This document shows, piece after piece, positions 1 through 64,000 of a stretch of 64,000 bases of DNA (positions within the stretch are counted from its first letter, which is position 1; each line of letters starts with the position of its first letter). The translations under genes were made by a program, and so were the position numbers. Origin of the DNA: a virus (lineage: Duplodnaviria; Heunggongvirae; Uroviricota; Caudoviricetes). The notes under the pieces are model-generated. The model saw only the letters and a list, made by a program, of their open reading frames with translations. It ran no database searches and was not told the origin of the DNA. Where the stretch lies: positions 64,001 to 128,000 of the IMG/VR virus record IMGVR_UViG_3300025853_000035; one strand, written 5' to 3'.

Positions 1-11
1 GAACCGCTCCC

Positions 12-92
12 TTAGAGGGATGAACTACAATACTGGCTCTGCCAGTGTAGTTGGGTCAGCGTAAGCTGATGCAAGGCGGTCGTTGTGAACAT
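12..92 (-). CDS. Leader peptide L3 (26 aa, MFTTTALHQLTLTQLHWQSQYCSSSL), putative attenuator peptide
   Basis: Hand-translated; ATG lies 7 nt after the TATACT -10 box (leaderless); 23 of 26 residues are T/L/H/Q/W/S/Y/C. Confidence 0.8.
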   Translation of the reverse strand: MFTTTALHQLTLTQLHWQSQYCSSSL

Positions 93-99
93 GGCGTGG

Positions 100-128
100 A
101 GTATATTCAAACTTTACAGTGATGTCAA
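100..128 (-). promoter_or_regulatory. sigma70-type promoter of the L3 operon
   Basis: TTGACA (128-123), 17-bp spacer, TATACT (105-100), T-rich upstream. Confidence 0.85.
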
Positions 129-159
129 ACAAAAAATGACATTAGGTTGAAAATAGTTC

Positions 160-237
160 TGGAACCCCGTGAGGGATTCGAACCCCCGACCCTGCCGGTA
201 GAAGCGGCGCGCTCTTGATCCGCTGAGCTAACGGGGT
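160..237 (-). tRNA. tRNA-Arg(TCT)
   Basis: Cloverleaf folded by hand; anticodon loop CTTCTAC, TTCGAAT T-loop, encoded CCA. Confidence 0.93.
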
Positions 238-245
238 GTGATGTC

Positions 246-319
246 TGGTGCCGAGTGCCGAATCGAACGGCCTCTCTCGCGTTTCAAACGAGCGCTTCGA
301 CCTGCAAAGCTTACTCGGC
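246..319 (-). tRNA. tRNA-Phe(GAA)
   Basis: GCCGAGT/ACTCGGC acceptor stem, loop TTGAAAC, TTCGATT T-loop, CCA; T-stem short. Confidence 0.82.
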
Positions 320-327
320 ATAGAGGG

Positions 328-408
328 TGGAGCCGCTGACAGGATTCGAACCTGCATTTGCATCCAGTTACCTTTCTCTCCGTTCGTAGCGGAGGGGGTT
401 ACAGCGGC
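328..408 (-). tRNA. Atypical D-armless tRNA-Arg(ACG)-like RNA
   Basis: Perfect 7-bp acceptor, CTCCG/CGGAG stem with loop CTACGAA, canonical T arm and CCA, no D arm, ~22-nt extra region. Confidence 0.7.
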
Positions 409-416
409 ATTGAAAC

Positions 417-494
417 TGGTCTCGCCGACGGGATTCGAACCCGCATTGACCTGCTTGAAAGGCAAGGTTCTTAGGCCATTTAGAAGACGGCGAG
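417..494 (-). tRNA. tRNA-Glu(TTC)
   Basis: Cloverleaf; loop CTTTCAA; CCA. Confidence 0.93.
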
Positions 495-495
495 A

Positions 496-570
496 TGGTA
501 GCGCATGGGGGAATCGAACCCCCGTCTCAGGCTTGAGAAGCCCGTGTCCTGTCCGCTAGACGAATGCGCC
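496..570 (-). tRNA. tRNA-Glu(CTC)
   Basis: Cloverleaf; loop TTCTCAA; CCA. Confidence 0.92.
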
Positions 571-577
571 ATGGAAA

Positions 578-653
578 TGGCGAGAACGACGGGGTTCGAA
601 CCCGCGACAACCAGATAGACAATCCGGTGCTCTACCAACTGAGCTACGTTCCC
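578..653 (-). tRNA. tRNA-Asp(GTC)
   Basis: Cloverleaf; loop TTGTCTA; CCA. Confidence 0.93.
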
Positions 654-659
654 ATATGC

Positions 660-735
660 TGGAGCAGACGGCGAGGATCGAACTCGCGCTGCCGGAGGGT
701 GGAAACCTCCCGCTCTACCGCTGAGCTACGCCTGC
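660..735 (-). tRNA. tRNA-Gly(TCC)
   Basis: Cloverleaf; loop TTTCCAC; CCA. Confidence 0.93.
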
Positions 736-748
736 ATTGCATAAAAAC

Positions 749-823
749 TGGAGCGGGCAACGGGGTTCGAACCCGTGTCTCTGGACTGGCAGACCAGTGC
801 TCTTCCTACTGAGCTATACCTGC
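749..823 (-). tRNA. tRNA-Gly(GCC)
   Basis: Cloverleaf; loop CTGCCAG; CCA. Confidence 0.93.
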
Positions 824-1200
824 ATTTGCCTTTTCTGATGAGGATACAATCGGCTGGTGTAACCCATTTCCGCGTATGTCTTCCGGCGGTGACAGTTCGC
901 GCACCGGACGACACACTTATTGATCTCCTCGATCAGTCGAGGTAACTTTGTTCCGTCTCTGACTGCCTTAGAGACATTGAACTCCTTGGTGGCCCGATCG
1001 ACATGATCAAACTCAAGGACGATTATGTCATCTTCCCCACAGTCTATGCACGGGTGCTTGCTGAGATAGTCGATAACGTATTCTTGCGCTAACTGCCTAC
1101 GAAGAGCTTGCGCCTCAGCGGTGACTTTCCGCATCTTGGCACCGTTCTCGGCATAGTAGTTTTTCGCATAGGCACGTTTCGCCTCATCATCCCAAGCCAA
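814..1200 (-). CDS. HNH endonuclease inside the tRNA operon
   Basis: CIDCGE...LEFDH...CANCH motifs; likely TTG start at 1200 after AAGGAG; the longer ORF-track N-terminus overlaps tRNA-Lys. Confidence 0.85.
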   Translation of the reverse strand: MAWDDEAKRAYAKNYYAENGAKMRKVTAEAQALRRQLAQEYVIDYLSKHPCIDCGEDDIIVLEFDHVDRATKEFNVSKAVRDGTKLPRLIEEINKCVVRCANCHRRKTYAEMGYTSRLYPHQKRQMQV

Positions 1201-1217
1201 GCTGTCTCCTTTGTGTT

Positions 1218-1293
1218 TGGTGAACCGGGTGGGCCACGATCCCACAACCTTCGGGTTAAAAGCCCACTGCTCTGCCAATTGAGCTACCGGTCC
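1218..1293 (-). tRNA. tRNA-Lys(TTT), non-canonical T-loop
   Basis: Cloverleaf; loop CTTTTAA; T-loop ATCGTGG; CCA. Confidence 0.88.
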
Positions 1294-1307
1294 AAAGACC
1301 GGGAACA

Positions 1308-1341
1308 ACGAAAAACGCCCCACCGGGGGCGGTAGGGCGTC
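1308..1341 (-). terminator. Intrinsic terminator inside the L1 operon (putative attenuator)
   Basis: 11-bp stem ACGCCCTACCG/CGGTGGGGCGT, CCCC loop, followed by TTTTCGTT. Confidence 0.8.
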
Positions 1342-1359
1342 TAAATATCGATGCTGATT

Positions 1360-1435
1360 TGGAGGATCGACTGGGGCTTGAACCCAGCACCTGCGGAGTA
1401 AGAATCCGCCGCTCTACCTACTGAGCTATCGATCC
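1360..1435 (-). tRNA. tRNA-Lys(CTT)
   Basis: Cloverleaf; loop TTCTTAC; CCA. Confidence 0.92.
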
Positions 1436-1471
1436 GCTAAAACAGCACCGATAGCTAGGAGCACTACCGGA

Positions 1472-1534
1472 TTAGAGGCTAAAACCTCGTTCGCCGCGTT
1501 CCCGGCGATCTCGTTTGAATCCGAAGCGTTCCAT
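1472..1534 (-). CDS. Leader peptide L1 (20 aa, MERFGFKRDRRERGERGFSL), putative attenuator peptide
   Basis: Hand-translated; residues 2-18 are all E/R/F/G/K/D, the amino acids of the ten downstream tRNAs; AGGA...GAG upstream. Confidence 0.85.
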   Translation of the reverse strand: MERFGFKRDRRERGERGFSL

Positions 1535-1584
1535 GGTAGGTCTCAAAAAATCCTGTGAGGCATAATTGCCGTGAATGAAGCCGA

Positions 1585-1613
1585 ACTATACACAGCGACA
1601 GTCTGGCTGTCAA
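1585..1613 (-). promoter_or_regulatory. sigma70-type promoter of the L1 operon
   Basis: TTGACA (1613-1608), 17 bp, TATAGT (1590-1585). Confidence 0.85.
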
Positions 1614-1653
1614 CAAGAAAATTCAGAAAGGCGAACTTTTTTTTCCGGCCCGG

Positions 1654-2175
1654 TCAGAACCAGCAGTCGTTGAAGCATTGCTCCGCGATCTCGCGGTGCG
1701 TGGGAAAGCACAGATCAGCGACCTGCTCATACTCAGTGAGGAGGCCGAACTCCATGTTCTCCGGGCACAGCCGAAGCCGCTCATAGTGCCCGGCGGTCAG
1801 CACCCATGGGTTACGGAATACCGCCATCGTCTGCGCGCCGCCCGCTACCGGATAGCTCTGCACATATTCGAGGCTGTCGGCGGTTATGGTCCGGCCGGTC
1901 TCTTCCAGCCACTCACGACAAGCGGCTTGTTCGAAGGACTCACCGCGATTGACATGCCCGCCCAAGAACGCCCAGCCGCCACGGTGAGGCTCGATCGCCC
2001 GCCGGGCCATGAGAAGACCGCGCCGGCCGATGCCGACGCGAACCCGCTGGAGAACGACGACGACACCGGTGGGACTTCCCCACGTCATCGCCGAGCAGCC
2101 GGGGCACTTCATGGGATACTCGTGATCCACATGAGCCGTCCCGCAGGTCGAACAGAACAAATCCATCACGCTCAC
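1654..2175 (-). CDS. NUDIX hydrolase with N-terminal zinc ribbon
   Basis: GGHVNRGESFEQAACREWLEETG Nudix box; CxxC...CxxC. Confidence 0.9.
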   Translation of the reverse strand: MSVMDLFCSTCGTAHVDHEYPMKCPGCSAMTWGSPTGVVVVLQRVRVGIGRRGLLMARRAIEPHRGGWAFLGGHVNRGESFEQAACREWLEETGRTITADSLEYVQSYPVAGGAQTMAVFRNPWVLTAGHYERLRLCPENMEFGLLTEYEQVADLCFPTHREIAEQCFNDCWF

Positions 2176-2552
2176 TTTCTATCGTCCTGCTGACGATGCA
2201 GCATCTCGCGGATCGCCGCGAGGTCGTTCTTGATCTGCTCCTGCTCAGCATGGGTGAACGCATCACTATCCACGATCAGCTTGGCCGACATGATTGCCGT
2301 CATCACGGGAAAGGCGAAGCCCGGCCCGAAGTGCATGAGGAAGATAGCCACCCCTCGGCCGACCACCGTGACGGGATACATATCGCCGTATCCTGTCGTG
2401 GTCGCGGTGGTGAAGGCCCACCACAAGGAATCGCCAATCCCATATTTGGCTTCGGCCAGATCAAACAGCCCGGCGGCGAGGACCACGACAATGCCGTAGA
2501 CGATCGCGACGGTCAGGAAGCTCCGGCCGAGGAGGTGGACTATCTTTCTCAT
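2172..2552 (-). CDS. Two-TM potassium channel (KcsA-like)
   Basis: TM helix - WWAFTTATTTGYGDMYP pore motif - TM helix - short coiled coil. Confidence 0.92.
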   Translation of the reverse strand: MRKIVHLLGRSFLTVAIVYGIVVVLAAGLFDLAEAKYGIGDSLWWAFTTATTTGYGDMYPVTVVGRGVAIFLMHFGPGFAFPVMTAIMSAKLIVDSDAFTHAEQEQIKNDLAAIREMLHRQQDDRK

Positions 2553-2806
2553 CCCAAACCTCGCTCGCTGAGAAGGATTTTCTGGACGGACTGACCCACC
2601 ACCGAAAGGCGGAAGGTCCGATAGCCGTTATCGCTGCGAGGCCCCTCCTCGACGAGCGCCGGCCGCCGCAGCGTGTCCTTGGTCAACCGGATCGCACAAG
2701 ACTCGCTGCACCCGAGGATGCAGAAGTTCTCGTCGAGGTTGATAACCGTCGAAATTTGGCTGCGCTTGAGGCGGCCGGCGATGGAGGCGGGCGAGACGGG
2801 GGCCAT
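2549..2806 (-). CDS. Hypothetical protein
   Basis: Tightly coupled to both flanking genes in the operon. Confidence 0.5.
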   Translation of the reverse strand: MAPVSPASIAGRLKRSQISTVINLDENFCILGCSESCAIRLTKDTLRRPALVEEGPRSDNGYRTFRLSVVGQSVQKILLSERGLG

Positions 2807-2810
2807 CGCG

Positions 2811-3614
2811 TCAGCCCCCGATCACATGCGGCACGAACTTTGCCGTGTTGCTCGTGATGAGGCCGTCCTCGCGGATGCCGATACCGCACGGCTCGCCATC
2901 AACGATCCAGCTACCGATCACCGGGAAGACGCCGGGCGCGGTTTCCGGGAGACGATACATCTCCTGATAGACGTGCCCTTCCTCGCCGTAGTCGCCGCCG
3001 GTGGCCGCCAGCACATCACGATCCACGATCTCGATGTTGGCTCCCTCACGAGCCAGCAGCGGCTTCTTGACATAGGAGCCGGTCGCCGGCTTCTCGAAGC
3101 TGCTGTGGAGCAGGAAGGGGTTGCCGGGATCGAGCTTGGAGAGCAGGGGCAGGATGCCCTTGTTGCTCCACATCATCTTCCAGATCGGCTCCAGCCAGAC
3201 CATCGTATCGACGCTGTTGAACACGGCGTCGGCGTAGTCCTCGTTGACCAGCCATTCCCACGGGTAGAGTTTGAACAGGGTCGTGATGACCTCTTCGTCC
3301 AAATCAACGAAGCGCCCATCAGCCGACAGACCGATGTCTTCGATGAGGATGACCTTCGAGCCGATACCGCCGGCTGCTGCGGTGTCCCGCAGATAGGCGG
3401 TCGTCACGGTGTCTTCACCGGCATCGTCGAAGAAATGCGTGAAGTGCATTTCGCCGTTGGGGAGGAAGGGGCGGATGTCCGCCCACTTGGTGACCAGATG
3501 CTCGTGGATGGAGTTGAACTGGTCGAGGTCCGGGAAGACCTGCTCCTTCCAGCGCCACTGGATCACCGAGGCTTCCAGCAGCGAGGTCGGGGTGTCGCAA
3601 TTGAACTCGAACAT
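2811..3614 (-). CDS. Glutathionylspermidine synthase-like ATP-grasp ligase (YgiC/YjfC family), C-terminal part
   Basis: EFNCDTPTSLLEA, FKLYPWEWL, LEPIWKMMWSNKGIL, KKPLLAREGANI, PVIGSWIV motifs; frame opens at the G6 tract 3670-3675. Confidence 0.88.
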   Translation of the reverse strand: MFEFNCDTPTSLLEASVIQWRWKEQVFPDLDQFNSIHEHLVTKWADIRPFLPNGEMHFTHFFDDAGEDTVTTAYLRDTAAAGGIGSKVILIEDIGLSADGRFVDLDEEVITTLFKLYPWEWLVNEDYADAVFNSVDTMVWLEPIWKMMWSNKGILPLLSKLDPGNPFLLHSSFEKPATGSYVKKPLLAREGANIEIVDRDVLAATGGDYGEEGHVYQEMYRLPETAPGVFPVIGSWIVDGEPCGIGIREDGLITSNTAKFVPHVIGG

Positions 3615-3633
3615 CTTGGGTTCGGTCCGGCCG

Positions 3634-3960
3634 TCATAACCGAAGTCGAACCGGCCGTAGTTGAGGGCAGGGGGGTTCCTGATCCCACGCCCGGCGGATG
3701 GCGGCGTGCGCCTTCTGCGGGATGCCCATCTTCGTCAGCCATTCCCCGCTCTTGTCCCCGACGATGACATCGCCGGCTGCAAGCAGGAGGTTGTAGACGC
3801 TGCGGGTGGCCTCATCGAACAGGTCGATCTCGCCCGGCGCGAAGGAATAATAGGTTCCCTCCCGCCAGTAGGGATCGACGCCGTCGGTGTGCCAGATCAG
3901 TCCGTCATCGGCGACGGCCTGCTGCCAGTTGAGGCGCTGGGCGACCTGCTTACGGATCAA
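3634..3960 (-). CDS. Glutathionylspermidine synthase-like ligase, N-terminal part (frameshifted)
   Basis: R.NWQQ...YWREGTYYSF N-terminus typical of the family; removing one C at GAACCCCCCT joins it to LNYGRFDFGYDG. Confidence 0.82.
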   Translation of the reverse strand: MIRKQVAQRLNWQQAVADDGLIWHTDGVDPYWREGTYYSFAPGEIDLFDEATRSVYNLLLAAGDVIVGDKSGEWLTKMGIPQKAHAAIRRAWDQEPPCPQLRPVRLRL

Positions 3961-4346
3961 CCGCCGACACTCCCGAATGCCGACTTACCGAAGCCGCCGC
4001 GCGAGACAGCCGCCGCACGGGTCACGGACGAGGAAGCCGGGGCGTGGAAGTAGGTGGCACCGGGCGTGCGAGCGAAGCTGCCGCCACGCACCGGATCGCC
4101 GTGATAGGGGACTGCGGCCGACTTGCCGAGGTAATACCACATGAAGGCGTTGCCGGCTCCGCCGCCACGGTTCTGCTGGCAATAGCTGTCAGGCACGCGG
4201 CGCTTGTTCTTGTCGGTGCAGACCGCCGTGTTGCGGTCGGAATAGACGTTGTAGGACTCGTCCCACTGGTTGGCCGGGCGGCCACAGGCGCTTACCGCCA
4301 ACGCTGCTGCCAGCGTGGTGGTCAGCAGAAAAGACTTCTTCCGCAT
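3957..4346 (-). CDS. Lipoprotein, YgiB/DUF1190-like partner of the ATP-grasp ligase
   Basis: Signal peptide with lipobox VSAC; Gly/Ser/Arg tail SRGGFGKS; sits directly upstream of the YgiC-like gene. Confidence 0.75.
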   Translation of the reverse strand: MRKKSFLLTTTLAAALAVSACGRPANQWDESYNVYSDRNTAVCTDKNKRRVPDSYCQQNRGGGAGNAFMWYYLGKSAAVPYHGDPVRGGSFARTPGATYFHAPASSSVTRAAAVSRGGFGKSAFGSVGG

Positions 4347-4417
4347 AGTGATTCCCTCTGAAATTGTGAGTGAATCGCTGATACTTTAGAGACGCATAAT
4401 GTCAAGTAAAAATGACT

Positions 4418-4450
4418 GTGCCGCGAAACCTCAAAGAGGCTCGCGGCACA
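4418..4450 (-). terminator. Hairpin closing the L2 tRNA operon
   Basis: TGTGCCGCGA/TCGCGGCACA inverted repeat right after tRNA-Ile. Confidence 0.55.
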
Positions 4451-4460
4451 TGGAAGGGTA

Positions 4461-4534
4461 TGGTTGTTCTGGGAAGAATCGAACTTCCATCTGCCGATTA
4501 TCAGTCGGATGCACTACCGTTGTGCTACAGAACA
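4461..4534 (-). tRNA. tRNA-Ile(GAT)
   Basis: Cloverleaf; loop CTGATAA; CCA. Confidence 0.92.
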
Positions 4535-4543
4535 TCAACCAAA

Positions 4544-4621
4544 TGGCTGGCGTAGCTGGATTCGAACCAGCCTCAATCTCGGTTAACAGCCGAGCGCCTT
4601 CACCTAGAAGACTATACGCCA
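4544..4621 (-). tRNA. tRNA-Asn(GTT)
   Basis: Cloverleaf; loop CTGTTAA; CCA. Confidence 0.9.
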
Positions 4622-4628
4622 ATGAAAC

Positions 4629-4704
4629 TGGTGGAACAGGAGGGGATCGAACCCTCTACCTCCGGGGTGCAAAGCCGACGCTCTCCCAAGTGAGCTACTG
4701 CCCC
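4629..4704 (-). tRNA. tRNA-Ala(TGC)
   Basis: Cloverleaf; loop TTTGCAC; G3:U70 pair; CCA. Confidence 0.93.
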
Positions 4705-4816
4705 ATAAATCTGAGGGTCGGAAGGTTCCCTACTCCGCCGCCGAAGCGTGCGTAAGGGTCAAGGTTATCTCCCGGTTGCCTCTGCTCGCCAATGTTGTCC
4801 CGAGCAGACCCAAAAC

Positions 4817-4892
4817 TGGTGCTTCGTGTAGGTCCTGACCCTACGGCCTTCCGCATGTCATACGGATGCTCTACCAACTGAGCTAACGAAGC
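4817..4892 (-). tRNA. tRNA-Val(GAC), non-canonical T-loop
   Basis: Cloverleaf; loop ATGACAT; T-loop GTCAGGA; CCA. Confidence 0.85.
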
Positions 4893-4901
4893 ATATTCGG
4901 T

Positions 4902-4976
4902 TGGTGCTCGATGGAGGGACTGATCCTCCGGCCTCCGGCATGTGAAACCAGCGCTCTACCATTAAGCTAATCGAGC
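4902..4976 (-). tRNA. tRNA-Val(CAC), non-canonical T-loop
   Basis: Cloverleaf; loop TTCACAT; T-loop ATCAGTC; CCA. Confidence 0.85.
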
Positions 4977-4986
4977 ATGTTGAAAC

Positions 4987-5057
4987 TGGTAGCAGTGAGA
5001 GGATGTGCGCCTCTGGGTAGCAGGCTTATGAGGCCCGCCCCGAACTGATCCACTGCT
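4987..5057 (-). tRNA. Atypical tRNA with CAT anticodon (Met or Ile2), no D stem
   Basis: AGCAGTG/CACTGCT acceptor; GCGGGC/GCCTGC stem with loop CTCATAA; AGAGG/CCTCT T-stem with loop CGCACAT; CCA. Confidence 0.68.
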
Positions 5058-5064
5058 ATGAAAC

Positions 5065-5141
5065 TGGTCTAGCTGGCAGGATTTGAACCTGCGACCTCAC
5101 CCGTCCGAGGGGCACACGCTACCAGACTGCGCTACAGCTAG
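5065..5141 (-). tRNA. tRNA-Pro(CGG)
   Basis: Cloverleaf; loop CTCGGAC; CCA. Confidence 0.92.
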
Positions 5142-5147
5142 ATGAAA

Positions 5148-5223
5148 TGGTCAAGGTGGCCGGGATCGAACCGACGACTTCCTGCTCCCAAAGCAGGCGC
5201 TCTACCAACTGAGCTACACCGAG
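5148..5223 (-). tRNA. tRNA-Pro(TGG)
   Basis: Cloverleaf; loop TTTGGGA; two acceptor-stem mismatches; CCA. Confidence 0.85.
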
Positions 5224-5255
5224 AAACGAAAAAGGGCCGCTTTCGCGACCCTTTC
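5224..5255 (-). terminator. Intrinsic terminator between leader L2 and the first tRNA (putative attenuator)
   Basis: 10-bp stem AAAGGGTCGC/GCGGCCCTTT, GAAA tetraloop, TTTTTCGTTT tail. Confidence 0.85.
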
Positions 5256-5286
5256 GAAAAATCCCTTATGAGACGAGACGACCGGG

Positions 5287-5379
5287 TCAGTCGTCCTTCG
5301 TCGGGAGCGCGCACGCAATCACGGCCGGGACCATATTGGCCGGCGCTGCGATCATGTTGATGGCGGGAATGTTGCGCAT
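5287..5379 (-). CDS. Leader peptide L2 (30 aa, MRNIPAINMIAAPANMVPAVIACALPTKDD), putative attenuator peptide
   Basis: Hand-translated; residues 3-22 are all N/I/P/A/M/V, the amino acids of the eight downstream tRNAs; AGGA...GAG upstream. Confidence 0.87.
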   Translation of the reverse strand: MRNIPAINMIAAPANMVPAVIACALPTKDD

Positions 5380-5428
5380 GGGAAGCTCGTGAAATCCTGA
5401 AAAGCGGAGAACCGCTGTTGAAGTCCGA

Positions 5429-5457
5429 ATGATAATTGAAACTTGACTGGATGTCAA
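5429..5457 (-). promoter_or_regulatory. sigma70-type promoter of the L2 operon
   Basis: TTGACA (5457-5452), 17 bp, TATCAT (5434-5429). Confidence 0.85.
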
Positions 5458-5479
5458 GAGAAAAATTACACTGGCTATG

Positions 5480-6490
5480 AAGACACTGAACCTCGCGAAT
5501 ACGCGGGTTAGGTCGCATGTCGGGTAGTTCCGTCGGTCAACGGCTCAGCATCTACAAAGCGAGTGAAATTGTGGTCGGCTTGCTGGCACCAATCCAGAAG
5601 ACAGGTCCGCAGACCTGACCAACCAACCACGGTGATGAATATAGACAGGCTGAGACTACACCCGTTGCGATCTGTCGTTCGGAGGATTACGGAACCCTTG
5701 CGAGGCACCTTGCCACCTTATCCACCAAGCCCTCTTGCGAGTAGCCCGGTCCCAGATCAACGCCGCCTATTTTTCCCGATTCTCACGGGGCCGCTGGCAT
5801 TAGCGGCGACACTGCATGATATTCGGCGATTCCCAGACCGTTGACGTGTTACCGCCATTAAGCCCCCGCGACGGGGCAACGAACTTTCTTTCACCAACCA
5901 CTCTTCGCTTTGCCGGCTAGGAGCAGACCGCATTGGGCGAACCCTGCGGTATTAGGCGTCTTTCACATACAGTCGAAGCAATCTTTGCGTTTTGATATGA
6001 ACTGCTGGGTTCGAACCAGCGATCCACGGATTAAGAGTCCGTTGCTTTACCACTAAGCTAAGTTTGCAAGCCACCGAGACGAGCTACCTCCTAGTTCCAC
6101 TGATGTTTCCACCTGCGGAATGCTAGTCGCCTCATGTCCGTCATGTCGCTAAACACTACCAAGACCGTCGAGCAGGACCTTCACCCTACCAAACTGATCA
6201 TTGCTCTTGACCGCTAAGTCTTGAACTGATGACCTTGTGCTTTATCATCCGCTGCCGCAGGTTAGACACAAGCTCCGGGTTCTACTCCGGCGTTCGAGGT
6301 CACCGATCTGGCTCTCCTCTATCCCCTCAAGGGCCTTGTCCTGCTAACAGCCTAGCTCCCGTTACCAGAAGCGATCCTCGCGGACCTGACTGCACTTGCT
6401 TGAATTGACCGGCAAGCCGGCGGAGTTATGTGGCCATACCTCCTTTACGTTGGTTACCCAACGCTATCCCCCTCAAGCGGGGTGTTCCTG
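5480..6490 (-). ncRNA. Large structured non-coding RNA candidate (GOLLD-like), boundaries approximate
   Basis: ~1 kb with no credible ORF, own promoter, many hairpins, embedded tRNA-like fold, next to tRNA operons. Confidence 0.6.
5993..6067 (-). tRNA. tRNA-Lys(CTT)-like element embedded in the large RNA
   Basis: Canonical D arm, ACGGA/TCCGT stem with loop CTCTTAA and TTCGAAC T-loop, but mismatched acceptor stem ending TCA instead of CCA. Confidence 0.7.
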
Positions 6491-6492
6491 AG

Positions 6493-6521
6493 CCTCTAAC
6501 AACTGATTCGAGCAATGTCAA
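6493..6521 (-). promoter_or_regulatory. Putative promoter of the large RNA
   Basis: TTGACA (6521-6516), 17 bp, TAGAGG. Confidence 0.55.
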
Positions 6522-6529
6522 GTCATAAT

Positions 6530-6772
6530 TGCAAGAGGCAATCCAAAACTTACCGCGTGACAGCCTCACTTGCGCTGGGATGGCCTCCCGATTAGGGGCC
6601 GGCGATCTCGGAGCTTCCTCCGTTCTACCCGCCCTTTACTCGGAGCGTATCCATACCAGACCGGCCAGTGCTTTCGTTCATGTCCAAGTTCGACACTACT
6701 TGTCCGCAAAGTGACTCCGGCTGAGTCTGCCCCTCGGTAAATCTTGGAGCGTTCCGCATCGCTGCGGTGTGA
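6530..6772 (-). ncRNA. Candidate ~240-nt structured RNA
   Basis: Follows TTGACA(6806-6801)-17-TAGATG(6783-6778); multiple hairpins; no credible ORF. Confidence 0.4.
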
Positions 6773-6836
6773 AAGGGCATCTACATTCACAATTGCAGTA
6801 TGTCAATTAAAAAATGCAGTGCCCTCAAAAAAAAAG

Positions 6837-7007
6837 TTAGGCCGCTTCCCGAACCTGCTTCACGGCGCTCTTGTCGATGGTCTGGGGCGCATAGTCAGTC
6901 TCGGCCTCGCGCACGGTCAGGTTGAAGCCGTTGATCGCGAGCACGTCGAACCACGTCGCATCATCCAGTTTGTTGAAAGCCACCTGCTGGCCAACCTCGG
7001 GGTCCAT
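6837..7007 (-). CDS. Small hypothetical protein (56 aa, MDPEVGQQVAFNKLDDATWF...)
   Basis: Hand-translated; strong AAGGAG RBS; below the ORF-track cutoff. Confidence 0.7.
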   Translation of the reverse strand: MDPEVGQQVAFNKLDDATWFDVLAINGFNLTVREAETDYAPQTIDKSAVKQVREAA

Positions 7008-7071
7008 CTGTTTCTCCTTCTCGTTCAGGGTGGGAGGGAAGGGCGGCCTCGGTGAGGAGGCCGCCTGCCTT

Positions 7072-7581
7072 TCAGGACTTGTTGGCGAGTTCCGCCAGCG
7101 CCTCGTCGCCGCGCCAGATACGCAGGCCGGGGACTACCTCTCCGCCGGGCGTGACCGCCTCGAAGGTCTTACGCGACCAGAACAGGCACTTATGGCGCTT
7201 GCGGGCGGCGGCCAGACGGCCTTCGGCACGATCGCTGATGGGGATGAAGAAGGACGGACCCATGATCTTGCCGTCAGCGGTCTTGGTGGCCGGGGTAAGC
7301 TGGTCGAACGGATACTCTTCCGGCAGGCGCTTGCGGCCGGACTTGCCGGTCTCCATCTCCAGCACGGAGATCAGGACCTGCTTGGTGCCGCCGATCGTGC
7401 CATCGAGATCGGCAGTAGCCGTGCCAGCGCCCTGACGGACCGGAGCTTCGCTGATCTCAGCAGCCGCCGACTGGCGGGGAGCACGAGGCGTGCGCTTCGG
7501 GGCGGTCGGCTGTGGAGCGGCAACCACTTCGGAGGCGGCTGCGGTTCGGTTACGTCGGGTGGCGGTTGCTGCTTCGGTCAT
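7072..7581 (-). CDS. Hypothetical protein, possibly DNA-binding
   Basis: Ala/Arg/Pro low-complexity N-terminus, folded C-terminus with YPFDQL...SFFIP; AAGGAG RBS. Confidence 0.75.
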   Translation of the reverse strand: MTEAATATRRNRTAAASEVVAAPQPTAPKRTPRAPRQSAAAEISEAPVRQGAGTATADLDGTIGGTKQVLISVLEMETGKSGRKRLPEEYPFDQLTPATKTADGKIMGPSFFIPISDRAEGRLAAARKRHKCLFWSRKTFEAVTPGGEVVPGLRIWRGDEALAELANKS

Positions 7582-7653
7582 GCTGAATGTCTCCTTGTTT
7601 TCGGTGTTGATTCGTCTCTAAGTTAGTTCCATGACTTTCGTCAAGGAAAAAGT

Positions 7654-8280
7654 TCAGAGCGCTCCGACCAAGCTCCGCGCGTCGTCAGACACTTCGATAT
7701 ACTGTTCGGTCGTCTCAATGCTCGCGTGGCCCATCAACCGCTGAACGTCACGCAACGAACAGTGGTGGTGGTTCGCGCTCCGGGCAAGTGTGGTCCCGAA
7801 GGTGCGTCGTCCAGAGTGAGTGGACGCGCCCTCGAAGCCGCCGGACTGGATCAGGCGGTTGTAATAGGCACGCAGTGCTGTGGGGGACATCGCCTTGTGG
7901 GCGGCATGGGCAGGGATCGCTTCCCCGCGCTCCAGCTTCCAGCGCCATGGCTGTGCTGAGATCGCAACAACATCCGCCGAGGGATACGCCTTGCGGAACG
8001 CTTGCAGGCATTCCTTGACAAGGCCGTTCATGGGGACGGTGCGTTCGCGCCGCCCCTTGCCCACGTCGGAGAAGATGTTGATGTCTTTGGCGATGGTGCC
8101 GGTGGTGGTGAGCATCGCGGCGATCTTGATCTTGGCGATCTCGCCTACGCGCAGACCAGCCTTGAACGACAGGGCGACGATCAGGCGATCGCGGACCGGC
8201 ATCGGGCTGTTTTCGGTGACGTGCTTGAGCAGCTTCTGGAACTGCTTCTCGTCGAAAGTCTTTGCTCGCTTCTTTGCCAT
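7654..8280 (-). CDS. Tyrosine recombinase (catalytic domain only)
   Basis: GLRVGEI (R), HSGRR (HxxR), MGH and TTEQY catalytic motifs; start MAKKRAK with RBS. Confidence 0.92.
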   Translation of the reverse strand: MAKKRAKTFDEKQFQKLLKHVTENSPMPVRDRLIVALSFKAGLRVGEIAKIKIAAMLTTTGTIAKDINIFSDVGKGRRERTVPMNGLVKECLQAFRKAYPSADVVAISAQPWRWKLERGEAIPAHAAHKAMSPTALRAYYNRLIQSGGFEGASTHSGRRTFGTTLARSANHHHCSLRDVQRLMGHASIETTEQYIEVSDDARSLVGAL

Positions 8281-8365
8281 TGTCTGTCTCCATGTGATTG
8301 ACGAATCGCTGGATAAGGCGATTCGCAACCGGAGTCAATATCAATGGAAGAAGTGATGGAGTCCG

Positions 8366-8770
8366 TCAGTGGATGAACGGGAAGGGCGGGGTAGGGCGAT
8401 CGCGCGCCAGATGGTCGAGGTGCCAGTTGATCCGCTGCACGGACAGGATGAGATGGGAGACCTCGGCGTTGAACTCGACGATGTCGATGTGGCCGTGGTC
8501 ATACATGCGGTGGGCGAAGTCGATCTTGAGCAAGGCGACCTGCTTGACCGCCTCAACCATGTCCACGTCCTTGCACTGCGTCACATAAGTGAAGTCGTAG
8601 AACTGGTCGAAGTCGATCTCTTCCATCCCGAAAACCTCGGTGACATACATGAAGCGATCGATGTTGCAGGCCCCATCAGGGCCGTTAGGGCGCGGGTCGG
8701 AAACCAGTTCGGTAGCAATTTCTTCAATCGTGCGCTGCACGCTTTTCTCCATGGCAACGGCACCGGTCAT
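8366..8770 (-). CDS. Hypothetical protein
   Basis: Natural composition and phage-like codon usage. Confidence 0.6.
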   Translation of the reverse strand: MTGAVAMEKSVQRTIEEIATELVSDPRPNGPDGACNIDRFMYVTEVFGMEEIDFDQFYDFTYVTQCKDVDMVEAVKQVALLKIDFAHRMYDHGHIDIVEFNAEVSHLILSVQRINWHLDHLARDRPTPPFPFIH

Positions 8771-8896
8771 ATTCCGGGTCCGTGTCGTCGATCAGTGCAT
8801 CCTGCCACGACGGACAGAAATGCAGGGTGGGGTTCAGGAAACTGCATTCAGGAGGGATCACGCCCTCCCGCTCGATGGTGTTGCAGGCGTTGGGGC

Positions 8897-9124
8897 TTAG
8901 TCCTCGTGGCATTCGTCGCTGATCCTGATTCCATGGACGGGGCAGTCCTGATGGAAGCGCATCTGACTCTTCCAGCGCCATTTCTGGCGCTTCTCGTCGT
9001 AGATGCGGTTCAGGACATCGATGCGTTTGTTCTCGGGGACCTTGCCTTGGCACAGGCAATCCTCCGGCTCCCACTCGGTTTGGAGTGGTCTGGAGCTTAT
9101 GACCCTTCCGGTCACTTTTTTCAT
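8897..9124 (-). CDS. Small Cys-containing hypothetical protein
   Basis: MKKVTG start; CLC...DCPVHG. Confidence 0.5.
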   Translation of the reverse strand: MKKVTGRVISSRPLQTEWEPEDCLCQGKVPENKRIDVLNRIYDEKRQKWRWKSQMRFHQDCPVHGIRISDECHED

Positions 9125-9204
9125 CGGGCCATTAGGGACAGTCACAATTGCACTATAGCCATTTTGGCTTGACATTGCAAGCGAAATCACATAGCTGCGG
9201 CACC

Positions 9205-9378
9205 ATGCAATCACTTTCCAATGATTCCCTGAACGCGCACTTCGCCGCGATCGAAGAGGGGATGACCGACGCCGGCAAGGCGAAGAGCGTTGAGACTGTC
9301 CGCCTGATGCAAATGCTGCGGGACCGGGCGGCGCAAGGCGGTTTCCGCAACCAGCCGATCATACTGCACCGCCCATGA
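9205..9378 (+). CDS. Small hypothetical protein
   Basis: Follows a TTGACA box at ~9169; stop overlaps the helicase ATG. Confidence 0.55.
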   Translation: MQSLSNDSLNAHFAAIEEGMTDAGKAKSVETVRLMQMLRDRAAQGGFRNQPIILHRP

Positions 9379-11180
9379 AGCTCACATTCTCCGAGGGGCG
9401 CTACATCGTCACCTCGCGCGAGAGCCGGTGGGGCGAACTGCGCGACGCGGGCTTCGTCTTCCACCGGGCCGGGCGCTACTATCACACGACGGACTGGCGC
9501 AAGGCGGCCGATTATATCGACTACGCCGATGACGACACCTACGCCGATCTGGACGCCAAGCTCACCGAGCTAGAGGCGGCGATGGCGCTGTCCTATTCGA
9601 TGGAAGCACAGGCGGACATCACGCGACCACACATCGTCAACCACAAGGGTGAAGTCCTCGACTATCTCCCCTACCAGAAGGCCGGCATCCTCTACGCCAG
9701 CGAGCGCGATGACACGCTGATCGCAGACAGTCCGGGCCTCGGCAAGACGATTCAGGCCATCGGGATCATCAACCATCTCGGCCTCGTGTCGGGTGTCATC
9801 GTCTGCCCGGCGACCTTGAAGCTGAACTGGCTCAAGGAGATGACCAAGTGGTTGGCCGACAAATCGCTGACCGTCGGCGTGGCCTATGGCGACGACATCC
9901 CCGACACCGACTTCGTCATCATCAACTACGACATCCTGAATCGTAATCGGGACGCGCTGTGGGCTGAGCATTGGGACATCCTCGTCTGCGACGAAGCGCA
10001 GTATCTCTCGAACGGTGAGTCCAAGCGGACGCAGGCAATCTTCGGCGTCTACAAGATGGATTGGAGCACCAAGAAGGTCACCCGCGTTCCCCAGCGCATC
10101 AAGCAGCGCGTGTCTGGCCGCGTCGAGAAGGTTCCGTGCCTGCGTGCCGAGAGGCGCGTGATGCTGACCGGCACCCCGATGATGAAGAAGCCCAAGGACA
10201 TGTGGACCATGATCCGGGACTTCGACCCGCACGGGCTGGGCGCAAGCTGGGACGATTTCGCCTTCACCTATTGCGACGCGGTGATGACCGGCTTCGGCTT
10301 GCAGGCTGACGGCGGCTCCAACCTGACCGAACTCAACGAGCTTCTGCGCCGGGCGTTCATGATCCGGCGCTTGAAGAAGAACGTGCTCAAGGACCTGCCG
10401 GAGAAGACGCGCGAGATCGTGATCTTCCCGCAGGAGGGCTTGAAGAAGAAGATCAAGACCGAGCGCGACAAGTTCACCGATGCCTTCGCCATGCTCGACG
10501 CCGCTAACGACGGCGTCGTCTACAAGCCAAAGGAGGTGCTGGCAGAGGCGGACCCGGCCTACATCCTCGACTGCATGACCCGAATCCTGCCGCAAGGCTT
10601 CGATGCGGAGGAGATCGACGATCTGGACGGCGGCGAACTGCTGCCGGGCTTTGCTGCCTATTCCGAAGCGCGCCACGATCTGGCGCTGTCCAAGGTGCCG
10701 ATGGCGGCCGAGCATATCAAGCGCCTCGTGGAGACTGGCGAGAAGGTCATCGTGTTCGCCATCCACAAGGACGTGATCGCCGCGCTACATCAGGAGTTCC
10801 CGACGGCGGCCCGCATCATCGGCGGCCTCGGGGCCAAGAAGGTCGAGGCGGAGAAGCTGAGGTTCCAAGGTGACAACGACAATGCGATCGAGCCGGACCC
10901 GGACTGCAACGTCATCCTCTGCAACCTCAAGGCCGGCGGCGTCGGGCACACCCTGACCGAGGCGACGATCGTTGTCTTCGTCGAGATGTGGTCGGTCCCC
11001 GGCGACATGGAGCAGTGCGAGGACCGGGCGCATCGCATCGGTCTGGAGCACAACGTCCTGATCCAGTTCCTCGTCGTGGACGGGACGATGGACGCCCTGA
11101 CCATCCAGACCCTGATCGATCGCATCGCCATGATTCAGGAAGGCGTCGATGGCGTCGAGCCTGAACGAAAGGTCGCGTGA
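9375..11180 (+). CDS. SNF2/SWI2-family helicase (HARP-like)
   Basis: ADSPGLGKT, CDEAQYL, LTGTP, QCEDRAHRIG motifs. Confidence 0.93.
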   Translation: MKLTFSEGRYIVTSRESRWGELRDAGFVFHRAGRYYHTTDWRKAADYIDYADDDTYADLDAKLTELEAAMALSYSMEAQADITRPHIVNHKGEVLDYLPYQKAGILYASERDDTLIADSPGLGKTIQAIGIINHLGLVSGVIVCPATLKLNWLKEMTKWLADKSLTVGVAYGDDIPDTDFVIINYDILNRNRDALWAEHWDILVCDEAQYLSNGESKRTQAIFGVYKMDWSTKKVTRVPQRIKQRVSGRVEKVPCLRAERRVMLTGTPMMKKPKDMWTMIRDFDPHGLGASWDDFAFTYCDAVMTGFGLQADGGSNLTELNELLRRAFMIRRLKKNVLKDLPEKTREIVIFPQEGLKKKIKTERDKFTDAFAMLDAANDGVVYKPKEVLAEADPAYILDCMTRILPQGFDAEEIDDLDGGELLPGFAAYSEARHDLALSKVPMAAEHIKRLVETGEKVIVFAIHKDVIAALHQEFPTAARIIGGLGAKKVEAEKLRFQGDNDNAIEPDPDCNVILCNLKAGGVGHTLTEATIVVFVEMWSVPGDMEQCEDRAHRIGLEHNVLIQFLVVDGTMDALTIQTLIDRIAMIQEGVDGVEPERKVA

Positions 11181-11353
11181 TGCTGATCACCACCCTTGAG
11201 GAACAGCGCCGGGCAGGGCGGGCGGCCCGCGCCGCCGGTGGATACGACAAACTCATCGAACTGGCCGCCAAGCGCGAGACGGAGCAGCAAAAGCTAAAAA
11301 TCGTCCGTCAGCAAAAGCGAAAAATCGTCCGCCTCCCAAAGAAAACCAGATGA
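11180..11353 (+). CDS. Small basic hypothetical protein (57 aa)
   Basis: Hand-translated; coupled to the helicase stop. Confidence 0.55.
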   Translation: MLITTLEEQRRAGRAARAAGGYDKLIELAAKRETEQQKLKIVRQQKRKIVRLPKKTR

Positions 11354-11363
11354 AGGAAACAGC

Positions 11364-11543
11364 ATGAGCATGTTTGTTGAATGCGGCCAGTGTGGCTGGC
11401 TCGGCCCGGTCGCTGATCTGCAAGACCATCCCACCCGGCCGCTGCCGGACGATCTCGGCTTCTGCCCGGAGTGCGAATGCGAGATCGACGAATGGCCGTT
11501 CGACGAAGCTGAGAAGGACCGCCGGCTCGCCGAGTATGAGTGA
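11364..11543 (+). CDS. Small zinc-ribbon protein (59 aa)
   Basis: Hand-translated; ECGQCGW...FCPECE; AAGGA RBS. Confidence 0.65.
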   Translation: MSMFVECGQCGWLGPVADLQDHPTRPLPDDLGFCPECECEIDEWPFDEAEKDRRLAEYE

Positions 11544-12246
11544 GCCGTATCCCTATCCCACCAAAATCCACTGGTATGCCGGCATGGCTTTTCACCTTGA
11601 TGGCCGCATCACCTATTACACGGAGAAAGACTTGAACGCCTACACTCCACTCGAACGTCGCGAATACCTCATGGACATCCTGATGCAGGTGATCGGTAAG
11701 AAGATCGATCCGAACGATCTCATCGACCGTCTCGAAGAACACATGTCCGAGGCTGACCGCATCGAAATCTCTCAACTGGCTTTCGAGCACGATCTCATCA
11801 CGCTCGACAGCGAGGGAGACGTGATCCCTATGTCATCACTCACAGGTGGGCGGGCATACACGATCCGCACGCCTCTGCCCGAAGCGACGTGGGAACGACT
11901 CCCCACGGCCGGCACGCCGATGGCCCTGACGCCCGGTGGCCATCACGCCCATTACGACTACGAGGTCAAGTCGTGGCCTTGGTTCTTCGAGCCGATGTGC
12001 GCTGGCAAGAAGAAGCACGACATGCGGGACAAGACCGAGCGGCCATATCGGGTCGGCGACCGGATGCTACTTCGCGAATTTGATCCTCGCGGCGCTGGCT
12101 ACACCGGCCGGGAAGCGGTGGCGATGATCACCTACATCACGAGCAACGATACGCCGTGCGCGATGTCGTCGAACGCCTTGGACAAGAGCGCCTGCATCCT
12201 GTCCGTGAACGTGATGGAGCTTGGCGACACGGATCGGAACGCGTGA
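11536..12246 (+). CDS. Protein with C-terminal ASCH/DUF3850 domain
   Basis: KSWPWFFEPMCAGKKKHDMR...YRVGDRMLLREF. Confidence 0.8.
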   Translation: MSEPYPYPTKIHWYAGMAFHLDGRITYYTEKDLNAYTPLERREYLMDILMQVIGKKIDPNDLIDRLEEHMSEADRIEISQLAFEHDLITLDSEGDVIPMSSLTGGRAYTIRTPLPEATWERLPTAGTPMALTPGGHHAHYDYEVKSWPWFFEPMCAGKKKHDMRDKTERPYRVGDRMLLREFDPRGAGYTGREAVAMITYITSNDTPCAMSSNALDKSACILSVNVMELGDTDRNA

Positions 12247-12458
12247 TGGACGAAGCCCTCATCAAGCTCTTCCCGCTGGAGACGCTGGCCGTCTCCCTGT
12301 TCGAGTCCTTCGTCCGGCAACGGAACGACATGGAGATCATCCAGAAAGCCCCGTGCTGGAGCAGCCTTGAGAAAGAGGACCGCATCTTCTGGCGCAACAA
12401 GGCGGTCGAGATGACCACCGAACTCTATGAACTCAAAGACGAAGAATGGAGCGCGTGA
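12246..12458 (+). CDS. Hypothetical protein
   Basis: Coupled ORF. Confidence 0.55.
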   Translation: MDEALIKLFPLETLAVSLFESFVRQRNDMEIIQKAPCWSSLEKEDRIFWRNKAVEMTTELYELKDEEWSA

Positions 12459-12634
12459 TGATCAAGAACGATCAGATCGACGAGGTCGTGGACCTCCTGA
12501 ACCACCGCCGAGTGCAGAGCATCCTCTACAGCACCGAGCACCGCATTGACGTTGCCCGCGTCATTATCGAGAACCGCAAGGCGGCTGCTATGGAGCGGAT
12601 CGCTGACGCGCTGACGGCGATCGCATCGAAGTAG
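12455..12634 (+). CDS. Hypothetical protein
   Basis: Coupled ORF. Confidence 0.55.
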   Translation: MMIKNDQIDEVVDLLNHRRVQSILYSTEHRIDVARVIIENRKAAAMERIADALTAIASK

Positions 12635-12639
12635 TCGTC

Positions 12640-12659
12640 ACCGACATTCTAACTTGACA
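12640..12659 (+). promoter_or_regulatory. Conserved promoter element ACCGACATTCTAACTTGACA
   Basis: 20-bp motif ending in the -35 TTGACA, repeated at 7 independent intergenic sites. Confidence 0.75.
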
Positions 12660-12709
12660 TTCACAGTCAGTTCTGCTTAACAGACATCCTTCCCGACAAA
12701 GGAATCCCG

Positions 12710-13453
12710 ATGCAACTCTCATGTTTGCGGACGCCCGATCAGTGGCGTTCTGCTTTGGCACGCCATCACGCCGTCGCCAAGATCAGCAGCCTCGACGGTG
12801 CCAACCAGATCACCCATGGTCGCTACTTCTGGCCGCTGGAGCCGGACCATCCCGGCAACGACTTCGACATCGAATTCATCGCCCACGTCCTCGCCGGTGA
12901 AAGGCGCTGGGCCGGCGTCACCATGGACATCAACGGCGACCCGTCGGATTATTCGGTGGCGCAGCATTGCGTCCACGTTGCGGACATCGTCAACCTGAAC
13001 CGCAAGACGCTGCTGCCTGATGTCGATTGGGACGCGGAAGTCGCGCCGACGCTCTACGGCTTCATCCACGACGCCTCGGAAGCCTATCTGCGGGATGTCC
13101 CGCGCCCGATCAAGGCGAAGCTGGGCGACTATTACGCGGTCGAAGCGGCGCTGATGCGGAAGATCATCTCGGTCTTCAAGGTGCCGATGAGCGCTGCCGT
13201 CCAGAACGCGGTGCGGAAGGTCGATGACATGATGATCTTCCTCGAACGTGATGCGCTCGTGGGCAAGCCCTGCGTGCCTTACACGAACGAGAACGACCAT
13301 CCCGGCATCTCGATCCACTCCGTCGTCCCGGAATTCTACGTCTGGGACGCCAAGACGGCGAAGCGGAAGTTCCTCGAAAAGTTCGAGGAGATCACCACCA
13401 CCGGCGGCAACCACATTCCGCTCAATTACCTGAATCGGGGATACCTCCTGTGA
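12710..13453 (+). CDS. HD-domain phosphohydrolase (5'-deoxynucleotidase-like)
   Basis: IAHVLA, YSVAQHC, IHDASEAYLRDVPRPIK. Confidence 0.87.
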   Translation: MQLSCLRTPDQWRSALARHHAVAKISSLDGANQITHGRYFWPLEPDHPGNDFDIEFIAHVLAGERRWAGVTMDINGDPSDYSVAQHCVHVADIVNLNRKTLLPDVDWDAEVAPTLYGFIHDASEAYLRDVPRPIKAKLGDYYAVEAALMRKIISVFKVPMSAAVQNAVRKVDDMMIFLERDALVGKPCVPYTNENDHPGISIHSVVPEFYVWDAKTAKRKFLEKFEEITTTGGNHIPLNYLNRGYLL

Positions 13454-13728
13454 GCAATTTCGTCATCAACATCAATGGCGACACGAGCGATCTGTTGCCG
13501 GCCGGCGTCCGCATCGAAGCGACGCTGAACCAGAGCCGCCTCACCAGCGACCTCGTGCTGCTCAACGAGGCGATCATGTTCATCCACAAGGAAGCCGCGA
13601 CGGCGCAGGGCCTCACCTCGGCCGAGCGCGTGCTGAGCGAACGCCTCGCGCTGATCGAGAAGGGCATCGTCGGCGGCCTGTCGCCCGAGGCGAAGCTCGA
13701 AATCGCGAACAAGGCGCTGGGCGGTTGA
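13450..13728 (+). CDS. Hypothetical protein
   Basis: Coupled ORF. Confidence 0.6.
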   Translation: MSNFVININGDTSDLLPAGVRIEATLNQSRLTSDLVLLNEAIMFIHKEAATAQGLTSAERVLSERLALIEKGIVGGLSPEAKLEIANKALGG

Positions 13729-14165
13729 GCATCTGGGGAGGTGACGGAGGCTACGGGGAACCGTGGCCTCGCCGGTCCGAAACCCATCGGGCTTACATCG
13801 ATAGCCGCGCCCAGATCACCGAGCATCGCGCGCCCACCGACGAAAGCGTCCGCCTGCTCCGGGAGATGGAGCAGGCAGCAGCGGCCAAGTTCAAGGACGC
13901 GATCCGCCTTGAAGGCAATGGCTTCAACGCCGTGGTCTTCTTCGAGTCGCTCAACTTCTTGGGCGAAGAGAAAGCGCACTGCCTGTTCGATTTCAACGGG
14001 CAGCGGTTCGAGGTCGAAGCCTCGGTCTCGCGCTTCGAGGCGATCAGCGACAAGAACGCCCTCATCACCAAGCTCCACGAGAAAGTCGCGCGCTGTATCG
14101 CCGCCGAAATGATCGTGCCCGCCTACACGAAAGCAACCTATGGACTCCAACACCAAGCAGGCTGA
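13725..14165 (+). CDS. Hypothetical protein
   Basis: Coupled ORF. Confidence 0.6.
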   Translation: MSIWGGDGGYGEPWPRRSETHRAYIDSRAQITEHRAPTDESVRLLREMEQAAAAKFKDAIRLEGNGFNAVVFFESLNFLGEEKAHCLFDFNGQRFEVEASVSRFEAISDKNALITKLHEKVARCIAAEMIVPAYTKATYGLQHQAG

Positions 14166-14706
14166 ATGGGATCAGTTCTTCATCGGCATGGCAGACTATG
14201 TCTCCACCCGATCGAAGGACCCCAGCACCAAGGTCGGCGCGGTCATCGTTCGCCCCGACGGCAAGACGATCGCCAGCCTCGGCTACAACGGCTTCCCGCG
14301 TGGGATGTCGGACGACCCGGCGCTCTACGCTGACCGGGAGGTCAAATACAGCCGCATCGTCCACGCCGAGATGAACGCCATCCTGAACGCGGGCGGCTCC
14401 GTTGATGGCTGCACGCTCTACACCTCGAAGCTACCGCCGTGCGATCGCTGTGCCGTCTTCGTGGCTCAGGCCGGGATCACCCGCGTCGTCTACGAGAACC
14501 CGGCCCCGGAGGTCGCCGAACGCTGGGCGGCCAGTCTCGCCAAGACGCAGGAAATCTTCGCCGACGCCGGCATCCCCATGATCGGTATCGATTTCCCGCG
14601 CCCGGCCGGGAAGATCAACGTCATGCTGATGTCCAAGGCTCCGACGATCTCGGAAACGCTGGTTCATCTCTGGCGCGCGATCAAGACCAAATTCTCCCTC
14701 CGCTAA
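14140..14706 (+). CDS. dCMP deaminase
   Basis: SKDPSTKVGAVIV, GYNG, HAEMNAI, PCDRC. Confidence 0.93.
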   Translation: MDSNTKQAEWDQFFIGMADYVSTRSKDPSTKVGAVIVRPDGKTIASLGYNGFPRGMSDDPALYADREVKYSRIVHAEMNAILNAGGSVDGCTLYTSKLPPCDRCAVFVAQAGITRVVYENPAPEVAERWAASLAKTQEIFADAGIPMIGIDFPRPAGKINVMLMSKAPTISETLVHLWRAIKTKFSLR

Positions 14707-14714
14707 GGAACCCC

Positions 14715-15473
14715 ATGACAGACCCAAATATTTCGGCGGCGATCGGCGTCGCCAAGGGAAAGGCGCGTGCCCTGAAAGACGCCGCCATGATCGGCGACTC
14801 CGGTTATGAACGCATCACGGCCGACCATTACTGCACCCCGCAGGAGAATGTGGACTGCCTGCTCCAGCACGTCACGATCCATGACAACGTCTGGGAATGC
14901 GCGGCAGGGAAGGGCGACATCGCCGACCGGCTGACCGAATACGGCCACACGGTCTGGGCGAGCGACATCATCGATTATGGCTATGATGAGAAGTTCCGCC
15001 TCGCGGACTTCCTCATGCAGACCAAGCTCCCGGACGATAGCATCCGGGCGATCGTGTCCAACCCGCCTTACGAGACGGTCGATCTGACCTCGGACGAATG
15101 GGCGCATCTTGAACCGCTGGCCCGTAAATACGGGATGAAGAGCAGCAGCGTCAGTCTGGCCGAACTGTTCCTCCGCCACGCGATCGCGCTGATGCAGCCC
15201 GTCAAGGGTCAGGTCGCGATGTTCCTGCGGAACGAGTTCGACTGCTCGAAGGGACGCATGGACCTGTTCGGTCTGCCGCCGTTCCACAAGAAGGTCGTCG
15301 TCACCAAGCGCCCGCGCTGGGTCGAAGGCTCCACCGGCAGCCCGCGCCACAACTATTCGTGGTTCGTCTGGGACTGGCGGCACAAGAGCGGCTGCGGCGG
15401 CATCGCCTATTCCCATCCGATGTTCGCGCCCCCGCCGGCCATCATCGCAGCTTCCACCGCCATTCTGGGTTGA
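14715..15473 (+). CDS. DNA amino-methyltransferase (N6-A/N4-C)
   Basis: YCTP, WECAAGKG SAM motif, SNPPY catalytic motif. Confidence 0.85.
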   Translation: MTDPNISAAIGVAKGKARALKDAAMIGDSGYERITADHYCTPQENVDCLLQHVTIHDNVWECAAGKGDIADRLTEYGHTVWASDIIDYGYDEKFRLADFLMQTKLPDDSIRAIVSNPPYETVDLTSDEWAHLEPLARKYGMKSSSVSLAELFLRHAIALMQPVKGQVAMFLRNEFDCSKGRMDLFGLPPFHKKVVVTKRPRWVEGSTGSPRHNYSWFVWDWRHKSGCGGIAYSHPMFAPPPAIIAASTAILG

Positions 15474-15475
15474 CA

Positions 15476-17146
15476 ATGAAGCACACCATCCAAGAAATCC
15501 AAGAAGCCGTCGAAATCTGCGGCGGTATCCGGGCGGCTGGTCGTGAACTCGGTATTCCCGAGTCCACGATCCGCCTCCGGCTCAAGAAGCACATGGCTGA
15601 GCTTCTGTCATCCACGGCCGATTCCGGCGAGTTCGTTTTCACCTCCTACCGGGCACCCCGGCCGCAGGTGTTCGAGCCGCTGGCCGACCACGTCCGCTAT
15701 TTCATCCTGACCTCGGCGCAGGATAGCTCCAAGGTCCACGAGGATTTCTGGAACTGCCTGCACGTCTATGCGGACTGGCTGGAGAACTGCGAAATCATCG
15801 TCTCCGGCTTCACCTACGCCAAGAAGCTGTTCGAGGATCACGACACCCGGTCGCCGCGCGTCGGCTTCCACCCGCTGGTCGATCCCTACATCACGCATGA
15901 TCGCGTCCGCGTCGGCGACGAACTCGACTTCTGCGGCGAGATGAACACGCTGCCGACCGCCGTCACGCCGCTGTCGGGCTTCTCGACCTACACCCGTGGG
16001 CGCTGGGGCGTGTTTCCGCATCCCAAGGTGCAGTTGGAATCGATCGCCACCATGAAGCATGAGCGCGCCAAGCAGCTTATGACCACCGGTGCCGTCACGC
16101 TGCCCAACTACATCCGCAAGAAGGCCGGCATCAAGGGCATGTTCCATCACATGGTAGGTGCCGTGCTGGTCGAATTGGCCCCGGACGGCTCGACCTATTG
16201 CCGCCATCTCCTCGCGACCGATCTGGACGACGGCTCGTTCTACGATCTCGACCGGTATGTGACGCGTGATGGTGTGACCGAGGGACACCGGGTCGAGGCG
16301 ATCACCTACGGTGACATCCACCACGAGAAGCTGGACGAAGAAGTCGCCTTGGCGACGTGGGGCTATGACGTGGACGAGGGCGTCCGCTGGAACAAGTCGA
16401 ATTGGGACCGCATGTATGTGGACGAGGATCACGATCTCGGCCCGATGCCCCTGATCCACACGCTGCGCCCGCACTACGAGTTCTATCACGACCTCTCGGA
16501 CTTCGCGCCGCGAAACCACCACAACATCAAGGACCACCACTTCCGGTTCGAGCGGCACACCTCCGGCTCGCGGAGCGATAGCGTCCAAGTGGCGCTGGCC
16601 GGCTGTGCTAACTTCCTCAACGAGGTGCAGCGCGACGACTGTCTGTCGGTGGTGGTGGAATCGAACCACGATCAGGCACTGACCAAGTGGCTGAAAACCG
16701 CCGATTACCGGGACGACCCGGAGAACGCGGTGTTTTTCCTGTCCTGCCAGCTTTGGTATTACAAGCAGTTGGCTGAGGGCGTGAGTTCGCCGGACATCTT
16801 CCAACAGGTCATGCGTGTCTACGGGTGCCCGGACGATGTCGTCTTCGTCAACGAGGACCAGTCCTTCGTCATCTGCGGCGACATCGAATGCGGGATGCAC
16901 GGCCACCTCGGTCCGAATGGCTCGCGCGGTTCGCCGCTGGCGATCAGCCGGGCAGGGATGAAGTCGAACACCGGCCACACCCACAGCCCCGCGATCCGCG
17001 ACGGAGCCTATGTGGGCGGCGTCTCTGGCTCGCTCGACATGGGCTACAACCGTGGCCCCTCCTCGTGGTCGCACACCCACATCGTCACTTATCCGAACGG
17101 TCGGCGCACGCTGCTGACCCTGCACAACGGGAGGTTCTACGCGTGA
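15476..17146 (+). CDS. T5 A1-like protein (N-terminal HTH plus metallophosphoesterase)
   Basis: FILTSAQ, TTGAVTLPNY...KAG...FHH, GDIH, ESNHD, HGH, GHTHS motifs. Confidence 0.75.
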   Translation: MKHTIQEIQEAVEICGGIRAAGRELGIPESTIRLRLKKHMAELLSSTADSGEFVFTSYRAPRPQVFEPLADHVRYFILTSAQDSSKVHEDFWNCLHVYADWLENCEIIVSGFTYAKKLFEDHDTRSPRVGFHPLVDPYITHDRVRVGDELDFCGEMNTLPTAVTPLSGFSTYTRGRWGVFPHPKVQLESIATMKHERAKQLMTTGAVTLPNYIRKKAGIKGMFHHMVGAVLVELAPDGSTYCRHLLATDLDDGSFYDLDRYVTRDGVTEGHRVEAITYGDIHHEKLDEEVALATWGYDVDEGVRWNKSNWDRMYVDEDHDLGPMPLIHTLRPHYEFYHDLSDFAPRNHHNIKDHHFRFERHTSGSRSDSVQVALAGCANFLNEVQRDDCLSVVVESNHDQALTKWLKTADYRDDPENAVFFLSCQLWYYKQLAEGVSSPDIFQQVMRVYGCPDDVVFVNEDQSFVICGDIECGMHGHLGPNGSRGSPLAISRAGMKSNTGHTHSPAIRDGAYVGGVSGSLDMGYNRGPSSWSHTHIVTYPNGRRTLLTLHNGRFYA

Positions 17147-17313
17147 GAATTACGGTCGAAATGAACAACACCTTCGGCGGCCAGATCGAGATCGACGAGT
17201 TCATGCTCGATCTGGTCGAGGACCCGGCGCAGTTCGTCTTGGATCAGATCAGGGACAACCTCGCGCTCTGCGTCAACAGCCGTCACTTGGAGGCTCCGTC
17301 GGTTGATGCTTAA
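17143..17313 (+). CDS. Small hypothetical protein
   Basis: GTG start coupled to the upstream stop. Confidence 0.55.
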   Translation: MRITVEMNNTFGGQIEIDEFMLDLVEDPAQFVLDQIRDNLALCVNSRHLEAPSVDA

Positions 17314-17635
17314 CGCCAGCACACCCAACCTGCTGCTCGACGACGCCCTTTTTCCGGGCGTCCTCGACGGCTCCATCACTGCCAGCATCCGTATCGGCGA
17401 CCGGAAGATCGAACCCGGCCGCATGACGTTCGCCGCGACCAACGGGAATTATCTCCCGCTGACGGTGTTCGTCTCGTCGGTGATCAAGACGACGCTGATC
17501 GGGATCGCCGATGTCCATGCGCGCCGGTCGGGCCACGGGAGTGATGAAGCGGCGATGGCTTGGCTCCGGGAGAAATACCCGGAGGCCAACCCGGACACGC
17601 CGATGACCGTGATCCTGTTCGAGCGAGCCTACTGA
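17303..17635 (+). CDS. ASCH-domain protein
   Basis: ITASIRIGDR...G and LREKYP...MTVILF pattern. Confidence 0.7.
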   Translation: MMLNASTPNLLLDDALFPGVLDGSITASIRIGDRKIEPGRMTFAATNGNYLPLTVFVSSVIKTTLIGIADVHARRSGHGSDEAAMAWLREKYPEANPDTPMTVILFERAY

Positions 17636-18174
17636 TGCACATCACCGACGAGGTAATCAACCTCAAGAACTCGACGCTGAATATCTTTGTCGGTGAATGT
17701 ATCGGCCGTGGGGCTTCGCGCCATGTCTATGAAATCTTGCATGACAAGACGCGAGTCCTCAAGGTCGAGCATTCCGGCAAGACCTTTCACAACCAGACAG
17801 AATATTTGATCTGGCAGGAATTGAAGGACTGGCCGGTGCGTGATTGGTTCGCGCCCTGCTACGACATTGACTCCTATGGCAACGTCTTGGTGCAGGGACG
17901 CACCCAGCCGTTCCAGTGTGACAAGGATTTCAAAGCGGCGCTGACCCGGACGAGGGGAGGGGTGATCCCCAAAGCCTTCGCAGACATCCACTACGGGAAC
18001 TTCGGCCTGCTCGACGGCGTCGTGGTCTGCCACGACTATGGCTACCACACCTTCTTCGAGCAGATCGCCCGCGAGATGTCGAAGGACGCCGGCTACCTCC
18101 AGTTCGACGAACCCTCCCCGGAACCCGAACCCTTTGACGTAACCGAAGGAGGCCAGCTTGCCCTCGACCTATGA
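17635..18174 (+). CDS. Minimal protein-kinase-like protein
   Basis: IGRGASRHVY Gly loop, VLKVE, NQTE, DIHYGNFG, HDYG. Confidence 0.72.
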   Translation: MHITDEVINLKNSTLNIFVGECIGRGASRHVYEILHDKTRVLKVEHSGKTFHNQTEYLIWQELKDWPVRDWFAPCYDIDSYGNVLVQGRTQPFQCDKDFKAALTRTRGGVIPKAFADIHYGNFGLLDGVVVCHDYGYHTFFEQIAREMSKDAGYLQFDEPSPEPEPFDVTEGGQLALDL

Positions 18175-18190
18175 CGCTTTCGAGCGGAGC

Positions 18191-18304
18191 ATGGACGCCC
18201 TGACCTTGCTCGCCATCTTCGTCGCCGGTTCCATGCTCGTGGACGCCATCTACGACTGGTTGGACCGCGACGATGATGACGACGATGAGCCGCGCACGAC
18301 CTGA
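18191..18304 (+). CDS. Small membrane protein (37 aa)
   Basis: Hand-translated; one TM helix plus acidic tail. Confidence 0.45.
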   Translation: MDALTLLAIFVAGSMLVDAIYDWLDRDDDDDDEPRTT

Positions 18305-18726
18305 TGCCGCGTCTCTATAATCTGCGACACAAACACCGCATCCCGATCCCCAAGGGCGCGATCTATTGCGGGCGCGGGACGCCATACGGGAACCCCTTCA
18401 TCGGCGGAACCCATGGCTCCCGCGCCCGTGTCATTGAGCGCTTCAAGAACGAGGTGCTTCCCGATCTCGACGTGTCGGCCCTGCGAGGAAAAGACCTCGT
18501 CTGCTGGTGCGTCCCTCTTCCCTGTCATTGCGAGTCCATCATGGAAAAAGCCAACGCCCCTGAACCCGAAACGATGCTGCCCGACGGCCTGTGGGAATCC
18601 GACGGCAAGATCATGGCGACCTGCCGGGGATGCGATCGCTCCTACGAATATCCCTGCGATCCTGACGAAGACGGTTTCGACCCGGATATGAGCTATTGTG
18701 GAGGAAGCCCGCGCTGCTGCCCGTGA
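18304..18726 (+). CDS. DUF4326-family protein
   Basis: IYCGRGTPYGNPF...LRGKDLVCWC.PLPCH. Confidence 0.85.
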   Translation: MPRLYNLRHKHRIPIPKGAIYCGRGTPYGNPFIGGTHGSRARVIERFKNEVLPDLDVSALRGKDLVCWCVPLPCHCESIMEKANAPEPETMLPDGLWESDGKIMATCRGCDRSYEYPCDPDEDGFDPDMSYCGGSPRCCP

Positions 18727-18745
18727 CCGCCATTCTCACTTGACA
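18726..18745 (+). promoter_or_regulatory. Conserved promoter element upstream of the DNA polymerase
   Basis: ACCGCCATTCTCACTTGACA. Confidence 0.72.
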
Positions 18746-18795
18746 TTCACGGACAGTTCTGCTTTACGGTTCGTCCAACCTGAATAGGTCTTCCC

Positions 18796-21051
18796 TTGCT
18801 CATTAAGCCCAAAAAACACCGTCGGCTCGTGTTCGACGCCGAAACCGATGGCCTGTTGGATCAGGTTACGGTCTGTCATTGCGTCGTCGTCCGTGACTAT
18901 GACACTGGCCAGCGCTTCGTGTTCCGCAAGAACAAGCGCGAGGATACCATCCACAAGCTCTTCGCGTTGCTTGACGACGCCGAGGAGATTTGGGGCCACA
19001 ACATCGTCGCATACGATATTCCGATGTTGGAGTATCTGTTCGACTGGACGCCGCAGGCACGCATCCGCGATACTCTGGTCCTCGCTCGCCTCCTGTTCCC
19101 AGATCAGAAAGATAAGGATTTTAGGCTTTTCGAGGCCGGTAAGCTCGAAGGCAAGCTGATCGGCAAGCACACGCTCGATAGCTGGGGCCAGCGTCTCGGC
19201 CTCTACAAGGGCGACTACAAGGCGATCAAGGAAGCCGAGGGTCTGGCGCGCGGCTACCTCAAGGACTCCGAGGAGATGCGCTTCTGGGTCTGGGGGCGCT
19301 GGACCGAGCAGCTTGAAGACTACTGCTCGAACGACGTTGACGTGACCATGCTGCTGGTCAAGATGATCGAGAGCCGCGAGTCATCGCCGGACTCCGTCTA
19401 TGTCCAGCACCGCTTGGCTGACCTCATGTCGCGCCAGCAGGACAACGGCTTCCCGTTCGATGCGCCACGCGCCCGCATTCTGGCGGCCGAACTGGTCGTC
19501 GAACAGAAGCGCCTCGAAGAGAAGCTGGCGATCAGCTTCCCCGGCCGCATCATTCCCAAGAAGCGGATGGACACTCCCCCGATCGGGCGGAACGTCAAGG
19601 GTGGCGAGTTCCCACGCTTCTACAACTCCGAGGAGGAGGTGGAAGACCTTCGCTGGTATGGCTACCCGGAACAGAAGGGTAAGGCCGCCGCGAAGTTCAA
19701 GGACCCGCTGCGTCCTCGCTACAGCGAAGGCGCGTGGTTCACGCCCATCACTTGGCAGGAATTCAAACCGACCAGCCGCCAGCAGATCACCGATCGCTTG
19801 CAGGACATGGGCTGGGAGCCGGAAGACGAGGACTACACCGAGAAGGGCAACGTCAAAGCCAACGACGTGATCCTGCGGCGTATCGTCGATCGCTTCCCTG
19901 TCGCCGAAGACCTCGCCGATCTGCTCGCGATCCGCAAGCTGATGGGCCAGTTGGCCGACGGCAAACAGGCATGGCTCAAGGTCTACAACGAAACCTCCGG
20001 CTGCATCCACGCCTACACCAACCCCTGCGGCGCGGTGACGACGCGTGCGACCCACGCATTCCCCAACCTCGCTCAGGTGCCGGCGGTCCGCAAGAAGAAG
20101 GCGAGCTACGGCCAGCTTAGCCAGATCGCCAATCCGACCGGCATCGTCCGGCCGAACGCGAACTTCCGGGGCGGCCCGGTGCTCGTGATGGTCGATCACC
20201 AGCGGTGTGATGACTGGCATCTACTGCCCGCGACCTATCAGGCCGGGGAAGCGATCGTCGAGAAGGGCAAGGCCAAGGCCGGCGATGACCGGATGTTCGA
20301 AGTCATCATCCTCGGACTCAAGGGCGGCTGGGGCTATGAATGCCGCTCGCTGTTCACGGTGTTCGAGGGCTGGCGTCTGGTCGGGTCCGACTTGGCGGGC
20401 ATCGAACTTCGTTGCTTGGCGCATGAAATGGCCAAGTATGATGGCGGTGCCTACGGTCAAGTTCTGCTTGAAGGCGACATCCACTCCGAAAATCAGCGCC
20501 TTGCTGAACTGGAAACGCGTGATACGGCGAAGACCTTTATTTACGCATTCCTTTACGGTGCAGGCGATGAGAAGATCGGCAAGATCGTTTCTCCTCTGTC
20601 CTCGCCGGTTCAACAGGCGAAGATCGGTAAGGAACTCAAGCAACGCTTCCTGAAAAACCTTCCGGCCTTGAACAAGGTCATCCGGGACATTCAGCGGCAG
20701 GCGTCGCGAAAGTTCCTCGTGGGTCTGGACGGTCGCCGTCTGTTCGTCCGCTCCAAGCACGCTGCGCTGAACACCGATCTGCAAGGCATGGGCGCGACGA
20801 TCGCCAACTGGTGGCTCATTTTTATCGAGGACAAGCTCCAAGAGGAAGGGCTGGAATATGGATGGGACAAGGACTTCGTGTTCTGCGCGTGGGTCCATGA
20901 CGAAGTCCAGATCGCCTGCCGGGAAGGGCTGGAAAAGACCGTCGAGCGTATCTGCCTAGATGCGGCTCTGGAGTGTGGTCAGTATCTCCAGTTCGCCCTC
21001 CCGGTCGAAGCCTCGGCCGCCAATGGGATGTCGTGGTCAGACACGCACTGA
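18796..21051 (+). CDS. polA: Family A DNA polymerase (T7-like) with 3'-5' exonuclease
   Basis: FDAETDG, GHNIVAYD, DLAGIELR, AKTFIYAFLYG, WVHDE. Confidence 0.96.
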   Translation: MLIKPKKHRRLVFDAETDGLLDQVTVCHCVVVRDYDTGQRFVFRKNKREDTIHKLFALLDDAEEIWGHNIVAYDIPMLEYLFDWTPQARIRDTLVLARLLFPDQKDKDFRLFEAGKLEGKLIGKHTLDSWGQRLGLYKGDYKAIKEAEGLARGYLKDSEEMRFWVWGRWTEQLEDYCSNDVDVTMLLVKMIESRESSPDSVYVQHRLADLMSRQQDNGFPFDAPRARILAAELVVEQKRLEEKLAISFPGRIIPKKRMDTPPIGRNVKGGEFPRFYNSEEEVEDLRWYGYPEQKGKAAAKFKDPLRPRYSEGAWFTPITWQEFKPTSRQQITDRLQDMGWEPEDEDYTEKGNVKANDVILRRIVDRFPVAEDLADLLAIRKLMGQLADGKQAWLKVYNETSGCIHAYTNPCGAVTTRATHAFPNLAQVPAVRKKKASYGQLSQIANPTGIVRPNANFRGGPVLVMVDHQRCDDWHLLPATYQAGEAIVEKGKAKAGDDRMFEVIILGLKGGWGYECRSLFTVFEGWRLVGSDLAGIELRCLAHEMAKYDGGAYGQVLLEGDIHSENQRLAELETRDTAKTFIYAFLYGAGDEKIGKIVSPLSSPVQQAKIGKELKQRFLKNLPALNKVIRDIQRQASRKFLVGLDGRRLFVRSKHAALNTDLQGMGATIANWWLIFIEDKLQEEGLEYGWDKDFVFCAWVHDEVQIACREGLEKTVERICLDAALECGQYLQFALPVEASAANGMSWSDTH

Positions 21052-21070
21052 CCGACATTCTCACTTGACA
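21051..21070 (+). promoter_or_regulatory. Conserved promoter element
   Basis: ACCGACATTCTCACTTGACA. Confidence 0.72.
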
Positions 21071-21114
21071 TTCGGTCAAGTTTCAATTACCAACACACCA
21101 TCGAAAGAGACCCG

Positions 21115-21471
21115 ATGCAACCCGACGACCTCTCCCTTCCATACGAATACACCAAGAACACCGGACCGGCCTCGAAGGCTCATCTGGTGGGCACTGGTCT
21201 GCTGGCCGGCGCGCTGTGCGTCACGGCCTACTTCGGCCTGACTCCTTGGGCCGCCGCTGCGGTCCCGCTGGTTGTGCTGGCCGTTCGCTTCTGGCTGTTC
21301 AGCCTGATCCACAACGCCGTCCATCTGGGCCTCCGCAACGCTGAAATGGACGCCGTCCTCGACGAGGCGGTGACCGAGCAGATCACGGAGCAGGCCAAGC
21401 GCACGCTGACGCCCGGCTTCATGTCGGAAGCTCTGCTCCGTTCCTCGGCCGAAGAAGGGAGCGTCCATTGA
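21115..21471 (+). CDS. Hypothetical membrane protein
   Basis: Two hydrophobic segments. Confidence 0.7.
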   Translation: MQPDDLSLPYEYTKNTGPASKAHLVGTGLLAGALCVTAYFGLTPWAAAAVPLVVLAVRFWLFSLIHNAVHLGLRNAEMDAVLDEAVTEQITEQAKRTLTPGFMSEALLRSSAEEGSVH

Positions 21472-22169
21472 ACGTCCTCTACTTCGACACGGAATCGACC
21501 GGCCTGCCGCGCAAATGCACGGAGACCTACGAGACCATCCAGCCGAACATCACGCAGCTTGGCTTCATTCTGGAGCGCAACGGCGTTGACGTGATGACCG
21601 TGGACGCGCTGATCAAGCCGGACAACTGGTTCGTTCACGAAGACCCGAACGGTATCCTCCCGCCGTCGATCATCTCGCACCGTGCGTCGGAAGTCACCGG
21701 CATCACGCCCGAGTTGTGCGAGGCGGATGGTATCCCTATCGCCGATGCGGTCGAACTGTTCGTGATCGCGGCCGAACATGCCGACGTGATCGTCTGCCAC
21801 AACACCGCTTTCGACTTGAAGGTGATGGCGGCCGAATACGCCCGGCTCCAGCCCAAGGCGAAGAATCCCGACATCGTCTTCGCCGGTAAGCCGTCGCTCT
21901 GCACGATGAAGGCCGCGACGCCGATCTGCAAAATCCCCAAGAAGAACACCAAGACGGCCTACAAGTGGCCGCGCCTCGACGAGGCGACGATGTTCTTCTT
22001 CAACGAGGAACTGGAGAACGCGCACTCGGCCATCGTGGACATCAAGGCAACCCGCCGTCTCTTCCACAAGCTGATCGAACTCGGTGCATTCGACAAGGAT
22101 GTCTACCGCCTCGCTCGCGCCGGCCTCCTCCGTGAGGACTTTCTGGAGAACGTATGTGCTGCCGCGTGA
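21468..22169 (+). CDS. DEDDh 3'-5' exonuclease (Pol III epsilon-like)
   Basis: FDTESTG, CHNTAFD, AHSAIVD. Confidence 0.92.
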   Translation: MNVLYFDTESTGLPRKCTETYETIQPNITQLGFILERNGVDVMTVDALIKPDNWFVHEDPNGILPPSIISHRASEVTGITPELCEADGIPIADAVELFVIAAEHADVIVCHNTAFDLKVMAAEYARLQPKAKNPDIVFAGKPSLCTMKAATPICKIPKKNTKTAYKWPRLDEATMFFFNEELENAHSAIVDIKATRRLFHKLIELGAFDKDVYRLARAGLLREDFLENVCAAA

Positions 22170-22417
22170 GTCCGAACACAACGATCAGGGGCGGGCGAAT
22201 GTTGTCGTCATGGAGCCGCCCCAGCTTCACTTCCCCATCGGGGTTCCCTTCCACAGCGGCGACCAGTTCAACAAAGAGCGGGGCAACTGGTTCTACCGCC
22301 ACCCGGCCGGCGGCGCATTGAAGGGGCCTTTCGCCTCCTTCGATGCAGCAGGACGGAATATGATCGGCATGGCTGAAAGCCCGGTCGGTTGATGCCCCGC
22401 TAATCGAAAGCATCTGA

Positions 22418-22897
22418 ATGTCCACATTGCTGTTCCTCGACACGGAGGTCCCCGATCGGGACTCTCCGGGAACCCCGGCCTTTGTCTTCTACGACAATGG
22501 TGATTGGGAAATCGCCTTCGCAGGCGACCTCGACTACATCAAGGGTAGCTCGGCCTATCTCGGCTCGGCGACCATGATCGAAGTCATCGACTATCTCAAC
22601 ACCGACTACGATCTCGAACTGGTCGATGAGAACGACGGCACCGCGTTCCTCTACACCAGCGTCGAAATCACGGAGGAGGCGGACAACGAGCCGTTGATCG
22701 TCCTCCACGATGACGGTGAGTTCGACATCTACGAGCGAGCGATCGCCGTGGAACTGGTGAACAATGAGGACAGCGGCGTCTATAATTTCGTCTCGCTGGT
22801 CGAAGTGTTCGAAGAACTGGAGCGCTTCCTGCGTCGCCGCATCCCGGAATCGATGGATGACGGCCGGGACGATGATGACACAGGCGACGACGAGTGA
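22418..22897 (+). CDS. Acidic hypothetical protein
   Basis: D/E-rich ORF with phage codon usage. Confidence 0.7.
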   Translation: MSTLLFLDTEVPDRDSPGTPAFVFYDNGDWEIAFAGDLDYIKGSSAYLGSATMIEVIDYLNTDYDLELVDENDGTAFLYTSVEITEEADNEPLIVLHDDGEFDIYERAIAVELVNNEDSGVYNFVSLVEVFEELERFLRRRIPESMDDGRDDDDTGDDE

Positions 22898-23436
22898 TGC
22901 AGTTTTTCTCACTCCGCGAAGCCAACGTCGCCCGGCAGGCGGAGTGGGACACCGGTGGCAACATCGACCTGTCCTACTCCGGCAACGAACTCGCCGGTGA
23001 AGCTGGTGAACTGATCTCCGCGACGGTCGATCTGATCAACGGCGGTGATGATTATGAAGCTCTCCGTGAGGAGATCGGCGATGTCATCATCTGCTGCGAT
23101 CTGATCGGCCTGCGCGTCGGCCGGCCGCTCATCACGCGCTGGCCGGTAAAACCCCGCCGGGGCCATGCAGACGCCCGCATCGTCACCGACCAACTCGTCG
23201 ATCTGGCGATTGAAGTCGGGAACGTCTCGAACACGATCAAGAAGCAGGAGCGGGAACGCTTCGGCATGGTCGGTGCCCGAGGCTCGCTCGACGACATGAT
23301 GCACAACCTCAACGAGATCATCTGTCTGGTCCACTGGATCGGCGAGAGTTTCGGTGTGGATGCAGGCGAATGTGTCGCCCACAAATTCAACCTCACGAGC
23401 GCCAAGTATGGCCTCCAGACCAAGATGGCTCCCTGA
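22894..23436 (+). CDS. MazG-like nucleotide pyrophosphatase with two repeats
   Basis: ELAGEAGEL...EEIGDVIICCDL, then a second EVGNV...KKQER repeat. Confidence 0.78.
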   Translation: MMQFFSLREANVARQAEWDTGGNIDLSYSGNELAGEAGELISATVDLINGGDDYEALREEIGDVIICCDLIGLRVGRPLITRWPVKPRRGHADARIVTDQLVDLAIEVGNVSNTIKKQERERFGMVGARGSLDDMMHNLNEIICLVHWIGESFGVDAGECVAHKFNLTSAKYGLQTKMAP

Positions 23437-24494
23437 TGGCTGCAATCAATTTCGAAAACATGTTCGACGCTTACTCGAACTCCGCCGAGAAATCGTGGAA
23501 GTATGACCGTAATGCGTCCCTCGGTGCATCCGAAACCTTCGGCTGTATTCGCGCCGCATACTTCAAGAAGTTCCAGTATGATGTCGATGACGGCCACGAG
23601 GCCGATTGGGGCGCTGCCAAGCGCGGCGACATCATCGAAAATTACTTCGCCGTGCCGGCCACCAAGGCAGTGATGCCCGAAGGTGCCGAACTGCTCTATG
23701 CTGGTGATGAGCAGGAGACCTTGAAGAAGGGCCGCCTGTCGGCCACGCCTGACGGTCTCGCGATCGGCTTGGAATTCGACGCGCTGGCCCAGCTTGGGAT
23801 CGACGACATCGAGTCCGACTGTGTCGTGATCGAATACAAGTCGTTCGATCCGCGCGCCACGATCAAGGAAGAGAAGGCGATCCACGCCGGCCAGACGCAG
23901 GTCCAGATGGGCTTGATCCACGAACTGACCGAATACCGCCCCGAATATGCGGTGATCATCTACTTCAACGCCTCGTGGTTGTCGGACATCCGGCCGTTCG
24001 TGGTCAAGCGCGACCCGAAGATTTACGAGGCGGCCAAGGCCCGCGCCACGCAGGTATTCTCCTGCGAGGACCCCAAGGACCTGATGGCCGAGGGCAAGAT
24101 CAGCGGTGGCTGCACCTACTGCGAATACACGCAGGAATGTGCTTTCACGCAGGGCGAGGCGACGCCGAAGTCCAAGAAGAAGATCGAGGATACCGACATT
24201 CTGGATCGACTCGCTGTATTGTCTGCCCGGCAGAAGGAGCTTGCCGAGATCAGCAAGACGGCCGACCACGACAAGAAGCTCGTCGATGAGGAGATCAAGC
24301 AAATCCTCCGAGACAAGGACACCAAGGGGGCAGGGGACGATCGCTTCTCCATCAGCCTGTCGTGGTGTTCCGGCAAGAAGTCGCTCGACACCCTGTCGCT
24401 CGCGGCCGACCTTGCCGAGAAGGGCATGGATATTGAGGACTATCAGCGCGAAGGCAACGGCTACGAGCGACTGACGGTGAAACTCAAGGACTGA
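23436..24494 (+). CDS. PD-(D/E)xK exonuclease (Cas4/RecB-like)
   Basis: ASETFGCIR, ATPDG, IEYKS, QTQVQMG, CTYCEY..EC. Confidence 0.88.
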   Translation: MAAINFENMFDAYSNSAEKSWKYDRNASLGASETFGCIRAAYFKKFQYDVDDGHEADWGAAKRGDIIENYFAVPATKAVMPEGAELLYAGDEQETLKKGRLSATPDGLAIGLEFDALAQLGIDDIESDCVVIEYKSFDPRATIKEEKAIHAGQTQVQMGLIHELTEYRPEYAVIIYFNASWLSDIRPFVVKRDPKIYEAAKARATQVFSCEDPKDLMAEGKISGGCTYCEYTQECAFTQGEATPKSKKKIEDTDILDRLAVLSARQKELAEISKTADHDKKLVDEEIKQILRDKDTKGAGDDRFSISLSWCSGKKSLDTLSLAADLAEKGMDIEDYQREGNGYERLTVKLKD

Positions 24495-24495
24495 T

Positions 24496-24615
24496 ATGCG
24501 CCAGTCCATCATTCGTGTTGCGGTCGCTGTGATTACGCTCAGCGCCCTTTGTTACAGCGCACCCGCCGGCCTCGAATACACCGCCCGTCACAAGGCCGAA
24601 ATCGCAGCCAAATAA
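24496..24615 (+). CDS. Small hydrophobic protein (39 aa), copy 1
   Basis: Hand-translated MRQSIIRVAVAVITLSALCYS...; copy 2 at 25231-25350. Confidence 0.5.
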   Translation: MRQSIIRVAVAVITLSALCYSAPAGLEYTARHKAEIAAK

Positions 24616-24622
24616 TCCGGTG

Positions 24623-24642
24623 ACCGACATTTTAACTTGACA
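24623..24642 (+). promoter_or_regulatory. Conserved promoter element with downstream inverted copy
   Basis: ACCGACATTTTAACTTGACA ... AGAATGTCGGTCA; duplicated at 25358-25377. Confidence 0.72.
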
Positions 24643-24702
24643 TTCCACCCGGACTTGTTTAGCCAGAATGTCGGTCACACAGACCACGGAAGACATCCCC
24701 AC

Positions 24703-24990
24703 ATGATTCAGAACCTGCTGCTCCGCCTTGTGGCGCGGAGTTCAGACTCGCTCGTCTCGTTCATTTCGGGACTGAGCACCAAGCTCGACGACATGCTCGA
24801 AGCTCACGACGCCAAGGTGAAAGCCATTCGCGTCGAACAGGAAAAGACCCGCACCACGGCCGATCTCGAAGCGGAGCGCATCCAGCGCGAAGCGGACGAG
24901 ACGATCGCTGAGTTCGAGGACCGGATCGCCGAAGAGATGAAGAGCGCCAAGATTGTCGCCTCCATCAAGCAGGCGCTGCCGACCGCCTAA
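24703..24990 (+). CDS. Coiled-coil hypothetical protein, copy 1
   Basis: MIQNLLL start; heptad-rich. Confidence 0.7.
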   Translation: MIQNLLLRLVARSSDSLVSFISGLSTKLDDMLEAHDAKVKAIRVEQEKTRTTADLEAERIQREADETIAEFEDRIAEEMKSAKIVASIKQALPTA

Positions 24991-25046
24991 TCGGCACACC
25001 CTCGCGGGTAGGGCTTACCCGCACCTTTCCAAAATCTGGAGATAGA

Positions 25047-25229
25047 ATGCCCAATCTCGTTCAACAGAACGGCAGCAACGCCGTGGCCGTCGCAGGCGCA
25101 AACCCGTGGGCCGAAGCTGCCCGTGGCGTCGAAAGCGGTTCCTACCTTGCCGAGAAGGGCATGGATATTGAGGACTATCAGCGCGAAGGCAACGGCTACG
25201 AGCGACTGACGGTGAAACTCAAGGACTGA
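25047..25229 (+). pseudogene. Chimeric ORF created by the duplication
   Basis: N-terminus of the 25782 protein fused in frame to the C-terminus of the 23436 exonuclease. Confidence 0.85.
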
Positions 25230-25437
25230 TATGCGCCAGTCCATCATTCGTGTTGCGGTCGCTGTGATTACGCTCAGCGCCCTTTGTTACAGCGCACCCG
25301 CCGGCCTCGAATACACCGCCCGTCACAAGGCCGAAATCGCAGCCAAATAATCCGGTGACCGACATTTTAACTTGACATTCCACCCGGACTTGTTTAGCCA
25401 GAATGTCGGTCACACAGACCACGGAAGACATCCCCAC

Positions 25438-25725
25438 ATGATTCAGAACCTGCTGCTCCGCCTTGTGGCGCGGAGTTCAGACTCGCTCGTCTCGTTCATT
25501 TCGGGACTGAGCACCAAGCTCGACGACATGCTCGAAGCTCACGACGCCAAGGTGAAAGCCATTCGCGTCGAACAGGAAAAGACCCGCACCACGGCCGATC
25601 TCGAAGCGGAGCGCATCCAGCGCGAAGCGGACGAGACGATCGCTGAGTTCGAGGACCGGATCGCCGAAGAGATGAAGAGCGCCAAGATTGTCGCCTCCAT
25701 CAAGCAGGCGCTGCCGACCGCCTAA
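25438..25725 (+). CDS. Coiled-coil hypothetical protein, copy 2
   Basis: Identical to 24703-24990. Confidence 0.7.
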   Translation: MIQNLLLRLVARSSDSLVSFISGLSTKLDDMLEAHDAKVKAIRVEQEKTRTTADLEAERIQREADETIAEFEDRIAEEMKSAKIVASIKQALPTA

Positions 25726-25781
25726 TCGGCACACCCTCGCGGGTAGGGCTTACCCGCACCTTTCCAAAATCTGGAGATAGA

Positions 25782-26936
25782 ATGCCCAATCTCGTTCAAC
25801 AGAACGGCAGCAACGCCGTGGCCGTCGCAGGCGCAAACCCGTGGGCCGAAGCTGCCCGTGGCGTCGAAAGCGGTTCCTACCTCAAGTTCAATGGCAACGA
25901 CGGCCGGTGGTCGTTCGGTCAGGACGACGAGGACCTGCCCGTCGGCTCGCGCGCGATCGCCGACATGGAAACGCTGGCCTTTGGCTGGACCTGCTGGGTC
26001 GAGTCCAACGTCGAAGAAGAAATCTTCGTCACCGTTGCCTCCGGCCAGAAGCCGCCGGCCGAGCATGAACTGACCGACCACGGTCCCTACGATGATGACG
26101 ACGGCTGGCGCGAGTCCGCTTCGCTCTCGCTGATCCTCGAAAGCTACGGCGACGACGATCAGGACGAAGCGGTTGGCACCCAGCTTCTCTGGAAGTCCTC
26201 GACCGGTGGTCAGGTTCGCCAGATTCGCAAGATGACCGGTGCCTATGGCCGCGTCTTCTCGCAGCATCCGGGCGAGTTCCCGGTCATCGAACTCGGTGCG
26301 GAAAGCTACGCGCCGAAGAACAAGAAGCACGGCAAGCTCAAGTGGTCGCCGGTGCTCAAGATCGTCGGCTGGATGACCGCAGCCGAGGTCGAAGGTCTGG
26401 CTGGCGGCTTCGGCGACGATGACCGCGAAGAGCCGGTCGCCAAGGCCAAGCCGAAGAACCTGCCGGCCCCCGAGCCGGAGGAAGAGGACGAGCCGGCTCC
26501 GGCTCCCCGCAGCCGCCGCGCCGCTGCTCCGGTCGAAGAGGAGGAGGAAGCTCCTGCTCCGCGTAGCCGTCGTGCCGCTGCTGCCCCGGTCGAGGAGGAA
26601 GAGGAGGAAGCTCCGGCTCCTGCTCCGCGTAGCCGCCGCGCTGCCGCCCCGGTCGAGGAGGAAGAGGAGGAAGCTCCGGCTCCCCGCACTCGCCGTGGTC
26701 AGACCGCCGCTGCTCCGGCCGAGGAAGAAGACGAGGACGCCGCTCCGGCTCCCCGCACCGGTCGTGGCCGTCGCGCCGCTGCTGCCGCCCCGGCCGAGGA
26801 AGAGGAGGAAGCCCCGGCTCCCCGCACTCGCCGTGGTCAGGCCGCTGCCGCCGCTCCGGCCGAGGAAGACGAGCCGGCTCCCCGTGCCCGTCGTGGCGCT
26901 GCGCCGGCCAACGCCCGCCTGCGTCGCTTCGACTGA
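25782..26936 (+). CDS. Putative ssDNA-binding/recombination protein with repetitive charged tail
   Basis: YLKFNGNDGRW N-terminal domain between exonuclease and helicase; seven APAPRxRR...EEEE repeats. Confidence 0.65.
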   Translation: MPNLVQQNGSNAVAVAGANPWAEAARGVESGSYLKFNGNDGRWSFGQDDEDLPVGSRAIADMETLAFGWTCWVESNVEEEIFVTVASGQKPPAEHELTDHGPYDDDDGWRESASLSLILESYGDDDQDEAVGTQLLWKSSTGGQVRQIRKMTGAYGRVFSQHPGEFPVIELGAESYAPKNKKHGKLKWSPVLKIVGWMTAAEVEGLAGGFGDDDREEPVAKAKPKNLPAPEPEEEDEPAPAPRSRRAAAPVEEEEEAPAPRSRRAAAAPVEEEEEEAPAPAPRSRRAAAPVEEEEEEAPAPRTRRGQTAAAPAEEEDEDAAPAPRTGRGRRAAAAAPAEEEEEAPAPRTRRGQAAAAAPAEEDEPAPRARRGAAPANARLRRFD

Positions 26937-26942
26937 TCTGTT

Positions 26943-26964
26943 GGGCGTCCCTTCGGGGACGCCC
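26943..26964 (+). terminator. Hairpin with TTCG tetraloop
   Basis: GGGCGTCCC TTCG GGGACGCCC followed by ACTTCTT. Confidence 0.6.
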
Positions 26965-26984
26965 ACTTCTTCAAGGAGAAGCCC

Positions 26985-27218
26985 ATGAGCGCATGGTGGG
27001 ATGCAGACAAAGTCCTGTGCCTGATTACGCCGCAGGAATTTGCAGAGATCGAGGCAGGCACTCCGCTGACCTGCATCGACGACACGATCGCCATCAAGGG
27101 TGTCGATACGATCGACCAAGACACCCGCTTTGGTCACCTCGCCTACGGCGTCACCGGTGACCATCCCCTCCGTCTCGCGCTGCTGGACCTGACTACCCGT
27201 CAGCCCGGTTCGCGCTGA
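26985..27218 (+). CDS. Hypothetical protein
   Basis: AAGGAG RBS. Confidence 0.7.
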   Translation: MSAWWDADKVLCLITPQEFAEIEAGTPLTCIDDTIAIKGVDTIDQDTRFGHLAYGVTGDHPLRLALLDLTTRQPGSR

Positions 27219-27243
27219 TCGACCCATTCCCGGAGACAAGAAT

Positions 27244-27561
27244 ATGGCCGAAGCTGCCAAGAACCCCTTTGAATTTCTCGCCCGCCTGCCCGACGCCCAG
27301 ATGTCCGGCGAGGTCGTGCGTGAACCCGGCGTCCTGATCAACGGCGCATGGTGCGGCAAGCACGCACTGGTCAACGTCCTCTATGGCGACAAGATGCCGA
27401 ACCCGACCTACACGATCGGCATCGCCGGCCGTGGCACGCTCCAGATGGCCGAGCAGGAATTCCGCGAACTGCTGTCGTCGATGCTGGCGCTGTTCGAAAT
27501 GCGCTCGCCCGGCGCGCTGGCCAAGGCCGCTCCGACTCCGTTCGCACAGGCCGGCGAGTAA
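27244..27561 (+). CDS. Hypothetical protein
   Basis: GGAG RBS, phage codon usage. Confidence 0.7.
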   Translation: MAEAAKNPFEFLARLPDAQMSGEVVREPGVLINGAWCGKHALVNVLYGDKMPNPTYTIGIAGRGTLQMAEQEFRELLSSMLALFEMRSPGALAKAAPTPFAQAGE

Positions 27562-27567
27562 TCCTGC

Positions 27568-28896
27568 ATGTTCTCGCTTTCTCCACAACAGGGGGATGCG
27601 GTCCGCAAGATCAATCACTGGTTCAAGAACGACACCGCCATGCGGCTCGTCTTCGTCCTGTGCGGGTTCGCCGGCACCGGTAAGTCCACGATCCTGCCCG
27701 ACATCCTCGACGCTCTCGGACTGGAGCCGAGCGAGGTGGCTTTCGCCGCCCCGACCGGCAAGGCCGCGAAGGTCATGGGCACGAAGCTGCGCGCCCAAGG
27801 CATCAACGTCTACCCGAGCACCATCCACTCGCTGATCTATCAGCCCAAGATGCAGAAGGCCGAGGTGCTGGAGCGCGAACTGGCTGAGTTGCAGAACTTC
27901 ATCGTAATGCTCAAGGCGGGTGACGTTCACCCGCCGACCGGCGATTATGAAGCCGATCTGCACGAGGCCGAGAAGACGATCCACATCCTGACGAAGGATT
28001 TGGACCGCGCCTATGACGTGAACGATCTCCGCTTCTCGCTCAACCCGGACTCGCGGCTGGTCAAGGAAAACATCAAGCTGATGATCCTCGACGAAGGTTC
28101 GATGATCGGTGAGCAGATGGCGACCGACCTGATCGAATTCGAGATTCCCATCCTCGTGATGGGCGATCCCGGTCAGCTTCCACCGGTAGGGGAGGACCCC
28201 GGCTTCCTGAACGGGACGCCCGATGCCTTCCTGACCGAGGTGCATCGTCAGGCTGCTGACAACCCGATCATCTATCTGGCCACGCTGGTCCGCAAGGGCG
28301 GCCGGCCGGAGTGGGGTGATTATGGTGACGGCGTTCTGGTCGTGCCGCCGAACAAGGACGAATACACGCTCGACCTTGAGCGCGATTGTCAGGTGATCGT
28401 CGGCACGAACAAGAACCGCTGGAAGCAGACCAAGCGTATGCGCAAGGCCGGCGGTTTCCTCGATACGCTGCCGCACGCCGGTGAGCCGCTGATCATGTGC
28501 CGAAACAGCCGGGAGCATCCGCCTCTGGTCAATGGCACGCAGGTCTTTTCGGGGATCGACCACGGCATGGCGGACGAGGGTGTTGCCCGCTTCCTCGCGG
28601 ACATCCGCGACGAGGACGGCAAGGCGTTCAAGATGTTCGCCTATCAGGGCCTGTTCGAAGAGCACATCGCGAAGGAAAAGAACTTCGCGACCGCCAGCAA
28701 GAACATGGCCTTCCGTTCGCGGAACACCGATCACCAGCTTGATTTCGGCTGGGCGATCACCTGCCACAAGTCGCAGGGTTCCCAATGGGATGAGGTGATC
28801 GTCCACGACGATTCGGGTTCGTTCCGAAACGACGCCGATAAGTGGCTCTACACCGCGATCACCCGAGCAGCCGAGCGACTGGTCCTCGTCGCCTGA
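27568..28896 (+). CDS. SF1 RecD/Dda-like helicase
   Basis: GFAGTGKS, AAPTGKAA, DEGSM, GDPGQLPPV, AITCHKSQGSQWD, YTAITRA. Confidence 0.93.
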   Translation: MFSLSPQQGDAVRKINHWFKNDTAMRLVFVLCGFAGTGKSTILPDILDALGLEPSEVAFAAPTGKAAKVMGTKLRAQGINVYPSTIHSLIYQPKMQKAEVLERELAELQNFIVMLKAGDVHPPTGDYEADLHEAEKTIHILTKDLDRAYDVNDLRFSLNPDSRLVKENIKLMILDEGSMIGEQMATDLIEFEIPILVMGDPGQLPPVGEDPGFLNGTPDAFLTEVHRQAADNPIIYLATLVRKGGRPEWGDYGDGVLVVPPNKDEYTLDLERDCQVIVGTNKNRWKQTKRMRKAGGFLDTLPHAGEPLIMCRNSREHPPLVNGTQVFSGIDHGMADEGVARFLADIRDEDGKAFKMFAYQGLFEEHIAKEKNFATASKNMAFRSRNTDHQLDFGWAITCHKSQGSQWDEVIVHDDSGSFRNDADKWLYTAITRAAERLVLVA

Positions 28897-29037
28897 CGAC
28901 GGGCTGAAAACCTTTGAATTTGGCCGATTGTTTCGCTTAACAAATAGTTAAGCCAAAATGAAGGTTCCTCAACTCGTCGCAAAAATCACTCATTTCGCCG
29001 CAGGCACTTGTCATGTAGGAAATCGGAAGGCAAAGCA

Positions 29038-29628
29038 ATGACATCGCTACCACAACTCGTCGGACTTATCGGTCGGAAGGGCGCAGGGAAAGATACGGCA
29101 GCAGAGGTTCTGCTGTCGGCAGGTTACGAGAACGTAAAGTTCGCCGGAGCCTTGAAGGACATGATTCGGAGTCTCCTCGCCTATCAGGGCGTGGAGGTAG
29201 AAGTGATCGAACGAATGGTGGAAGGCGACCTCAAGGAGGTCCCGACGCCATATCTTGCGGGCCGCACTCCTCGGTATGCGATGCAGACCTTGGGGACCGA
29301 ATGGGGCCGAGATCAGATTGCGGACGACCTCTGGGTCGGCACTGCGATCCGCCGGGCTGGTAATTTCGACAAGGTCGTCATTACCGACGTGCGTTTCCCG
29401 AACGAAAAAACGGCAGTGGACGAGGCTGGGGGTGTGTGCGTTGGCATCACCGCCAACTGGATCACTGCCGCCGAGGGGGAGCACGCTTCTGAGGCTTTGA
29501 TTGATGAGATTATCGAGCGCCTACCTGACGCTCACAAGATCACCAATCTGAGGGCTGCACCGGGTCGAACCCGCGAAGCCATCGAAGAGTTTCATCAGCG
29601 CTTCCTCAAGTTGCTTAGTAACCTGTGA
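29038..29628 (+). CDS. Deoxynucleoside monophosphate kinase
   Basis: GLIGRKGAGKDT, FAGALK, MQTLGTEWGR, DVRFPNE. Confidence 0.92.
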   Translation: MTSLPQLVGLIGRKGAGKDTAAEVLLSAGYENVKFAGALKDMIRSLLAYQGVEVEVIERMVEGDLKEVPTPYLAGRTPRYAMQTLGTEWGRDQIADDLWVGTAIRRAGNFDKVVITDVRFPNEKTAVDEAGGVCVGITANWITAAEGEHASEALIDEIIERLPDAHKITNLRAAPGRTREAIEEFHQRFLKLLSNL

Positions 29629-29665
29629 CCTGTCGCAGGTAGGGTGTTTCAGGGGAGTATCGAAA

Positions 29666-30187
29666 ATGACTGTTATCACGCTGACCGTAACCGACCACAG
29701 CCTTGAAGAAGGCACCTACCGCGTGGACTTCCACGCCGAAGGAAGCCAGATCGATGAGGGCCGGGCGACTGCCGCTTATTTCACCGGCTTCTACCTGCAC
29801 ACGTTGATCAACACGCCGGACTTTCTGGCGGGCGCGTCGGAATGCGGTAAGCAATTGTTTGCTGCTGGGGCCGAAGCCGGCGTCATGCACTACGGCACGG
29901 AGAAGGCGAAGGCGATCCTCACGATCACCGATGTCGATACCGATACCGGCCAGATGAGCTTTTCGCTGGAAGGCGAGGGTGGTGATCTGTCCGGCAAGAC
30001 GCTCCCCACGCCCGCCCAGATCATCGGCGTCTATATGCGCAGCCTCCTGAGCGACATGAATTTTCAGGTCGCCTGTTGGGCCTTCGCCGAGGAATTCATC
30101 GCCAGCCACGGCGCTGAGATCACCAACCGCGACAGCAAGCCTGCCGCCAACGACATCGACACCGGCGGCGCATCCCGCGCCGCCTAA
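29666..30187 (+). CDS. Hypothetical protein with internal two-fold repeat
   Basis: TLTVTD..LEEG...F vs ILTITDVDTDTG...F; TAAYFTGFYL vs TPAQIIGVYM. Confidence 0.7.
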   Translation: MTVITLTVTDHSLEEGTYRVDFHAEGSQIDEGRATAAYFTGFYLHTLINTPDFLAGASECGKQLFAAGAEAGVMHYGTEKAKAILTITDVDTDTGQMSFSLEGEGGDLSGKTLPTPAQIIGVYMRSLLSDMNFQVACWAFAEEFIASHGAEITNRDSKPAANDIDTGGASRAA

Positions 30188-30197
30188 TGGAGAAACT

Positions 30198-30761
30198 ATG
30201 ACGATCACTCACCCTGAACTGGTCAGCGCGCTCGTGAAGCCGGGCGCAACCATCGCCGCCCAGATGACGGCGACGGAAGCCGATCTCTGGCACGGCGCGA
30301 CAGGCGTGGCCGGCGAGACCACCGAAATCCTCGAAGCGGTGGTGGAGTCCGAACTGACGGACGAACTGCTCGACATGGACAACATGCTCGAAGAGCTTGG
30401 TGATATGGAATTCTATATCGAGCAGGTCCGCCAGAACCTCGGCATCTCCCGCGACGACACCCTGTGCATGAGCGACGACAGCGGCCCCAGCAATCTCTTC
30501 GACGACGCGGCGATCCTCGCCGTGATCGGCGGCCAGCTTCTCGATCTGGCCAAGAAGGTGGCGATCTACAAGAAGGCGGTCGAGAAGGATGCGTTCATCG
30601 CCGTCCTCGCCCGGCTGGAGGTCGCGATGGCCCGACTGCGTATGCACACCGGCTACACCCGCGATGAAAGCCTGTCGGGCAACATCGCCAAGCTGTCGGT
30701 CCGCTACGCCGGCCTGACCTACTCGAACGAGGCCGCTCAGGTCCGGGCGGACAAGGCATGA
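30198..30761 (+). CDS. MazG-like nucleotide pyrophosphatase
   Basis: HGATGVAGETTE...EELGDMEFY...NIAKLSVRY. Confidence 0.85.
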   Translation: MTITHPELVSALVKPGATIAAQMTATEADLWHGATGVAGETTEILEAVVESELTDELLDMDNMLEELGDMEFYIEQVRQNLGISRDDTLCMSDDSGPSNLFDDAAILAVIGGQLLDLAKKVAIYKKAVEKDAFIAVLARLEVAMARLRMHTGYTRDESLSGNIAKLSVRYAGLTYSNEAAQVRADKA

Positions 30762-30910
30762 TCCAGCGTCGTCCCAATCGCACCGGTGCCGCCCTCACCA
30801 CCATCTTCGGCGGCCTCACCATCGGCGTCGGCTGCATCGCCCCGCTGGCCGTGATCGGCTTCTGGGTGCTGGTGATCGCCGCCCTCTGGAAGTATGTTTT
30901 CGGCGGCTGA
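30758..30910 (+). CDS. Small membrane protein (50 aa)
   Basis: Hand-translated; long hydrophobic stretch. Confidence 0.55.
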   Translation: MIQRRPNRTGAALTTIFGGLTIGVGCIAPLAVIGFWVLVIAALWKYVFGG

Positions 30911-30983
30911 TCGTCTCTTTTTTCTTGACCCCACCGACAGTTTAACTAGACGTGGGGTCAAGACATAATGACAAAGGAAGACG

Positions 30984-31187
30984 ATGAGTCTCGCAGAAAG
31001 TTTGGCGGCCTACAGCAACCGCATCCTCCTGACCGAACCCCTCACTGCTGCGGAACTCGCTCCGCGCGTCGGGATCGAACCGGATACCGAAGACCCCTAT
31101 GCCGGCCTCAACCGGGCGCAGCGCCGCAAGGCGATCGCCGTGGAGAGCCGGTCTTTTCGTAAGAGCCTCAAGCAGGGGAAAAATTAA
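30984..31187 (+). CDS. Hypothetical protein
   Basis: Coupled to the next gene. Confidence 0.6.
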   Translation: MSLAESLAAYSNRILLTEPLTAAELAPRVGIEPDTEDPYAGLNRAQRRKAIAVESRSFRKSLKQGKN

Positions 31188-31447
31188 TGGGCTATCACAA
31201 GGCCAAGATCGAGCCGGGCGAATACGGCGAGTTCTCCAAGATTCTGGAAGAGGCGGATGAGTTCGCCGACGCGATCGACCAAGGGATCACCCTCATGGCG
31301 CTGATGGAACTGTCCGATCTGGTCGGTGCCATCACGGGTTATCTCGCCAAGCATCACCCCACCATCACGCTCGACGATCTCATCGCCATGTCGGAAGCCA
31401 CCAAGCGGGCATTCGAAAGCGGTGAGCGGGGAGGACCGGCAGCATGA
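31187..31447 (+). CDS. Small MazG-like all-alpha protein
   Basis: MGYH...GEFSKILEEADEFADA...ELSDLVGA. Confidence 0.7.
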   Translation: MGYHKAKIEPGEYGEFSKILEEADEFADAIDQGITLMALMELSDLVGAITGYLAKHHPTITLDDLIAMSEATKRAFESGERGGPAA

Positions 31448-31752
31448 CCGAACTCATCACGGATTACATGGCCGTCCCCGTCGAATATGTCGTCGAGGGT
31501 TCCGATGCCGAGCCGCAGAAGCTTCACGATGACCAGTATCCCGATCGCGTTACGATCTGCCACGCCTATGGCGGCGGTTCGATCACGGTCCTGACCCGGT
31601 CGCTGAATGGCATGAACCATTGCGGCGTCGCGATCCCTTACGAGGAGTTCGCCCGGATGGTCGCAGAGATCATCTCGAACGCGCCGCCGGCCGTGCTCAA
31701 GATGGTCAATGATCGCCTCGACGCGAAAGGAAATCTCCGCCGTGACGCCTGA
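31444..31752 (+). CDS. Hypothetical protein
   Basis: Coupled ORF. Confidence 0.65.
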   Translation: MTELITDYMAVPVEYVVEGSDAEPQKLHDDQYPDRVTICHAYGGGSITVLTRSLNGMNHCGVAIPYEEFARMVAEIISNAPPAVLKMVNDRLDAKGNLRRDA

Positions 31753-31957
31753 ACTCAAAGCGGACATCACGCGCTTCTTCGACATCCTGAATATCCGCGA
31801 GGAGTCGGATAGCGGCCGGGAATTTTCGCCGGTCTACATCTCGTGCTGCCGCGTGATGCTGGGTCAGGAATTGGGCGACATCCTCAAGCGGCTGGAAGAA
31901 GCCGTGGATTACAAGAAGCCCGGTCGGTCGCCGCTGCGGGAAGGTAAGGTGCCATGA
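31742..31957 (+). CDS. Hypothetical protein
   Basis: GTG start, coupled ORF. Confidence 0.6.
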   Translation: MTPELKADITRFFDILNIREESDSGREFSPVYISCCRVMLGQELGDILKRLEEAVDYKKPGRSPLREGKVP

Positions 31958-32565
31958 CGCCCAAGGGAATGATGTCGCCCAAGATCGACTACAAGCTGCT
32001 CGGCAAGGCGCTGGGCGAATATGAGAAGCGCGGCTACCGCTATGTCGAGGTGCCGTGGGCCGTCTCGAAAGACTACATCCGGGCGACGCTTCCTGAGCAG
32101 TTCCCGTCGATGCAGATCGGCCTCCCGGTCATCAACGGCACTAACCCGGATGAACTCTACCCGTGCCATCAGGCTTCCCATCTTGTCGGTTCGGCCGAGC
32201 AGGGCTTCCTCGCCCTCGATCTGCCGGAGGGTGCTTATGTCGGCGTCACGCCGTGCTTTCGCTTCGAGCCATATTTCGATCTGTTCCATCAGCCGATGTT
32301 CATGAAGATCGAGTTGTTCGTGACCGTGCCCTACACGACGGGCGCTCGGTTGATGGCGGACGCCAAGGAAGTGATGTCGCTCTATCTTCCGGTCGGGACG
32401 CACCTCGACGAGAAGAAGACGGATGAGGGTTTCGACCTTGAGATCGGCGGCGTCGAGGTCGGCTCATATGGGGTTCGATCGTTCCGCGACACGACGTGGG
32501 CCTATGGCACGGGACTTGCTCTCCCGCGTTTCTCCGTCACCAAGGCGCTCGATTCGGTCGTCTGA
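31954..32565 (+). CDS. Class II aminoacyl-tRNA synthetase-like catalytic domain (no anticodon domain)
   Basis: Motif 1 YVEVP, GSAEQGF, motif 2 TPCFRFE..F.KIELF, motif 3 GTGLALPRF; 203 aa. Confidence 0.8.
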   Translation: MTPKGMMSPKIDYKLLGKALGEYEKRGYRYVEVPWAVSKDYIRATLPEQFPSMQIGLPVINGTNPDELYPCHQASHLVGSAEQGFLALDLPEGAYVGVTPCFRFEPYFDLFHQPMFMKIELFVTVPYTTGARLMADAKEVMSLYLPVGTHLDEKKTDEGFDLEIGGVEVGSYGVRSFRDTTWAYGTGLALPRFSVTKALDSVV

Positions 32566-32676
32566 CGTGTCAAGCACTTTATCTCGCTGATGCACAGTTA
32601 AGTTTCTTGCTTTCCACCGCCATTTTAACTATACTGTGCGGCCGTTTTCCTCCTACCCAGCGGACCCCAAAAATTT

Positions 32677-34434
32677 ATGCCAATCTCCCCGAACGAGATC
32701 GTGATCGATCTCGGGCGTGATGCCCGTCTGACCCCGCAAGCCCTCGAAACCTTGAAAGATCGCTATCTCGTCGGCAACGAGACCAGCCCGCAGCAGGCAT
32801 TCGCCCGCGCCGCTGCTGCCTTCGCTGATGACGTTGCCCACGGCCAGCGCATCTATGACTATGTGTCGCGCGGCTGGTTCATGTTCGCCACCCCGCTGCT
32901 GTCGAATGGCGGCACCGAGCGCGGTCTGCCGATCTCCTGCTTCCTGAACTACATGGCTGACAGCCGTGAAGGCATCAACCAGCACTATGAAGAGACCTCG
33001 TGGCTGTCCAGCCTCGGTGGTGGCGTTGGCGGCTATATCGCTGTGCGCGGCGCTGAGCCGACCAGCAAGGGTTCGGCGTCGAGCGGCGGCATCCCCTTCG
33101 TCTGCGTCATCGACCGTTACATGCTGGCCTTCTCGCAGGGCAAGACGCGCCGTGGTTCCTATGCGGCCTATCTGGACATCTCGCACCCGGACATCGACGA
33201 GTTCCTTGAGCTTCGCAAGCCGTCGGGCGGCGATGCCAATCGCAAGGCGCTGAACCTCCACCACGCCGTCAACATCACCGACGAATTCATGGCCGCCTGC
33301 ATCGCGGACGCGGACTGGAATCTGGTCAGCCCGAAGACCGGTAAGACGGTCAAGACCGTTTCGGCGCGCGGCCTGATGCGGAAGATCGTGGACACCCGTC
33401 ACCAGACCGGCGAGCCGTTCATCCTGTTCAAGGACACAGCCAACCGCGCGATGCCCGCGCCGTTGAAGGCCAAGGGCCTCAAAATCCACCACTCGAATCT
33501 TTGCACCGAGATCATGCTGCCGACGGCACAGGATCGCACGGCGGTCTGCTGCTTGTCGTCGGTCAACCTCGCACTCTACGACGAATGGAAGGATCACCCG
33601 ACCTTCATCGAAGACCTGATGCGGATGCTGGACAACACCCTGACCGTGTTCATTCAGCAGGCTCCCAAGGAACTGTGGCGCGCGGTGAAGTCGGCGATCA
33701 ACGAGCGTTCGGTCGGTCTCGGCGCGATGGGCCTGCACACCTATCTCCAGAACAAGGGGATCGCGTGGGGTTCCGATCTGGCGCGCGGCTACAATGTGAT
33801 GATGTTCGAGCATCTGCAAAAGAAGACGAACGCCGCATCGATCAAGCTGGGCGCAGAGCGCGGTGAGGCCCCGGACATGGAAGGCACCGGCGAGCGCTTC
33901 TCGCACAAGATGGCCGTGGCCCCGAACGCCTCGTCGTCGATCTTCCTGAACGTGTCGCCGTCGATCGAGCAATACCCGGAGAACATCTTCATCCACAAGA
34001 CCCTGTCGGGATCGCACAAGGTGAAGAACCCGGCGCTGGAAGCCTTGCTCGAAACCAAAGGCAAGAACACCGACGCCGTCTGGAAGGACATCCTCGCCAA
34101 CGACGGTTCGGTCCAGCATCTGGACTTCCTGTCGGCGATGGAGAAGCTGGTCTTCCTCACCGCGTTCGAGACCAACCAGCTTCTGTCGGTCGAGATGAAC
34201 AACGATCGCACGCCGTTCGTCGATCAGGGCATCTCGTTCAATCTGTCGGTGCCGGCCGAGGTCGATGCCGAATACATGCTGGAACTACACTTCGCCGCAT
34301 GGGCCGGCGGTTCCAAGTCGATGTATTACGTCCGCTCGAAGGCCCCGAACAAGGCCGAGAACATGAACACCAAGGTCGAGCAATTCGAACTGGTTGTTCC
34401 TCAAGACGAAGGATGCCTGAGTTGTGAGGGGTAA
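32677..34434 (+). CDS. nrdA: Ribonucleotide reductase class Ia alpha subunit
   Basis: TPLLSNGG, PISCF, SNLCTEI, CCLSSVNL, VAPNASSS, C-terminal CLSC. Confidence 0.96.
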   Translation: MPISPNEIVIDLGRDARLTPQALETLKDRYLVGNETSPQQAFARAAAAFADDVAHGQRIYDYVSRGWFMFATPLLSNGGTERGLPISCFLNYMADSREGINQHYEETSWLSSLGGGVGGYIAVRGAEPTSKGSASSGGIPFVCVIDRYMLAFSQGKTRRGSYAAYLDISHPDIDEFLELRKPSGGDANRKALNLHHAVNITDEFMAACIADADWNLVSPKTGKTVKTVSARGLMRKIVDTRHQTGEPFILFKDTANRAMPAPLKAKGLKIHHSNLCTEIMLPTAQDRTAVCCLSSVNLALYDEWKDHPTFIEDLMRMLDNTLTVFIQQAPKELWRAVKSAINERSVGLGAMGLHTYLQNKGIAWGSDLARGYNVMMFEHLQKKTNAASIKLGAERGEAPDMEGTGERFSHKMAVAPNASSSIFLNVSPSIEQYPENIFIHKTLSGSHKVKNPALEALLETKGKNTDAVWKDILANDGSVQHLDFLSAMEKLVFLTAFETNQLLSVEMNNDRTPFVDQGISFNLSVPAEVDAEYMLELHFAAWAGGSKSMYYVRSKAPNKAENMNTKVEQFELVVPQDEGCLSCEG

Positions 34435-34479
34435 CCACCCCTCACTTTCCTCACCCATTTACGGCATCCAAGAATAGCT

Positions 34480-34980
34480 ATGCACTTTCAAGGACAGCGC
34501 GGCCTTACCAACGACCAACGGTTTGACGCAAGTTACACAGTTGGTGACGCTTGTTGGGAATGGACCGGGGCGTGCGACAAAGACGGTTACGGAATCTTCT
34601 GGGACGCTGAAAAGCCGGGACGGGTGCGGGCCAATAGGTTCGCCTTGGAACGTATTACCGGGCCGCTTGGTGAGTTACAAGCGTGTCACCAGTGCGATAA
34701 CCCAAAATGTGTCCGGCCCGCCCATCTCTTCGCTGGGACCGGGTCCGACAATATGCACGACAAGGCGTCAAAAGGAAGGACATTAGGGTTCGCTTCGTTG
34801 AAAGGCGAACAACACACTCAAGCTAAACTCTCAGAGGCAGAAGTAGCTCAGATTAAGCGGCGTCTACTCTCAGGGGAAAAACAAAAGACACTGGCGGCGG
34901 AGTTCGGCGTCGGGAGTCCTCTAATTTCACGGATCAATTCAGGAAAGATTTGGAAAGATGTCGCTGCTCAAGCCAAGTAA
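34480..34980 (+). mobile_element. Free-standing HNH homing endonuclease
   Basis: CWEWTG..DGYG, CHQCDNPKCVRPAHL..GT..DN; lower GC than flanks; overlaps the nrdB start. Confidence 0.88.
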
Positions 34981-35983
34981 AGCCTACAAGCCTTTCGCCT
35001 ATCCATGGGCATTTGAAGCCTATGAGGCAATGCAGAAGATGCACTGGTTGCCGAGCGAGGTTCCGTTGCAGGAAGATGTTCATGACTGGAACGTCAAGCT
35101 GAACGATAAGGAGCGCAACCTCCTGACGCAGCTTTTCCGCTTCTTCACCAAGGGTGACGAAGACATCCTGCACGGCTACAACGACCTCTATATCCCGATG
35201 TTCAAGCCGACCGAGGTCCGCATGATGCTGTCATGCTTCGCGACGGCTGAGTGCAACCACGTCCACTCCTACTCGCAGTTGATCGACACGGTCGGTATGC
35301 CGGAGTCGGACTATGCCGCTTTCGCTGAATATGAAGCGATGTCGGCGAAGCACGAATATATGTTCGCGGACCACTCGGTGAAGGCCGACGGCACCAAGTT
35401 CACCAAGCTGGAGCAGGCCGCGCTCAACCTCGCGATCTTCTCCGCGTTCGGGGAGGGGATGCAGCTTTTCTCCAGCTTCGCAGTGCTGCTGTCGTTCAAG
35501 CGCCGGGGACTGATGAAAGGCATGTCCACGATCGTCGAGTGGTCGCTGCGCGATGAATCGCTCCACGTCGAGGCGATGATCAAGCTGTTCCACACGCTGA
35601 TCAAGGAAAACCCGAAGCTGTGGACCGACGACCTCAAGACCGCGATCCGCAACATCGCGAAACAAATGGTCGGCCTCGAAGACAAATTCATCGACCTGAT
35701 GTTCGCCATGGGCGAGATCGATGGTATCACTGCCGATGATACCAAGAAATATATCCGCTACACGGCGGATCGTCGCATGATTCAGTTGGGCCTCAAGCCG
35801 ATCTACCGGCAGAAGGAAAATCCGTTCGAGTGGATCGACGAGATGATGGTCGCCCACACCCACACCAATTTCTTCGAGGGCCGGGCGACCGAATACTCGA
35901 AGGGCGGTATCACCGGATGGGACAAGACGCCGTGGGGCTTCATTTCGAAGCTGAAACAGTTCATTGCTGGAGAAACAAAATGA
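34958..35983 (+). CDS. nrdB: Ribonucleotide reductase class Ia beta subunit
   Basis: HWLPSEV, ECNHVHSY, FGEGMQLFSSF, RDESLH, TNFFEGRATEY. Confidence 0.96.
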   Translation: MSLLKPSKAYKPFAYPWAFEAYEAMQKMHWLPSEVPLQEDVHDWNVKLNDKERNLLTQLFRFFTKGDEDILHGYNDLYIPMFKPTEVRMMLSCFATAECNHVHSYSQLIDTVGMPESDYAAFAEYEAMSAKHEYMFADHSVKADGTKFTKLEQAALNLAIFSAFGEGMQLFSSFAVLLSFKRRGLMKGMSTIVEWSLRDESLHVEAMIKLFHTLIKENPKLWTDDLKTAIRNIAKQMVGLEDKFIDLMFAMGEIDGITADDTKKYIRYTADRRMIQLGLKPIYRQKENPFEWIDEMMVAHTHTNFFEGRATEYSKGGITGWDKTPWGFISKLKQFIAGETK

Positions 35984-36243
35984 AGGACATCGTCGTCTAC
36001 TCCAAGGAAGGGTGTCCCTTCTGCTCCCTCCTGAAAGCCGAGCTTCGCAAGCGCGGGCTTGCTTATCAGGAATTTGACCTGACTGACGACGCCACGCGGC
36101 AAGAATTTTACGCGAACACGAATACGAACAGCGTGCCGCAACTTTTTCTCGCCGAGGGCGTTTGCGGCTTGACCGCACCTACAGGGACTCGTATCGGGGG
36201 CTGGACAGAGGTGTCACAAAACTGGACGGTCTTCGAGTCGTAG
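35980..36243 (+). CDS. Glutaredoxin
   Basis: CPFC, SVPQLF, IGG; follows nrdB. Confidence 0.92.
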   Translation: MKDIVVYSKEGCPFCSLLKAELRKRGLAYQEFDLTDDATRQEFYANTNTNSVPQLFLAEGVCGLTAPTGTRIGGWTEVSQNWTVFES

Positions 36244-36382
36244 GTTACTGCAACCCCTCAAATATGTCCTGTTGTGAGAATGGCGGTCGCGCAATCAATA
36301 TGCGCGGGCCGCTATTTTCGCTTGACACTGTTTTGGTTTTGCCTGAATTTGTGTTCACCGAAACGAATCAGGAGGACATCAA

Positions 36383-37180
36383 ATGACGACGGTGAAGGAA
36401 CGCGCCAAGCTTAGCATTGCGACCGATAAGAATGCACCCGGAAAGGGTGTCATATCGGTTCAAACCATGCCGGACGCACCGGCCCCGCCGAAGCAGGCGG
36501 TCAAGAGCAGCCACCTCGCGCGGCGCTCGGATTTGATCGGCTCCGACATCGGCCTCGATCTTTCCACCCTTGGCGGCCGACTGGCTTATGCCCGTCTCAA
36601 GGAAGAAGTGACTCAGGAAACGCTCGCCGAGGCGATCGACAAGGTCCGGGGCACGATCAACGCCTACGAGGCGAACACCATCAAGCCGCCGATCGCTGTC
36701 GTCGAGATTCTGGCCAAGGTGCTCAAGGTCTCCCCATCCTTTCTCGCCTTTGGTGAGCATGGCGTGAAGGCCGCGCCGAATGGCAACGCGGCCGAGAACA
36801 CGGTCAGCGTCGAAGAGGTCACGTTCGGCCGGGACGGTCGTTTCGTGAGCGGTGCCTTCGCCATGCCGCGCACGCTCGCTCAGAGCTTCGTTGCCGAAGT
36901 CCGCGATCTCAAGATTTTCGTGCTGGACCACGATGCCCCGGCATTCAACCTGCGGGCAGGTGCCCGTATTTTCGCTGACACCAGCGCGGATGCGATCTCG
37001 CCCAGCCACGATACCTATCTGATCGAGGTCATCGGCGGCATGGAAATCGTCCGGGCGCACGCCGGCCTGACGAAGTCGGCGACGATCGAGCTTGAGGACT
37101 CGCGGGGCAAGCGCTCCAACGTCCAGCTTTCCAAGCTCAAGGTGCTCGGCGCGGTGGTCTCCACCCTCAACCACAATTAA
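36383..37180 (+). CDS. XRE-family HTH transcriptional regulator
   Basis: LGGRLAYARL..VTQETLA...INAYE...PP...LAKVLKVSPSFLAFG. Confidence 0.88.
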   Translation: MTTVKERAKLSIATDKNAPGKGVISVQTMPDAPAPPKQAVKSSHLARRSDLIGSDIGLDLSTLGGRLAYARLKEEVTQETLAEAIDKVRGTINAYEANTIKPPIAVVEILAKVLKVSPSFLAFGEHGVKAAPNGNAAENTVSVEEVTFGRDGRFVSGAFAMPRTLAQSFVAEVRDLKIFVLDHDAPAFNLRAGARIFADTSADAISPSHDTYLIEVIGGMEIVRAHAGLTKSATIELEDSRGKRSNVQLSKLKVLGAVVSTLNHN

Positions 37181-37203
37181 GCCTCTTGGCGTTTCGGTAA
37201 AAT

Positions 37204-37236
37204 AAAAGCCCGGCGAGATCGCCGGGCTTTCTTTTT
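37204..37236. terminator. Bidirectional intrinsic terminator between convergent blocks
   Basis: AAAAGCCCGGCG AGAT CGCCGGGCTTTCTTTTT. Confidence 0.85.
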
Positions 37237-37495
37237 ACTCGAATGGCCACTGCGTGAAATCCCGCTTTGGCGGAGCCTTGGGTCGCAAGGCTTCTACCGG
37301 GAACGGACGTGGCTCGAACAGCGTGTCGGATGTATCTACGGTGAGCGGCGTGAGCGGGTGATCCTCGCCATACCATTCGTTGGCATTCTCGGCCCACGCG
37401 TAGGCTTCATCCTTGTCCATGAAAACGGCCATGACCATCATGATCATGCCGTCTACCTTCCGTTTCTTAACGACTGGATAACAGCGCGGGATCAC
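37235..37495 (-). CDS. Hypothetical protein
   Basis: Coupled chain of small genes. Confidence 0.55.
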   Translation of the reverse strand: MIPRCYPVVKKRKVDGMIMMVMAVFMDKDEAYAWAENANEWYGEDHPLTPLTVDTSDTLFEPRPFPVEALRPKAPPKRDFTQWPFE

Positions 37496-37875
37496 TGCGT
37501 CTTCACCGGCGTCAGGAGAATGTCACAGCCTTGCTTGGCGAAGGTCCACTGGCCTTCGAAGGCACCGTCGCCTACCTTCATCCGGCCGGCCTGAACCAGC
37601 ATGAGGAGATCGGTGGCGCTTCGCACGCCCATCAGATATTTCACATCCGGCGCGTCCTTGAAGTAACCATGGAACTTCGCGGCCGATTGTCCGCGCGACA
37701 TGGTTTCGATGACGAACGCACCTTCGAGAATGACGTTGCGTCCCAACTCCATGTTGGCTCCCTTGGCTCGCCACGAGCCGTTCACATAGCCGGTGAAGAA
37801 ATGGTCCGGGCGGTCGTTGTGAGCGGCCACGCCCCATGCCGCGCCTTTGACGGGCACGTCCTTGATATGCTTCAT
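37492..37875 (-). CDS. Hypothetical protein
   Basis: AAGGA RBS. Confidence 0.7.
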   Translation of the reverse strand: MKHIKDVPVKGAAWGVAAHNDRPDHFFTGYVNGSWRAKGANMELGRNVILEGAFVIETMSRGQSAAKFHGYFKDAPDVKYLMGVRSATDLLMLVQAGRMKVGDGAFEGQWTFAKQGCDILLTPVKTQ

Positions 37876-37884
37876 TGTGGTTCC

Positions 37885-38190
37885 TTAGATGGAGTGAGCT
37901 TCGAACTCGTAAGGCAGGCCGCGATAGGTCCGCTCGATCTTGACGCCCTTGGATCGGACGATGGCAGTCATCGTCTCCCAGCTTGACAGGCTCAGGCGCA
38001 TCGGATTGCCCGTCTCAGCGTGCAGGAAGGTCAATCCGACGGCTTCCCACCGGTAGCAGTCCTGTGACCGCCAGAAGCCCTCAGCAGGCTCCAGATCGTC
38101 TCCAGTGAATGGGACCATATCGATGCCCATGGCAGCAAGCTCGGCCGCGATCATCTGGGCCAGTTTCTCGCGGGTGGTGAGGCGGGTCAA
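37885..38190 (-). CDS. Hypothetical protein
   Basis: TTG start coupled to the upstream stop. Confidence 0.6.
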   Translation of the reverse strand: MTRLTTREKLAQMIAAELAAMGIDMVPFTGDDLEPAEGFWRSQDCYRWEAVGLTFLHAETGNPMRLSLSSWETMTAIVRSKGVKIERTYRGLPYEFEAHSI

Positions 38191-38627
38191 ATGAACGTCA
38201 CCCCATCCAGCATCTCCTCTACCATCTTCGTGAACGCCAAGGCGTGGCTGCGCTTGGCGAAGAAGATGGAAGGACTGGAATCTCGCCCGCAAAGCGGCGG
38301 AGGCTGGACGCCCCAGCCGGGAGCATTCTCGTTCAGCCAGTAGGTGACATAAGTGCTGGGCTTTCGGTGGGTTACATGGATCGGCAGCATGATCGTCTCG
38401 CCATCCATCTCGTATGGCTTCTCGACCACTTCTTCCCATTCGTCCCAGATGAACTGCTCGGCCATGGACTGGATGTTACCATGGGCCGTGCTGTGGTCGG
38501 GGAAATAGAGGCCCTGTGCCCAGACCACCGCGTTGAACTCGTGCAATGCCTTCTCTTCATCACGGAAGAAGAAGACGTTACCGGAGCCAAGGATGAGTCC
38601 GTGCTTCTTATCGACGTATCTGCTCAT
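38187..38627 (-). CDS. Hypothetical protein
   Basis: Coupled ORF. Confidence 0.65.
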   Translation of the reverse strand: MSRYVDKKHGLILGSGNVFFFRDEEKALHEFNAVVWAQGLYFPDHSTAHGNIQSMAEQFIWDEWEEVVEKPYEMDGETIMLPIHVTHRKPSTYVTYWLNENAPGWGVQPPPLCGRDSSPSIFFAKRSHALAFTKMVEEMLDGVTFI

Positions 38628-38851
38628 GCAGTGGTCCTATCAAATCGCTCGTAATAATAACCGTCCACGATCTTTCCGCCCTCTTCGCAGGTGCCATTAT
38701 CGATCGCGGTGAAGCCGTCAGCAGAGATGCCGAGACAGGTGTATATTTCGCCATGGCGAATCCCGTGTTCTTCATCCCACGGATGCCACTCATCGACGAC
38801 CACAACCCTGTCACCGGCGGTATAGTGCCTCACTTCGTGGTAGGCGCGCAT
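38624..38851 (-). CDS. Hypothetical protein
   Basis: Coupled ORF. Confidence 0.6.
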   Translation of the reverse strand: MRAYHEVRHYTAGDRVVVVDEWHPWDEEHGIRHGEIYTCLGISADGFTAIDNGTCEEGGKIVDGYYYERFDRTTA

Positions 38852-39054
38852 CAGGTGCGGTCCTCCTCGCCGGGATCGTCGTGCCGGGCGATCGACAGGC
38901 GGCTCTCATCACTGCGGACGAGAAACACCCACTCGCCATCCTTCCACTCGTCCAGATAATACCAGAGCGGTTCCATGCAGCGGATGTAGGTGATCGCACC
39001 TGCCAATGTGTTGAACCGGCGAGGCCACCGCGCTTGCAGATGCACCCGATACAT
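38851..39054 (-). CDS. Hypothetical protein
   Basis: TGATG coupling at both ends. Confidence 0.6.
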   Translation of the reverse strand: MYRVHLQARWPRRFNTLAGAITYIRCMEPLWYYLDEWKDGEWVFLVRSDESRLSIARHDDPGEEDRT

Positions 39055-39238
39055 CAGGTGTTCCTCAAGATGTGGATTTGCGTGGCGGTCCACTTGCTTT
39101 CGAGCCAGTCCGCGTGCTTCTCCGCCTCCTCGAACGTATCGAACGGGGCGATGATCCACTTCGGACCAACCCGGAAAATCACGAGATACCCGCCTTCGAC
39201 ATCGAAGGAGATGTTGCTGATCGGAATCTTCACGGCCA

Positions 39239-39239
<1 letters not shown>
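39054..39239 (-). CDS. Hypothetical protein
   Basis: TGATG coupling at both ends. Confidence 0.6.
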
Positions 39240-42303
<3,064 letters not shown>

Positions 42304-42311
42304 GTCGGGGA

Positions 42312-42620
42312 TCAGTCCTTCTTGGCTTTCTTGTTCATTTCGGTGACCACCTCATTGAAGACCTCGACCTTCATTCGGGCACGGGCGAGCTTCTGGCGGC
42401 AGTCTTCCCCGGCTTCGTCAATATCGACGATCCGGTCGTTGACCTGTTCAACGGTGGCGGTGGCCGGCAACTGCCCACGGGGGCGGTTGAGGCATTCGAG
42501 TTCAGCCGACTGGAACTGAGGTGTCAGGAACCCCAGCCGGCTGGTCCCGGAGGGATTGCAGGCGGTCAAGCTCATTGAGAGTATCAATGATAAGGCGAGG
42601 GGCTTGAGCGTTGCGCTCAT
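42312..42620 (-). CDS. Outer-membrane spanin (Rz1-like lipoprotein)
   Basis: Signal peptide with lipobox LTAC; overlaps the i-spanin 3' end in another frame. Confidence 0.78.
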   Translation of the reverse strand: MSATLKPLALSLILSMSLTACNPSGTSRLGFLTPQFQSAELECLNRPRGQLPATATVEQVNDRIVDIDEAGEDCRQKLARARMKVEVFNEVVTEMNKKAKKD

Positions 42621-42930
42621 CGGCTGGCGCGGCTGCTGCTTGGTTGCGGACATTGGTGTAATCCTTGATCGTCTGCTCGCGCTTGATGATGTATTGCGTC
42701 TCGATCGGAGCGGTGCGCGCCTCCACCTCCTCCTTGGCCTCATGCGACTGGATCGTCGCAGCGGTGTCGGCTCCCTTCACCGCCGTCGCGACCGCCTCGT
42801 CCTTGCTCTGGTCGAGATACCAGTAGGTTCCGCCTGCCACTGAGATCAGCAGCAGGACGGCCCAGAACCATTTCGAGGAGAAGAAGCTCTTGAGCTTCGC
42901 GCCGAGAGAGACGGCGGTGATCGGGTCCAT
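42502..42930 (-). CDS. Inner-membrane spanin (Rz-like)
   Basis: N-terminal TM helix plus coiled coil, directly after the endolysin. Confidence 0.78.
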   Translation of the reverse strand: MDPITAVSLGAKLKSFFSSKWFWAVLLLISVAGGTYWYLDQSKDEAVATAVKGADTAATIQSHEAKEEVEARTAPIETQYIIKREQTIKDYTNVRNQAAAAPADERNAQAPRLIIDTLNELDRLQSLRDQPAGVPDTSVPVG

Positions 42931-42933
42931 GGC

Positions 42934-43773
42934 TTACCCCTTCTTGAGGTATTGGTCGGAGAGGTAGCCCTGCTGGCCCGGTGCGTATTCCACGAGGCTC
43001 CAGACGCCCAAGTCCTCGATCACGACCACCTCCGATCCGCCGCTCAGCACCGCCAAGACCATCGCGTCCGAGCGCGGGGACTGGCGGACATTGAGCTTGG
43101 GGACGTTCACGAGGAAGCGGCTGACGGCCGGCTTTGCACCGTCCGAGCGATCGTCCGAGGCGGCGTTGATGACCGCCTTGAAACGGCCCATCGGGAACGC
43201 TGGACCGGGGTCGGTCTTCCACTGCCGGGTGTCCACATCTTCGTGGCCGGCGATGAGGGTGAGGCCGTAGGCTTCCTTGATGGCCTCCAACGCAGCGAGG
43301 CCGGCTTCGATCTGGGCATCGGTGTAGCCCGGCCAGATGAAGGTGCCGCCGCCGATCTTCTTGTTGGCGGCCCGGACCGACAGGTCATACAGGGCGAGGC
43401 GCGCGGCAGGGACGGCGCTCTTGCCTTCCCAATCCATGATGGTCTTGCCGTCCTTGCCGATGCGGAAGTAGCCCGGATTCACGAACTCGAAGCCGATGGT
43501 GAAATTGTTGCAGCCGCTGCGGCCGGCCAGCTTCGACGGCCCGGCGTGCCATGCGATACGGTTGAACGGGACAAGCTGGGTGATAGTGCCATCGGTGTCG
43601 ATGACCAGATGCGCCGACACCTTGGCCGCCGGATTACACAGGGTCTTGATGGCGCTGTCCGCCGTGTAGCCGGCGGTGTAGTGCATGATCGCCCCGGTCG
43701 GAGTCATGAAGCCGGAGACGTTCGGCGAACGCACGACTTCAACCCCTTCGAGGAGGTGGTTGACAACTTTCAT
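42934..43773 (-). CDS. Endolysin: N-acetylmuramoyl-L-alanine amidase with C-terminal SH3b domain
   Basis: MHYTAG, SAHLVI, AWHAG, IGFEF, GHED, KTDPG; LNVRQSP. Confidence 0.92.
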   Translation of the reverse strand: MKVVNHLLEGVEVVRSPNVSGFMTPTGAIMHYTAGYTADSAIKTLCNPAAKVSAHLVIDTDGTITQLVPFNRIAWHAGPSKLAGRSGCNNFTIGFEFVNPGYFRIGKDGKTIMDWEGKSAVPAARLALYDLSVRAANKKIGGGTFIWPGYTDAQIEAGLAALEAIKEAYGLTLIAGHEDVDTRQWKTDPGPAFPMGRFKAVINAASDDRSDGAKPAVSRFLVNVPKLNVRQSPRSDAMVLAVLSGGSEVVVIEDLGVWSLVEYAPGQQGYLSDQYLKKG

Positions 43774-43787
43774 TGATTTTCCTTGTG

Positions 43788-45311
43788 TTAGGCCGGGAGG
43801 ACCTTGACCGTCGCGATCAGGCCCTTGGCTCCCGTGCCGGCGGCGTCGATGTCGAACAGGATGATGTCGCCCTTGGTCAGAGCGGTCGTGCCGAGCGCGG
43901 CGAGCGTCCCGGTAAGGTTGGTGGTTTCGGTCGCGTCGATCGACGGGTTGGTGGTGAAGAGATCGACACCGCCCAGCCGGGCAGCGACAGTGACCGCGCC
44001 CACGGACGATACCGCTCCGGCGAGCGCCGTGAAGACCTCGACCAGCGTGCAGTCATAGGGAACCACCCACGCCGCTTTGCCGTCGCCTGTCGTCAGGTCC
44101 GTGACCATGTCCGAGAGGTTGATCTGGTAGGGGTAGGAAGTCAGGGAAGGGACGGACAGACCATTGACCGTGAAGGTCGTCGGAGCGCCAGCGACATCCC
44201 ACTCGGCCGTCCGCTGCCCCAGCGCGATCCAGTTACCATCGACATAGGCTTCGATGATGAACTGCGTCGGGGAGAAGCCGGGGAAGCCGTTGATGGGCCA
44301 CAGGCGAACGGAGCGGACCACTTCGGGATCGTCGAACGTATATTCGACCCACGAGTCAGCGACGTTACCTTCTTCGGAATACCATCCCATCCCTTCGGCC
44401 GTGTCGCCGTCGAACGCATAGGCAGGCTCCCGGCCGGTGTCGTAGCTCGACGAGGAGGCGACGCCGGTTCCGGTCAGGTTGATCCCATCCACGTCGCGGA
44501 AGGCGATCTCGCCCCAACCGATCTTGGTTTCGGTGCCGCCCACGATCGTGCGGACGCGCCAGCGGGTCGAGGATGCGTAGGTGACCACCTCGGCGGCCGG
44601 TGGGTCGATGAATTCGAGCGCGTCTTCGTCACCGTTGACCGCGACCAGCTTACCGCCCGATCCGGCGAAGCTGTTGGGCGCGTCGTTCAGTTCGGTGAAG
44701 GCGACAGCGTAGGTCGGCGTGATCCACTCGATACCGTTCTCGGTTGCGTTGACCACCAGAAACTGCCCGGCTTTGTCCGCATAGGACGGGAAGACCGGTG
44801 CGTCGATGAACACCAGCGCATTTTCTTCGGTGTTAGCGGCGAGCAGCTTGCCAGCCATCCCGGCATAGCTGCCGGGAGAGTCCGACAGGGCCATGAAGGA
44901 CAGCGTCGTCGAAGCTTCCGCACCCACGAACATGTCAACGCCGTTGCTGGCGAAGATCAGGCGTGATTGGTTGTTGGGGATGACCACCGCACCGCCGGTG
45001 CCTGTGCCGAATTTGACTGTGAGGGCGAAGCCGGACTCGTTGCGGACCACGAAGCAGCGGTTGAGTGCGAGGCCGTTGACCTCAGCCGGGAAGCGTAGTT
45101 CGCAGGCGGCCGAGGCTGCGGTTGTTTTGAAGATCATGTTGCGGGTCGCCTGAGCCGCTGACAGGGTGTAGGCGTTACCCGATGCCATCGAGACCGACAG
45201 GACGGCATTCGTCGCCGCCTCCAACGCGAGGATCGCGTCGTTGATGGTCACTTCTTTCTGATTTTGGGCGATGGAGACTTGGGTGATACCCAGAATCGGC
45301 GTGGTCGGCAT
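43788..45311 (-). CDS. Tail fibre/adhesin, short paralog
   Basis: N-terminal ~380 aa homologous to the 48158-51748 protein; discoidin-like domain. Confidence 0.78.
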   Translation of the reverse strand: MPTTPILGITQVSIAQNQKEVTINDAILALEAATNAVLSVSMASGNAYTLSAAQATRNMIFKTTAASAACELRFPAEVNGLALNRCFVVRNESGFALTVKFGTGTGGAVVIPNNQSRLIFASNGVDMFVGAEASTTLSFMALSDSPGSYAGMAGKLLAANTEENALVFIDAPVFPSYADKAGQFLVVNATENGIEWITPTYAVAFTELNDAPNSFAGSGGKLVAVNGDEDALEFIDPPAAEVVTYASSTRWRVRTIVGGTETKIGWGEIAFRDVDGINLTGTGVASSSSYDTGREPAYAFDGDTAEGMGWYSEEGNVADSWVEYTFDDPEVVRSVRLWPINGFPGFSPTQFIIEAYVDGNWIALGQRTAEWDVAGAPTTFTVNGLSVPSLTSYPYQINLSDMVTDLTTGDGKAAWVVPYDCTLVEVFTALAGAVSSVGAVTVAARLGGVDLFTTNPSIDATETTNLTGTLAALGTTALTKGDIILFDIDAAGTGAKGLIATVKVLPA

Positions 45312-45354
45312 AGTATCCTCGATTGGCCGATAGTCTATTGAAACTGTCGGTGAA

Positions 45355-45374
45355 TGTCAAGTCAGAATGTCGGA
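45355..45374 (-). promoter_or_regulatory. Conserved promoter element
   Basis: TCCGACATTCTGACTTGACA followed by CACCGACAGTTT. Confidence 0.72.
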
Positions 45375-45404
45375 GGCGCGGGCGGAACCACGCCTCCTGA
45401 CAGA

Positions 45405-45572
45405 CTAGGTGATGATGAAGAACTGGACCCGGCGGGGGTCGAAGGAAATTCCGCCGCCGGTATCATCTTCGGTCGTCATCTCGAACACAACGTCCGGGGT
45501 TACCGGCGGTGTGTAAGGTGTCGTGGTGAAGTTGAAGATGATGTTCGGGGTTTCAGGCGGATCGTATGCCAT
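45405..45572 (-). CDS. Small virion-associated protein (55 aa, MAYDPPETPNIIFNF...)
   Basis: Hand-translated; TAATG coupling. Confidence 0.65.
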   Translation of the reverse strand: MAYDPPETPNIIFNFTTTPYTPPVTPDVVFEMTTEDDTGGGISFDPRRVQFFIIT

Positions 45573-47104
45573 TATCCGGGGACCACGTTATCGAAGACCT
45601 TGGCGTTATATTCCGGGTCATCGAAGGCCACGACAAAATGAGGTGCATCAGGCTCCGAAGACGGGATCACGAAGTTCCCATCAGCATTCGTGAAGGCTTC
45701 CCCAAGGAGGTCTCCCGTGCGCTTGTTATAGAGCAAAACGCGCTTACCTTCGACGCCAACGCCATTTTCCTGAACCGCACCAGCTACGGTCTTGAGCGGA
45801 CCAGCCGGCATGGCGAACGACGTGATGCGTCCACCAACAGGCGGCTCACCATGAACGAATCCGAAGTTATGCGTCATTTCAATCGACGAATAACGCGGCG
45901 AGGTATCAATGATCGGGATCGAGAACGTGTCGGTCTCCATGCTGCGGTAGCCCACCGGAGGGGTGTAGAGGAAATCCTCCGCTGCCAGTGTGAGGGTGAT
46001 TACCCCATTGAGCGCAGAGAAGCTGGCCGCAGGGAACGCCATGACCGGATCGTAGGCGCTAACATCGATCCCCCCGACCTGAGCCGCCGGGTCGGCGGTG
46101 CCGTTATTATTCCAGCTTCCGGTGTTGACTTTGAACCACACCTGCTTGGAGCCGGGGTGGTAAGCAACAGAGACACGGTCGCCGGTGGTGAACGCCGCCA
46201 GTGTTGCCAGAGTGACGTTGTTGAGGCGGACGAGGCCGTCGTTCTGGTAGACGAAATTGTTGGTGGTCGTGCCGAGTGCAATGACGCCGCGATTCTGGTG
46301 AATGTTGACAAATCCAACACCCATCGTTCCAACCAAGGCTTCGATCTTGGCTTCGAAATAGGTCATACCGGAAATCTGGCGGGTGCCCGCAGCGGCATTG
46401 CACGCCGTCACCGCAGTCGCCGTCAGTCCTCCATTCGCCGCGCCCCGGCTGACACGCACAGCGGCGGCGTAGCTCTGCACGTTTGCGCCCAAGGTGATGG
46501 TATCCTTAACCTTGCGAGCAGCGGGGGCGGACAACACCCCGAACGCCGAGCACACCGGGCGACCGGTGATCGTATGTGTCATCGGGTGATCAGCAAAGCT
46601 TACCGTGGTGTTCGTTTCGATCGCAGCGAACAGCAGGTAAGTATCATTCGCACCATATCCAATATACATGTCGAACGGGGCGGTCGTCGTGTTGGATTGA
46701 CGCGACCACAACAAGGAAGCCGACGGGTTCTGAGACCCGTCAAAGGTGGCCACACCAATCCCGCCAGAGGAAGCGTTGCTACAGATAATCGTAATACCGC
46801 CTGCTGTGATGTGGTCGGCTGTAACTTTGATGGAGAAAGCATAACCAGAGACGGGCGTGCCGCCTCCACTCCGATACTCCATGCGGATTTCGTTGGGGAC
46901 GGCGCTGAAATCCCAGCCCGACGAAGCGATGAACACAGCGAGGTCACCCTCCTGCGTGCCGGCTGGCCACGGCACGAAGATGGTGGGGCTGGTGATGTCC
47001 GACAAGAGGGAGCCGCGCATGGTAACGGCTTCGCGGCTTCCCGATAGCACCACCGAAGTGGCGGCGCTGGAGCGCTCTTGGGTAAAGGCGGATCGAGTGG
47101 TCAT
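45572..47104 (-). CDS. Tail protein with SPRY/lectin-like domain
   Basis: YFEAKI...GVG...TGDRVSVAY...VWFKVN..W; C-terminal carboxypeptidase-regulatory-like fold. Confidence 0.72.
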   Translation of the reverse strand: MTTRSAFTQERSSAATSVVLSGSREAVTMRGSLLSDITSPTIFVPWPAGTQEGDLAVFIASSGWDFSAVPNEIRMEYRSGGGTPVSGYAFSIKVTADHITAGGITIICSNASSGGIGVATFDGSQNPSASLLWSRQSNTTTAPFDMYIGYGANDTYLLFAAIETNTTVSFADHPMTHTITGRPVCSAFGVLSAPAARKVKDTITLGANVQSYAAAVRVSRGAANGGLTATAVTACNAAAGTRQISGMTYFEAKIEALVGTMGVGFVNIHQNRGVIALGTTTNNFVYQNDGLVRLNNVTLATLAAFTTGDRVSVAYHPGSKQVWFKVNTGSWNNNGTADPAAQVGGIDVSAYDPVMAFPAASFSALNGVITLTLAAEDFLYTPPVGYRSMETDTFSIPIIDTSPRYSSIEMTHNFGFVHGEPPVGGRITSFAMPAGPLKTVAGAVQENGVGVEGKRVLLYNKRTGDLLGEAFTNADGNFVIPSSEPDAPHFVVAFDDPEYNAKVFDNVVPG

Positions 47105-47112
47105 GCGCTAAC

Positions 47113-48156
47113 TCAATATTCGAGGAGGAACTGCGTCGGAGTGCGGGTGTTGTCGAGGCGGCGGTAGTTGGAATTGACCGCAACGAAACTCTTACCCGTA
47201 AGCGTCCCTTCCGATGCAGTGATCGTGTCGCCGGGGCTGAAAGGCGCTTGATGCTGGGGCACCCAGAAGTTGCGGAGATACCCCCGCATCCCGGCCTGAT
47301 TGATGTAGACCGGGGCGAGCCACAACGCCCCATCCACCGGATTTGGATAAGGGAAGTAGTTGCGGTCGTTGTCGCTCCACCCGTTTGCGGCTGATCCTTC
47401 TTCGCCGTTTCCGGGCGTGCCGCCGCTGCCTGTCCACTGCGAGTAACCCCCGGAGCGGAGGTCGGCAATCTTACCGGCACGCGCCGAGGGAGTGATCTGG
47501 TTCCAGTGGCGCGAGCAATAGTGGCCGGGAATGTCCGAGAAGACAGTATAGCCGCTTTGTCCCCACGACCACGAACTCAGCGTTTCATTTCCGCCGTCGG
47601 TGTAGTTTTCCCTGAGACGACCGATAATGATCTGTGCGTAAGAGTCGCCTGTCTTGAAGCTCTCGAAGTCACCGAATACGAAACCGAAACCCGGCTCCCA
47701 CGGCGGCGTATCGTCTCCCGTCTGCACGAAGAGGTAGAGGGTCCACGCATCCGCAACAATCCACCAGCGACGGGCGGTGGCGTCGGTGGTGTTCGATTTG
47801 CGGACCGACAAGAAGCCCGTGCCGATCGAAGACTGCGAGGCGTTCGGGAACTGGCCTGTGCCGACGGGAGTAATAGCCGTCATGGTCTCGAAGCCGCAGA
47901 CACGCACTTCACGAGCGCCACCTGCGCCCGGCGCGGTGTCGTCCATATAGAGAATGATACCGGTTGGGTGGTTTCCTCCGTCCCCTTGCTGGTAGCCACG
48001 CTTGTTGGTTCCGGTCTGCGCGATCGTCCAGCCGGCGGCGGGCTTGGTTCCGTAGCCGTTGACAAGAACTGCGTCCAACAGATTGGTCAGGGAACCGATC
48101 TGCCCATTCAGCACCGGGGCCGAGTCATCATCGTGGCGATAGAGTCGGAAAGTCAT
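47113..48156 (-). CDS. Tail protein
   Basis: Y..DD.SAPVLNGQIGSL..LLDAVLVNGYG.KPAAGWT N-terminus seen in phage tail proteins. Confidence 0.7.
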   Translation of the reverse strand: MTFRLYRHDDDSAPVLNGQIGSLTNLLDAVLVNGYGTKPAAGWTIAQTGTNKRGYQQGDGGNHPTGIILYMDDTAPGAGGAREVRVCGFETMTAITPVGTGQFPNASQSSIGTGFLSVRKSNTTDATARRWWIVADAWTLYLFVQTGDDTPPWEPGFGFVFGDFESFKTGDSYAQIIIGRLRENYTDGGNETLSSWSWGQSGYTVFSDIPGHYCSRHWNQITPSARAGKIADLRSGGYSQWTGSGGTPGNGEEGSAANGWSDNDRNYFPYPNPVDGALWLAPVYINQAGMRGYLRNFWVPQHQAPFSPGDTITASEGTLTGKSFVAVNSNYRRLDNTRTPTQFLLEY

Positions 48157-48157
48157 G

Positions 48158-51100
48158 TTAGGAAATCCTGTTCAGGAGAAAGGTGAGGTTGATGTTGGCG
48201 AGGGTGGCGTCCGGTGAGTCAGGGCTTACGACTTGAAGGATGTCCCCCGCCGAGAAAGTGATGACGGCGGCCCCGGCGGTTGCGAAGGTCGGGGTAAGCG
48301 ACCCGGTGCTGTAAGTGATCGTGCCTACATCGGAGAACACGGTGGGGGTCGCAGCAGCGGCTCTCTGGAGTTTGTAAACTGCTGACAGGGACGCCAGTGC
48401 GGATGCCCCTCCCTGCGACCCGGCGCAGTTTGCTGGAAGCTGTGCCTCGGTGACGAAAGCGTGACGCAACAGGATCACACCCGCAGCAGTCATGATACCG
48501 GGGTAGAAAAGCGACGGCGCATAGATGAACGGGATCGTCGCTGATCCGGTGGCCGAGATGGTGATCGTATTAGCGGCATCGTTCACGCCGATACCCACAC
48601 CGGCCCCTGCGACGAGAGTCGCGCCGACCGTGTCACGGATGAATTCCGGGTCTACCGCGAAATTGATGACGTTGTTGGGATCATCATAAGTAACGACCGC
48701 CCCCGATGCCCCCGACACAGACGCTGCGACCGTGTCAATCAGAGACTCAGTATTCATCCCCAAGGTGATCGTGTTCGCGGTGTCGTCCACCGTCACTGAC
48801 ATGCCGGCACCGGCCTGCATGGTTGCGCCGATCGTATCCCGGATGAACTCCGGGTCGCTCTCGACATAGATCAGGTTGTTCCCGTCATCCTCCGTGATGA
48901 GGACGCCATTGCGCGGACGGAAGGCGGCCATCATCACGTCGCGAATGGTCTCCGCGTCCTGCGTTCCGAGACCAAGGTTGGTGATGGTGATCGAGTTCAT
49001 GAAATCGTTGTGAACGATCTCGATACCTTGCCCGGCCACCAGTGCTGCTGCCACGGTATCGCGCACCGCTTCCGGGTCGGGCGTCACGTCGATCTGGATG
49101 GAATTCGCGGCGTCGTCGGGCGTGACGGTGACATAGGGACCGCCCACGAGCGAAGCACCGATCAGATCGAGAGCTTCTTCCGCGCCGAACGTCGCATTGA
49201 CCTTGATGGTGTTGGCGTCGTCGTCAACGGTGACAGTGGTCCCCGTCCCGGCAACCAGCGCGGCTCCGATGGTGTCGCGGATATATTCCGCATCGGTTGT
49301 CCCGCCGGTTCCGGTGGCCGAGATCGTCACCGTGTTTGCGGTGTCGTTCACGTCGATGGTGATACCATCACCCGCCACGAGCGTGGTGCCGATCGCATCA
49401 CGCACGGTTTCCAGATCGATACCCGCAGACGAGATCGTGACCGTGTTGCCAGCATCGTCCACAGCGATGGTCACGCCCGTGCCGGCAACCAGCGTCGCGC
49501 CGATCAGGTCTCGGACGATTTCGGAATCGTAAGACGCCGCCGCGATCGTGATGGTATTGGCCGCGTCGTTGACGCTGATGGTAACATTGGCCCCGGCGAC
49601 CAATGTTGCGCCGATCGTGTCGCGGATATACTCCGGGTCCGTCGCGACAGTGATGGTGTCGGCCGCATCATTCGCGGCGATCTGGATGCCGTTACCGGCC
49701 ACCAAGGCGGCAGCGATCGTGTCGCGCACGCTCTCGGCATCGAAGCCTCCCTCGCCGCCACTACTCGTCGCCGTGATGGTGATGGTGTTGTTGTCGTCGT
49801 CAACCGCGATCGCGATGCCAATGCCCGCGACCAGCGCCTCGCTGACCGTATCCCGGATGAACTCCGGGTCGGAGTTGACGGCGATGGTGTTGCCCGCATC
49901 GTTGACCGTGACGGTCGTTCCCGTGCCGGCGACGAGAGCGGTTCCGATCGTGTCTCGGATATATTCCGGGTCGGCCGCGAAGGTGATGGTGTTGGCTGCG
50001 TCGTCCACCGAGACGGTGACGCCGACGCCACTACGCACCGCGTCTCCAATGGTGTCGCGGATGAACTCCGGGTCGGCGGAGATCGTGATGGTGTCCGCGC
50101 CGTCGTTGACCACGATCGAAGCGCCGCTGCCCGAACGGAGCGCGGTGCCGATCGTGTCACGGATGAACTCGCCGTCCGACGTGCCGGTCGAGTGGATCGT
50201 GATCGTGTCGTTGGAATCGTTGACCGTGATCGCGATATTGGTCCCGGCGACCAGCGCGGCCCCGATCGTGTCGCGGATGAACTCCGGGTCAGCAGTGCTG
50301 CCCGGCGTGATCGAATTGATCGTGATCGTGTTGGCGTTGTCGTCCACCACAAGCTGGGTGTTCGCGCCGGCCACGAGCGCAGCCGCCATCGTGTCGCGGA
50401 CGACTTCCGGGTCGGTCGTGTTGGTCGCACTGATCGTGATGGTGTCAGCCGTATCGTTCACGCTGATCGAGACGTTGGACCCCGCGCGCAAGGCGGCCCC
50501 GATCGTGTCGCGGACGACTTCACTGATCTCTTCCCACTCGCCGTTGCGACGCGCATAGGTTCCACCACCCGAGGGAGCTTCCTCGATAGTTTCAAGCGCT
50601 ATACCGTTAACTGAGAATGTCTGTGAAATGCCGCTTTCCCATGCGGCCGGCTCGCGTTGCCCAAGGTCAACCCATTCGATGCCCGAAGCGGCTTCGATGA
50701 TGAACTGCGCCGGGCTGAACTCGGGGAAGCCATTGATGGGGTAGAGGCGGACGTTGCGGATCGACTGAGCGGTCGGGAACTCATACTCGATCCACGAGCC
50801 GATCAGGTCGCCCTCGACCGAGAGCCAGCCATTACCCTCGCTGGTCAGGCCGTCGAAGGCGTAAGCAGCTTCCCGGCCTGTATCGAACGACGAGGCCGTT
50901 ACCACGCCCGATGCGACGCGGTTGAAGCCATCCACGTCGAGCATTTCAATCTCGCCCCAACCGACCTGCAACTCCGCGCCCGCCTCGACGGTGCGGATGC
51001 GCCAGCGCGTGGACGAGACCGATGACATGGCTTCGATCGGTGGGATGTCGATGAACTCGACACCAGTTTCGCTTGGGTTGACGGCAACGAGCTTACCAGA

Positions 51101-51748
51101 CATCCCGGCAAAGCCTGTCGGCGTATCGGTAAGCTGGGCGAACGTCATCGACAGCGTGCGCCATTCGACCGCTGTTGCCGTTCCGTTGAGCACCAGATAT
51201 TTGTTGGCGTTCCCGGTGTAGGAGGGGAAGACCGACACATCGACGAACTCGATTGCGTTCTCTTCGAGATTGACCGCGAGCACCCGGCCGGCATTGCCGG
51301 CGTAGGTTCCCGGCGAGTCATTCAGGCTCATGAACGAGACCGGCACTTCCGGCTCGGCCGCGACGATCATGTCCTGTCCGTTGACAGCCGCGACCAAGCG
51401 CGCCTGTCCGTTCGGCACGACGACGGTGTCGCCGGTGCCGGAAGCGAACTGGACGGTAAGAGGCTGGGTGGAGGTGTTGCGGACCACGAAGGTCCGGTTG
51501 AACGGGATGCCGTTGACTTCGTTCGGGAAGCGAAGCTGACAGGGTTCTGTCGCTTCGATCCCGTGGAAGATCATGTTGCGCGAAGCCTGCATCGCCGACA
51601 GCGAGTAGCTGTTGGCGGGGGCCAGCGAGACCGACAGGGTAGCGTTCGTCGCCGCTTCCAACGCGAGGATCGCGTCGTTAATGGTGACTTCTTTCTGGTT
51701 CTGGGATGCGGAGACTTGATTGATCCCCAGAATCGGCGTTGTCGGCAT
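48158..51748 (-). CDS. Long tail fibre/adhesin with 18 tandem repeats
   Basis: MPTTP start; discoidin-like domain; 18 repeats of DPEFIRDTIGAALVAG..I.VND.ANTITI. Confidence 0.82.
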   Translation of the reverse strand: MPTTPILGINQVSASQNQKEVTINDAILALEAATNATLSVSLAPANSYSLSAMQASRNMIFHGIEATEPCQLRFPNEVNGIPFNRTFVVRNTSTQPLTVQFASGTGDTVVVPNGQARLVAAVNGQDMIVAAEPEVPVSFMSLNDSPGTYAGNAGRVLAVNLEENAIEFVDVSVFPSYTGNANKYLVLNGTATAVEWRTLSMTFAQLTDTPTGFAGMSGKLVAVNPSETGVEFIDIPPIEAMSSVSSTRWRIRTVEAGAELQVGWGEIEMLDVDGFNRVASGVVTASSFDTGREAAYAFDGLTSEGNGWLSVEGDLIGSWIEYEFPTAQSIRNVRLYPINGFPEFSPAQFIIEAASGIEWVDLGQREPAAWESGISQTFSVNGIALETIEEAPSGGGTYARRNGEWEEISEVVRDTIGAALRAGSNVSISVNDTADTITISATNTTDPEVVRDTMAAALVAGANTQLVVDDNANTITINSITPGSTADPEFIRDTIGAALVAGTNIAITVNDSNDTITIHSTGTSDGEFIRDTIGTALRSGSGASIVVNDGADTITISADPEFIRDTIGDAVRSGVGVTVSVDDAANTITFAADPEYIRDTIGTALVAGTGTTVTVNDAGNTIAVNSDPEFIRDTVSEALVAGIGIAIAVDDDNNTITITATSSGGEGGFDAESVRDTIAAALVAGNGIQIAANDAADTITVATDPEYIRDTIGATLVAGANVTISVNDAANTITIAAASYDSEIVRDLIGATLVAGTGVTIAVDDAGNTVTISSAGIDLETVRDAIGTTLVAGDGITIDVNDTANTVTISATGTGGTTDAEYIRDTIGAALVAGTGTTVTVDDDANTIKVNATFGAEEALDLIGASLVGGPYVTVTPDDAANSIQIDVTPDPEAVRDTVAAALVAGQGIEIVHNDFMNSITITNLGLGTQDAETIRDVMMAAFRPRNGVLITEDDGNNLIYVESDPEFIRDTIGATMQAGAGMSVTVDDTANTITLGMNTESLIDTVAASVSGASGAVVTYDDPNNVINFAVDPEFIRDTVGATLVAGAGVGIGVNDAANTITISATGSATIPFIYAPSLFYPGIMTAAGVILLRHAFVTEAQLPANCAGSQGGASALASLSAVYKLQRAAAATPTVFSDVGTITYSTGSLTPTFATAGAAVITFSAGDILQVVSPDSPDATLANINLTFLLNRIS
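48540..50530 (-). repeat. 18 degenerate coding repeats of 34-43 aa
   Basis: Counted in the translation; boundaries approximate. Confidence 0.85.
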
Positions 51749-51797
51749 ACTATCCTCAATTGACAGTGTGTTCACTTAAACTGTCGGTGCTCGAAAG

Positions 51798-54700
51798 TCA
51801 ATAGACTTCGGTCATGTTCCAGCGGTTGGTGTCGATGCGTTCGAAGTGCATCCATTTGGGTGTGCCGTCCGCATACCCCGTCTCATATGCCTTGAGCAGG
51901 AAGCCCGTAGCGCCACCAAGAGAAGCGAGTGGGAAGGTGACAACCGGCGGGATGTCCAGCCCGGCCGCGTCAAACAACGGGAGCGGGGCGGAGATCGTCG
52001 GCGTCTTGACGGTTGCCGTGTCGTTCAAGGTGAGTCCGGCCCAGACGCTCCACATGATACGGGCGCTTGCCTTGTCGCCCTCTCGATAGTGGATGAACTC
52101 GCCGCCGTCCCGCATCGGGTCGATCACCCGCGAGCGACGGCTCATGGTGATCGATACCGTCGTGCCGTCGTCCTCGATCCCGAAGTCCTCCGGGGTGTAA
52201 GGCATCAGATCGCGCGGAACCAGCTTGGAAGCGTAAGGGACCGCGTCTTCCACTGCACCGGTGTCCGGCACAGCCTTGAAGGTATCGGTCGTGTAATAAT
52301 CTTCCGGCGGGCGGCTGTTTTTGATCAGGACCGATTCAGCCAGCAGGAGGAAGCGCTCACCCGGCTTGTGGTTGTTGACGGCATAGTTGGTGCCACGGCG
52401 GGCACGCAGGATGCCAGACAGATGCCACGAACCGTCTTCCTGCTTCGCCGCGTCGCGGAACTGGATGATCTCCTCACCCACGACAGCGGCGTTCAGGTAG
52501 TCGGTCAGCATATCCTCTTGCAGGACCGATTCCAGTTCGGCGTCGTCGTCGGTCAGGCGCACCCGGAGGACCGTCTGTTCGTCGGTGGACTCGTAGCTCT
52601 TGGTCTGCGGGAGGGCATTCACCACGAGGCCGGAGAGGTTGTCCGCCGAGATGTGGCCGATGGCTTCGAAATTGACCCCGCCGCCGGCATTCATGTAGAG
52701 GTAGGCCCCATTGAAGACCGGCGCGTCGGTGACCACCGTCAGATACAGCGTCGAGTTGCCGTCCGTGTTGTAGTCGATGTCACGCAGCAACGGCGTGTTG
52801 ATGACGAACGGCTGGCACGGGTAGGTGACCGGGATATATTGCACCGGTGCGTCGCCCGAGCTACCCACGGCGGTCGAGACATAGGCGGCAGCGCGCTCGC
52901 TGACGGCATCGATTTCCATCGTGAAGTCAGCGCCGATGTTCACCGAGTTGAAGCGCATGGTGTAGGTCGTGCCGTCGCGAAGCTGGACCGAAGCAATGTC
53001 TGCCGGGTCATACTTCATGTAGCGCCACGGCAGCGTGAACTGGTAGCTCCAGCGGTTCGCCCACATCATCTTGAGAATCTTCTCGGCGCACTGCTTGGCG
53101 TTGGATGCCTGCCATGTGATCGGCAGTTCCATGATCTCTTCCTTCGCCGTCCACATGGTCGGGACAGGTGCGGAAACACGCTTGGCAGATTGAGTGTTCT
53201 GCTGATGGTCGCGGGCAACGTCGTAATAGTTGACCGAGACGCGCATCGGCATTTCGAGTTCCTGCGTCAGCGTTTCCTTGACGGTCATGCCGTCATCGCC
53301 CGATCCGATCCAGTCCTCCGGGATGGTGACAGCCGTGGTCAGGCCGCGCGAGCGCAGCTTGAGCCGGTAGTCGCTCTCGAACCCGTCGAACAGGTAGCCG
53401 GTGGCAAGCTGCTTGAGGGCATCGCGCGCCGAGCATTCGCGATCGATCAGGTAGCCGACGAGGCTCCCTTCCGACAGTTCCGTGAAGTCGAGGTCATCGT
53501 TGGTCAGGACGCCGCTGCGAAGGCAGATGGCGCGGGCGACGTTCTCCACCGTGCTGGCTTCGCCGGTCGATCGGAAATAGACGCGCCGGTAGGCGTTCTG
53601 CGTGGCCATGACCAAGCTGCCGGACTGGTCGTCCCAATACTGGTTGCCGCCGGCGGCTGCTGCCGATCCCCACTGCATATCTGTGGTGGAAATACCCTTG
53701 TTGAGGGTCAAGGCTCCGGTCTGGATGTCGATCTCTTGGAACAACGCCCCGGTGGACAACGTGTAGGTATACCAGCCGAAGGAGCCGCCAGCGATCCGGC
53801 TGTGCTTCATGTCCGTCGGTGGTTTCAGGTTCGCAGGTGTGGTGACGAACTTGTAGGTGTTGTTCGGGACCGACCACTTGAAAGCGACAGCCACGCCGCT
53901 CTGGTTGATGCCCATCGCGAAGATGCAGTCGTCGGTCGGATCGTAAAGCACAACCCGAGGGGTGAAGCGTGTGTGTCCGGTCGGGACAAGATAAGCCGTG
54001 CGGCTGGACCAGCCGCTGGACTGAGTCCAGCGAGAACCATTCGCGTCAGTTGCGACGTTGCCTTTCGACCCGGCCGGGATGTTATAGATCAGGAGTTCGA
54101 GGCGGTTGTTCGCCGAGCGCCAGCCAATGATCTCCGAGGAGTTGTCGCCTTGACGGCCCGAGAATGCGTTGCTCGGGGTGAAGGGAGCCTTCTCGGTGAA
54201 CACAGGGATGCTATCGTTCTGGGCGAAGCACCACACCGACCGGGTGTGGTCGAAGTGCATGTAATAGAGTTGCCGGCCGGTGCCGCCGTTGACATAGGTA
54301 TGGCCTGCCGTCCCCAGCGCGCCATACTGCTCGATCAGGTTCCCGGAGGCATCGATGAACACGCCGCCCAGCGACGACCCGTCCTTACCGATCGTGTCCA
54401 TTCGGCTGAACCCGTTCATCTCATACATCTCGATCGGGCGCGAGTTGCCGGTCCCGACTTCGGAGAAGTAGAGACCTGCGCCCGGAACGACATAATTGCC
54501 CGAGTTCCCGGATGGCGTGAACGCAGTGGTCCGCCCGCCGGACAGCGGGGTCGCATACATTTCGGCCATGGTGCCGAGGTCGAAGACCTTGACGGAGCCT
54601 CCGCCGACGTTCGCGTAGATGCGGCCGGTCTCCCAATCAGGATACCAAGTGCTGTAGATCGGCGAGGTTGCGCCCGACGACGTAGCAGCGATCGCAGGGA

Positions 54701-55382
54701 AGGCGGCTGCTTCGGTCTTGCTCACCTCGACGGTGATCGACGGGATGCGATTACCGAAATCGTCAAGCTGGAGCTTTTCGAACACGAGATAGCACAGGCC
54801 ACGGTGCGCCGAGACATTGCCCGCGCCCTTATGAGCCGAGATCAGCGAGTCAGGAAGCTGGTCTTCGGTGCCACGATAGACGCGGACCTTTACGCTCTTC
54901 TTGCCCTTCGATTTCGAACTCATCAAGGTGACCAAAGCGCTGCCAAAGTCGAAGTTACCGAACGTGCCACCGATGGTGCGTGAGGTGCTGCTCGATTGAT
55001 CCCAGATCAGTTTGCCGTCGGCCCAGATACGCAGGACGTTCGTGATCGGTCCCCGGCACAGGCCGACGGCGAAGGTGGCGTCGTAGGTATAGGTCGTCTG
55101 CTTGGGGGCACCCTTACCGCCGCTCTTGTGCTTGGTTTCCTTGATGCCGGAGGTCCAGATCAGGTTCGTGCCAAGGCGGACCGTCCCATAGATTTCCGGG
55201 ATGGCCGCGCCGTAGGTCGAGGCGGTGACCTTGAGGTCTTGCAGGCGCGGGCCTTTGATCGACGGACCGAACAGCAGGCCGCCCACCATGCCACCGAGTT
55301 GCATACCGATAGCAGCGCCCATCGGGCCGCCGACCAGAAAACCTGCGACGCCGCCGACGACGGTCATGACTAGCTGACCCAT
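51798..55382 (-). CDS. Central tail/host-specificity protein (GTA megatron-like)
   Basis: GPRLQDLKVTASTYGAAIPEIYGTVR, AHRGLCYLVF, WHLSGILRARRGT. Confidence 0.88.
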   Translation of the reverse strand: MGQLVMTVVGGVAGFLVGGPMGAAIGMQLGGMVGGLLFGPSIKGPRLQDLKVTASTYGAAIPEIYGTVRLGTNLIWTSGIKETKHKSGGKGAPKQTTYTYDATFAVGLCRGPITNVLRIWADGKLIWDQSSSTSRTIGGTFGNFDFGSALVTLMSSKSKGKKSVKVRVYRGTEDQLPDSLISAHKGAGNVSAHRGLCYLVFEKLQLDDFGNRIPSITVEVSKTEAAAFPAIAATSSGATSPIYSTWYPDWETGRIYANVGGGSVKVFDLGTMAEMYATPLSGGRTTAFTPSGNSGNYVVPGAGLYFSEVGTGNSRPIEMYEMNGFSRMDTIGKDGSSLGGVFIDASGNLIEQYGALGTAGHTYVNGGTGRQLYYMHFDHTRSVWCFAQNDSIPVFTEKAPFTPSNAFSGRQGDNSSEIIGWRSANNRLELLIYNIPAGSKGNVATDANGSRWTQSSGWSSRTAYLVPTGHTRFTPRVVLYDPTDDCIFAMGINQSGVAVAFKWSVPNNTYKFVTTPANLKPPTDMKHSRIAGGSFGWYTYTLSTGALFQEIDIQTGALTLNKGISTTDMQWGSAAAAGGNQYWDDQSGSLVMATQNAYRRVYFRSTGEASTVENVARAICLRSGVLTNDDLDFTELSEGSLVGYLIDRECSARDALKQLATGYLFDGFESDYRLKLRSRGLTTAVTIPEDWIGSGDDGMTVKETLTQELEMPMRVSVNYYDVARDHQQNTQSAKRVSAPVPTMWTAKEEIMELPITWQASNAKQCAEKILKMMWANRWSYQFTLPWRYMKYDPADIASVQLRDGTTYTMRFNSVNIGADFTMEIDAVSERAAAYVSTAVGSSGDAPVQYIPVTYPCQPFVINTPLLRDIDYNTDGNSTLYLTVVTDAPVFNGAYLYMNAGGGVNFEAIGHISADNLSGLVVNALPQTKSYESTDEQTVLRVRLTDDDAELESVLQEDMLTDYLNAAVVGEEIIQFRDAAKQEDGSWHLSGILRARRGTNYAVNNHKPGERFLLLAESVLIKNSRPPEDYYTTDTFKAVPDTGAVEDAVPYASKLVPRDLMPYTPEDFGIEDDGTTVSITMSRRSRVIDPMRDGGEFIHYREGDKASARIMWSVWAGLTLNDTATVKTPTISAPLPLFDAAGLDIPPVVTFPLASLGGATGFLLKAYETGYADGTPKWMHFERIDTNRWNMTEVY

Positions 55383-55798
55383 TAGTAATCAAATCCCTTG
55401 AAGCGGCGAATTTCGATCAGCAGGCGCGGCCACTCGTGGAGGAAAGGCTCCTCCATGACCTGCCCGACCGAAGCGTTGGAATGGATGAATCCGAGCACGC
55501 CCTGATACTCGGTGAAGATGCCAATGTGGCAGGGCTGGGAACTGCCCCGGAAGATCGCCATGGTTCCCGGCAGCGGCTCGATCTCGGGGAGGGTGTTGTC
55601 GCGGATGTGGCCGAGGAACTTCTCAGGGTCAGGCGATCGGCGGTAGCCCTGCATGTCCGCGATGGGCGAACCGGCGTCGGCCGTCGCACAGACGATGAGA
55701 CCGGCGCAATCGATACCAGCACGATTGCGGCCTTGGTGCATCCACTTGCAGCCCATATAGCTGCGGGCGGCTTCGATCAGATCATGATTACTTGGCAT
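55382..55798 (-). CDS. NlpC/P60 tail-associated peptidase
   Basis: ARSYMG..W.HQGR...GIDCAGL...HIGI...FIHS. Confidence 0.92.
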   Translation of the reverse strand: MPSNHDLIEAARSYMGCKWMHQGRNRAGIDCAGLIVCATADAGSPIADMQGYRRSPDPEKFLGHIRDNTLPEIEPLPGTMAIFRGSSQPCHIGIFTEYQGVLGFIHSNASVGQVMEEPFLHEWPRLLIEIRRFKGFDY

Positions 55799-57293
55799 CG
55801 GGATACTTCATGTATTCGTCGTTGCCGGGGATGTAGTCCTCCGCACGACGGTTGATGACGTTGTTGTAGAGCTTGCACCGGGCGAGGGAGCCGTCGCATC
55901 CTTGGGTGATCTCGAAGGTGTCGCCAACCGCGATCGCGTAGGACATGCTCTCGAACAAGGTGACCGTGTTCGTGTCGTCCGCATAGTCGGTGATCTCGAC
56001 CACGCGGCCCATATTGCGCCCTGACAGCCACTTGATCGTCCCGCCCTCGTAGGTCGAGACGGAGTTGTAGGGCGGCGGAATATCGACCGGCACGTCCGCG
56101 ATGTTGATCGGAGTGTCGTCACCCGACCCCAGCCCCCAGATGGCCGACTGGCCAGCGGCGGTGAAGACGTGCGAGCAATCCTTGGCGACGCCCCATTCGA
56201 GGTTGAAATAGGCCGTGCGGGCTTGTGCCAAATCCTTGATGCGATCGACGGCGTCGATGTCGTCGTCGGTATATTCCAAGGTGAAGGCGGTCGGCGCTTC
56301 CTCGAATCGCGAGGGGGTGATGATCTCGACGGTCTTCACATCGACCGGAGTGTCGAAGGTGAAGATCAGGCGGATGTCCGTCATCTCAGTGACGGTGTCC
56401 GGGATCAGCGTGGTGCGCCAGCCCGTGTCCATGCGGGCGTCGCGCGCCTTCTTCGGGCCGCGTCCCTTGACGATCTCCTTGTAGGTGCCCTCGTCGTAGT
56501 CATACTCGCTGGCGTCATCCACCTCGTTCAAGGCTTTCTGGATCGACTTGTCCTTGCTCACCAGATAGGCCATGTCAGTGACCCGGCCGCCTTCGATGAG
56601 ATTACCCTGCTGGTCCCACAGACGCACCTCGGCGATGCCGACGATCTGTCCCAAGGGGAACCCATAAGGGTGGATCGCCCATGTCTTGTGAGCACCGGCT
56701 GAGGTCCCGGTCGTCGGTGCGTCCGGGAGCGCGCTGGCCGCGAAGCTGTCAAAACCGGAACTGGACGTGACCGTCCCGCTGTTGGTGAAGTCAGCGATGT
56801 TGAGCTTGCAGCGGGAATCGCAGAAGTCCGCCCGGCACTCCGGCGAATAGACTTCGATGAAGTTGTGCGACAGCGCTTGGGCGAGGCCGCGAATCTCGGT
56901 GGTGAAGGTGCCGTTGTTGAGCAGCGAGACTTCACCAAACCACCCACGACGGACGCGGAGAATGCCTTGGCTCAGGTCTGCCCAATTGACGACGAAGACA
57001 TACACATCGGCGCGGTTGAACAGGCCGGCGCGCAGATCATATTCGGTCATGCGGTCGGAATCGAGGATGCCGCTGACATCGAGATTGGCGACGGAGAAGT
57101 CGGACGAAGTCGCGATCGCGGTGCGGTTGTAGCTGGCCTCGGCCTCGTAGAGGACATCGTCGATGAAGATGTCGCGGTCGTGGTCCGTGAAGCCGAAGAC
57201 GACACCGTCCCGACGCACGATCTTCCAGCACGAGCAAAGCGTGGTGACTTCCTGATCGAGGTGATCAGAGAGGGCGGCGGAGATTTCTTTCAT
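55788..57293 (-). CDS. Baseplate hub protein (DUF2163/BR0599-like) with inserted domain
   Basis: CWKIVRRDG..FGFTDHDRD; CRADFCD..C; GCD....C..YNN..N. Confidence 0.88.
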   Translation of the reverse strand: MKEISAALSDHLDQEVTTLCSCWKIVRRDGVVFGFTDHDRDIFIDDVLYEAEASYNRTAIATSSDFSVANLDVSGILDSDRMTEYDLRAGLFNRADVYVFVVNWADLSQGILRVRRGWFGEVSLLNNGTFTTEIRGLAQALSHNFIEVYSPECRADFCDSRCKLNIADFTNSGTVTSSSGFDSFAASALPDAPTTGTSAGAHKTWAIHPYGFPLGQIVGIAEVRLWDQQGNLIEGGRVTDMAYLVSKDKSIQKALNEVDDASEYDYDEGTYKEIVKGRGPKKARDARMDTGWRTTLIPDTVTEMTDIRLIFTFDTPVDVKTVEIITPSRFEEAPTAFTLEYTDDDIDAVDRIKDLAQARTAYFNLEWGVAKDCSHVFTAAGQSAIWGLGSGDDTPINIADVPVDIPPPYNSVSTYEGGTIKWLSGRNMGRVVEITDYADDTNTVTLFESMSYAIAVGDTFEITQGCDGSLARCKLYNNVINRRAEDYIPGNDEYMKYPDAK

Positions 57294-57299
57294 GGGGGA

Positions 57300-57911
57300 T
57301 CAGCGCGGCTTGAGTTCGACGAGGGGGATCGACGGCCACGACATCAGTTCATAATCGTCGTGGGTGACCAGCATTTCGTCGGTGTTGAAACGGACCGGGA
57401 CATCGAACTCGCACTGCGCTTCGACCACCGCGTTGGGCGTCAGGCCGGATGCAGAGATGATGCCGGTGGTGGTGCTGATGGCGATCGGGTCTTGCGCTTC
57501 GCCGTTGACCCACCAGTGGACGGTATCGGGCACCAGCTTGAGCAGGGGGCGATCGTAATAGTGCGCGGTCAGCGGCTCGTAGCGCTTGTAAATCTGGAGT
57601 TCGACATCGCCGTCGGTGTCAACCTGACCGATCACCTGCCGATCCAGCGCGAAGTCCATCCAGTCCTTGAAGCGGAAGCCATATGCCTTGCCGCGCCGGG
57701 CGTGGAAGAAATCGAGCACGTCTTCCATCGCCTCGCGGTTCTTGACGCCATAGGAGGCGTCATAGGTGGCGCGAGCCAAGGACCAGTCGATGTTGCGCTG
57801 CTCGTGACCCGAAGCCAGTTCGATCACGGTGGTCTTGAAGCCCGGACCACCGGAGGACCCATAAGAGATGTCCTCCGGGAATCGGACTTCATGGAATTGT
57901 GCAATTTGCAT
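57300..57911 (-). CDS. Distal tail protein (DUF2460/TIGR02217-like)
   Basis: FHEVRFPEDISYGSSGGP.F.T; FF.ARRG...GFRFKDW.D; FDVPVRF. Confidence 0.9.
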   Translation of the reverse strand: MQIAQFHEVRFPEDISYGSSGGPGFKTTVIELASGHEQRNIDWSLARATYDASYGVKNREAMEDVLDFFHARRGKAYGFRFKDWMDFALDRQVIGQVDTDGDVELQIYKRYEPLTAHYYDRPLLKLVPDTVHWWVNGEAQDPIAISTTTGIISASGLTPNAVVEAQCEFDVPVRFNTDEMLVTHDDYELMSWPSIPLVELKPR

Positions 57912-57961
57912 GAAGATTCCTGCTTGAATGAGCCTGACCGTCTACTGACAATGTCGGTGCA

Positions 57962-57981
57962 TGTCAAGTTAGAATGTCGGT
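57962..57981 (-). promoter_or_regulatory. Conserved promoter element
   Basis: ACCGACATTCTAACTTGACA followed by CACCGACATT. Confidence 0.75.
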
Positions 57982-57986
57982 CAGGC

Positions 57987-60900
57987 TCAGTTGTTGCGGC
58001 GGTAGGCGCGAGCGGCCTGTGCGTGCATGTTCGAGGCAATCTGCTGGTCGCTCTTGCGGAACGAGTTCGCGTCTGGCGTCTGGATGTTGAACACCTGATT
58101 GACCTGCGTGCCCTTCTTGGCTGCGCCACCCAGATCAACCGGGACCTTGCGGCCACGGCTCAGCGGAATGACGGCCTCGTTGTCGTGCAGGACGGCCGGG
58201 ATGCCGCCGCTGGTGTTCGCCGTGCCTTCCTTGTAGTGAGGGGCATTGACGAACATCGACGGGGTCGCGAAGCTCTTGGTCACCGGCGAACCGACGATAC
58301 CACCTTCCTTGAAGCCGCCCAGATAAGCGCCGCCGACGGTGCCGGCGATGGTGCCCAGAGCGCCACCGATAGCCGCGCCGGTCTTGCCGCCGATGGCCTT
58401 GCCGAGCGTGCTGCCCAGCATACCGCCAACAGCGCCGAGGGTGCTGCCCATACCGCCGCCCGTGCCGCCCGTCATCTGCTGCGCCAGCATCTGGGCGAAC
58501 ATCTGGGAGATACCAGCGATCGGGCCGTTGAACGCTGACGAGAAGGACGCGCCGATCGCCGGCATCAGGCTGGTCAGCGAGGAGCCGAAGGTTTGCGCCG
58601 TCTGGGTCGCAGCCTCGGTCACCGCCGGAGGAGGCGTGCTCGATCCGGTGGTGGAGGTGGTGGTGCCTGCGGCGTTTCCGCCCGTGATCGACGCCACGGC
58701 GTTCACGATCGTCGAAGCCGGGTCGGTTCCCGACACGGCTGCATTGTTCGGAAGGCCGGTGGTCGGGTTGATGGCCGTCTGCTGGCCAGTCGTCGGACTG
58801 ATCCCGTTGACAAGCTGGACCCACATGGCCGAAGCGGCGGACGAACCCAGCGGGGCCGCCTGCTTCGGCTCATACTTACCAAGGCCGATCATTTCGAACA
58901 GCTTGCCCATCGGCGAGGCGGTCCCGTTCTCACGGTCCTCCTTGCTCGTGAACATCTTGGTGATGCCTTCGGTGATCTTCTGCGACGAGGCACGGATCAA
59001 GCCCTGCTGGATCGTGTCGAAGATCGCCTTGAAGCTGAACTTACCCTTCGTTCCGAGATTGAAAAGCTGATCTTCCAGCGACTGGAGGACATTCTTGTCA
59101 AGCTCGTTTGCAGCTTCGCCAACCGACTTGAGGCCGTTGAGGTAGCTGCGGATGCCGTTGTTCTCGAAGAACTCCTTGTTGCGCTTCAACTGGTCGTTGA
59201 GGCTCGACAGGGCTTCGGCCTGACGGACATAGCCCTGAATCTGGGCCTGCGTGACGGATTCGCCCTTCTCCAGACGCGTGCGGACTTCCTCCAGCACGTC
59301 CGAATAGATGCTCTGCTGGCTCGCGTTGAGCATCAGCACCGCATTTTCTTCACGCATCTGGCGAAGACGCGTCGCGCCAAAGGCGGCGTTCTCGGCCGCT
59401 TGAGCCTTCTGGTAGTTGAGGGCCGCCAGATTACGGTTGGTGGCGGCGGTCAGTGCGTCCGTCTGTTCCTTGGTGAGCTTGGTGATGTCGGCGCTGGCGA
59501 GCAGGCGCGTGTTGAACTCCGCTGTCGCGGCTTCGGCGCTGACGGTGCCTGCACGCAGACCACGCAGCGTGTCGGTGAAGCCGACGAACTGGTCCTTCGA
59601 CATAAGGCCCTTGGCCCCTGCCTGCATGTCCGCAGCGAAGTCGATGTTCAGCTTGATCGCCGGGCTGTTGTCAGCCAGACGGTTCATCGCCCGGTCGAGG
59701 TAAACCAACTGGCGGTCGATCTGCTTGATCGTCGCGTCCTTTACGGCGTCCTCGTAATCCGCCTGCTGAGCGCGCAACATGTCGATGATGCCTTGGACAT
59801 CCGTGCCGTAACGGTTCTTGAGTTCCGTCAGCGTCTTTTGCGAGATCGCGCCCGGCTGCTCCAGCGACTTGATCAGGCTGTCAGCGCTGACCTTCCCCGC
59901 CTTGAAGTCGGTCTGGAGGTTCTGCGACCACTGCTTGAACGAGCCATCGTTGAGAAGCGTGCGAGCTTCGGAGGTCAGGTCCGCGACATAGTCCTGCGAC
60001 AGCTTCCACAGGTCGTTGGACTCCGACAGCTTACGCATCAGACCATCGACAGCCGTGGACAGTGCCTTGGCTTCGCGCGCGGCCTTACCTGCGCCGTCAC
60101 CCTTTTCGGTCGGCGTGACACGGTCTGGCTTGGTGACACCAGCCGCCCAGCGCTCGCGGTCTCGCTTCATACCATCGACGATGTCCATGGTCGTGGTGCC
60201 CTGCGCCTGTGCGAGGGTGGCTTCGGCTTGTGCAAGGGTGTTGCGGTTGGTTGCGACAGCCGAGCGCTTGTCTTCGACGCTCGGATCGATGCCGCTCCAC
60301 GACGAGAACTGCTCGCCATAACCACGCAGGGTGGAATAGGTGCCGAGGACGCCCTTCTGGAACCAACCACGACCGTTCTTGCGGAGGTTCCGCCCCTGTG
60401 CGAACAACTCGTCCGGCGTTTCCATCTGCGACGCGGTAAGGTTGGCGCGAGCCTCGGTGACTGCCAGCTTCGCCTTCTCGATCGCGAGGTTGCGCACAGC
60501 ATCAGCCTGCGACCACAGGCCGCCGGTGACTTCGTCCATCTTCTGGCGATAGATTTCCATCGCCGTCGTCACGAGACCCATGACGCCACCAAGGCCGGAC
60601 TGCTTGTTCCGTGCTTCGATCGCCGCCGCGTTGTTGAGATACAGTGACGTGGTCACCTCATTGAGGCGATCCTTGATCTTCTTCGATGCCTCTTCGGTCC
60701 CCGTGATCGCCTTGGTGCCCTCGTTCCACTGGTCCCAGAGCATATAGCCCGACGCCGCGACAGCAGCCATCGTCAGGATCACCGGACCGCCCAGCAGGTT
60801 GACCAGCCCACGCAGACCAGCAGCAGCAGCAAGACCAGCGTTGTTCAGCGTCATCAGCGATGCTGCCGTCGCGGCGAAGCTGAGGCCAGCAGCGCGTGAC

Positions 60901-62924
60901 ACGGCGATGGAGGTGGCGACACTGTTGCGGAACGCCAGCATCGAAGTCGCAGCGACGCGAGCATAGCCGCTCAATCCCTGCATCGCCTGCGACGAGGCGA
61001 TCAGGTTGAACTTCTGGCCGGCCAGCATCGCCGAGAAGCTGGCACCGGCCGTGCGGGCAGCGCCGAGCGCGCCGACAAGCTGGAGCAGCGGCGTGACCAT
61101 GAAGCGACCGATCTGGAGGGTGGCCGACATGATCATCCACTTACCCATCAGATTGAGCGTGGTGGACAGCGGTCCCTTGATCGAATCCCAATTCTCGAAA
61201 AGCCAGTTGAACGCGTTGGACAGGCTATCGACAGCCTTCTTCAAGCCCTCGCCGATCGCGGTGGCGTAGCGGTCGATCGCCGCCGGGTCCATCCGGTCGG
61301 TGATGCTACGCAGCAGGTTCGCGAAGGCTTCGTTACCACCGCGTTCGCCGACTGCCTGATAGAACTCGTTGACCTTGTTCTTGAGAACAGTCATCTGGAA
61401 CGAAGGGCGATCCATCGCCTGTGCCATGGCCGGACCGAAGTCCTGCTTCATGCGGTCAGCGACGTGCTTGAGGACGCCCTGTGCGTCGAGCGCCTTTTTC
61501 TTGAGGCCGTCTTCCAGCGTCATCCCCAGCGACTTGGCGTATTCGGCGGCATAGGCCATCGCGCCCGGCAGCTTTTCGTTAAGCTGCTGGTTGAGTTCTT
61601 CGGCCGACAGATAGCCCTTGTTCATGACCTGTTGCAGCGCCAGCCACACGTCATTCTGCCCTGCGGTCGTAACACCGAGAACAGCCATGGAGGTCGAGAA
61701 GCCTTCGAAGATGTGCTGCGTCTGCGAGACCGTCATGCCGGTCTTGTTCGCGGCGATCGCGACCTTACCGAAGCCTTGGGCAGCAGCCAGCGCGTCCATA
61801 CCGAACTTGTTGGCGGTCTGGTTGATGTAGCTAAGCTGCGTGTTCGCGAAGGCGGTTTCCTTGTTCATGACGCTCATCTGCGCCTTGAACTGGATTGCCG
61901 CGTTCGCGGCCTCGAAGAAGTTACGTCCGACTTCGGCGATCGTCAGCGATCCCAGCAGCGATCGCAGCAAGGAGCCAACTTGGAAGGTAGCCGAGAATGC
62001 GTTTTGCAGCCCCATCATCTGGAGCGACGCGCCTTGCGCCTGCGAGCCTACACGGCCGAGTGATCCGCCCAGACCACCGAGGCCCGAGCGGAGTCCGCCA
62101 AGGGACTTCCCGGCGTTGGCTGCGGCGTTTGCGATGGCGTGAAGCGCGGTGGCAACCTGCGTCGCGTTCGGCGGCACACGCATGGAAGCGACTGCCGCAA
62201 CGAAGGATTGCAGGTTACGGATTTGAGCCTGAGTGGGAGCACGGAACGAACCGATCGCGCCGAGGGTCGCGTAGAAGTTGCCCGATCCGCTGAGGTTGTT
62301 GAATCGGAACTGACGCATGGCCATCGCCAACGCGTTGAGGTTCGTGATCTGGTTCGCCGACGGCGCACGCAGGCCCTTCATCGCGCCCGAGATGGTGTTG
62401 ATCCCAGCAGCGGCCGACGAGAGATTCTTGATTCCGGCAAGCGCGTTCAGGCCCGGCGCAGCCTTGAGGCCGGCAGCACCGAACGCAGCGAGATTTTTGG
62501 CTTGGGTTTGCGACGGGGCCTTGAACCCGTTCATGGCTTCGGTCAGGCCCTTCAACGACTTGACCGAGCGATAGGCCGCCGACAGGTCGGGTAGGCCGCT
62601 CAGGGTCGAGAAGAACTTCTTCGCGTTGGCGCTTTGCGCTTGGCTCGGGGCCTTGAAGCCGACCATAGCCGACGACAAGGCGGACAGCTTCTTAGCTGCG
62701 CCCGTGTCGATGTCGATCTTGGAGAATGCCTGAACCGACTTCTTGAAAGCGTTCAGGGCTTGGGGGTTGGAGGACGCCTTGGCGACGCCCTTCATCGTCT
62801 TATCGACGTGAGCTTCGAACTGACTCAGGGACTTGAAAATGCCATCGACAGCCGCCCGGTAGTCGCGAAAACCTTTCGCGACCCCGGTGGTGTCAACTAC
62901 AAACTTCATGCCATGGGTGTCCAT
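57987..62924 (-). CDS. Tape measure protein
   Basis: 1645 aa, Ala-rich helical; LQQVMNKGYLSAEELNQQLNE tape-measure motif; C-terminal GGIPAVLHDNEAVIPL. Confidence 0.93.
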   Translation of the reverse strand: MDTHGMKFVVDTTGVAKGFRDYRAAVDGIFKSLSQFEAHVDKTMKGVAKASSNPQALNAFKKSVQAFSKIDIDTGAAKKLSALSSAMVGFKAPSQAQSANAKKFFSTLSGLPDLSAAYRSVKSLKGLTEAMNGFKAPSQTQAKNLAAFGAAGLKAAPGLNALAGIKNLSSAAAGINTISGAMKGLRAPSANQITNLNALAMAMRQFRFNNLSGSGNFYATLGAIGSFRAPTQAQIRNLQSFVAAVASMRVPPNATQVATALHAIANAAANAGKSLGGLRSGLGGLGGSLGRVGSQAQGASLQMMGLQNAFSATFQVGSLLRSLLGSLTIAEVGRNFFEAANAAIQFKAQMSVMNKETAFANTQLSYINQTANKFGMDALAAAQGFGKVAIAANKTGMTVSQTQHIFEGFSTSMAVLGVTTAGQNDVWLALQQVMNKGYLSAEELNQQLNEKLPGAMAYAAEYAKSLGMTLEDGLKKKALDAQGVLKHVADRMKQDFGPAMAQAMDRPSFQMTVLKNKVNEFYQAVGERGGNEAFANLLRSITDRMDPAAIDRYATAIGEGLKKAVDSLSNAFNWLFENWDSIKGPLSTTLNLMGKWMIMSATLQIGRFMVTPLLQLVGALGAARTAGASFSAMLAGQKFNLIASSQAMQGLSGYARVAATSMLAFRNSVATSIAVSRAAGLSFAATAASLMTLNNAGLAAAAGLRGLVNLLGGPVILTMAAVAASGYMLWDQWNEGTKAITGTEEASKKIKDRLNEVTTSLYLNNAAAIEARNKQSGLGGVMGLVTTAMEIYRQKMDEVTGGLWSQADAVRNLAIEKAKLAVTEARANLTASQMETPDELFAQGRNLRKNGRGWFQKGVLGTYSTLRGYGEQFSSWSGIDPSVEDKRSAVATNRNTLAQAEATLAQAQGTTTMDIVDGMKRDRERWAAGVTKPDRVTPTEKGDGAGKAAREAKALSTAVDGLMRKLSESNDLWKLSQDYVADLTSEARTLLNDGSFKQWSQNLQTDFKAGKVSADSLIKSLEQPGAISQKTLTELKNRYGTDVQGIIDMLRAQQADYEDAVKDATIKQIDRQLVYLDRAMNRLADNSPAIKLNIDFAADMQAGAKGLMSKDQFVGFTDTLRGLRAGTVSAEAATAEFNTRLLASADITKLTKEQTDALTAATNRNLAALNYQKAQAAENAAFGATRLRQMREENAVLMLNASQQSIYSDVLEEVRTRLEKGESVTQAQIQGYVRQAEALSSLNDQLKRNKEFFENNGIRSYLNGLKSVGEAANELDKNVLQSLEDQLFNLGTKGKFSFKAIFDTIQQGLIRASSQKITEGITKMFTSKEDRENGTASPMGKLFEMIGLGKYEPKQAAPLGSSAASAMWVQLVNGISPTTGQQTAINPTTGLPNNAAVSGTDPASTIVNAVASITGGNAAGTTTSTTGSSTPPPAVTEAATQTAQTFGSSLTSLMPAIGASFSSAFNGPIAGISQMFAQMLAQQMTGGTGGGMGSTLGAVGGMLGSTLGKAIGGKTGAAIGGALGTIAGTVGGAYLGGFKEGGIVGSPVTKSFATPSMFVNAPHYKEGTANTSGGIPAVLHDNEAVIPLSRGRKVPVDLGGAAKKGTQVNQVFNIQTPDANSFRKSDQQIASNMHAQAARAYRRNN

Positions 62925-62927
62925 GGG

Positions 62928-63362
62928 TTAGCTCACCTGTTTTCTTGGAGGGGATCGCCGTCCGCCACCGCGAGGCGGGGAGTGGGACGGAGGAGGAGGG
63001 GCTGGGGTGGTTTTGTTTTCCCGTTCCGATTTCTCGACGTAAGCCTTCATCCAAGCGGCATCGAGCGCGTCGAGGAGTCGAAGGAGCCGTTCCCGCTCGT
63101 TGAGCGTGGTGATGCCTTTCAGTCGGCAGTAGGCTTCGATTTCGATATAGGAGAAGGGGAGGTAGCCTCCCATGCCGGCCACGGGGCGGCGGGCGTTTAG
63201 ATCGGTGAAGGCTTTCCACACCCAAAAGAGGTGCGGCGAAAGCACTGGTTCGTCCTCAAGGGTCTTGACCCTGATCCCTTTTTCCTCCTGAACCTTCCGC
63301 AGCCACTCCGAATTTTTCGAAGTGGTGCGGGAGGACCAGTTCAGGTAGGCGATCAGTTTCCC
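62928..63362 (-). CDS. Tail assembly chaperone, -1 frame extension (gpT-like)
   Basis: The -1 frame is open from the GGGAAAC slippery site to 62928. Confidence 0.8.
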   Translation of the reverse strand, partial: GKLIAYLNWSSRTTSKNSEWLRKVQEEKGIRVKTLEDEPVLSPHLFWVWKAFTDLNARRPVAGMGGYLPFSYIEIEAYCRLKGITTLNERERLLRLLDALDAAWMKAYVEKSERENKTTPAPPPPSHSPPRGGGRRSPPRKQVS

Positions 63363-63757
63363 TCGTCGGCCTCGGCCTTGGCGGCTTCGAAGGCCGCGTC
63401 ATTGGAGGCCATGCGGATGATCAGGGCGAAGAAGCCTTCCAGCTTCTTGTCGCTGAACAGCGCCTTGGCGTTATCGACGGTGAAGGCGATGTCTTCCTTG
63501 CCGCCGCGATCCTTGATGCCGGTCCAGCCCTTGACGATGTGTTCGGCATAGAAGCGGACGTTGAGCGCCTTGTTCTCTTCCTCGGTCAGCTTGCCGCCGG
63601 CATTGAGGCGCGGGCTGTAAGGCTCCATCATGCGCTCAAAAGCGCGCCGGGCCTTTTCGCCGCCCATCGGCAGCAGCGTGATCGAAGCCGTGTCGCTCAG
63701 CGGGAACGTCTTCGGGGTGTCTTCGAGGTTACGCTCAAATGCTTCGTAAATATCCAT
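63353..63757 (-). CDS. Tail assembly chaperone (gpG-like)
   Basis: Upstream of the tape measure gene; IVKGWTGI; ends G GGA AAC TGA. Confidence 0.85.
   Translation of the reverse strand: MDIYEAFERNLEDTPKTFPLSDTASITLLPMGGEKARRAFERMMEPYSPRLNAGGKLTEEENKALNVRFYAEHIVKGWTGIKDRGGKEDIAFTVDNAKALFSDKKLEGFFALIIRMASNDAAFEAAKAEADEGN
63356..63362 (-). promoter_or_regulatory. Programmed -1 frameshift site G GGA AAC
   Basis: X XXY YYZ heptamer immediately before the chaperone stop. Confidence 0.82.
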
Positions 63758-64000
63758 GTCGGGTATTCATCCTTGTCGGGGAGGGGTGGGGACGGCCTCC
63801 CGACAAGGCCGCCCCCGTTTCGCCAGCGAAAATTGATGTCGGGAAAGCTGGTAAGGCGGAGGTCGGCTCCGCCAATTCGGTGGGGGCGGTCAGCCGCCGG
63901 GAAGTTCTTCGGGGAGGTGGTCAGCCACCGGGAACGTCTTCAATGAAGGCGCTCCCGGCATCCTCTCGGAGGATCAGCCGCGCCATTACAGCGCGGTGAT

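Follow-up and report, generated by a model that had tools for sequence, protein, structure and literature searches.

Three short leader ORFs that match the tRNA operons behind them are candidate transcription attenuators in a Lacusarx-like phage

What are the short ORFs that stand between promoter and tRNA genes in a tRNA-rich phage genome, and could they control the genes behind them? The DNA examined here, hereafter the window, is the whole 64,000-nucleotide stretch corresponding to positions 64001-128000 of a 151,382-bp IMG/VR phage contig; its source is a Lacusarx-like 151-kb phage of sphingomonad bacteria. A promoter scan gave three sigma70-type sites matching 11 of 12 consensus positions, all on the minus strand, and each is followed by a short ORF and then by a tRNA operon:

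1585..1613, minus strand: promoter P1, TTGACA-17-TATAGT, from the promoter scan, kept in relatives
5429..5457, minus strand: promoter P2, TTGACA-17-TATCAT, from the promoter scan
100..128, minus strand: promoter P3, TTGACA-17-TATACT, from the promoter scan

The ORF lies directly 3' of its promoter in the three cases (20, 30 and 26 codons, respectively). An earlier note on this DNA had claimed that every sigma70-type promoter of the tRNA region heads such a leader. This holds for P1, P2 and P3, but not for a TTGACA...TATCAG site read by eye at ~4405-4377, which has no leader. That site sits upstream of the 4346-3957 gene. The three ORFs described in that note were recovered from the sequence:

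1472..1534, minus strand: leader ORF L1, 20 codons, MERFGFKRDRRERGERGFSL, 17/19 residues in E/R/F/G/K/D
5287..5379, minus strand: leader ORF L2, 30 codons, MRNIPAINMIAAPANMVPAVIACALPTKDD, 22/29 residues in N/I/P/A/M/V
12..92, minus strand: leader ORF L3, 26 codons, MFTTTALHQLTLTQLHWQSQYCSSSL, 23/25 residues in T/L/H/Q/W/S/Y/C

L3 begins 7 nt past the end of the -10 hexamer of P3, a spacing found in every homolog, which implies a leaderless mRNA. A good Shine-Dalgarno sequence is missing from L1 and L2, which have only weak purine motifs 5' of the ATG, a conserved AGGAU at ~18 nt and a GAG at ~10 nt. This counts against the attenuator model proposed below.

The tRNA genes behind L1 and L2 lie in the window:

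1360..1435, minus strand: tRNA-Lys(CUU), first tRNA of operon 1, inside the putative switch, between the candidate antiterminator strand and the terminator
160..1293, minus strand: distal operon 1, with Lys(UUU), Gly(GCC), Gly(UCC), Asp, Glu(CUC), Glu(UUC), an Arg(ACG)-like tRNA, Phe and Arg(UCU)
4461..5223, minus strand: operon 2, with Pro(UGG), Pro(CGG), a CAU tRNA, Val(CAC), Val(GAC), Ala, Asn and Ile

Two of these tRNAs are odd, the Arg(ACG)-like one (328-408) and the CAU one (~4984-5058), and an HNH-looking ORF is inserted in operon 1 at ~830-1215. Operon 3, 3' of L3, falls to the left of the window. From L3 alone, the earlier note had predicted blindly that the tRNAs found there would be exactly those for Thr, Leu, His, Gln, Trp, Ser, Tyr and Cys. 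All eight were found: Ser(CGA), Leu(CAG), Leu(GAG), Leu(CAA), Thr(CGU), His, two Gln, Ser(GCU), Cys and Trp, together with a non-canonical class-II tRNA-Tyr(GUA), read by eye, which folds as a cloverleaf. The three operons thus partition the 20 amino acids, 6+6+8, without overlap. The genes downstream of all three leaders are tRNAs only.

Each leader contains every member of the set of its own operon (6/6, 6/6 and 8/8 for L1, L2 and L3) and is enriched in regulatory codons for the amino acids served by the downstream genes. When leaders are compared with operons, in-set fractions are 0.89, 0.76 and 0.92 on the diagonal of the matrix, and at most 0.14 off it. The match holds at the level of amino acids but not at that of codons: leader codons are not enriched for those read by the phage's own tRNAs, 51 of the 62 in-set codons being readable by the tRNAs of the operon concerned, versus 49.9 expected from phage codon usage, another point against that model.

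Might such a match arise by chance, from short ORFs of GC-rich intergenic DNA with an accidental likeness to tRNA sets? Short ORFs are plentiful, with 924 ATG ORFs of 18-35 aa on both strands of the whole genome, and these served as the comparison set for the chance calculation that the earlier note had called for. Each leader ranks first among them: its in-set fraction is unmatched, and its in-set run length (17, 20 and 20 for L1, L2 and L3) is reached by no other ORF. Binomial p values, between 1e-6 and 1e-8, are 1.6e-7 for L1, 2.3e-6 for L2 and 1.3e-8 for L3, and their product is ~5e-21. The feature is moreover kept in ~10 divergent homologs and in a second phage group. We consider that the 924-ORF comparison and this conservation refute a chance origin, to which practically no credence is left.

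The relatives are Erythrobacter phages XM05 and L02 (vB_EliS-L02), Sphingobium phage Lacusarx and IMG/VR contigs, about 10 distinct sequences, which have in common the order promoter, leader, tRNAs. All four named phages have 36 nt from the start of the P3 -35 element to the L3 ATG. For each leader, ORF, ATG and stop positions and set composition are maintained in ~10 distinct homologs, which answers the question of conservation raised by the earlier note, and the core blocks are 100% in-set; the L1 core KRDRRE..ERGF is so in 9 distinct homologs. L3, conserved in 10 distinct homologs, has its residue order shuffled between phages and its composition kept, with 52 of 58 distinct residues at variable columns staying in the set. 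There are exceptions. The operon-2 leader is absent from Lacusarx, and the operon-3 leaders of several relatives contain one Gly codon, for which operon 3 has no tRNA; both points count against the model. Among more distant CbK-like phages, analogous leaders exist with another partition of the amino acids: CcrRogue gp349 has 33/44 residues in P/T/K/L/H/A, and the Bajun leader core YRQNVQNIRVVRFNR heads tRNAs for Tyr, Val, Ile, Gln, Asn and Arg, with a terminator in between.

Two cores are also conserved as sequence, beyond composition (KRDRREG.ERGF in L1, NNPA.PAIMVP in L2), and a large part of each ORF lies within conserved hairpins, as would be expected if the ORFs were functional micropeptides, or were kept only as RNA structure, their likeness to the tRNA sets being incidental. 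This explanation has to contend with three independent leaders that each match their own operon only, with the fulfilled prediction of the third tRNA set, with the shuffling of L3 under a retained set, and with CbK-like phages in which other partitions go with other, matching leaders. We therefore judge it very improbable.

If the leaders are sensors, a device that responds to them should lie between leader and regulated genes. An intrinsic terminator is present there in all three operons, and at the equivalent site in 7/7 phages mapped. The earlier note had placed strong terminators before most of the tRNAs, and this is borne out, the one at 5255-5230 preceding all tRNAs of operon 2 and the one at 1342-1313 following the first of the ten tRNAs of operon 1. 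It had also stated that each leader stop overlaps or abuts a hairpin, which is the case for H3, S and Hc below:

about 1310..1342, minus strand: strong intrinsic terminator of operon 1, stem ~-20 kcal/mol, then UUUUUCG
about 5228..5255, minus strand: strong intrinsic terminator of operon 2, between the L2 stop and the first tRNA-Pro
~63844-63872 of the genome, minus strand: terminator of operon 3, after its first tRNA, Ser(CGA)
1491..1508, minus strand: in-ORF hairpin of L1, UCGCCG...CGGCGA, candidate pause or region-1:2 element, kept in relatives
1448..1470, minus strand: weak post-stop hairpin H3 with a U-rich tail, abutting the L1 stop
5262..5306, minus strand: hairpin S, whose 5' arm is the last L2 codons, with the UGA stop in its loop, then UUUUU
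1..11, minus strand: 5' arm of post-stop hairpin Hc of L3, GGGAGCGG...CCGCUCCC, which extends left of the window to ~63986 of the genome

The operon-2 terminator keeps its position in relatives with a different sequence, and a stop-codon hairpin, also of differing sequence, is found in all operon-2 homologs. L2 has an in-ORF hairpin spanning its PANMVP codons. L3 has two, the second of which keeps its pairing in relatives via UGGCA/UGCCA swaps.

In all three operons, a strand at or next to the leader stop complements the 5' arm of the terminator that follows. Pairing of this arm with the post-stop segment was computed at -15 to -19 kcal/mol, with an empirical p≤0.024 in 11 of 14 operon-1 and operon-3 cases. 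In the phage of the window, operon 3 has the strongest predicted switch (-17.2 kcal/mol, p=0.005). Operon 1 has a weaker one, its pairing in this phage alone being no better than chance (-11.7 kcal/mol, p=0.12). For operon 2 the switch is unresolved; the predicted antiterminator is weak, -10 to -12 kcal/mol, and again no better than chance (-10.1 kcal/mol, p=0.10).

The operon-3 contact would be pseudoknot-like. The stem of Hc covaries. Its 8-nt loop carries CUGACGC in 10/10 homologs and complements the 5' arm of the terminator that follows tRNA-Ser(CGA), where GCGUCAG is found in 8/10 terminators. The footprint of a terminating ribosome would only just reach the core of this loop (+11 to +17), which counts against a switch. 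For operon 2, the loop of hairpin S (CUGACCC) can pair with the terminator 5' arm in the window; in five relatives the best partner of the terminator arm is the 3' half of the hairpin within the ORF, at -16.7 to -19.3 kcal/mol, and the predicted layout is the trp-like 1:2 / 2:3 / 3:4 one.

In operon 1, the candidate antiterminator strand is the 5' arm of H3 (~1470-1461), whose sequence nearly repeats that of the terminator 3' arm. When the terminator 3' arm is left out of the fold, a flank helix forms around the cloverleaf of tRNA-Lys in 7/7 phages, and in it the 5' arm of the terminator is paired with the segment +0 to +12 past the stop. This helix begins 1-2 nt past the leader stop codon and encloses the first tRNA. 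An alifold consensus of 11 sequences contains 18 flank pairs, of which 7 are invariant and 7 show compensatory double changes.

A helix enclosing a complete tRNA recalls the processing stems that enclose rRNA. The leaders could then be translated sensors with another output, namely an RNase III-like tRNA processing stem, RNA stability, an attenuator of reversed logic, or Rho. Several observations point this way. In 5/7 relatives the operon-1 flank helix exceeds the terminator in stability even when the whole RNA is folded, so that untranslated RNA would read through. The operon-2 stop-codon hairpin of the window is itself followed by UUUUU, and a terminating ribosome would melt it, as in pyrBI with reversed effect. 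In equilibrium folding, terminators win wherever the ribosome is modelled, with no dependence on its position, and a switch must consequently be kinetic. A separate point against a switch is that about 130-150 nt lie between leader stop and terminator in operons 1 and 3, which would require the ribosome to stay, or others to follow, for seconds. Against mere processing, the outer strand of the flank helix is the terminator 5' arm, and thus helix and terminator are mutually exclusive. Reversed logic would supply extra tRNA when tRNA is already plentiful, for no evident use, and the textbook layout of operon 2 in five relatives argues against another output. Such outputs seem to us unlikely, without being negligible.

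We rather favour, as the probable though unproven explanation, three multivalent leader-peptide transcription attenuators, each gating one tRNA operon, a mechanism inferred without expression, Ribo-seq or Term-seq data. Briefly, host RNA polymerase would start at the consensus promoter and transcribe the 20-30 codon ORF, rich in the amino acids of the downstream tRNAs. It would then meet the strong terminator, which in operon 2 directly follows the leader and in operons 1 and 3 lies beyond one embedded tRNA (Lys-CUU and Ser-CGA, respectively). The RNA beside the leader stop closely resembles the terminator 3' arm and can therefore take its place opposite the 5' arm. In operon 1 this would give a long helix joining the sequences on either side of the embedded tRNA; the antiterminator strand of operon 3 would sit in the hairpin loop. 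With all aminoacyl-tRNAs of the group plentiful, the ribosome would reach the stop and mask this strand, the terminator would form, and the rest of the operon would not be made. With any of them scarce or damaged, the ribosome would stall upstream, and the free strand would capture the terminator arm, letting polymerase read into the tRNA genes. Given a leader made of the block's own amino acids and a switchable stop, each block is probably made only during slow decoding of those amino acids, and each third of the tRNA set would as a result be supplied on demand and in a self-limiting way. For this attenuation, also proposed by the earlier note, the anatomy fits (conserved terminators, stop-adjacent complementarity, operon-1 compensatory changes); translation of the ORFs and a read-through response to charged-tRNA supply remain inferred, as do the direction of the switch, its physiological trigger and any link to anticodon-nuclease defences.

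Multivalent attenuators are known from enterobacteria, with ilvGMEDA (Leu/Val/Ile) and thr (Thr/Ile), besides trp, his, leu and pheA. The phage elements share with them a promoter-proximal ORF (14-32 codons) rich in the relevant amino acids, out-of-set residues only at ORF ends, a downstream intrinsic terminator, a predicted alternative pairing dependent on ribosome position and, in operon 2 of relatives, the 1:2 / 2:3 / 3:4 arrangement. They differ in being phage-encoded, in regulating tRNAs and not biosynthetic enzymes, in sampling 6-8 amino acids per leader, 20 for the three together, in having one leader on a leaderless mRNA, and in including, in two operons, a whole tRNA in the switch, with an antiterminator that is a long-range helix or a loop contact around it. 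To our knowledge, all described leader-peptide attenuators regulate amino-acid biosynthesis or synthetase genes, which the tRNA-only operons found here are not. The pheM leader of E. coli pheST does subject a component of the translation apparatus to attenuation in response to charged-tRNA level; it concerns the synthetase for a single amino acid, involves no tRNA-gene control and is not a phage element.

T-box riboswitches likewise sense tRNA status and control terminator read-through ahead of translation-related genes, as is inferred for the phage leaders; they bind uncharged tRNA directly, and translation is not needed. A T-box identity was rejected, as an Rfam search of window positions 1-12000 (E≤1) matched neither the T-box family (RF00230) nor any known leader family. 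As for rRNA RNase III processing stems, the operon-1 helix resembles them in being a long helix made by the two flanks of a gene for a structured RNA, in this case tRNA-Lys(CUU), and departs from them in that its outer strand doubles as the terminator 5' arm and that it begins 1-2 nt after a stop codon.

We found no publication describing leader-peptide attenuation of tRNA genes, in agreement with the earlier note, which knew of no such control of phage tRNA operons. If true, tRNA genes would here be seen under attenuation control for the first time. A broader proposition, which in our opinion could fall either way, is that a general regulon for sensing tRNA demand exists in large phages that carry tRNAs: the whole genetic code would be shared out among a small number of multivalent leaders, and slow decoding of any amino acid in a block would, through its leader, turn on the replacement tRNAs of that block, with, in this lineage, a tRNA built into the switch. 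A phage so equipped could detect and repair host tRNA depletion or cleavage, group by group, during infection.

A promoter scan of the minus strand of the window returned exactly three sigma70-type sites scoring 11/12. Downstream of each lies a short ORF, as described in the earlier note, which had proposed from sequence alone that the three ORFs (L1, L2 and L3) are attenuating leader peptides, each heading a tRNA operon:

128-100, minus strand: sigma70-type promoter (11/12), upstream of L3
92-12, minus strand: leader L3, MFTTTALHQLTLTQLHWQSQYCSSSL
1613-1585, minus strand: sigma70-type promoter (11/12), upstream of L1
1534-1472, minus strand: leader L1, MERFGFKRDRRERGERGFSL
5457-5429, minus strand: sigma70-type promoter (11/12), upstream of L2
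5379-5287, minus strand: leader L2, MRNIPAINMIAAPANMVPAVIACALPTKDD

The L3 transcript is inferred to be leaderless, its ATG lying 7 nt past the -10 hexamer in every homolog. No good Shine-Dalgarno sequence was found for L1 and L2, which counts against attenuation. Their 5' UTRs (1536-1580 and 5381-5425, minus strand) share a small hairpin immediately past the predicted transcription start, as well as conserved AGGAUUU and GAG motifs about 18 nt and 10 nt before the ATG, both kept in relatives. Folding z-scores for the whole leaders were modest (L3 -3.3, L1 -1.1, L2 -2.3). Just upstream of the operon-2 promoter, a GOLLD-like RNA was detected (5647-6133, minus strand; Rfam RF02032, E 9e-38, scoring 140 bits where the gathering score is 150). 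Embedded in it, at 5994-6068, is a module resembling tRNA-Lys(CUU).

We then compared the leaders with chance, taking as background all 924 ATG ORFs of 18-35 aa from both strands of the whole genome. The sets considered were E/R/F/G/K/D for operon 1, N/I/P/A/M/V for operon 2 and T/L/H/Q/W/S/Y/C for operon 3. In-set residues made up 17/19 of L1, 22/29 of L2 and 23/25 of L3 (binomial p of 1.6e-7, 2.3e-6 and 1.3e-8), with uninterrupted in-set runs of 17, 20 and 20 residues. As to the chance of such runs, which the earlier note had left to be computed, each leader is the only ORF of the 924 to reach its own run length or its own fraction. Every member of a set occurs in the corresponding leader (6/6, 6/6 and 8/8), and the matrix of leaders by operons has a diagonal of 0.89/0.76/0.92, with no off-diagonal value above 0.14. 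Both a chance origin and a function as micropeptides were rejected on these ORF statistics and on the shuffled residue order seen among homologs.

ARAGORN detected 17 tRNAs in the window, all on the minus strand. Including tRNAs that it missed, L1 is followed by Lys(CUU), Lys(UUU), Gly (twice), Asp, Glu (twice), an Arg(ACG)-like tRNA, Phe and Arg(UCU), and L2 by Pro (twice), a minimal CAU tRNA, Val (twice), Ala, Asn and Ile. The window spans positions 64001-128000 of a single contig of 151,382 bp; operon 3 continues left of it, and its content had been predicted from L3 alone. A run of ARAGORN on the whole contig placed there Ser(CGA), Leu(CAG), Leu(GAG), Leu(CAA), Thr(CGU), His, Gln(CUG), Gln(UUG), Ser(GCU), Cys and Trp. 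The gap past Ser(CGA) holds a class-II tRNA with the anticodon loop CU-GUA-AC (z = -3.6), which we identify as tRNA-Tyr(GUA) because of its clean cloverleaf fold and GUA anticodon loop. All eight predicted amino acids were therefore found, and the 20 amino acids are split 6+6+8 over the three operons without overlap. The three tRNAs missed by ARAGORN have intact acceptor and anticodon arms in their folds:

window 328-408: Arg(ACG)-like tRNA, almost no D arm, long extra region, Rfam tRNA 32.8 bits
window about 4984-5058: minimal CAU tRNA, non-canonical
genome 63740-63826: Tyr(GUA) tRNA, odd T loop (AUCGAUA)

Other features lie in or near the cluster. An ORF at about 830-1215 (minus strand), between tRNA-Lys(UUU) and tRNA-Gly(GCC), has a CxxC...HxxD...CxxCH pattern resembling HNH homing endonucleases; it gave no Pfam match, and relatives lack an insert at that place. 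Between operons 2 and 1 are a minimal K+ channel (2172-2552, minus strand; Ion_trans_2, TTGYGD filter, 126 aa) and, at 1654-2175 (minus strand), a NUDIX hydrolase whose N-terminus carries a zinc-ribbon-like motif. A glutathionylspermidine-synthase-like gene (2811-3960, minus strand) is present as two ORFs, 3960-3634 and 3614-2811, matching Pfam profile positions 1-84 and 102-371; the split near 3615-3635 reflects either a frameshift, decay to a pseudogene or an error in the assembly. Downstream of the tRNA cluster, the phage encodes a permuted tmRNA of the two-piece alphaproteobacterial type (genome 58055-58370, minus strand, i.e. 55-370 of sequence record L001; Rfam RF04321, 79.6 bits).

Among sequence records, those of Erythrobacter phages XM05 and vB_EliS-L02 and of Sphingobium phage Lacusarx come closest; further relatives were drawn from IMG/VR by means of the HslV-like neighbour gene and the leader DNA motif. 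The order promoter, leader, tRNA operon, repeated three times, is common to the relatives, save that Lacusarx has no operon-2 leader. Conservation of the leaders, a check proposed in the earlier note, was borne out in nine to ten distinct versions of each, whose cores are entirely in-set: KRDRRE..ERGF for operon 1, (I/M)NNPA.PAIMVP.. for operon 2, and L..LT.T.L followed by a W/C/H/Y/Q/S block for operon 3. L3 homologs retain the set but differ in the order in which W, C, H, Y and Q occur, and 52/58 distinct residues at variable columns are in-set; as an exception, a Gly codon is present in several operon-3 leaders. No ORF rich in N/I/P/A/M/V was found within 1.1 kb upstream of the tRNA-Pro of Lacusarx operon 2. 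What stands ahead of its tRNA-Pro(CGG) in place of a leader ORF is a site resembling a promoter and a hairpin resembling a terminator (record L004, tRNA-strand 7680-8007).

Because the partition barely varies within the Lacusarx-like group, tracking gains and losses has little power there. In one relative (L016), Thr(UGU) and Arg(UCU) are additions to operon 2, and the leader there includes T, T and R. Arginine is encoded by CGU in this leader, though, and leader positions 2-3 are out-of-set in other leaders as well. A UUA codon in leaders of the type found in another relative, L008, which carries tRNA-Leu(UAA), is one hint of tracking. That leaders take their composition from the content of their operons is best supported by the more distantly related CbK-like phages of Caulobacter and Brevundimonas, since their tRNA partition is different and their leaders match it. 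In CcrRogue (L051), gp349 (45 aa) has 33/44 residues in P/T/K/L/H/A and is followed by tRNAs for Pro, Pro, Thr, Lys, Lys, Leu (three), His and Ala. In Bajun (L052), MTSYRQNVQNIRVVRFNR... is followed by a terminator and then by Tyr, Val, Ile, Val, Gln, Asn and Arg tRNAs; in its CcrRogue counterpart, N is less frequent and F more so, and the operon behind that leader begins with tRNA-Phe. At least one leader in each of these two phages is separated from its tRNAs by an intrinsic terminator. Many such ORFs are unannotated or, like gp349 and BAJUN_02440, named hypothetical protein.

The match between leader and operon is at the level of the amino acid, not of the codon. In-set codons readable by the tRNAs of their own operon number 51/62, against 49.9 expected from phage codon usage. 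These figures therefore do not support a sensor with specific tuning to phage anticodons. The leaders were only marginally high in synonymous diversity (52 distinct codons vs 47 +/- 2.3, P=0.02), and the use of rarer codons gave P=0.056.

Terminators were mapped in seven phages, and a single plan is conserved across them, upholding the claim that strong terminators precede most tRNAs of operons 1 and 2. In operon 2, the leader is followed by a strong terminator, conserved in structure and variable in sequence, and then by the tRNAs. In operon 1, a weak hairpin with a U-rich tail, tRNA-Lys(CUU) and a strong terminator stand between the leader and the remaining tRNAs; in operon 3, a GC hairpin without U tract, tRNA-Ser(CGA/UGA) and a strong terminator lie ahead of tRNA-Tyr and the other tRNAs.

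In operons 1 and 3, the RNA directly past the stop codon nearly duplicates the terminator 3' arm (operon 1 of L008: CCGGUAGUGCGU vs CCGGUAGGGCGU; operon 3: loop CUGACGC(G) vs CUGGCGCU). The 5' arm of the operon-1 terminator finds a partner at positions +0 to +13 past the stop in 5/7 phages (-15 to -18 kcal/mol, empirical p 0.005-0.011), the pairing being weaker in this window (-11.7 kcal/mol, p=0.12) and in L016 (-12.9 kcal/mol, p=0.07). Folded without the terminator 3' arm, operon 1 forms in 7/7 phages one long helix that joins the flanks of a correctly folded tRNA-Lys and includes the terminator 5' arm. In the alifold consensus, built from 11 sequences, 18 pairs join the flanks, 7 invariant and 7 with compensatory double changes, 2 of the latter overlapping the terminator-arm stretch. 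A processing stem is another possible reading of this helix, whether in addition or as an alternative. In operon 3, the stem of the post-stop hairpin covaries and its loop is invariant in 10/10 homologs, facing GCGUCAG in 8/10 terminators and GCGUCAU in this phage, where the duplex reaches -17.2 kcal/mol (p=0.005). In operon 2 of five relatives, the best partner of the terminator arm is UUAUGGUCCCGGUCG (-16.7 to -19.3 kcal/mol), which makes up the 3' half of an in-ORF hairpin that is conserved, giving a trp-like 1:2 / 2:3 / 3:4 layout. Operon 2 of this window departs from this layout. Here the arm pairs best, though not significantly (-10 to -12 kcal/mol), with a hairpin loop; the hairpin in question holds the UGA stop and is itself followed by UUUUU.

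These pairings suggest how the leaders may act. A ribosome finishing the leader would occupy or adjoin the strand able to capture the terminator 5' arm, hence termination under fast decoding; a ribosome stalled at any in-set codon would leave that strand free, hence read-through into the tRNAs under slow decoding. In the absence of RNA data, we regard this classical logic as probable. Against it, the terminators of operons 1 and 3 lie 130-150 nt past the stop codon, and the operon-3 loop is at the edge of the footprint of a terminating ribosome. Control coupled to translation with some other output is conceivable, and we consider it rather unlikely. Equilibrium folding, with a ribosome footprint modelled at each L2 codon in six phages, was uninformative as a test of the switch: the terminators win wherever the ribosome is placed (probability 0.65-0.96 throughout), so that any switch must be kinetic. 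This outcome, too, counts against the model.

Among described systems, the nearest are the multivalent leaders of ilv and thr, together with that of pheST. Compared with known leaders, the target (tRNA genes), the number of amino acids (6-8 per leader, 20 in total), the leaderless version and the tRNA inside the switch are new. Rfam gave no T-box and no known leader family over window 1-12000 (E<=1), full-text literature searching found no description of leader-peptide or attenuation control of phage tRNA genes, and the papers on Lacusarx and vB_EliS-L02 do not mention the leaders.

Phage tRNA clusters are usually regarded as constitutive supplements to codon usage, and to our knowledge it is not known how phages time and dose their own tRNAs. 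Cultured relatives (XM05, vB_EliS-L02, Lacusarx and CbK-like Caulobacter phages) bring the question to the bench, and whether phages respond to tRNA loss from host shut-off or anticodon nucleases becomes testable. If true, our reading would provide a search rule for such switches based on sequence only, leader composition equalling operon content, and would carry the textbook mechanism of attenuation over to target genes of a new class. A leader sensor for each tRNA block would then amount to direct feedback from decoding speed to tRNA supply.

Follow-up and report, generated by a model that had tools for sequence, protein, structure and literature searches.

A leader open reading frame whose codons match the tRNA genes behind it: a candidate leader-peptide attenuator in a Lacusarx-type phage

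L3 is a short open reading frame (ORF) that serves as the leader of the third tRNA operon in a large Lacusarx-type phage of sphingomonad bacteria, and nearly all of its codons specify the eight amino acids (Thr, Leu, His, Gln, Trp, Ser, Tyr, and Cys) for which tRNAs are encoded behind it. We consider a ribosome-mediated, multivalent leader-peptide attenuator of the tRNA operon, working with a homeostatic logic, to be the most likely mechanism and a reasonably probable one, and the phage probably senses slow decoding via L3 and adjusts its own tRNA production.

The phage is represented by an IMG/VR virus record of 151,382 bp (60% G+C), of which bases 64,001 to 128,000 (64,000 nucleotides [nt]) form the stretch analyzed here, referred to as the window. 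L3 and its promoter span window positions 12 to 128, from the stop codon through the −35 box; flanking sequence was read from contig positions 62,501 to 66,100 (termed L001 herein; the window position equals the L001 position minus 1500). All relevant features of the L3 unit lie on the minus strand, as do all L001 positions given for it below, and the coordinates were verified by script. The upstream boundary of the unit is tRNA-Arg(tct) (window 160 to 237), the last gene of the preceding tRNA block. The nearest isolated relative is the Sphingobium phage Lacusarx, followed by the Erythrobacter phages XM05 and vB_EliS-L02; these three were the only matches among isolated phages in a blastn search, and a gene of 541 amino acids downstream of the tRNA array had Lacusarx as its sole match in the relative search. 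An exact-pattern scan of the metagenome collection returned two true relatives and 13 chance matches. The comparison set comprises eight phages (the present phage, the three isolates, and four distinct IMG/VR phages), and the covariation analysis is limited to these eight sequences.

The sequence-only reading had predicted from the peptide that the operon continuing past position 1 encodes tRNAs for Thr, Leu, His, Gln, Trp, Ser, Tyr, and Cys. A tRNA search to the left of position 1 had been set beforehand as the test of this prediction, and neither an absence of tRNAs nor an unrelated set was found. ARAGORN detected tRNA-Ser(cga), -Leu(cag), -Leu(gag), -Leu(caa), -Thr(cgt), -His(gtg), -Gln(ctg), -Gln(ttg), -Ser(gct), -Cys(gca), and -Trp(cca) at default settings, and tRNA-Tyr(gta) at a relaxed threshold of 90%; the latter is homologous to a tRNA-Tyr called at default settings in vB_EliS-L02 and brings the array to 12 tRNAs, which cover exactly the eight amino acids. 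The exact match of the downstream tRNAs to the amino acid set of the peptide counts in favor of attenuation. Eleven other amino acids are already covered by tRNAs inside the window, and their complement would have given nearly the same list, so the prediction was not entirely independent, although the composition of the peptide is an objective fact. The first gene is tRNA-Ser(cga) (L001 1478 to 1392), followed by a gap of 161 nt that contains an intrinsic terminator and tRNA-Tyr(gta) (L001 1323 to 1237), and by ten further tRNAs, the last of which is tRNA-Trp(cca) (L001 333 to 258). The array ends at another promoter and then a protein gene. This promoter after tRNA-Trp opens a mini-ORF of 4 codons (MASA, then a stop) ahead of the protein gene.

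The promoter of L3 consists of a −35 hexamer TTGACA (window 123 to 128), a −10 hexamer TATACT (100 to 105) located 17 nt past it, and a 7-nt discriminator (93 to 99) that separates the −10 hexamer from the ATG (92 to 90). It scores 11 of 12 in a consensus scan and is one of three strong minus-strand promoter sites in the surrounding 3.6 kb. Only eight strict TTGACA-N17-TANNNT sites exist in the 151 kb; none is on the plus strand, and each of the three tRNA blocks is headed by one of them. An alignment of all eight phages shows an invariant TTGAC[AT], a −10 hexamer of TATACT or TATCAT, and a discriminator of variable sequence that always has a C before the ATG. The ATG had been placed 7 nt after TATACT from the sequence alone, which is exact, and the same spacing is found in all eight phages. 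No Shine-Dalgarno sequence was found upstream of the ATG. Transcription likely starts on the A of the ATG and would yield a leaderless mRNA, as suggested by the invariant 7-nt spacing in eight phages. A scan from the preceding tRNA block to the L3 promoter found no terminator, so some transcripts may enter from upstream and the ORF would not be leaderless on those, a point that counts against attenuation. In two further promoters of the phage, exactly 7 nt again separate the −10 hexamer from an ATG (L001 206 to 150, at contig position ∼62706, and contig position ∼138053, both on the minus strand).

The ORF (window 12 to 92) has 26 codons and a TAA stop codon (14 to 12) and encodes MFTTTALHQLTLTQLHWQSQYCSSSL. 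After the initiator Met, 23 of its 25 residues belong to the eight-amino-acid set, which makes up 30% of the residues in the long ORFs of the phage (binomial P = 1.6e-10), a bias that argues for attenuation. Among the 1,482 ATG-initiated ORFs of 15 to 45 codons in the six frames of the whole genome, L3 ranks first for its set, and the fraction of set residues is 0.92 in its own frame compared to 0.40 and 0.32 in the other frames. The wide sampling of synonymous codons, unusual ones included, that had been noticed from the sequence alone is real: 21 distinct codons are used at 25 positions compared to 16.1 ± 1.4 expected from the codon usage of the phage (P ∼1e-4), which counts in favor of attenuation. 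Rare codons in L3 include ACA, TTG, CTA, AGT, and TCA, and the ORF contains codons used for only 2 to 7% of their amino acid.

The suggestion that L3 tests each isoacceptor was borne out only partly. Under simple wobble rules, the tRNAs of its own block can read 17 of the 25 codons, but six of the 23 set-matching codons (ACA, ACC twice, CTA, TCA, and TCC) have no phage tRNA here, which counts against attenuation and implies that a sensor would read the combined tRNA pool of host and phage. One relative (L010) encodes tRNA-Thr(tgt), -Thr(ggt), -Leu(tag), -Leu(taa), and -Ser(tga) and thereby serves nearly all of these codons; with the fullest tRNA set among the relatives, its own block can read 20 of its 26 leader codons. 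L3 looks like a census of a fuller ancestral tRNA set.

The L3 unit is conserved in all eight phages as TTGAC[AT], 17 nt, TATACT or TATCAT, 7 variable nucleotides ending in C, and then ATG TTC ACA. The reading frame stays open over 22 to 27 codons and retains one or more codons for every amino acid of the set despite insertions and deletions, which counts in favor of attenuation. All homologs share the start MFTQTAL, and the order of the later residues differs by lineage, with Trp, Cys, Tyr, and His codons swapping places. Because the residue order is shuffled while the coverage of the eight amino acids is kept, selection appears to act on the codons present rather than on the peptide sequence. 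Conservation of the first 22 nt (MFTQTAL) extends to synonymous sites, which counts against attenuation and could reflect a role at the RNA level or at the peptide level. Short ORFs are common, and the 5′ pattern of L3 has 13 unrelated matches in the metagenome collection, so L3 might be a chance ORF without function; we consider this very improbable, because these 13 matches, which served as a negative control, have no tRNAs downstream and an ordinary composition, whereas the L3 unit is conserved in eight phages and its composition is statistically extreme.

Two other leaders are present in the same phage. The Pro-block leader (window 5379 to 5287, minus strand) precedes tRNAs for Pro, Pro, Val, Val, Ala, Asn, and Ile, and the Lys-block leader (window 1534 to 1472, minus strand) precedes tRNAs for Lys, Lys, Gly, Gly, Asp, Glu, Glu, an Arg-like tRNA, Phe, and Arg. 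Each of the three leaders ranks first of the 1,482 ORFs for the amino acids of its own block, with own-block fractions of 0.76, 0.89, and 0.92 and fractions of at most 0.14 for the other blocks, which supports attenuation. The Lys block has the same layout as the L3 unit (leader, first tRNA, terminator, and remaining tRNAs), and in the Pro block the terminator directly follows the leader. The Pro-block and Lys-block leaders are not leaderless, and in all relatives their 5′ untranslated regions share a small hairpin and CAGGATTT ∼15 nt before the ATG.

An automated composition test, in which short ORFs located ≤250 nt upstream of a tRNA were scored for their fit to the amino acids of the tRNA block that follows, recovered the three leaders here and in the relatives. 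The same test gave strong matches in phiCbK-like phages of Brevundimonas and Caulobacter: Bajun (L014 7802 to 7930 and 10690 to 10785), CcrPW (L015 7102 to 7221 and 14054 to 14149), and BL57 (L016 7159 to 7296 and 9043 to 9141). These leaders have no sequence similarity to L3, but like L3 they follow in composition the tRNAs behind them. The phiCbK-like phages partition their tRNAs differently, with Gln and Arg grouped with Val, Ile, Asn, and Tyr or Phe, and with Pro and Lys grouped with Leu, His, and Ser. The first-listed leader of each pair is rich in Pro, Lys, Leu, His, Ser, Thr, and Ala, and the second in Tyr, Arg, Gln, Asn, Val, Ile, and Phe. Between the clades, at least four amino acids (Gln, Arg, Pro, and Lys) thus moved to another block and the leader composition followed each time, which provides independent support for a link between leader and block. 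In the leaders of the Tyr/Arg/Gln/Asn/Val/Ile/Phe type, the ATG lies 7 nt after the −10 hexamer. Unlike in the L3 unit, the terminator directly follows the ORF, with no tRNA in between; in the same leaders it is strong and GC-rich and carries a U run. Two of the phiCbK-like leader ORFs are annotated merely as hypothetical proteins, and we found no description in the literature of such ORFs before the tRNA blocks of these phages. After the leader's terminator, the Caulobacter phages BL57 (L016 ∼9243 to 9260) and CcrPW (L015 ∼14243 to 14260) have a second mini-ORF, led by a Shine-Dalgarno sequence (MNNGG, then a stop), which precedes a Tyr-like tRNA that is absent from the record annotation.

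Several further observations concern the tRNA region itself. A GOLLD RNA match (window 5647 to 6133, minus strand; 140.1 bits, with a gathering score of 150; E = 5e-38) immediately precedes the promoter of the first tRNA block and encloses a tRNA-Lys(ctt)-like gene (5994 to 6068). An odd tRNA (window 331 to 408, minus strand) scores 32.8 bits with the Rfam tRNA model and was missed by ARAGORN even at the relaxed threshold; its anticodon loop CTACGAA points to Arg(ACG), and it seemingly lacks a normal D arm and has an extra arm of ∼22 nt. An HNH endonuclease ORF (window ∼814 to 1200, minus strand) is located in tRNA block B between the Lys(ttt) and Gly(gcc) genes, and its Lacusarx homolog (L002 6908 to 7265) occupies another site of the array, in the interval from tRNA-Phe to the L3 promoter; these different places suggest a mobile homing endonuclease within tRNA arrays. 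Three structured-looking gaps of 88 to 112 nt in which no tRNA was called occur in the tRNA blocks (window 4977 to 5064 and 4705 to 4816 and L001 773 to 869, all on the minus strand), and the one at 4977 to 5064 has a Met-like anticodon loop (CTCATAA) where relatives encode a tRNA-Met. In the Lacusarx record, a tRNA with anticodon cag (L002 7655 to 7739) is annotated as tRNA-Ser, and ARAGORN reads it as tRNA-Leu(cag).

The L3 leader of 114 nt folds into three hairpins with −38.9 kcal/mol (z = −3.3; none of 200 shuffled sequences was as good). Hairpin H1 (window 56 to 69), with the stem TCAGC/GCTGA and the loop TTAC, and hairpin H2 (window 23 to 52), with ∼12 bp and holding Trp, Tyr, Cys, Ser, and Gln codons, both lie within the ORF and are present in the minimum free energy (MFE) as well as the centroid folds; H2 is the long hairpin that had been noticed in the ORF from the sequence alone. 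Hairpin C (L001 1511 to 1486), with a GC stem of 8 to 9 bp, begins with its 5′ arm GGGAGCGG directly after the stop codon and lies mostly beyond the window edge, so that window positions 1 to 11 hold this arm and the start of the loop. It has no U tract, and tRNA-Ser(cga) starts 7 nt after it. A TCCC/GGGA hairpin around the stop codon had also been proposed; the complementarity exists (window 20 to 8) but is not favored, since GGGA belongs to the 5′ arm of hairpin C, which out-competes this pairing in MFE and centroid folds, and we rejected it as a functional element. A truncated tRNA or tmRNA at the window edge was likewise considered and dropped: neither ARAGORN nor Rfam found one, and the edge consists of the hairpin C 5′ arm. 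A cmscan search with E values up to 1 over window positions 1 to 160 and L001 1479 to 1630 gave no match to the T-box or any other Rfam family.

All three hairpins keep their pairing in the relatives through changes on both sides. The H1 stem varies from CAGC/GCTG to CTGC/GCAG to AGCC/GGCT around a constant CTTACG, H2 is kept by RNAalifold in all eight phages with both-side changes at several pairs, and the hairpin C stem shows the compensatory forms GCGG/CCGC, GTGG/CCAC, and GCAGC/GCTGC. Conserved hairpins with compensatory changes, together with the nucleotide-level conservation of the first 22 nt, would also be expected if L3 were mainly a structured RNA (a signal for precursor processing or folding) or encoded a functional small peptide, with the match to the tRNA set as a side effect of such constraints; reverse-complement codon pairs in the set (CAG/CTG, CAA/TTG, TGT/ACA, and AGT/ACT) make hairpins easy to form. 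We think this improbable, because the enrichment is confined to one frame, every homolog covers the eight amino acids, and the residue order is not conserved in the C-terminal two-thirds. Moreover, the two other leaders of the phage fit their respective blocks through a very different choice of amino acids, the phiCbK-like leaders follow a different tRNA grouping, and the L3 region belongs to no known Rfam family.

The terminator (hairpin at L001 1372 to 1344, U run to 1333) has a folding energy of −19.1 kcal/mol (z = −4.0) and the tail UUUUUUGUUUU. The expectation that the tRNAs lie behind a terminator was thus right as to its presence, but it sits after the first gene, tRNA-Ser(cga), rather than directly behind the ORF; this position is common to the seven relatives, too, in which the hairpin has −19 to −26 kcal/mol and a U run, with internal covariation across the eight phages. 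Eleven of the 12 tRNAs lie behind it, and the scan found no promoter-like site between the terminator and these eleven tRNAs, so they need read-through of the terminator, either conditional or leaky; this strong, covarying terminator counts in favor of attenuation. The 87-nt tRNA between leader and terminator, unlike in classical attenuators, counts against attenuation.

A possible link between leader and terminator is the loop of hairpin C. CTGACGC, the core of this loop, is invariant; it complements the terminator 5′ arm (GCGTCAG) in 54 of 56 cells, and in RNA form (CUGACGC) it is nearly identical to the terminator's own 3′ arm. In all eight phages, the best duplex between the leader and the terminator 5′ arm involves the segment after the stop codon (−16 to −20 kcal/mol), which counts in favor of attenuation. 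Since loop and terminator arm are both invariant, no covariation supports the pairing, and in Lacusarx the terminator has changed on both of its own arms while the loop is unchanged, which counts against it. The loop layout of 1 to 2 nt, 7 nt, and 0 to 1 nt (2, 7, and 1 nt in the L3 unit) would suit an H-type pseudoknot, and a folded tRNA-Ser would bring the loop and the terminator 5′ arm close together. Two other candidate contacts were set aside. An 8-bp match of the H2 3′ side (GAGCCAGT) to the terminator (ACTGGCTC) is not kept in the relatives, is no better than in shuffles, and was treated as chance; a long-range helix proposed by RNAalifold between codons 5 to 7 (ACCGCCUU) and the 5′ end of tRNA-Ser has weak pairs, competes with the acceptor stem, and was not adopted.

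Pseudoknot-free equilibrium folding with ribosome masks at every codon gave no consistent ribosome-dependent switch across the phages, which counts against attenuation. The global MFE of these calculations misfolds the tRNA, and pseudoknots lie outside the model; the results do not inform on the direction of the switch. With XM05 and Lacusarx, the terminator arm ceased to be captured only when a ribosome stood at the last codons or at the stop codon, which is the classical direction, and such capture was not predicted in the present phage or in the group of L007.

The favored attenuation mechanism would operate as follows. Transcription would start at or next to the AUG, and ribosomes would load on the leaderless mRNA. 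As the 26 codons sample, with many synonymous codons, the eight amino acids of the tRNAs encoded downstream, the speed of a ribosome over L3 would report the supply of exactly those charged tRNAs. This signal would decide whether RNA polymerase stops at the terminator after tRNA-Ser(cga) or reads on into the genes for Tyr, Leu (three), Thr, His, Gln (two), Ser, Cys, and Trp. The likely link would be hairpin C, whose invariant loop CUGACGC may pair with the terminator 5′ arm and whose own 5′ arm would be melted by a ribosome at the end of the ORF. With the favored homeostatic logic, slow decoding would lead to read-through and more tRNA, and fast decoding to termination.

A translated codon sensor could also be wired differently, either as a feed-forward device in which efficient translation promotes read-through, so that tRNAs are produced only if translation is working, or with Rho loading, processing by RNase P or RNase E, or precursor stability as its output. 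Arrival of a ribosome at the stop codon would open the 5′ arm of hairpin C and leave the CUGACGC loop accessible just beyond the ribosomal footprint, and this could favor antitermination on complete translation; hairpin C lacks a U tract and lies 7 nt before the RNase P site of tRNA-Ser, and the folding models leave the direction of the switch unsettled. However, tRNA shortage is the very condition in which a feed-forward design would reduce the supply, the modelled loss of terminator-arm capture in XM05 and Lacusarx follows the classical direction, and the phiCbK-like units show a plain geometry of leader and then terminator. We therefore consider such wiring unlikely, although it is the alternative to homeostatic attenuation that we take most seriously.

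Leader-peptide attenuators are well known from enterobacteria, where the ilvGMEDA leader carries Ile, Leu, and Val codons and the thr leader Thr and Ile codons; further examples are trpL, hisL, leuL, and pheL. Like L3, they have a short 5′ ORF that is enriched in the relevant codons, a conserved intrinsic terminator before the regulated genes, and hairpins that overlap the ORF and its stop codon, and they can sense more than one amino acid, as proposed for L3. L3 differs from them in several respects: it samples eight amino acids once or a few times each with varied codons instead of runs of a single codon, its mRNA is apparently leaderless, a complete tRNA gene lies between leader and terminator, and it is a phage element. 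The targets differ as well, since in the enterobacterial family the regulated genes are those that make or charge the sensed amino acid, such as biosynthetic enzymes, whereas the putative targets of L3 are tRNA genes; to our knowledge, no leader-peptide attenuator with a tRNA gene target has been described. The pheM leader of Escherichia coli pheST attenuates an aminoacyl-tRNA synthetase gene and senses Phe. As proposed for L3, what it regulates is part of the decoding machinery and not of a biosynthetic pathway, but it senses one amino acid, has a synthetase as its target, and is cellular rather than of phage origin. T-box riboswitches, which regulate synthetase and amino acid genes, bind uncharged tRNA directly and need no ORF; they resemble the mechanism proposed for L3 in sensing tRNA status and switching between terminator and antiterminator in cis and differ from it in the direct, ORF-independent binding of uncharged tRNA, and the L3 region has no Rfam match. 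Leaderless short polycysteine ORFs of mycobacteria are cysteine-responsive attenuators (bioRxiv 10.1101/834739). As proposed for L3, their mRNA is reported to start at the start codon of a short regulatory ORF and codon-specific stalling to control a downstream operon, and they differ from L3 in having runs of one codon type and protein-coding targets, in belonging to actinobacteria, and in the absence of tRNA genes.

We found no mention of a leader peptide or of attenuation for tRNA genes in the literature, including the genome papers on Lacusarx, vB_EliS-L02, and phiCbK (PMC5648845, PMC9127768, and PMC3556154). If the proposed mechanism is true, classical attenuation would extend to a new class of target genes, with a multivalent sensor for eight amino acids on a leaderless mRNA. 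Leader ORFs of tRNA blocks are also a new annotation feature, as they are currently either unannotated or listed as hypothetical proteins, and from their composition one can predict which tRNAs an incomplete phage contig should carry, as was done here. Three relatives are in culture together with their hosts (Lacusarx with Sphingobium sp. IP1, and vB_EliS-L02 and XM05 with Erythrobacter), so that ordinary experiments suffice.

For decades there has been debate over the reasons for which phages carry tRNA genes and over the control of these genes; the proposals include compensation for codon usage, substitution for degraded host tRNAs, and escape from anticodon nucleases. We tentatively suggest, as a possibility to which we would not yet commit, that large phages make tRNAs on demand, with each block gated by a leader that takes a codon census; in the L3 unit, the first tRNA would be built into the switch, a pseudoknot-type loop would meet the terminator arm, and translation of the leaderless ORF would decide on read-through into eleven tRNAs. 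If this were true, phage tRNA arrays would be tied to the sensing of tRNA depletion, for example, during host shut-off or by anticodon nucleases. If the proposed attenuation is true, the phage would measure the decoding speed for defined sets of amino acids and match its tRNA synthesis to it, providing a testable link between tRNA supply and expression.

Follow-up and report, generated by a model that had tools for sequence, protein, structure and literature searches.

The enterobacterial leader-peptide transcription attenuators, trpL, hisL, pheL, thrL, the multivalent ilv leaders and pheST, are the described systems closest to the arrangement analysed here, which lies at the head of the first of three tRNA arrays in a phage genome. 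As in those attenuators, a short open reading frame (ORF) rich in the codons that would be sensed is accompanied by an intrinsic terminator and by a predicted antiterminator sharing a strand with the terminator, the stop codon is placed so that a finishing ribosome would cover the antiterminator strand, and the energy gaps between the computed states are small. In contrast to the enterobacterial systems, the genes that would be gated are phage tRNA genes, so that the sensed quantity would be the product itself, six amino acids would be sensed at once, there is no conserved ORF-internal partner of the "1:2" kind and the predicted default is ON, and ~110 nt containing a complete, clamped tRNA separate antiterminator strand 2 from strand 3.

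Two further classes of RNA element invite comparison. In the rRNA stalks that carry the RNase III sites around 16S and 23S rRNA, the flanks of a stable RNA pair into an extended helix that carries the mature RNA at its end, a topology that recurs here with strong covariation; here, however, a single tRNA is enclosed, and the predicted stalk overlaps the terminator/antiterminator choice and starts directly after an ORF. T-box riboswitches likewise stand upstream of translation-related genes and let the status of a tRNA govern the choice between terminator and antiterminator, whereas the present locus has no specifier loop and its sensing would proceed via the translating ribosome, not by binding of uncharged tRNA. 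An Rfam scan (E up to 1) of positions 1-6000 of the window, by which we mean the whole 64,000-nt stretch of DNA analysed, returned no T-box match. A full-text search of the published literature found no description of tRNA genes controlled by a leader peptide and none of an attenuator enclosing a tRNA, and the paper on Sphingobium phage Lacusarx describes the tRNA region of that phage without leaders or attenuators (PMC5648845). What appears to be new at this locus, as judged by that search, is the enclosed tRNA together with the covariation evidence for a clamp helix around it and for the antiterminator.

The window corresponds to bases 64001-128000 of a 151,382 bp phage genome represented by a single contig. 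This contig is phage-like and belongs to a phage of sphingomonad bacteria, with Erythrobacter phage XM05, Sphingobium phage Lacusarx and Erythrobacter phage vB_EliS-L02 (L02) as relatives. The genome carries 28 tRNA genes, all on the minus strand and grouped in three arrays, each of which is preceded by a near-consensus sigma-70 promoter and an ORF of 20-30 codons (hereafter L1, L2 and L3). Features given below by window position lie on the minus strand. Behind the terminator, array 1 runs in the order tRNA-Lys(TTT) (1218..1293), an HNH gene, Gly, Gly, Asp, Glu, Glu, an odd Arg(ACG)-like RNA, Phe and Arg(TCT). No promoter-like site was found between the terminator and tRNA-Lys(TTT), which is the first gene past it and reads the AAA codon of L1. 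The HNH endonuclease gene (814-1200; PHROG 2255, E 2e-26) is probably a homing-endonuclease insertion in the putatively gated operon, since the tRNA-Lys(TTT) and tRNA-Gly genes that it separates are adjacent in XM05, Lacusarx and L02. The odd tRNA-like RNA (331-408; Rfam tRNA, 32.8 bits) was missed by ARAGORN and combines an Arg(ACG) anticodon arm with an almost absent D arm and a long extra region; a normal tRNA-Arg(ACG) occupies the corresponding position in XM05, Lacusarx and L02, and in the present genome this RNA would be the sole reader of the six CGN codons in L1.

Several other features were observed around the arrays. A partial GOLLD RNA match at 5647-6068 (107.6 bits, below the gathering score of 150; model positions 110-416) was clipped by the search range, and a tRNA-Lys(CTT)-like gene at 5994-6068 lies within or beside it, an arrangement also seen in XM05. 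Array 2 contains two structured-looking gaps of ~90-110 nt without a detected tRNA (4705-4816 and 4977-5064), where XM05 has sequence too, and similar gaps occur in array 3 at genome positions 63273-63369 and 63731-63891. A glutathionylspermidine-synthase-like gene (2811-3960) is split into two ORFs, of which 3634-3960 corresponds to Pfam GSP_synth positions 1-84 and 2811-3614 to positions 102-371; a frameshift, a split gene or a sequencing error could be responsible. Two products are encoded in the interval 1654-2552, just upstream of the array 1 promoter: a minimal ion-channel protein of 126 aa (Ion_trans_2), and a NUDIX hydrolase whose N-terminus bears a zinc-ribbon-like motif.

The head of array 1 (unit 1) had been singled out in an earlier note made from the letters of this DNA, and every feature listed there, namely the promoter, L1, tRNA-Lys(CTT), the terminator and the further tRNAs, was recovered in place on the minus strand. 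The sigma-70-type promoter P1 (TTGACA-17-TATAGT, 11/12 match; 1585..1613) is followed by L1 (1472..1534, stop codon TAA at 1474-1472). One nucleotide past the stop begins element A (CCGGTAGTGCT; 1460..1470), the 5' strand of the predicted antiterminator. Element B (CTATCGG; 1448..1454) pairs locally with A and has alternative partners in E3 and in the tRNA 5' strand; it is overlapped by E5 (1439..1453), the 5' strand of a leader-trailer helix that has tRNA-Lys(CTT) (1360..1435; 66 bits, CCA encoded) at its tip and whose 3' strand, E3 (1346..1360), starts at the final A of the CCA. The terminator (1339-1311) lies downstream of this tRNA and consists of a G+C-rich stem of 10-11 bp and a T-run, made up of the 5' arm T5' (CGCCCTACCG; 1330..1339), a loop (1329-1326) and the 3' arm with its T-run (CGGTGGGGCG; 1311..1325, with the arm at 1325-1316 and the T-run at 1315-1311). 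T5' is common to the terminator and the antiterminator, and the two are mutually exclusive, with 1339-1330 shared between them. The E5:E3 helix of the window leads on to A:T5' through an additional CTAG/TTAG step (1458-1455 with 1344-1341). We read unit 1, with somewhat more confidence than doubt, as a ribosome-sensing, trp-like transcription attenuator of the tRNA array with a functional tRNA-Lys(CTT) built into its antiterminator.

Pattern scans of viral, metagenome and genome collections, together with three isolates, yielded 12 distinct unit 1 sequences, the window included, which were compared in a single alignment (A1). The order promoter, ORF, tRNA-Lys(CTT), terminator, tRNA-Lys(TTT) is kept in 12/12 of them, as are a P1-equivalent TTGAC(A/C)-16..18-TAnnnN site at the same place, the tRNA-Lys(CTT) gene itself, upstream of the terminator, and the placement of A, which starts 0-1 nt past the L1 stop. 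Mean pairwise identity is 0.91 in the ORF core, 0.89 in A, 0.85 in T5' and 0.77 in the tRNA, and falls to 0.30-0.50 in loops and linkers. One of the homologs stems from a bacterial draft assembly: a Lacusarx-like contig of Sphingobium sp. MK2 (L162; NZ_JAZDXA010000011.1, 126,565 bp) carries the whole L1 unit and is probably a co-assembled phage or a carried phage genome.

The composition of the leaders mirrors the arrays that they precede. L1 has 20 codons (MERFGFKRDRRERGERGFSL), and 17 of its 19 post-Met residues belong to the amino-acid set of array 1 (Lys, Arg, Asp, Glu, Gly and Phe; binomial P 3e-6); in L2, Pro, Val, Ala, Asn and Ile make up 20 of 29 residues (binomial P 2.5e-5). A forecast based on L3, made before looking outside the window, named Thr, Leu, His, Gln, Ser, Trp and Cys tRNAs, and array 3 as then seen in the genome bore it out, with Ser, Leu (three), Thr, His, Gln (two), Ser, Cys and Trp (binomial P 8.5e-10). 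Each of the three leaders matches its own array and not the other two, a diagonal pattern repeated in XM05, Lacusarx and L02, and only these three reach such fractions among the 483 ATG-started ORFs of 18-35 codons genome-wide. The frame, start and stop of L1 are kept in 11 homologs, with all five gap runs 3 nt long, and its Lys codon is AAA in 12/12 sequences, read by the putatively gated tRNA-Lys(TTT) and not by the ungated tRNA-Lys(CTT). The kept frame suggests, indirectly, that L1 is translated.

Some properties of L1 count against the attenuator reading. Its Arg codons are CGN, whereas the intact tRNA-Arg of the genome is that with anticodon TCT; the ORF core is better conserved at the nucleotide level than the tRNA (91% against 77%); and in most homologs the Shine-Dalgarno-like AGGA lies 8-18 nt from the L1 start. 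The codons AAA CGA GAT CGC CGR GAA GGC .. GAA CGA GGT TTT (1479-1516, A1 columns 43-77) are almost invariant even synonymously across the 12 sequences, and codon content alone leaves this near-invariant core and its fixed codon order unexplained. The core also contains a hairpin (TCGCCG/CGGCGA; 1491..1508) that appears in the folds and is invariant, so that no covariation signal is possible. Near-invariance at synonymous sites, invariant hairpins in the ORF and poor Shine-Dalgarno spacing in several homologs would all suit a switch operated by RNA alone, in which L1 stays untranslated and is conserved for RNA structure or for a bound factor, or else an L1 product acting in trans as a basic and acidic peptide; the A/T5' choice would then respond, for instance, to tRNA folding, RNase P or a protein instead of to ribosome position. 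We regard this as very improbable, given that gaps are exclusively in frame, that start and stop are conserved, that one homolog (L037) has AAGGAG 8 nt ahead of a GTG start, that A covaries with T5' at a fixed distance from the stop, and that in each of three distinct leaders the composition reflects the array behind it.

Alignment A1 served for counting covariation, with a recount on the 12 sequences; the references were slide controls and permutations in which entire 3' strands were exchanged between sequences, and rows L02 and L009 are shifted by one column in E3. The terminator has 97% of its cells paired and three compensatory columns. A:T5' is 89-90% paired and also has three compensatory columns, with double-sided changes of the types C-G/G-C, A-T/G-C and C-G/T-A and one mismatch kept universally. 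The A:B stem is 99% paired with one compensatory column, pairing of B with tRNA positions 4-12 is 94% paired with three, and the E5:E3 helix (1453-1439 with 1360-1346) shows double-sided changes in 8 of its 15 pairs. In the permutation test, which ignores relatedness and whose values are not probabilities, the counts were 0/2000 for E5:E3, 1/2000 for the terminator, 1/2000 and 6/5000 for A:T5', 40/2000 and 82/5000 for A:B, and 182/2000 and 177/5000 for B with the tRNA. Without preset definitions, RNAalifold recovered the A:B stem, E5:E3 in its distal part, the cloverleaf and also the terminator. RNAduplex energies of E5:E3 range from -15 to -23 kcal/mol in 11/12 sequences, a value reached by 0-3 of 200 shuffles each.

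Taken by itself, the window has the weakest A:T5' duplex of the family (-12.2 kcal/mol), and 187/1000 dinucleotide shuffles of the spacer are as good. The duplex beats its shuffles in the 10 homologs tested (0-17/1000), that is, in 10/11 sequences when the window is included. A:T5' is therefore real, with a beyond-chance status that becomes visible only through the relatives: the window alone lies within chance, the homologs above their shuffles. The earlier note had pointed out that CGGTAGTGC (1469-1461), just after the L1 stop, pairs at 8/9 positions with GCCCTACCG (1338-1330) in the 5' arm of the terminator; this pairing is present, and the competition of the post-stop element for that arm proved to be conserved and covarying, with pairing kept across homologs by compensatory changes at three positions. 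The local stem CCGGTAG/CTATCGG described there is likewise present and corresponds to the conserved A:B. A 9-bp match between AGCTATCGG and TCGATAGCT at the 5' end of the tRNA exists as well, with marginal support from covariation and with the L009 lineage breaking the pairing, of which it keeps just six of nine pairs. The suggestion that the tRNA is a structural part of the switch stands as far as topology goes, the tRNA lying inside it, but this comes about chiefly through E5:E3 and not through the tRNA's own pairing with B. The leader-trailer helix around the tRNA is the key piece that was absent from the earlier note.

That this helix is the best-supported one of the locus and is compatible with the terminator raises the alternative of a processing stalk combined with a fixed, leaky terminator. 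On this account E5:E3, extended by A:T5', would serve to excise tRNA-Lys(CTT), for instance by RNase III, the terminator would merely fix the ratio of the first tRNA to the rest, and L1 would be non-regulatory. The helix reaches the acceptor stem and includes the CCA end, which would call for cleavage before RNase P acts, and E5:E3 together with the terminator forms the full-length minimum-energy fold in 9/12 sequences. Against it, A:T5' covaries despite excluding the terminator, and a stalk needs neither an A element placed 0-1 nt past a conserved stop in 12/12 sequences nor an ORF whose frame is kept and whose composition mirrors the tRNAs behind the terminator. We consider a pure processing role rather unlikely on this balance.

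A different origin for the paired strands was considered: E3 resembles the tRNA 5' strand, and A, E3 and T5' might have been remnants of an older nested or split tRNA gene, but A:T5' is unlike tRNA acceptor or D-arm geometry. The A:B stem with the T-rich run after it was flagged as terminator-like but rejected as a second terminator: 5 nt separate the stem from the T-run, which belongs to E5. The stem is a possible pause site.

Folding of transcripts of defined length separates the two outcomes. In transcripts ending three bases past T5', the minimum-energy fold comprises the cloverleaf, E5:E3 and 8-9 A:T5' pairs in 12/12 sequences, and the mean antiterminator pair probability with no mask is 0.71-1.0. 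Masking ~24 nt around the L1 stop codon brings this probability to 0.00, and a mask on the KRDRR codons leaves it at 0.94-1.0, so that in the masked folding model a ribosome on the stop abolishes the antiterminator and one upstream spares it, as the earlier note had proposed. At full length, the terminator fold, which includes E5:E3, is that of minimum energy in 9/12 sequences, as noted above, and the energy of the forced antiterminator differs from it by -7.4 to +8.1 kcal/mol. In this model, the small gap between the full-length states is of the kind expected of a kinetic switch.

The minimum-energy folds hinted at an ORF-internal "region 1" that would pair with A. As a conserved feature it was rejected on the evidence of shuffles and placement: duplexes of A with an ORF-internal partner of the trp "1:2" kind are no better than shuffles in 9/11 sequences, and their positions are unconserved. 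The conserved local partner of A is B, downstream of it. In the length series, B is first paired with A or with the tRNA 5' strand and then with E3 once E3 exists, and A is freed before T5' emerges.

The strength of A:B allows a switch of reversed sign to be envisaged. Translation to the stop would melt A:B and send B to the tRNA 5' strand or to E3, and a ribosome that then left quickly would leave A free and raise read-through, while a stalled or absent ribosome would leave A locked in A:B and so favour termination. Near-complete pairing of A:B across the family, the fact that the minimum-energy folds of XM05 and L009 pair A with B up to the appearance of E3, and the marginally supported pairing of B with the tRNA all fit this scheme. 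In all four sequences followed, however, B is with E3 in the minimum-energy fold before T5' appears, so that A is freed without a ribosome; such a switch would moreover amount to positive feedback, with fewer tRNAs under slow decoding. Reversal of the sign therefore seems to us quite improbable.

Under the attenuator reading, the response, its sign and the timing role of the tRNA would be as follows. Transcription from P1 would produce, in order, L1, A directly past the stop, B/E5, the tRNA, E3 and the terminator. Once the tRNA folds, E3 would take E5 and strip B from A, and the freed A would capture T5' on its emergence, lengthening the same helix, so that the terminator hairpin would come too late. 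By setting A beside T5', E5:E3 would make of the antiterminator a single interrupted helix of ~24 bp with the folded tRNA at its tip and A:T5' as a coaxial extension. RNA polymerase would then continue into tRNA-Lys(TTT) and the Gly, Asp, Glu, Arg and Phe tRNAs. A ribosome that had finished L1 and stood on or near the stop would cover A, the terminator would form, and transcription would end after tRNA-Lys(CTT).

Since L1 is composed of codons that the tRNAs behind the terminator read, slow decoding would keep the array ON and a good supply would turn it OFF. Its position before the terminator would let tRNA-Lys(CTT) escape this control, with which the exclusive use of AAA as the Lys codon of L1 agrees. 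The ~110-nt tRNA module, with ~145 nt from A to the decision point, would give a ribosome time to start and finish L1 without a dedicated pause; that ribosome, or a follower, would need still to cover A 2-3 s after reaching the stop. As A has no conserved ORF-internal partner, an untranslated leader should read through, which predicts a default of ON and no super-attenuation. On the best reading, the role of the tRNA is thus that of spacer and helix tip.

A more elaborate role for the embedded tRNA, as an active part of the switch in which one RNA would be product, timer and regulator, appears to us unlikely. Its synthesis time would act as a clock for the ribosome finishing 20 codons, its 5' strand would briefly take B from A, and maturation of tRNA-Lys(CTT) from the clamped stalk would be coupled to the ON/OFF state. 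B and E3 track acceptor-stem changes in three lineages (the window, L02 and L162), which would follow from capture of B by the tRNA 5' strand.

Unit 3 (window 12-128 and genome 63840-64012) consists of L3, tRNA-Ser(CGA) and a terminator, an order of genes shared by six phages. The start codon of L3 lies only 7 nt past the -10 box, so L3 is leaderless or nearly so; the same holds for L1 in a metagenomic homolog of unit 1 (L035). A hairpin stands right after the L3 stop and shows a compensatory change in Lacusarx, and its loop, CTGACGC, is complementary to the terminator arm GCGTCAG; the folds are unstable. No leader-trailer helix was found in unit 3, and the pairing of loop and terminator arm is without covariation. 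A search of viral contigs with the pattern CTGACGCGCCRCTCC returned mostly chance matches, with L066 as the sole new unit 3.

The idea is directly testable because unit 1 occurs in two cultured phage-host pairs, Lacusarx with Sphingobium sp. IP1 and vB_EliS-L02 with Erythrobacter litoralis DSM 8509, and the 12-sequence comparative set amounts to a ready-made collection of compensatory mutants. The enclosed tRNA suggests that a folded RNA domain can lie within a working attenuator when a clamp helix closes around it, which would offer a design principle for RNA engineering. Leader-peptide attenuation is a textbook means of controlling amino-acid supply, and this phage appears to apply the same logic to the supply of tRNAs, so that the speed of decoding would feed back directly on the transcription of tRNA genes. 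If this is true, it would explain how large phages dose their tRNA arrays, and it would enable them to respond to depletion of host tRNAs, including that caused by anticodon nucleases.

Follow-up and report, generated by a model that had tools for sequence, protein, structure and literature searches.

The leader ORF L2, on the minus strand of a 64,000-nt stretch of phage DNA (the window), is probably a ribosome-mediated (leader-peptide) transcription attenuator placed before a phage tRNA operon. The window comes from a phage genome of 151,382 bp (60% G+C), the nearest isolates of this large phage are the Erythrobacter phages XM05 and vB_EliS-L02, and its hosts are sphingomonad bacteria. In the proposed mechanism, transcripts from the promoter at 5457 would carry a 30-codon ORF and then a terminator ending at the first tRNA, leaving the tRNAs to be made only by read-through. 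A ribosome at the stop codon would mask the strand required for a candidate antiterminator (H2), resulting in termination, a ribosome held at codons 26-28 would melt the stop-codon hairpin (H1) and free H2, resulting in read-through, and with no ribosome, or with a ribosome stalled earlier, H1 and the terminator would stay, again resulting in termination. We infer both the translation of the L2 ORF and regulated read-through, and the purpose, judged from composition and from relatives, is likely feedback on the supply of the very tRNAs that the operon encodes; the attenuator probably lets the phage tune that supply.

On the minus strand, the order of elements is promoter, 5' hairpin, AGGATTT..GAG box, L2 ORF, stop hairpin, terminator and tRNAs, with the following coordinates in the window:

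5429-5457, minus strand: sigma-70-type promoter, TTGACA (5457-5452), 17-nt spacer, TATCAT (5434-5429), from the promoter scan
5403-5416, minus strand: 5' UTR hairpin AGCGG-UUCU-CCGCU, from folding
5386-5398, minus strand: conserved AGGATTT...GAG box, a weak or atypical putative ribosome-binding region, from the alignment
5287-5379, minus strand: leader ORF L2, 30 codons and TGA, from the sequence, intact in all nine homologues
5313-5357, minus strand: hairpin H0 inside the amino-acid run, codons 8-15 paired with codons 16-23, -17.9 kcal/mol, from folding and RNAalifold
5272-5302, minus strand: stop-codon hairpin H1 (region 1:2), with UGA in stem and loop, -17.2 kcal/mol, from folding
5247-5288, minus strand: candidate antiterminator H2 (region 2:3), -16.4 kcal/mol, from folding and shuffles
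5224-5255, minus strand: intrinsic terminator (region 3:4), 11-bp stem, GAAA loop and U tract up to the tRNA, from scan and folding
4461-5223, minus strand: tRNA-Pro(TGG), tRNA-Pro(CGG), CAU tRNA-like element, tRNA-Val(CAC), tRNA-Val(GAC), 112-nt insert, tRNA-Ala(TGC), tRNA-Asn(GTT) and tRNA-Ile(GAT), the seven tRNAs from ARAGORN and Rfam
4408-4449, minus strand: probable operon-end terminator, 9-bp GC-rich stem followed by AGTCATTTTT, with the next promoter after it, read from the sequence

The promoter had been placed at 5457-5429 in an earlier note made from the letters of the window, and it was recovered there as the best match of the promoter scan, with 11 of 12 consensus positions matched and a -35 box that is invariant in the alignment of nine homologues. 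The same scan returned no second promoter-like site on the minus strand from 5429 to 4461, and the tRNA genes of the L2 operon therefore depend on passing the terminator. Equivalents of the 5' UTR hairpin in relatives differ from it in sequence, as seen in the alignment. The ribosome-binding site consists of a 3-nt GAG only, with the conserved AGGATTT located 15-16 nt upstream of the ATG; the GAG-N6-ATG pattern previously described as common to L2 and a second leader, L1, had to be amended for L1, in which the spacing is GAG-N7-ATG. Directly upstream of the L2 promoter, a near-full-length match to GOLLD RNA (RF02032) was found at 5647-6133 (minus strand; 140.1 bits against a gathering score of 150, E 6e-38), with a tRNA-Lys(CTT) embedded at 5994-6068, and XM05 carries a similar large non-coding stretch at the place of this GOLLD-like RNA.

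The leader ORF begins 43 nt downstream of the predicted transcription start and runs, as had been claimed for a 30-codon leader, from ATG (5379-5377) through 30 sense codons (MRNIPAINMIAAPANMVPAVIACALPTKDD) to TGA (5289-5287). Codons 3-22 (5373-5314) form a run of 20 residues (NIPAINMIAAPANMVPAVIA) made up solely of N, I, P, A, M and V, which are the amino acids of the downstream tRNAs, an enrichment of 20/20 consecutive residues from the operon's six amino acids. The codons noted earlier for the run (AAC/AAT, ATT/ATC, CCC/CCG, GCC/GCA/GCG, GTC/GTG and ATG) were confirmed from the sequence; 16 of the 20 are readable by standard wobble of the phage anticodons, and the remaining four (CCC, and GCC three times) could be read by the phage UGG and UGC anticodons only through four-way wobble. 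When the whole genome was translated in six frames (302,760 residues), this run proved the longest for {A,I,M,N,P,V}, a set that accounts for 0.329 of the residues in long ORFs of the genome, and no other such run reaches 12. Two further leaders of this genome are each likewise the genome-wide longest run for their own amino-acid set, and the third leader is matched by its predicted tRNAs, which sit immediately beyond the window (Ser, Leu x3, Thr, His, Gln x2, Ser, Cys, Trp).

Of the eight tRNAs claimed downstream, seven were called by ARAGORN and Rfam within 5223-4461; the eighth corresponds to a CAU-anticodon tRNA-like element (about 4986-5058, minus strand, in the window; 7324-7398 in contig L001), which is called neither by ARAGORN nor by the Rfam tRNA model, and whose CCA is encoded, whose D stem is all but missing and whose T loop (CGCACAU) is unusual. 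This element is conserved in XM05 and could decode the ATG codons of the leader, as Met or Ile2. Between tRNA-Val(GAC) and tRNA-Ala lies a 112-nt structured insert (4705-4816, minus strand) with a folding energy of -36.3 kcal/mol and a z-score of only -1.0; it had no Rfam match, and it is absent at the same place in XM05. In the metagenome contigs L073 and L084, behind the window-like L2, tRNA-Pro(CGG) precedes tRNA-Pro(UGG), opposite to their arrangement in the window, and these genes have atypical T loops. The probable operon-end terminator at 4408-4449 was not flagged by the terminator scan.

Pattern scans and BLAST produced an L2 family of nine distinct sequences: the window, L073 (identical to L084), XM05, vB_EliS-L02, the L004 group, L030, L033, the L052 group and L116. 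A tenth, L015, ends at a contig edge and is kept outside the nine, and the DNA pattern scans mostly hit unrelated ORFs by chance. Among isolate phages, the searches recovered L2 only from XM05 and vB_EliS-L02. All nine keep the promoter, the 5' hairpin, the ATG and an intact ORF of 28-31 codons with in-frame indels, and in all nine the distance from stop codon to tRNA is 63-67 nt, with a stop-codon hairpin of varying sequence and a strong terminator with covarying stems at the same place. More copies of the window type were sought in viral contigs and none was found; L073 (and the identical L084) is the sole independent near relative for comparing H1 and H2.

The hairpin within the run, H0, emerged from the alignment with RNAalifold and shows compensatory pairs (column pair 119:139, for example, is GC in four sequences and AU in four); the terminator was recovered too, and H0 energies across the homologues range from -15 to -19 kcal/mol. 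The stop-codon hairpin, H1, has the form GACGA-AG-GACGACUG / ACC / CGGUCGUC-UCGUC, with an outer 5-bp and an inner 8-bp stem giving 13 bp, and its 5' arm lies within codons 26-30. GACGAC (5295-5290) and GTCGTC (5282-5277) do flank the stop codon, as had been described, but the stem is longer than described, spanning 5302-5272. In L073/L084, the outer stem of H1 is GAUCA:UGAUC, with two compensatory pairs that change residues 27-28 from Thr-Lys to Ile-Asn. H1 can be extended by pairing of UCCC (5306-5303) with GGGA (5265-5262), giving -20.7 kcal/mol, and the extended hairpin closes directly before UUUUU (5261-5257).

The candidate antiterminator, H2, is a 13-bp composite hairpin in which GACCC/UCG/GUCUC is paired with GGGAU/CGA/GGGUC; it overlaps H1 in its 5' half and the terminator in its 3' half. 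The complementarity between TGACCC (5289-5284) and GGGTCG (5251-5246) pointed out earlier is real, with one G-U pair, and forms the outer helix of H2, so the antiterminator is stronger than the 6 bp first proposed. H2 stabilises the terminator 5' arm by 12.7 kcal/mol, compared with 5.5 +/- 2.4 kcal/mol in dinucleotide shuffles of the post-stop segment, a strength reached by 1.3% of shuffles for the window and by 2% for L073, where H2 has an energy of -15.0 kcal/mol with the middle re-paired. The GAAA-capped terminator is present and adjoins the start of tRNA-Pro(TGG) at 5223, but its stem (5255-5230, -17.8 to -18.4 kcal/mol, followed by the tail TCGTTTCT) has 11 bp and not 10. H1, H2 and the terminator are thus of similar strength (-17.2, -16.4 and -18.4 kcal/mol), and folding predicts for the window copy of L2 a genuine 1:2 / 2:3 / 3:4 layout of overlapping hairpins.

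To follow the effect of a translating ribosome, 26 nt were masked around each A-site codon, and the transcript was folded as far as the loop of the terminator. An A site on codon 26, 27 or 28 (CCG, ACG and AAG, encoding Pro-Thr-Lys) gave H2 a probability of 0.96, 1.00 or 0.79, respectively, and every other A-site position gave 0.00; a ribosome at codons 29-31 masks the H2 strand itself. The probability of H1 was 0.99 without a ribosome and at codons 1-25. The question raised earlier, whether the antiterminator can outcompete the local hairpin, is answered by folding: at 13 bp and -16.4 kcal/mol it can compete, but only once H1 has been opened. With the 3' arm present, the terminator is favoured at equilibrium at every ribosome position, and antitermination would therefore have to be kinetic. 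The operon serves only Pro among the trigger codons, and not Thr or Lys; the trigger codons of L073 are Pro-Ile-Asn, all cognate to the operon.

These results bear most directly on the wiring put forward in the earlier note, by which a ribosome stalled anywhere in the N/I/P/A/M/V run would free TGACCC for pairing with GGGTCG and block the terminator, so that a shortage of the operon's own tRNAs would switch the operon on. The complementarity it relied on extends, as described above, to the 13-bp composite hairpin, and the composition of the run argues for sensing. A similar arrangement is present in L1 (1436-1533 and 1313-1352, minus strand), where the post-stop hairpin region, from 2 nt after TAA, is complementary to a stretch just before and within the L1 terminator, itself located past the first tRNA-Lys (-21.6 kcal/mol, z -2.8), indicating that post-stop antiterminator strands are used in this phage. 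Against this wiring, a ribosome at codons 1-25, which cover the sensor run (codons 3-22), leaves H1 at 0.99 and H2 at 0.00, with H1 and the terminator intact; H1 (-17.2 kcal/mol, or -20.7 kcal/mol when extended) arises before H2 and is no less stable; and a his-type relay, from H0 to the 5' arm of H1, was sought by folding, with no pairing found between the run and that arm that would open the inner stem of H1. We consider this wiring unlikely for the window. By the folding model, the 20-codon cognate run would not be the trigger in the window copy, and, judged by folding only, it is not a stall at the regulatory codons, and nowhere else, that exposes the antiterminator there.

Three other pairings were tried for the window and rejected. 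The best duplex between the leader ORF and region 3, which would be an in-ORF antiterminator, has an energy of -17.8 kcal/mol and equals shuffles (z 0.2); pairing of codons 23-26 (CGCG..CCC) with the terminator arm GGG.CGCG amounts to only 6-7 kcal/mol, at chance level; and pairing of the 5' UTR segment UUUCACGA with the terminator arm and loop UCGCGAAA amounts to about 3 kcal/mol across 160 nt, which is unconvincing. If L2 is an attenuator, the window copy may sense mainly codons 26-28, it may use kinetic effects invisible to equilibrium folding, for instance pausing at the U run that follows H1 or the moment at which the ribosome is released, or it may have partly lost its coupling to the run.

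The U run after H1 also admits an inverse or gating logic, in which timely translation would let RNA polymerase escape a hairpin-dependent pause at 5261-5257, and slow decoding would lower, or merely time, tRNA transcription. Folding does predict H1 and the terminator with the ribosome absent or held in the run, and the extended H1 before UUUUU, with its 5' arm in codons 25-30, resembles a pause site or weak terminator. As a first terminator, however, the extended H1 with U5 was rejected, being unflagged by the scan and made poor by a 6-nt bulge, and is a possible pause site only. Such a logic would moreover impose positive feedback on tRNA supply, without obvious benefit, and it runs counter to the classical wiring of the relatives and of the Caulobacter phage CcrRogue, described below, in which a stall in the run exposes an antiterminator. 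We regard it as a little more doubtful still than the wiring of the earlier note.

In the seven other L2 homologues, the attenuator is wired within the ORF. There, the 3' strand of H0 (codons 15-24) is paired with the spacer and the terminator 5' arm at -31 to -38 kcal/mol, with z-scores of -3.6 to -5.1 against shuffled leaders, and the strands of this antiterminator differ in sequence, on both sides, between XM05, L052 and the L02 group. With a ribosome at codons 8-13, the terminator arm of the relatives gains 15-20 kcal/mol of alternative pairing, and with a ribosome over codons 15-19 the gain is about 5 kcal/mol only, such that the relatives are predicted by this folding to follow the full classical logic, with a stall on region 1 inside the run exposing region 2. 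The in-ORF duplex is absent from the window and L073 (-17.8 and -15.5 kcal/mol; z 0.2 and 0.9, at shuffle level), and the window lineage has remodelled the 3' half of the device. A simple equilibrium model also predicts that an untranslated leader would give part read-through in the relatives and termination in the window.

An independent in-ORF unit was found in CcrRogue (phiCbK-like; L035, 5610-5960), comprising a promoter, a leader (MSKSYRQFVQIQVVRNFR...), a stop hairpin and a terminator, with an antiterminator duplex of -39.1 kcal/mol (z -5.4). Its leader contains a run of R/Q/F/V/I and precedes tRNAs Phe, Val, Ile, Ile, Val, Gln, Gln and Arg. The in-ORF units of the relatives, together with this independent unit, indicate that the device is widespread in large phages of Alphaproteobacteria; in the Ruegeria phage RpAliso, a crude screen gave no leader match. 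Between its terminator and tRNA-Phe, CcrRogue carries another tRNA-like stretch. The tail of its leader, DDGGTFI, resembles the tail of the XM05 L2, GDGGTAF, despite different codons, a likeness that may hint at a role of the tail peptide or of its RNA.

The same comparisons weigh on the view that L2 involves no regulation, the hairpin and U tract being a leaky insulator or an element for processing or stability of the tRNA precursor, and the ORF being a gene for a small hydrophobic peptide or an untranslated relic whose composition matches the tRNAs by chance. The L2 peptide is indeed hydrophobic (rich in A, V, I, M and P), as small membrane peptides are, and its ribosome-binding site is weak. 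Chance is difficult to reconcile with three leaders of this genome and the independent CcrRogue leader that each match their own downstream tRNA set, with each leader of this genome being the genome-wide longest run for its set, with substitutions among homologues that stay within the amino-acid set, including an Ala to Val change forced by a compensatory H0 pair, and with antiterminator complementarity in the relatives at 4-5 sd above shuffles. Among the readings weighed here, we give this one the least credence.

The attenuator reading can be carried further, to L2 as one of three codon-census attenuators that jointly cover all 20 amino acids and tie the transcription of every phage tRNA block to the decoding speed of the codons that it serves, a demand-sensing feedback on tRNA supply that could turn on the phage's tRNAs when those of the host run short or are destroyed; the window lineage would have moved the antiterminator strand from the ORF to the stop codon, and to this extended form we assign an even chance. 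The in-ORF antiterminators of the relatives and the candidate post-stop antiterminator of the window are natural variants for comparing how such a switch can be wired.

Leader-peptide attenuation is textbook for amino-acid operons, and multivalent attenuators are known from enterobacteria, where the ilvGMEDA leader senses Ile, Leu and Val and the thr leader senses Thr and Ile. Like L2, the ilv and thr leaders have, close to their promoters, an ORF of roughly 30 codons in which regulatory codons for several amino acids are numerous and a non-regulatory tail follows, an intrinsic terminator, and overlapping protector, antiterminator and terminator hairpins with the stop codon in the first hairpin. 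L2 differs from them in being phage-encoded, in sampling six amino acids, in having predicted trigger codons (26-28) outside the cognate run, and in regulating tRNAs rather than biosynthetic enzymes, such that the sensed quantity would be product supply itself. With trpL, which together with the ilv and thr leaders comes closest to L2 among known systems, it shares three mutually exclusive hairpins of similar strength, of which the terminator is thermodynamically the strongest, and, by prediction, a narrow ribosome window that frees region 2 and termination on an untranslated leader; antitermination in trpL is also kinetic. The control codons of trpL, however, lie exactly in region 1, whereas region 1 of L2 encodes Pro-Thr-Lys-Asp-Asp and the cognate codons lie upstream, in H0.

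The pheST leader (pheM) resembles L2 as a case of leader-peptide attenuation of a component of the translation apparatus, an aminoacyl-tRNA synthetase, but it is chromosomal, controls a protein gene and senses one amino acid. T-box riboswitches are likewise cis-acting leaders coupling tRNA status to terminator read-through, but bind uncharged tRNA directly and need no ORF; for T-box, other riboswitch families and Rfam cis-regulators, no match was found at positions 1-7500, at gathering threshold or at E <= 1. A coupling attenuator of the pyrBI type was rejected, as the ORF does not run through the terminator, its stop codon being 31 nt upstream of the terminator stem. A literature search found no publication in which tRNA genes are controlled by a leader peptide.

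Why phages carry tRNA genes, and how these are controlled, is an old question. If L2 works as proposed, the phage would measure decoding speed directly and adjust its own tRNA output, which would bear on codon-usage adaptation, host shut-off and escape from tRNA-cleaving defences.

Several smaller features were seen around L1. The L1 post-stop segment is also able to pair with the 5' end of the first tRNA-Lys, with a compensatory change in XM05. An aberrant tRNA (331-408, minus strand; 32.8 bits), whose anticodon loop is ACG-like and which also has a long extra region, occupies the place at which XM05 and L02 carry tRNA-Arg(ACG) and tRNA-Arg(CCG), and the Arg codons of the L1 leader are all CGN. 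Inside the L1 operon, between tRNA-Lys(TTT) and tRNA-Gly, an ORF at 830-1200 (minus strand) has Cys- and His-rich motifs and looks like a homing (HNH-type) endonuclease.
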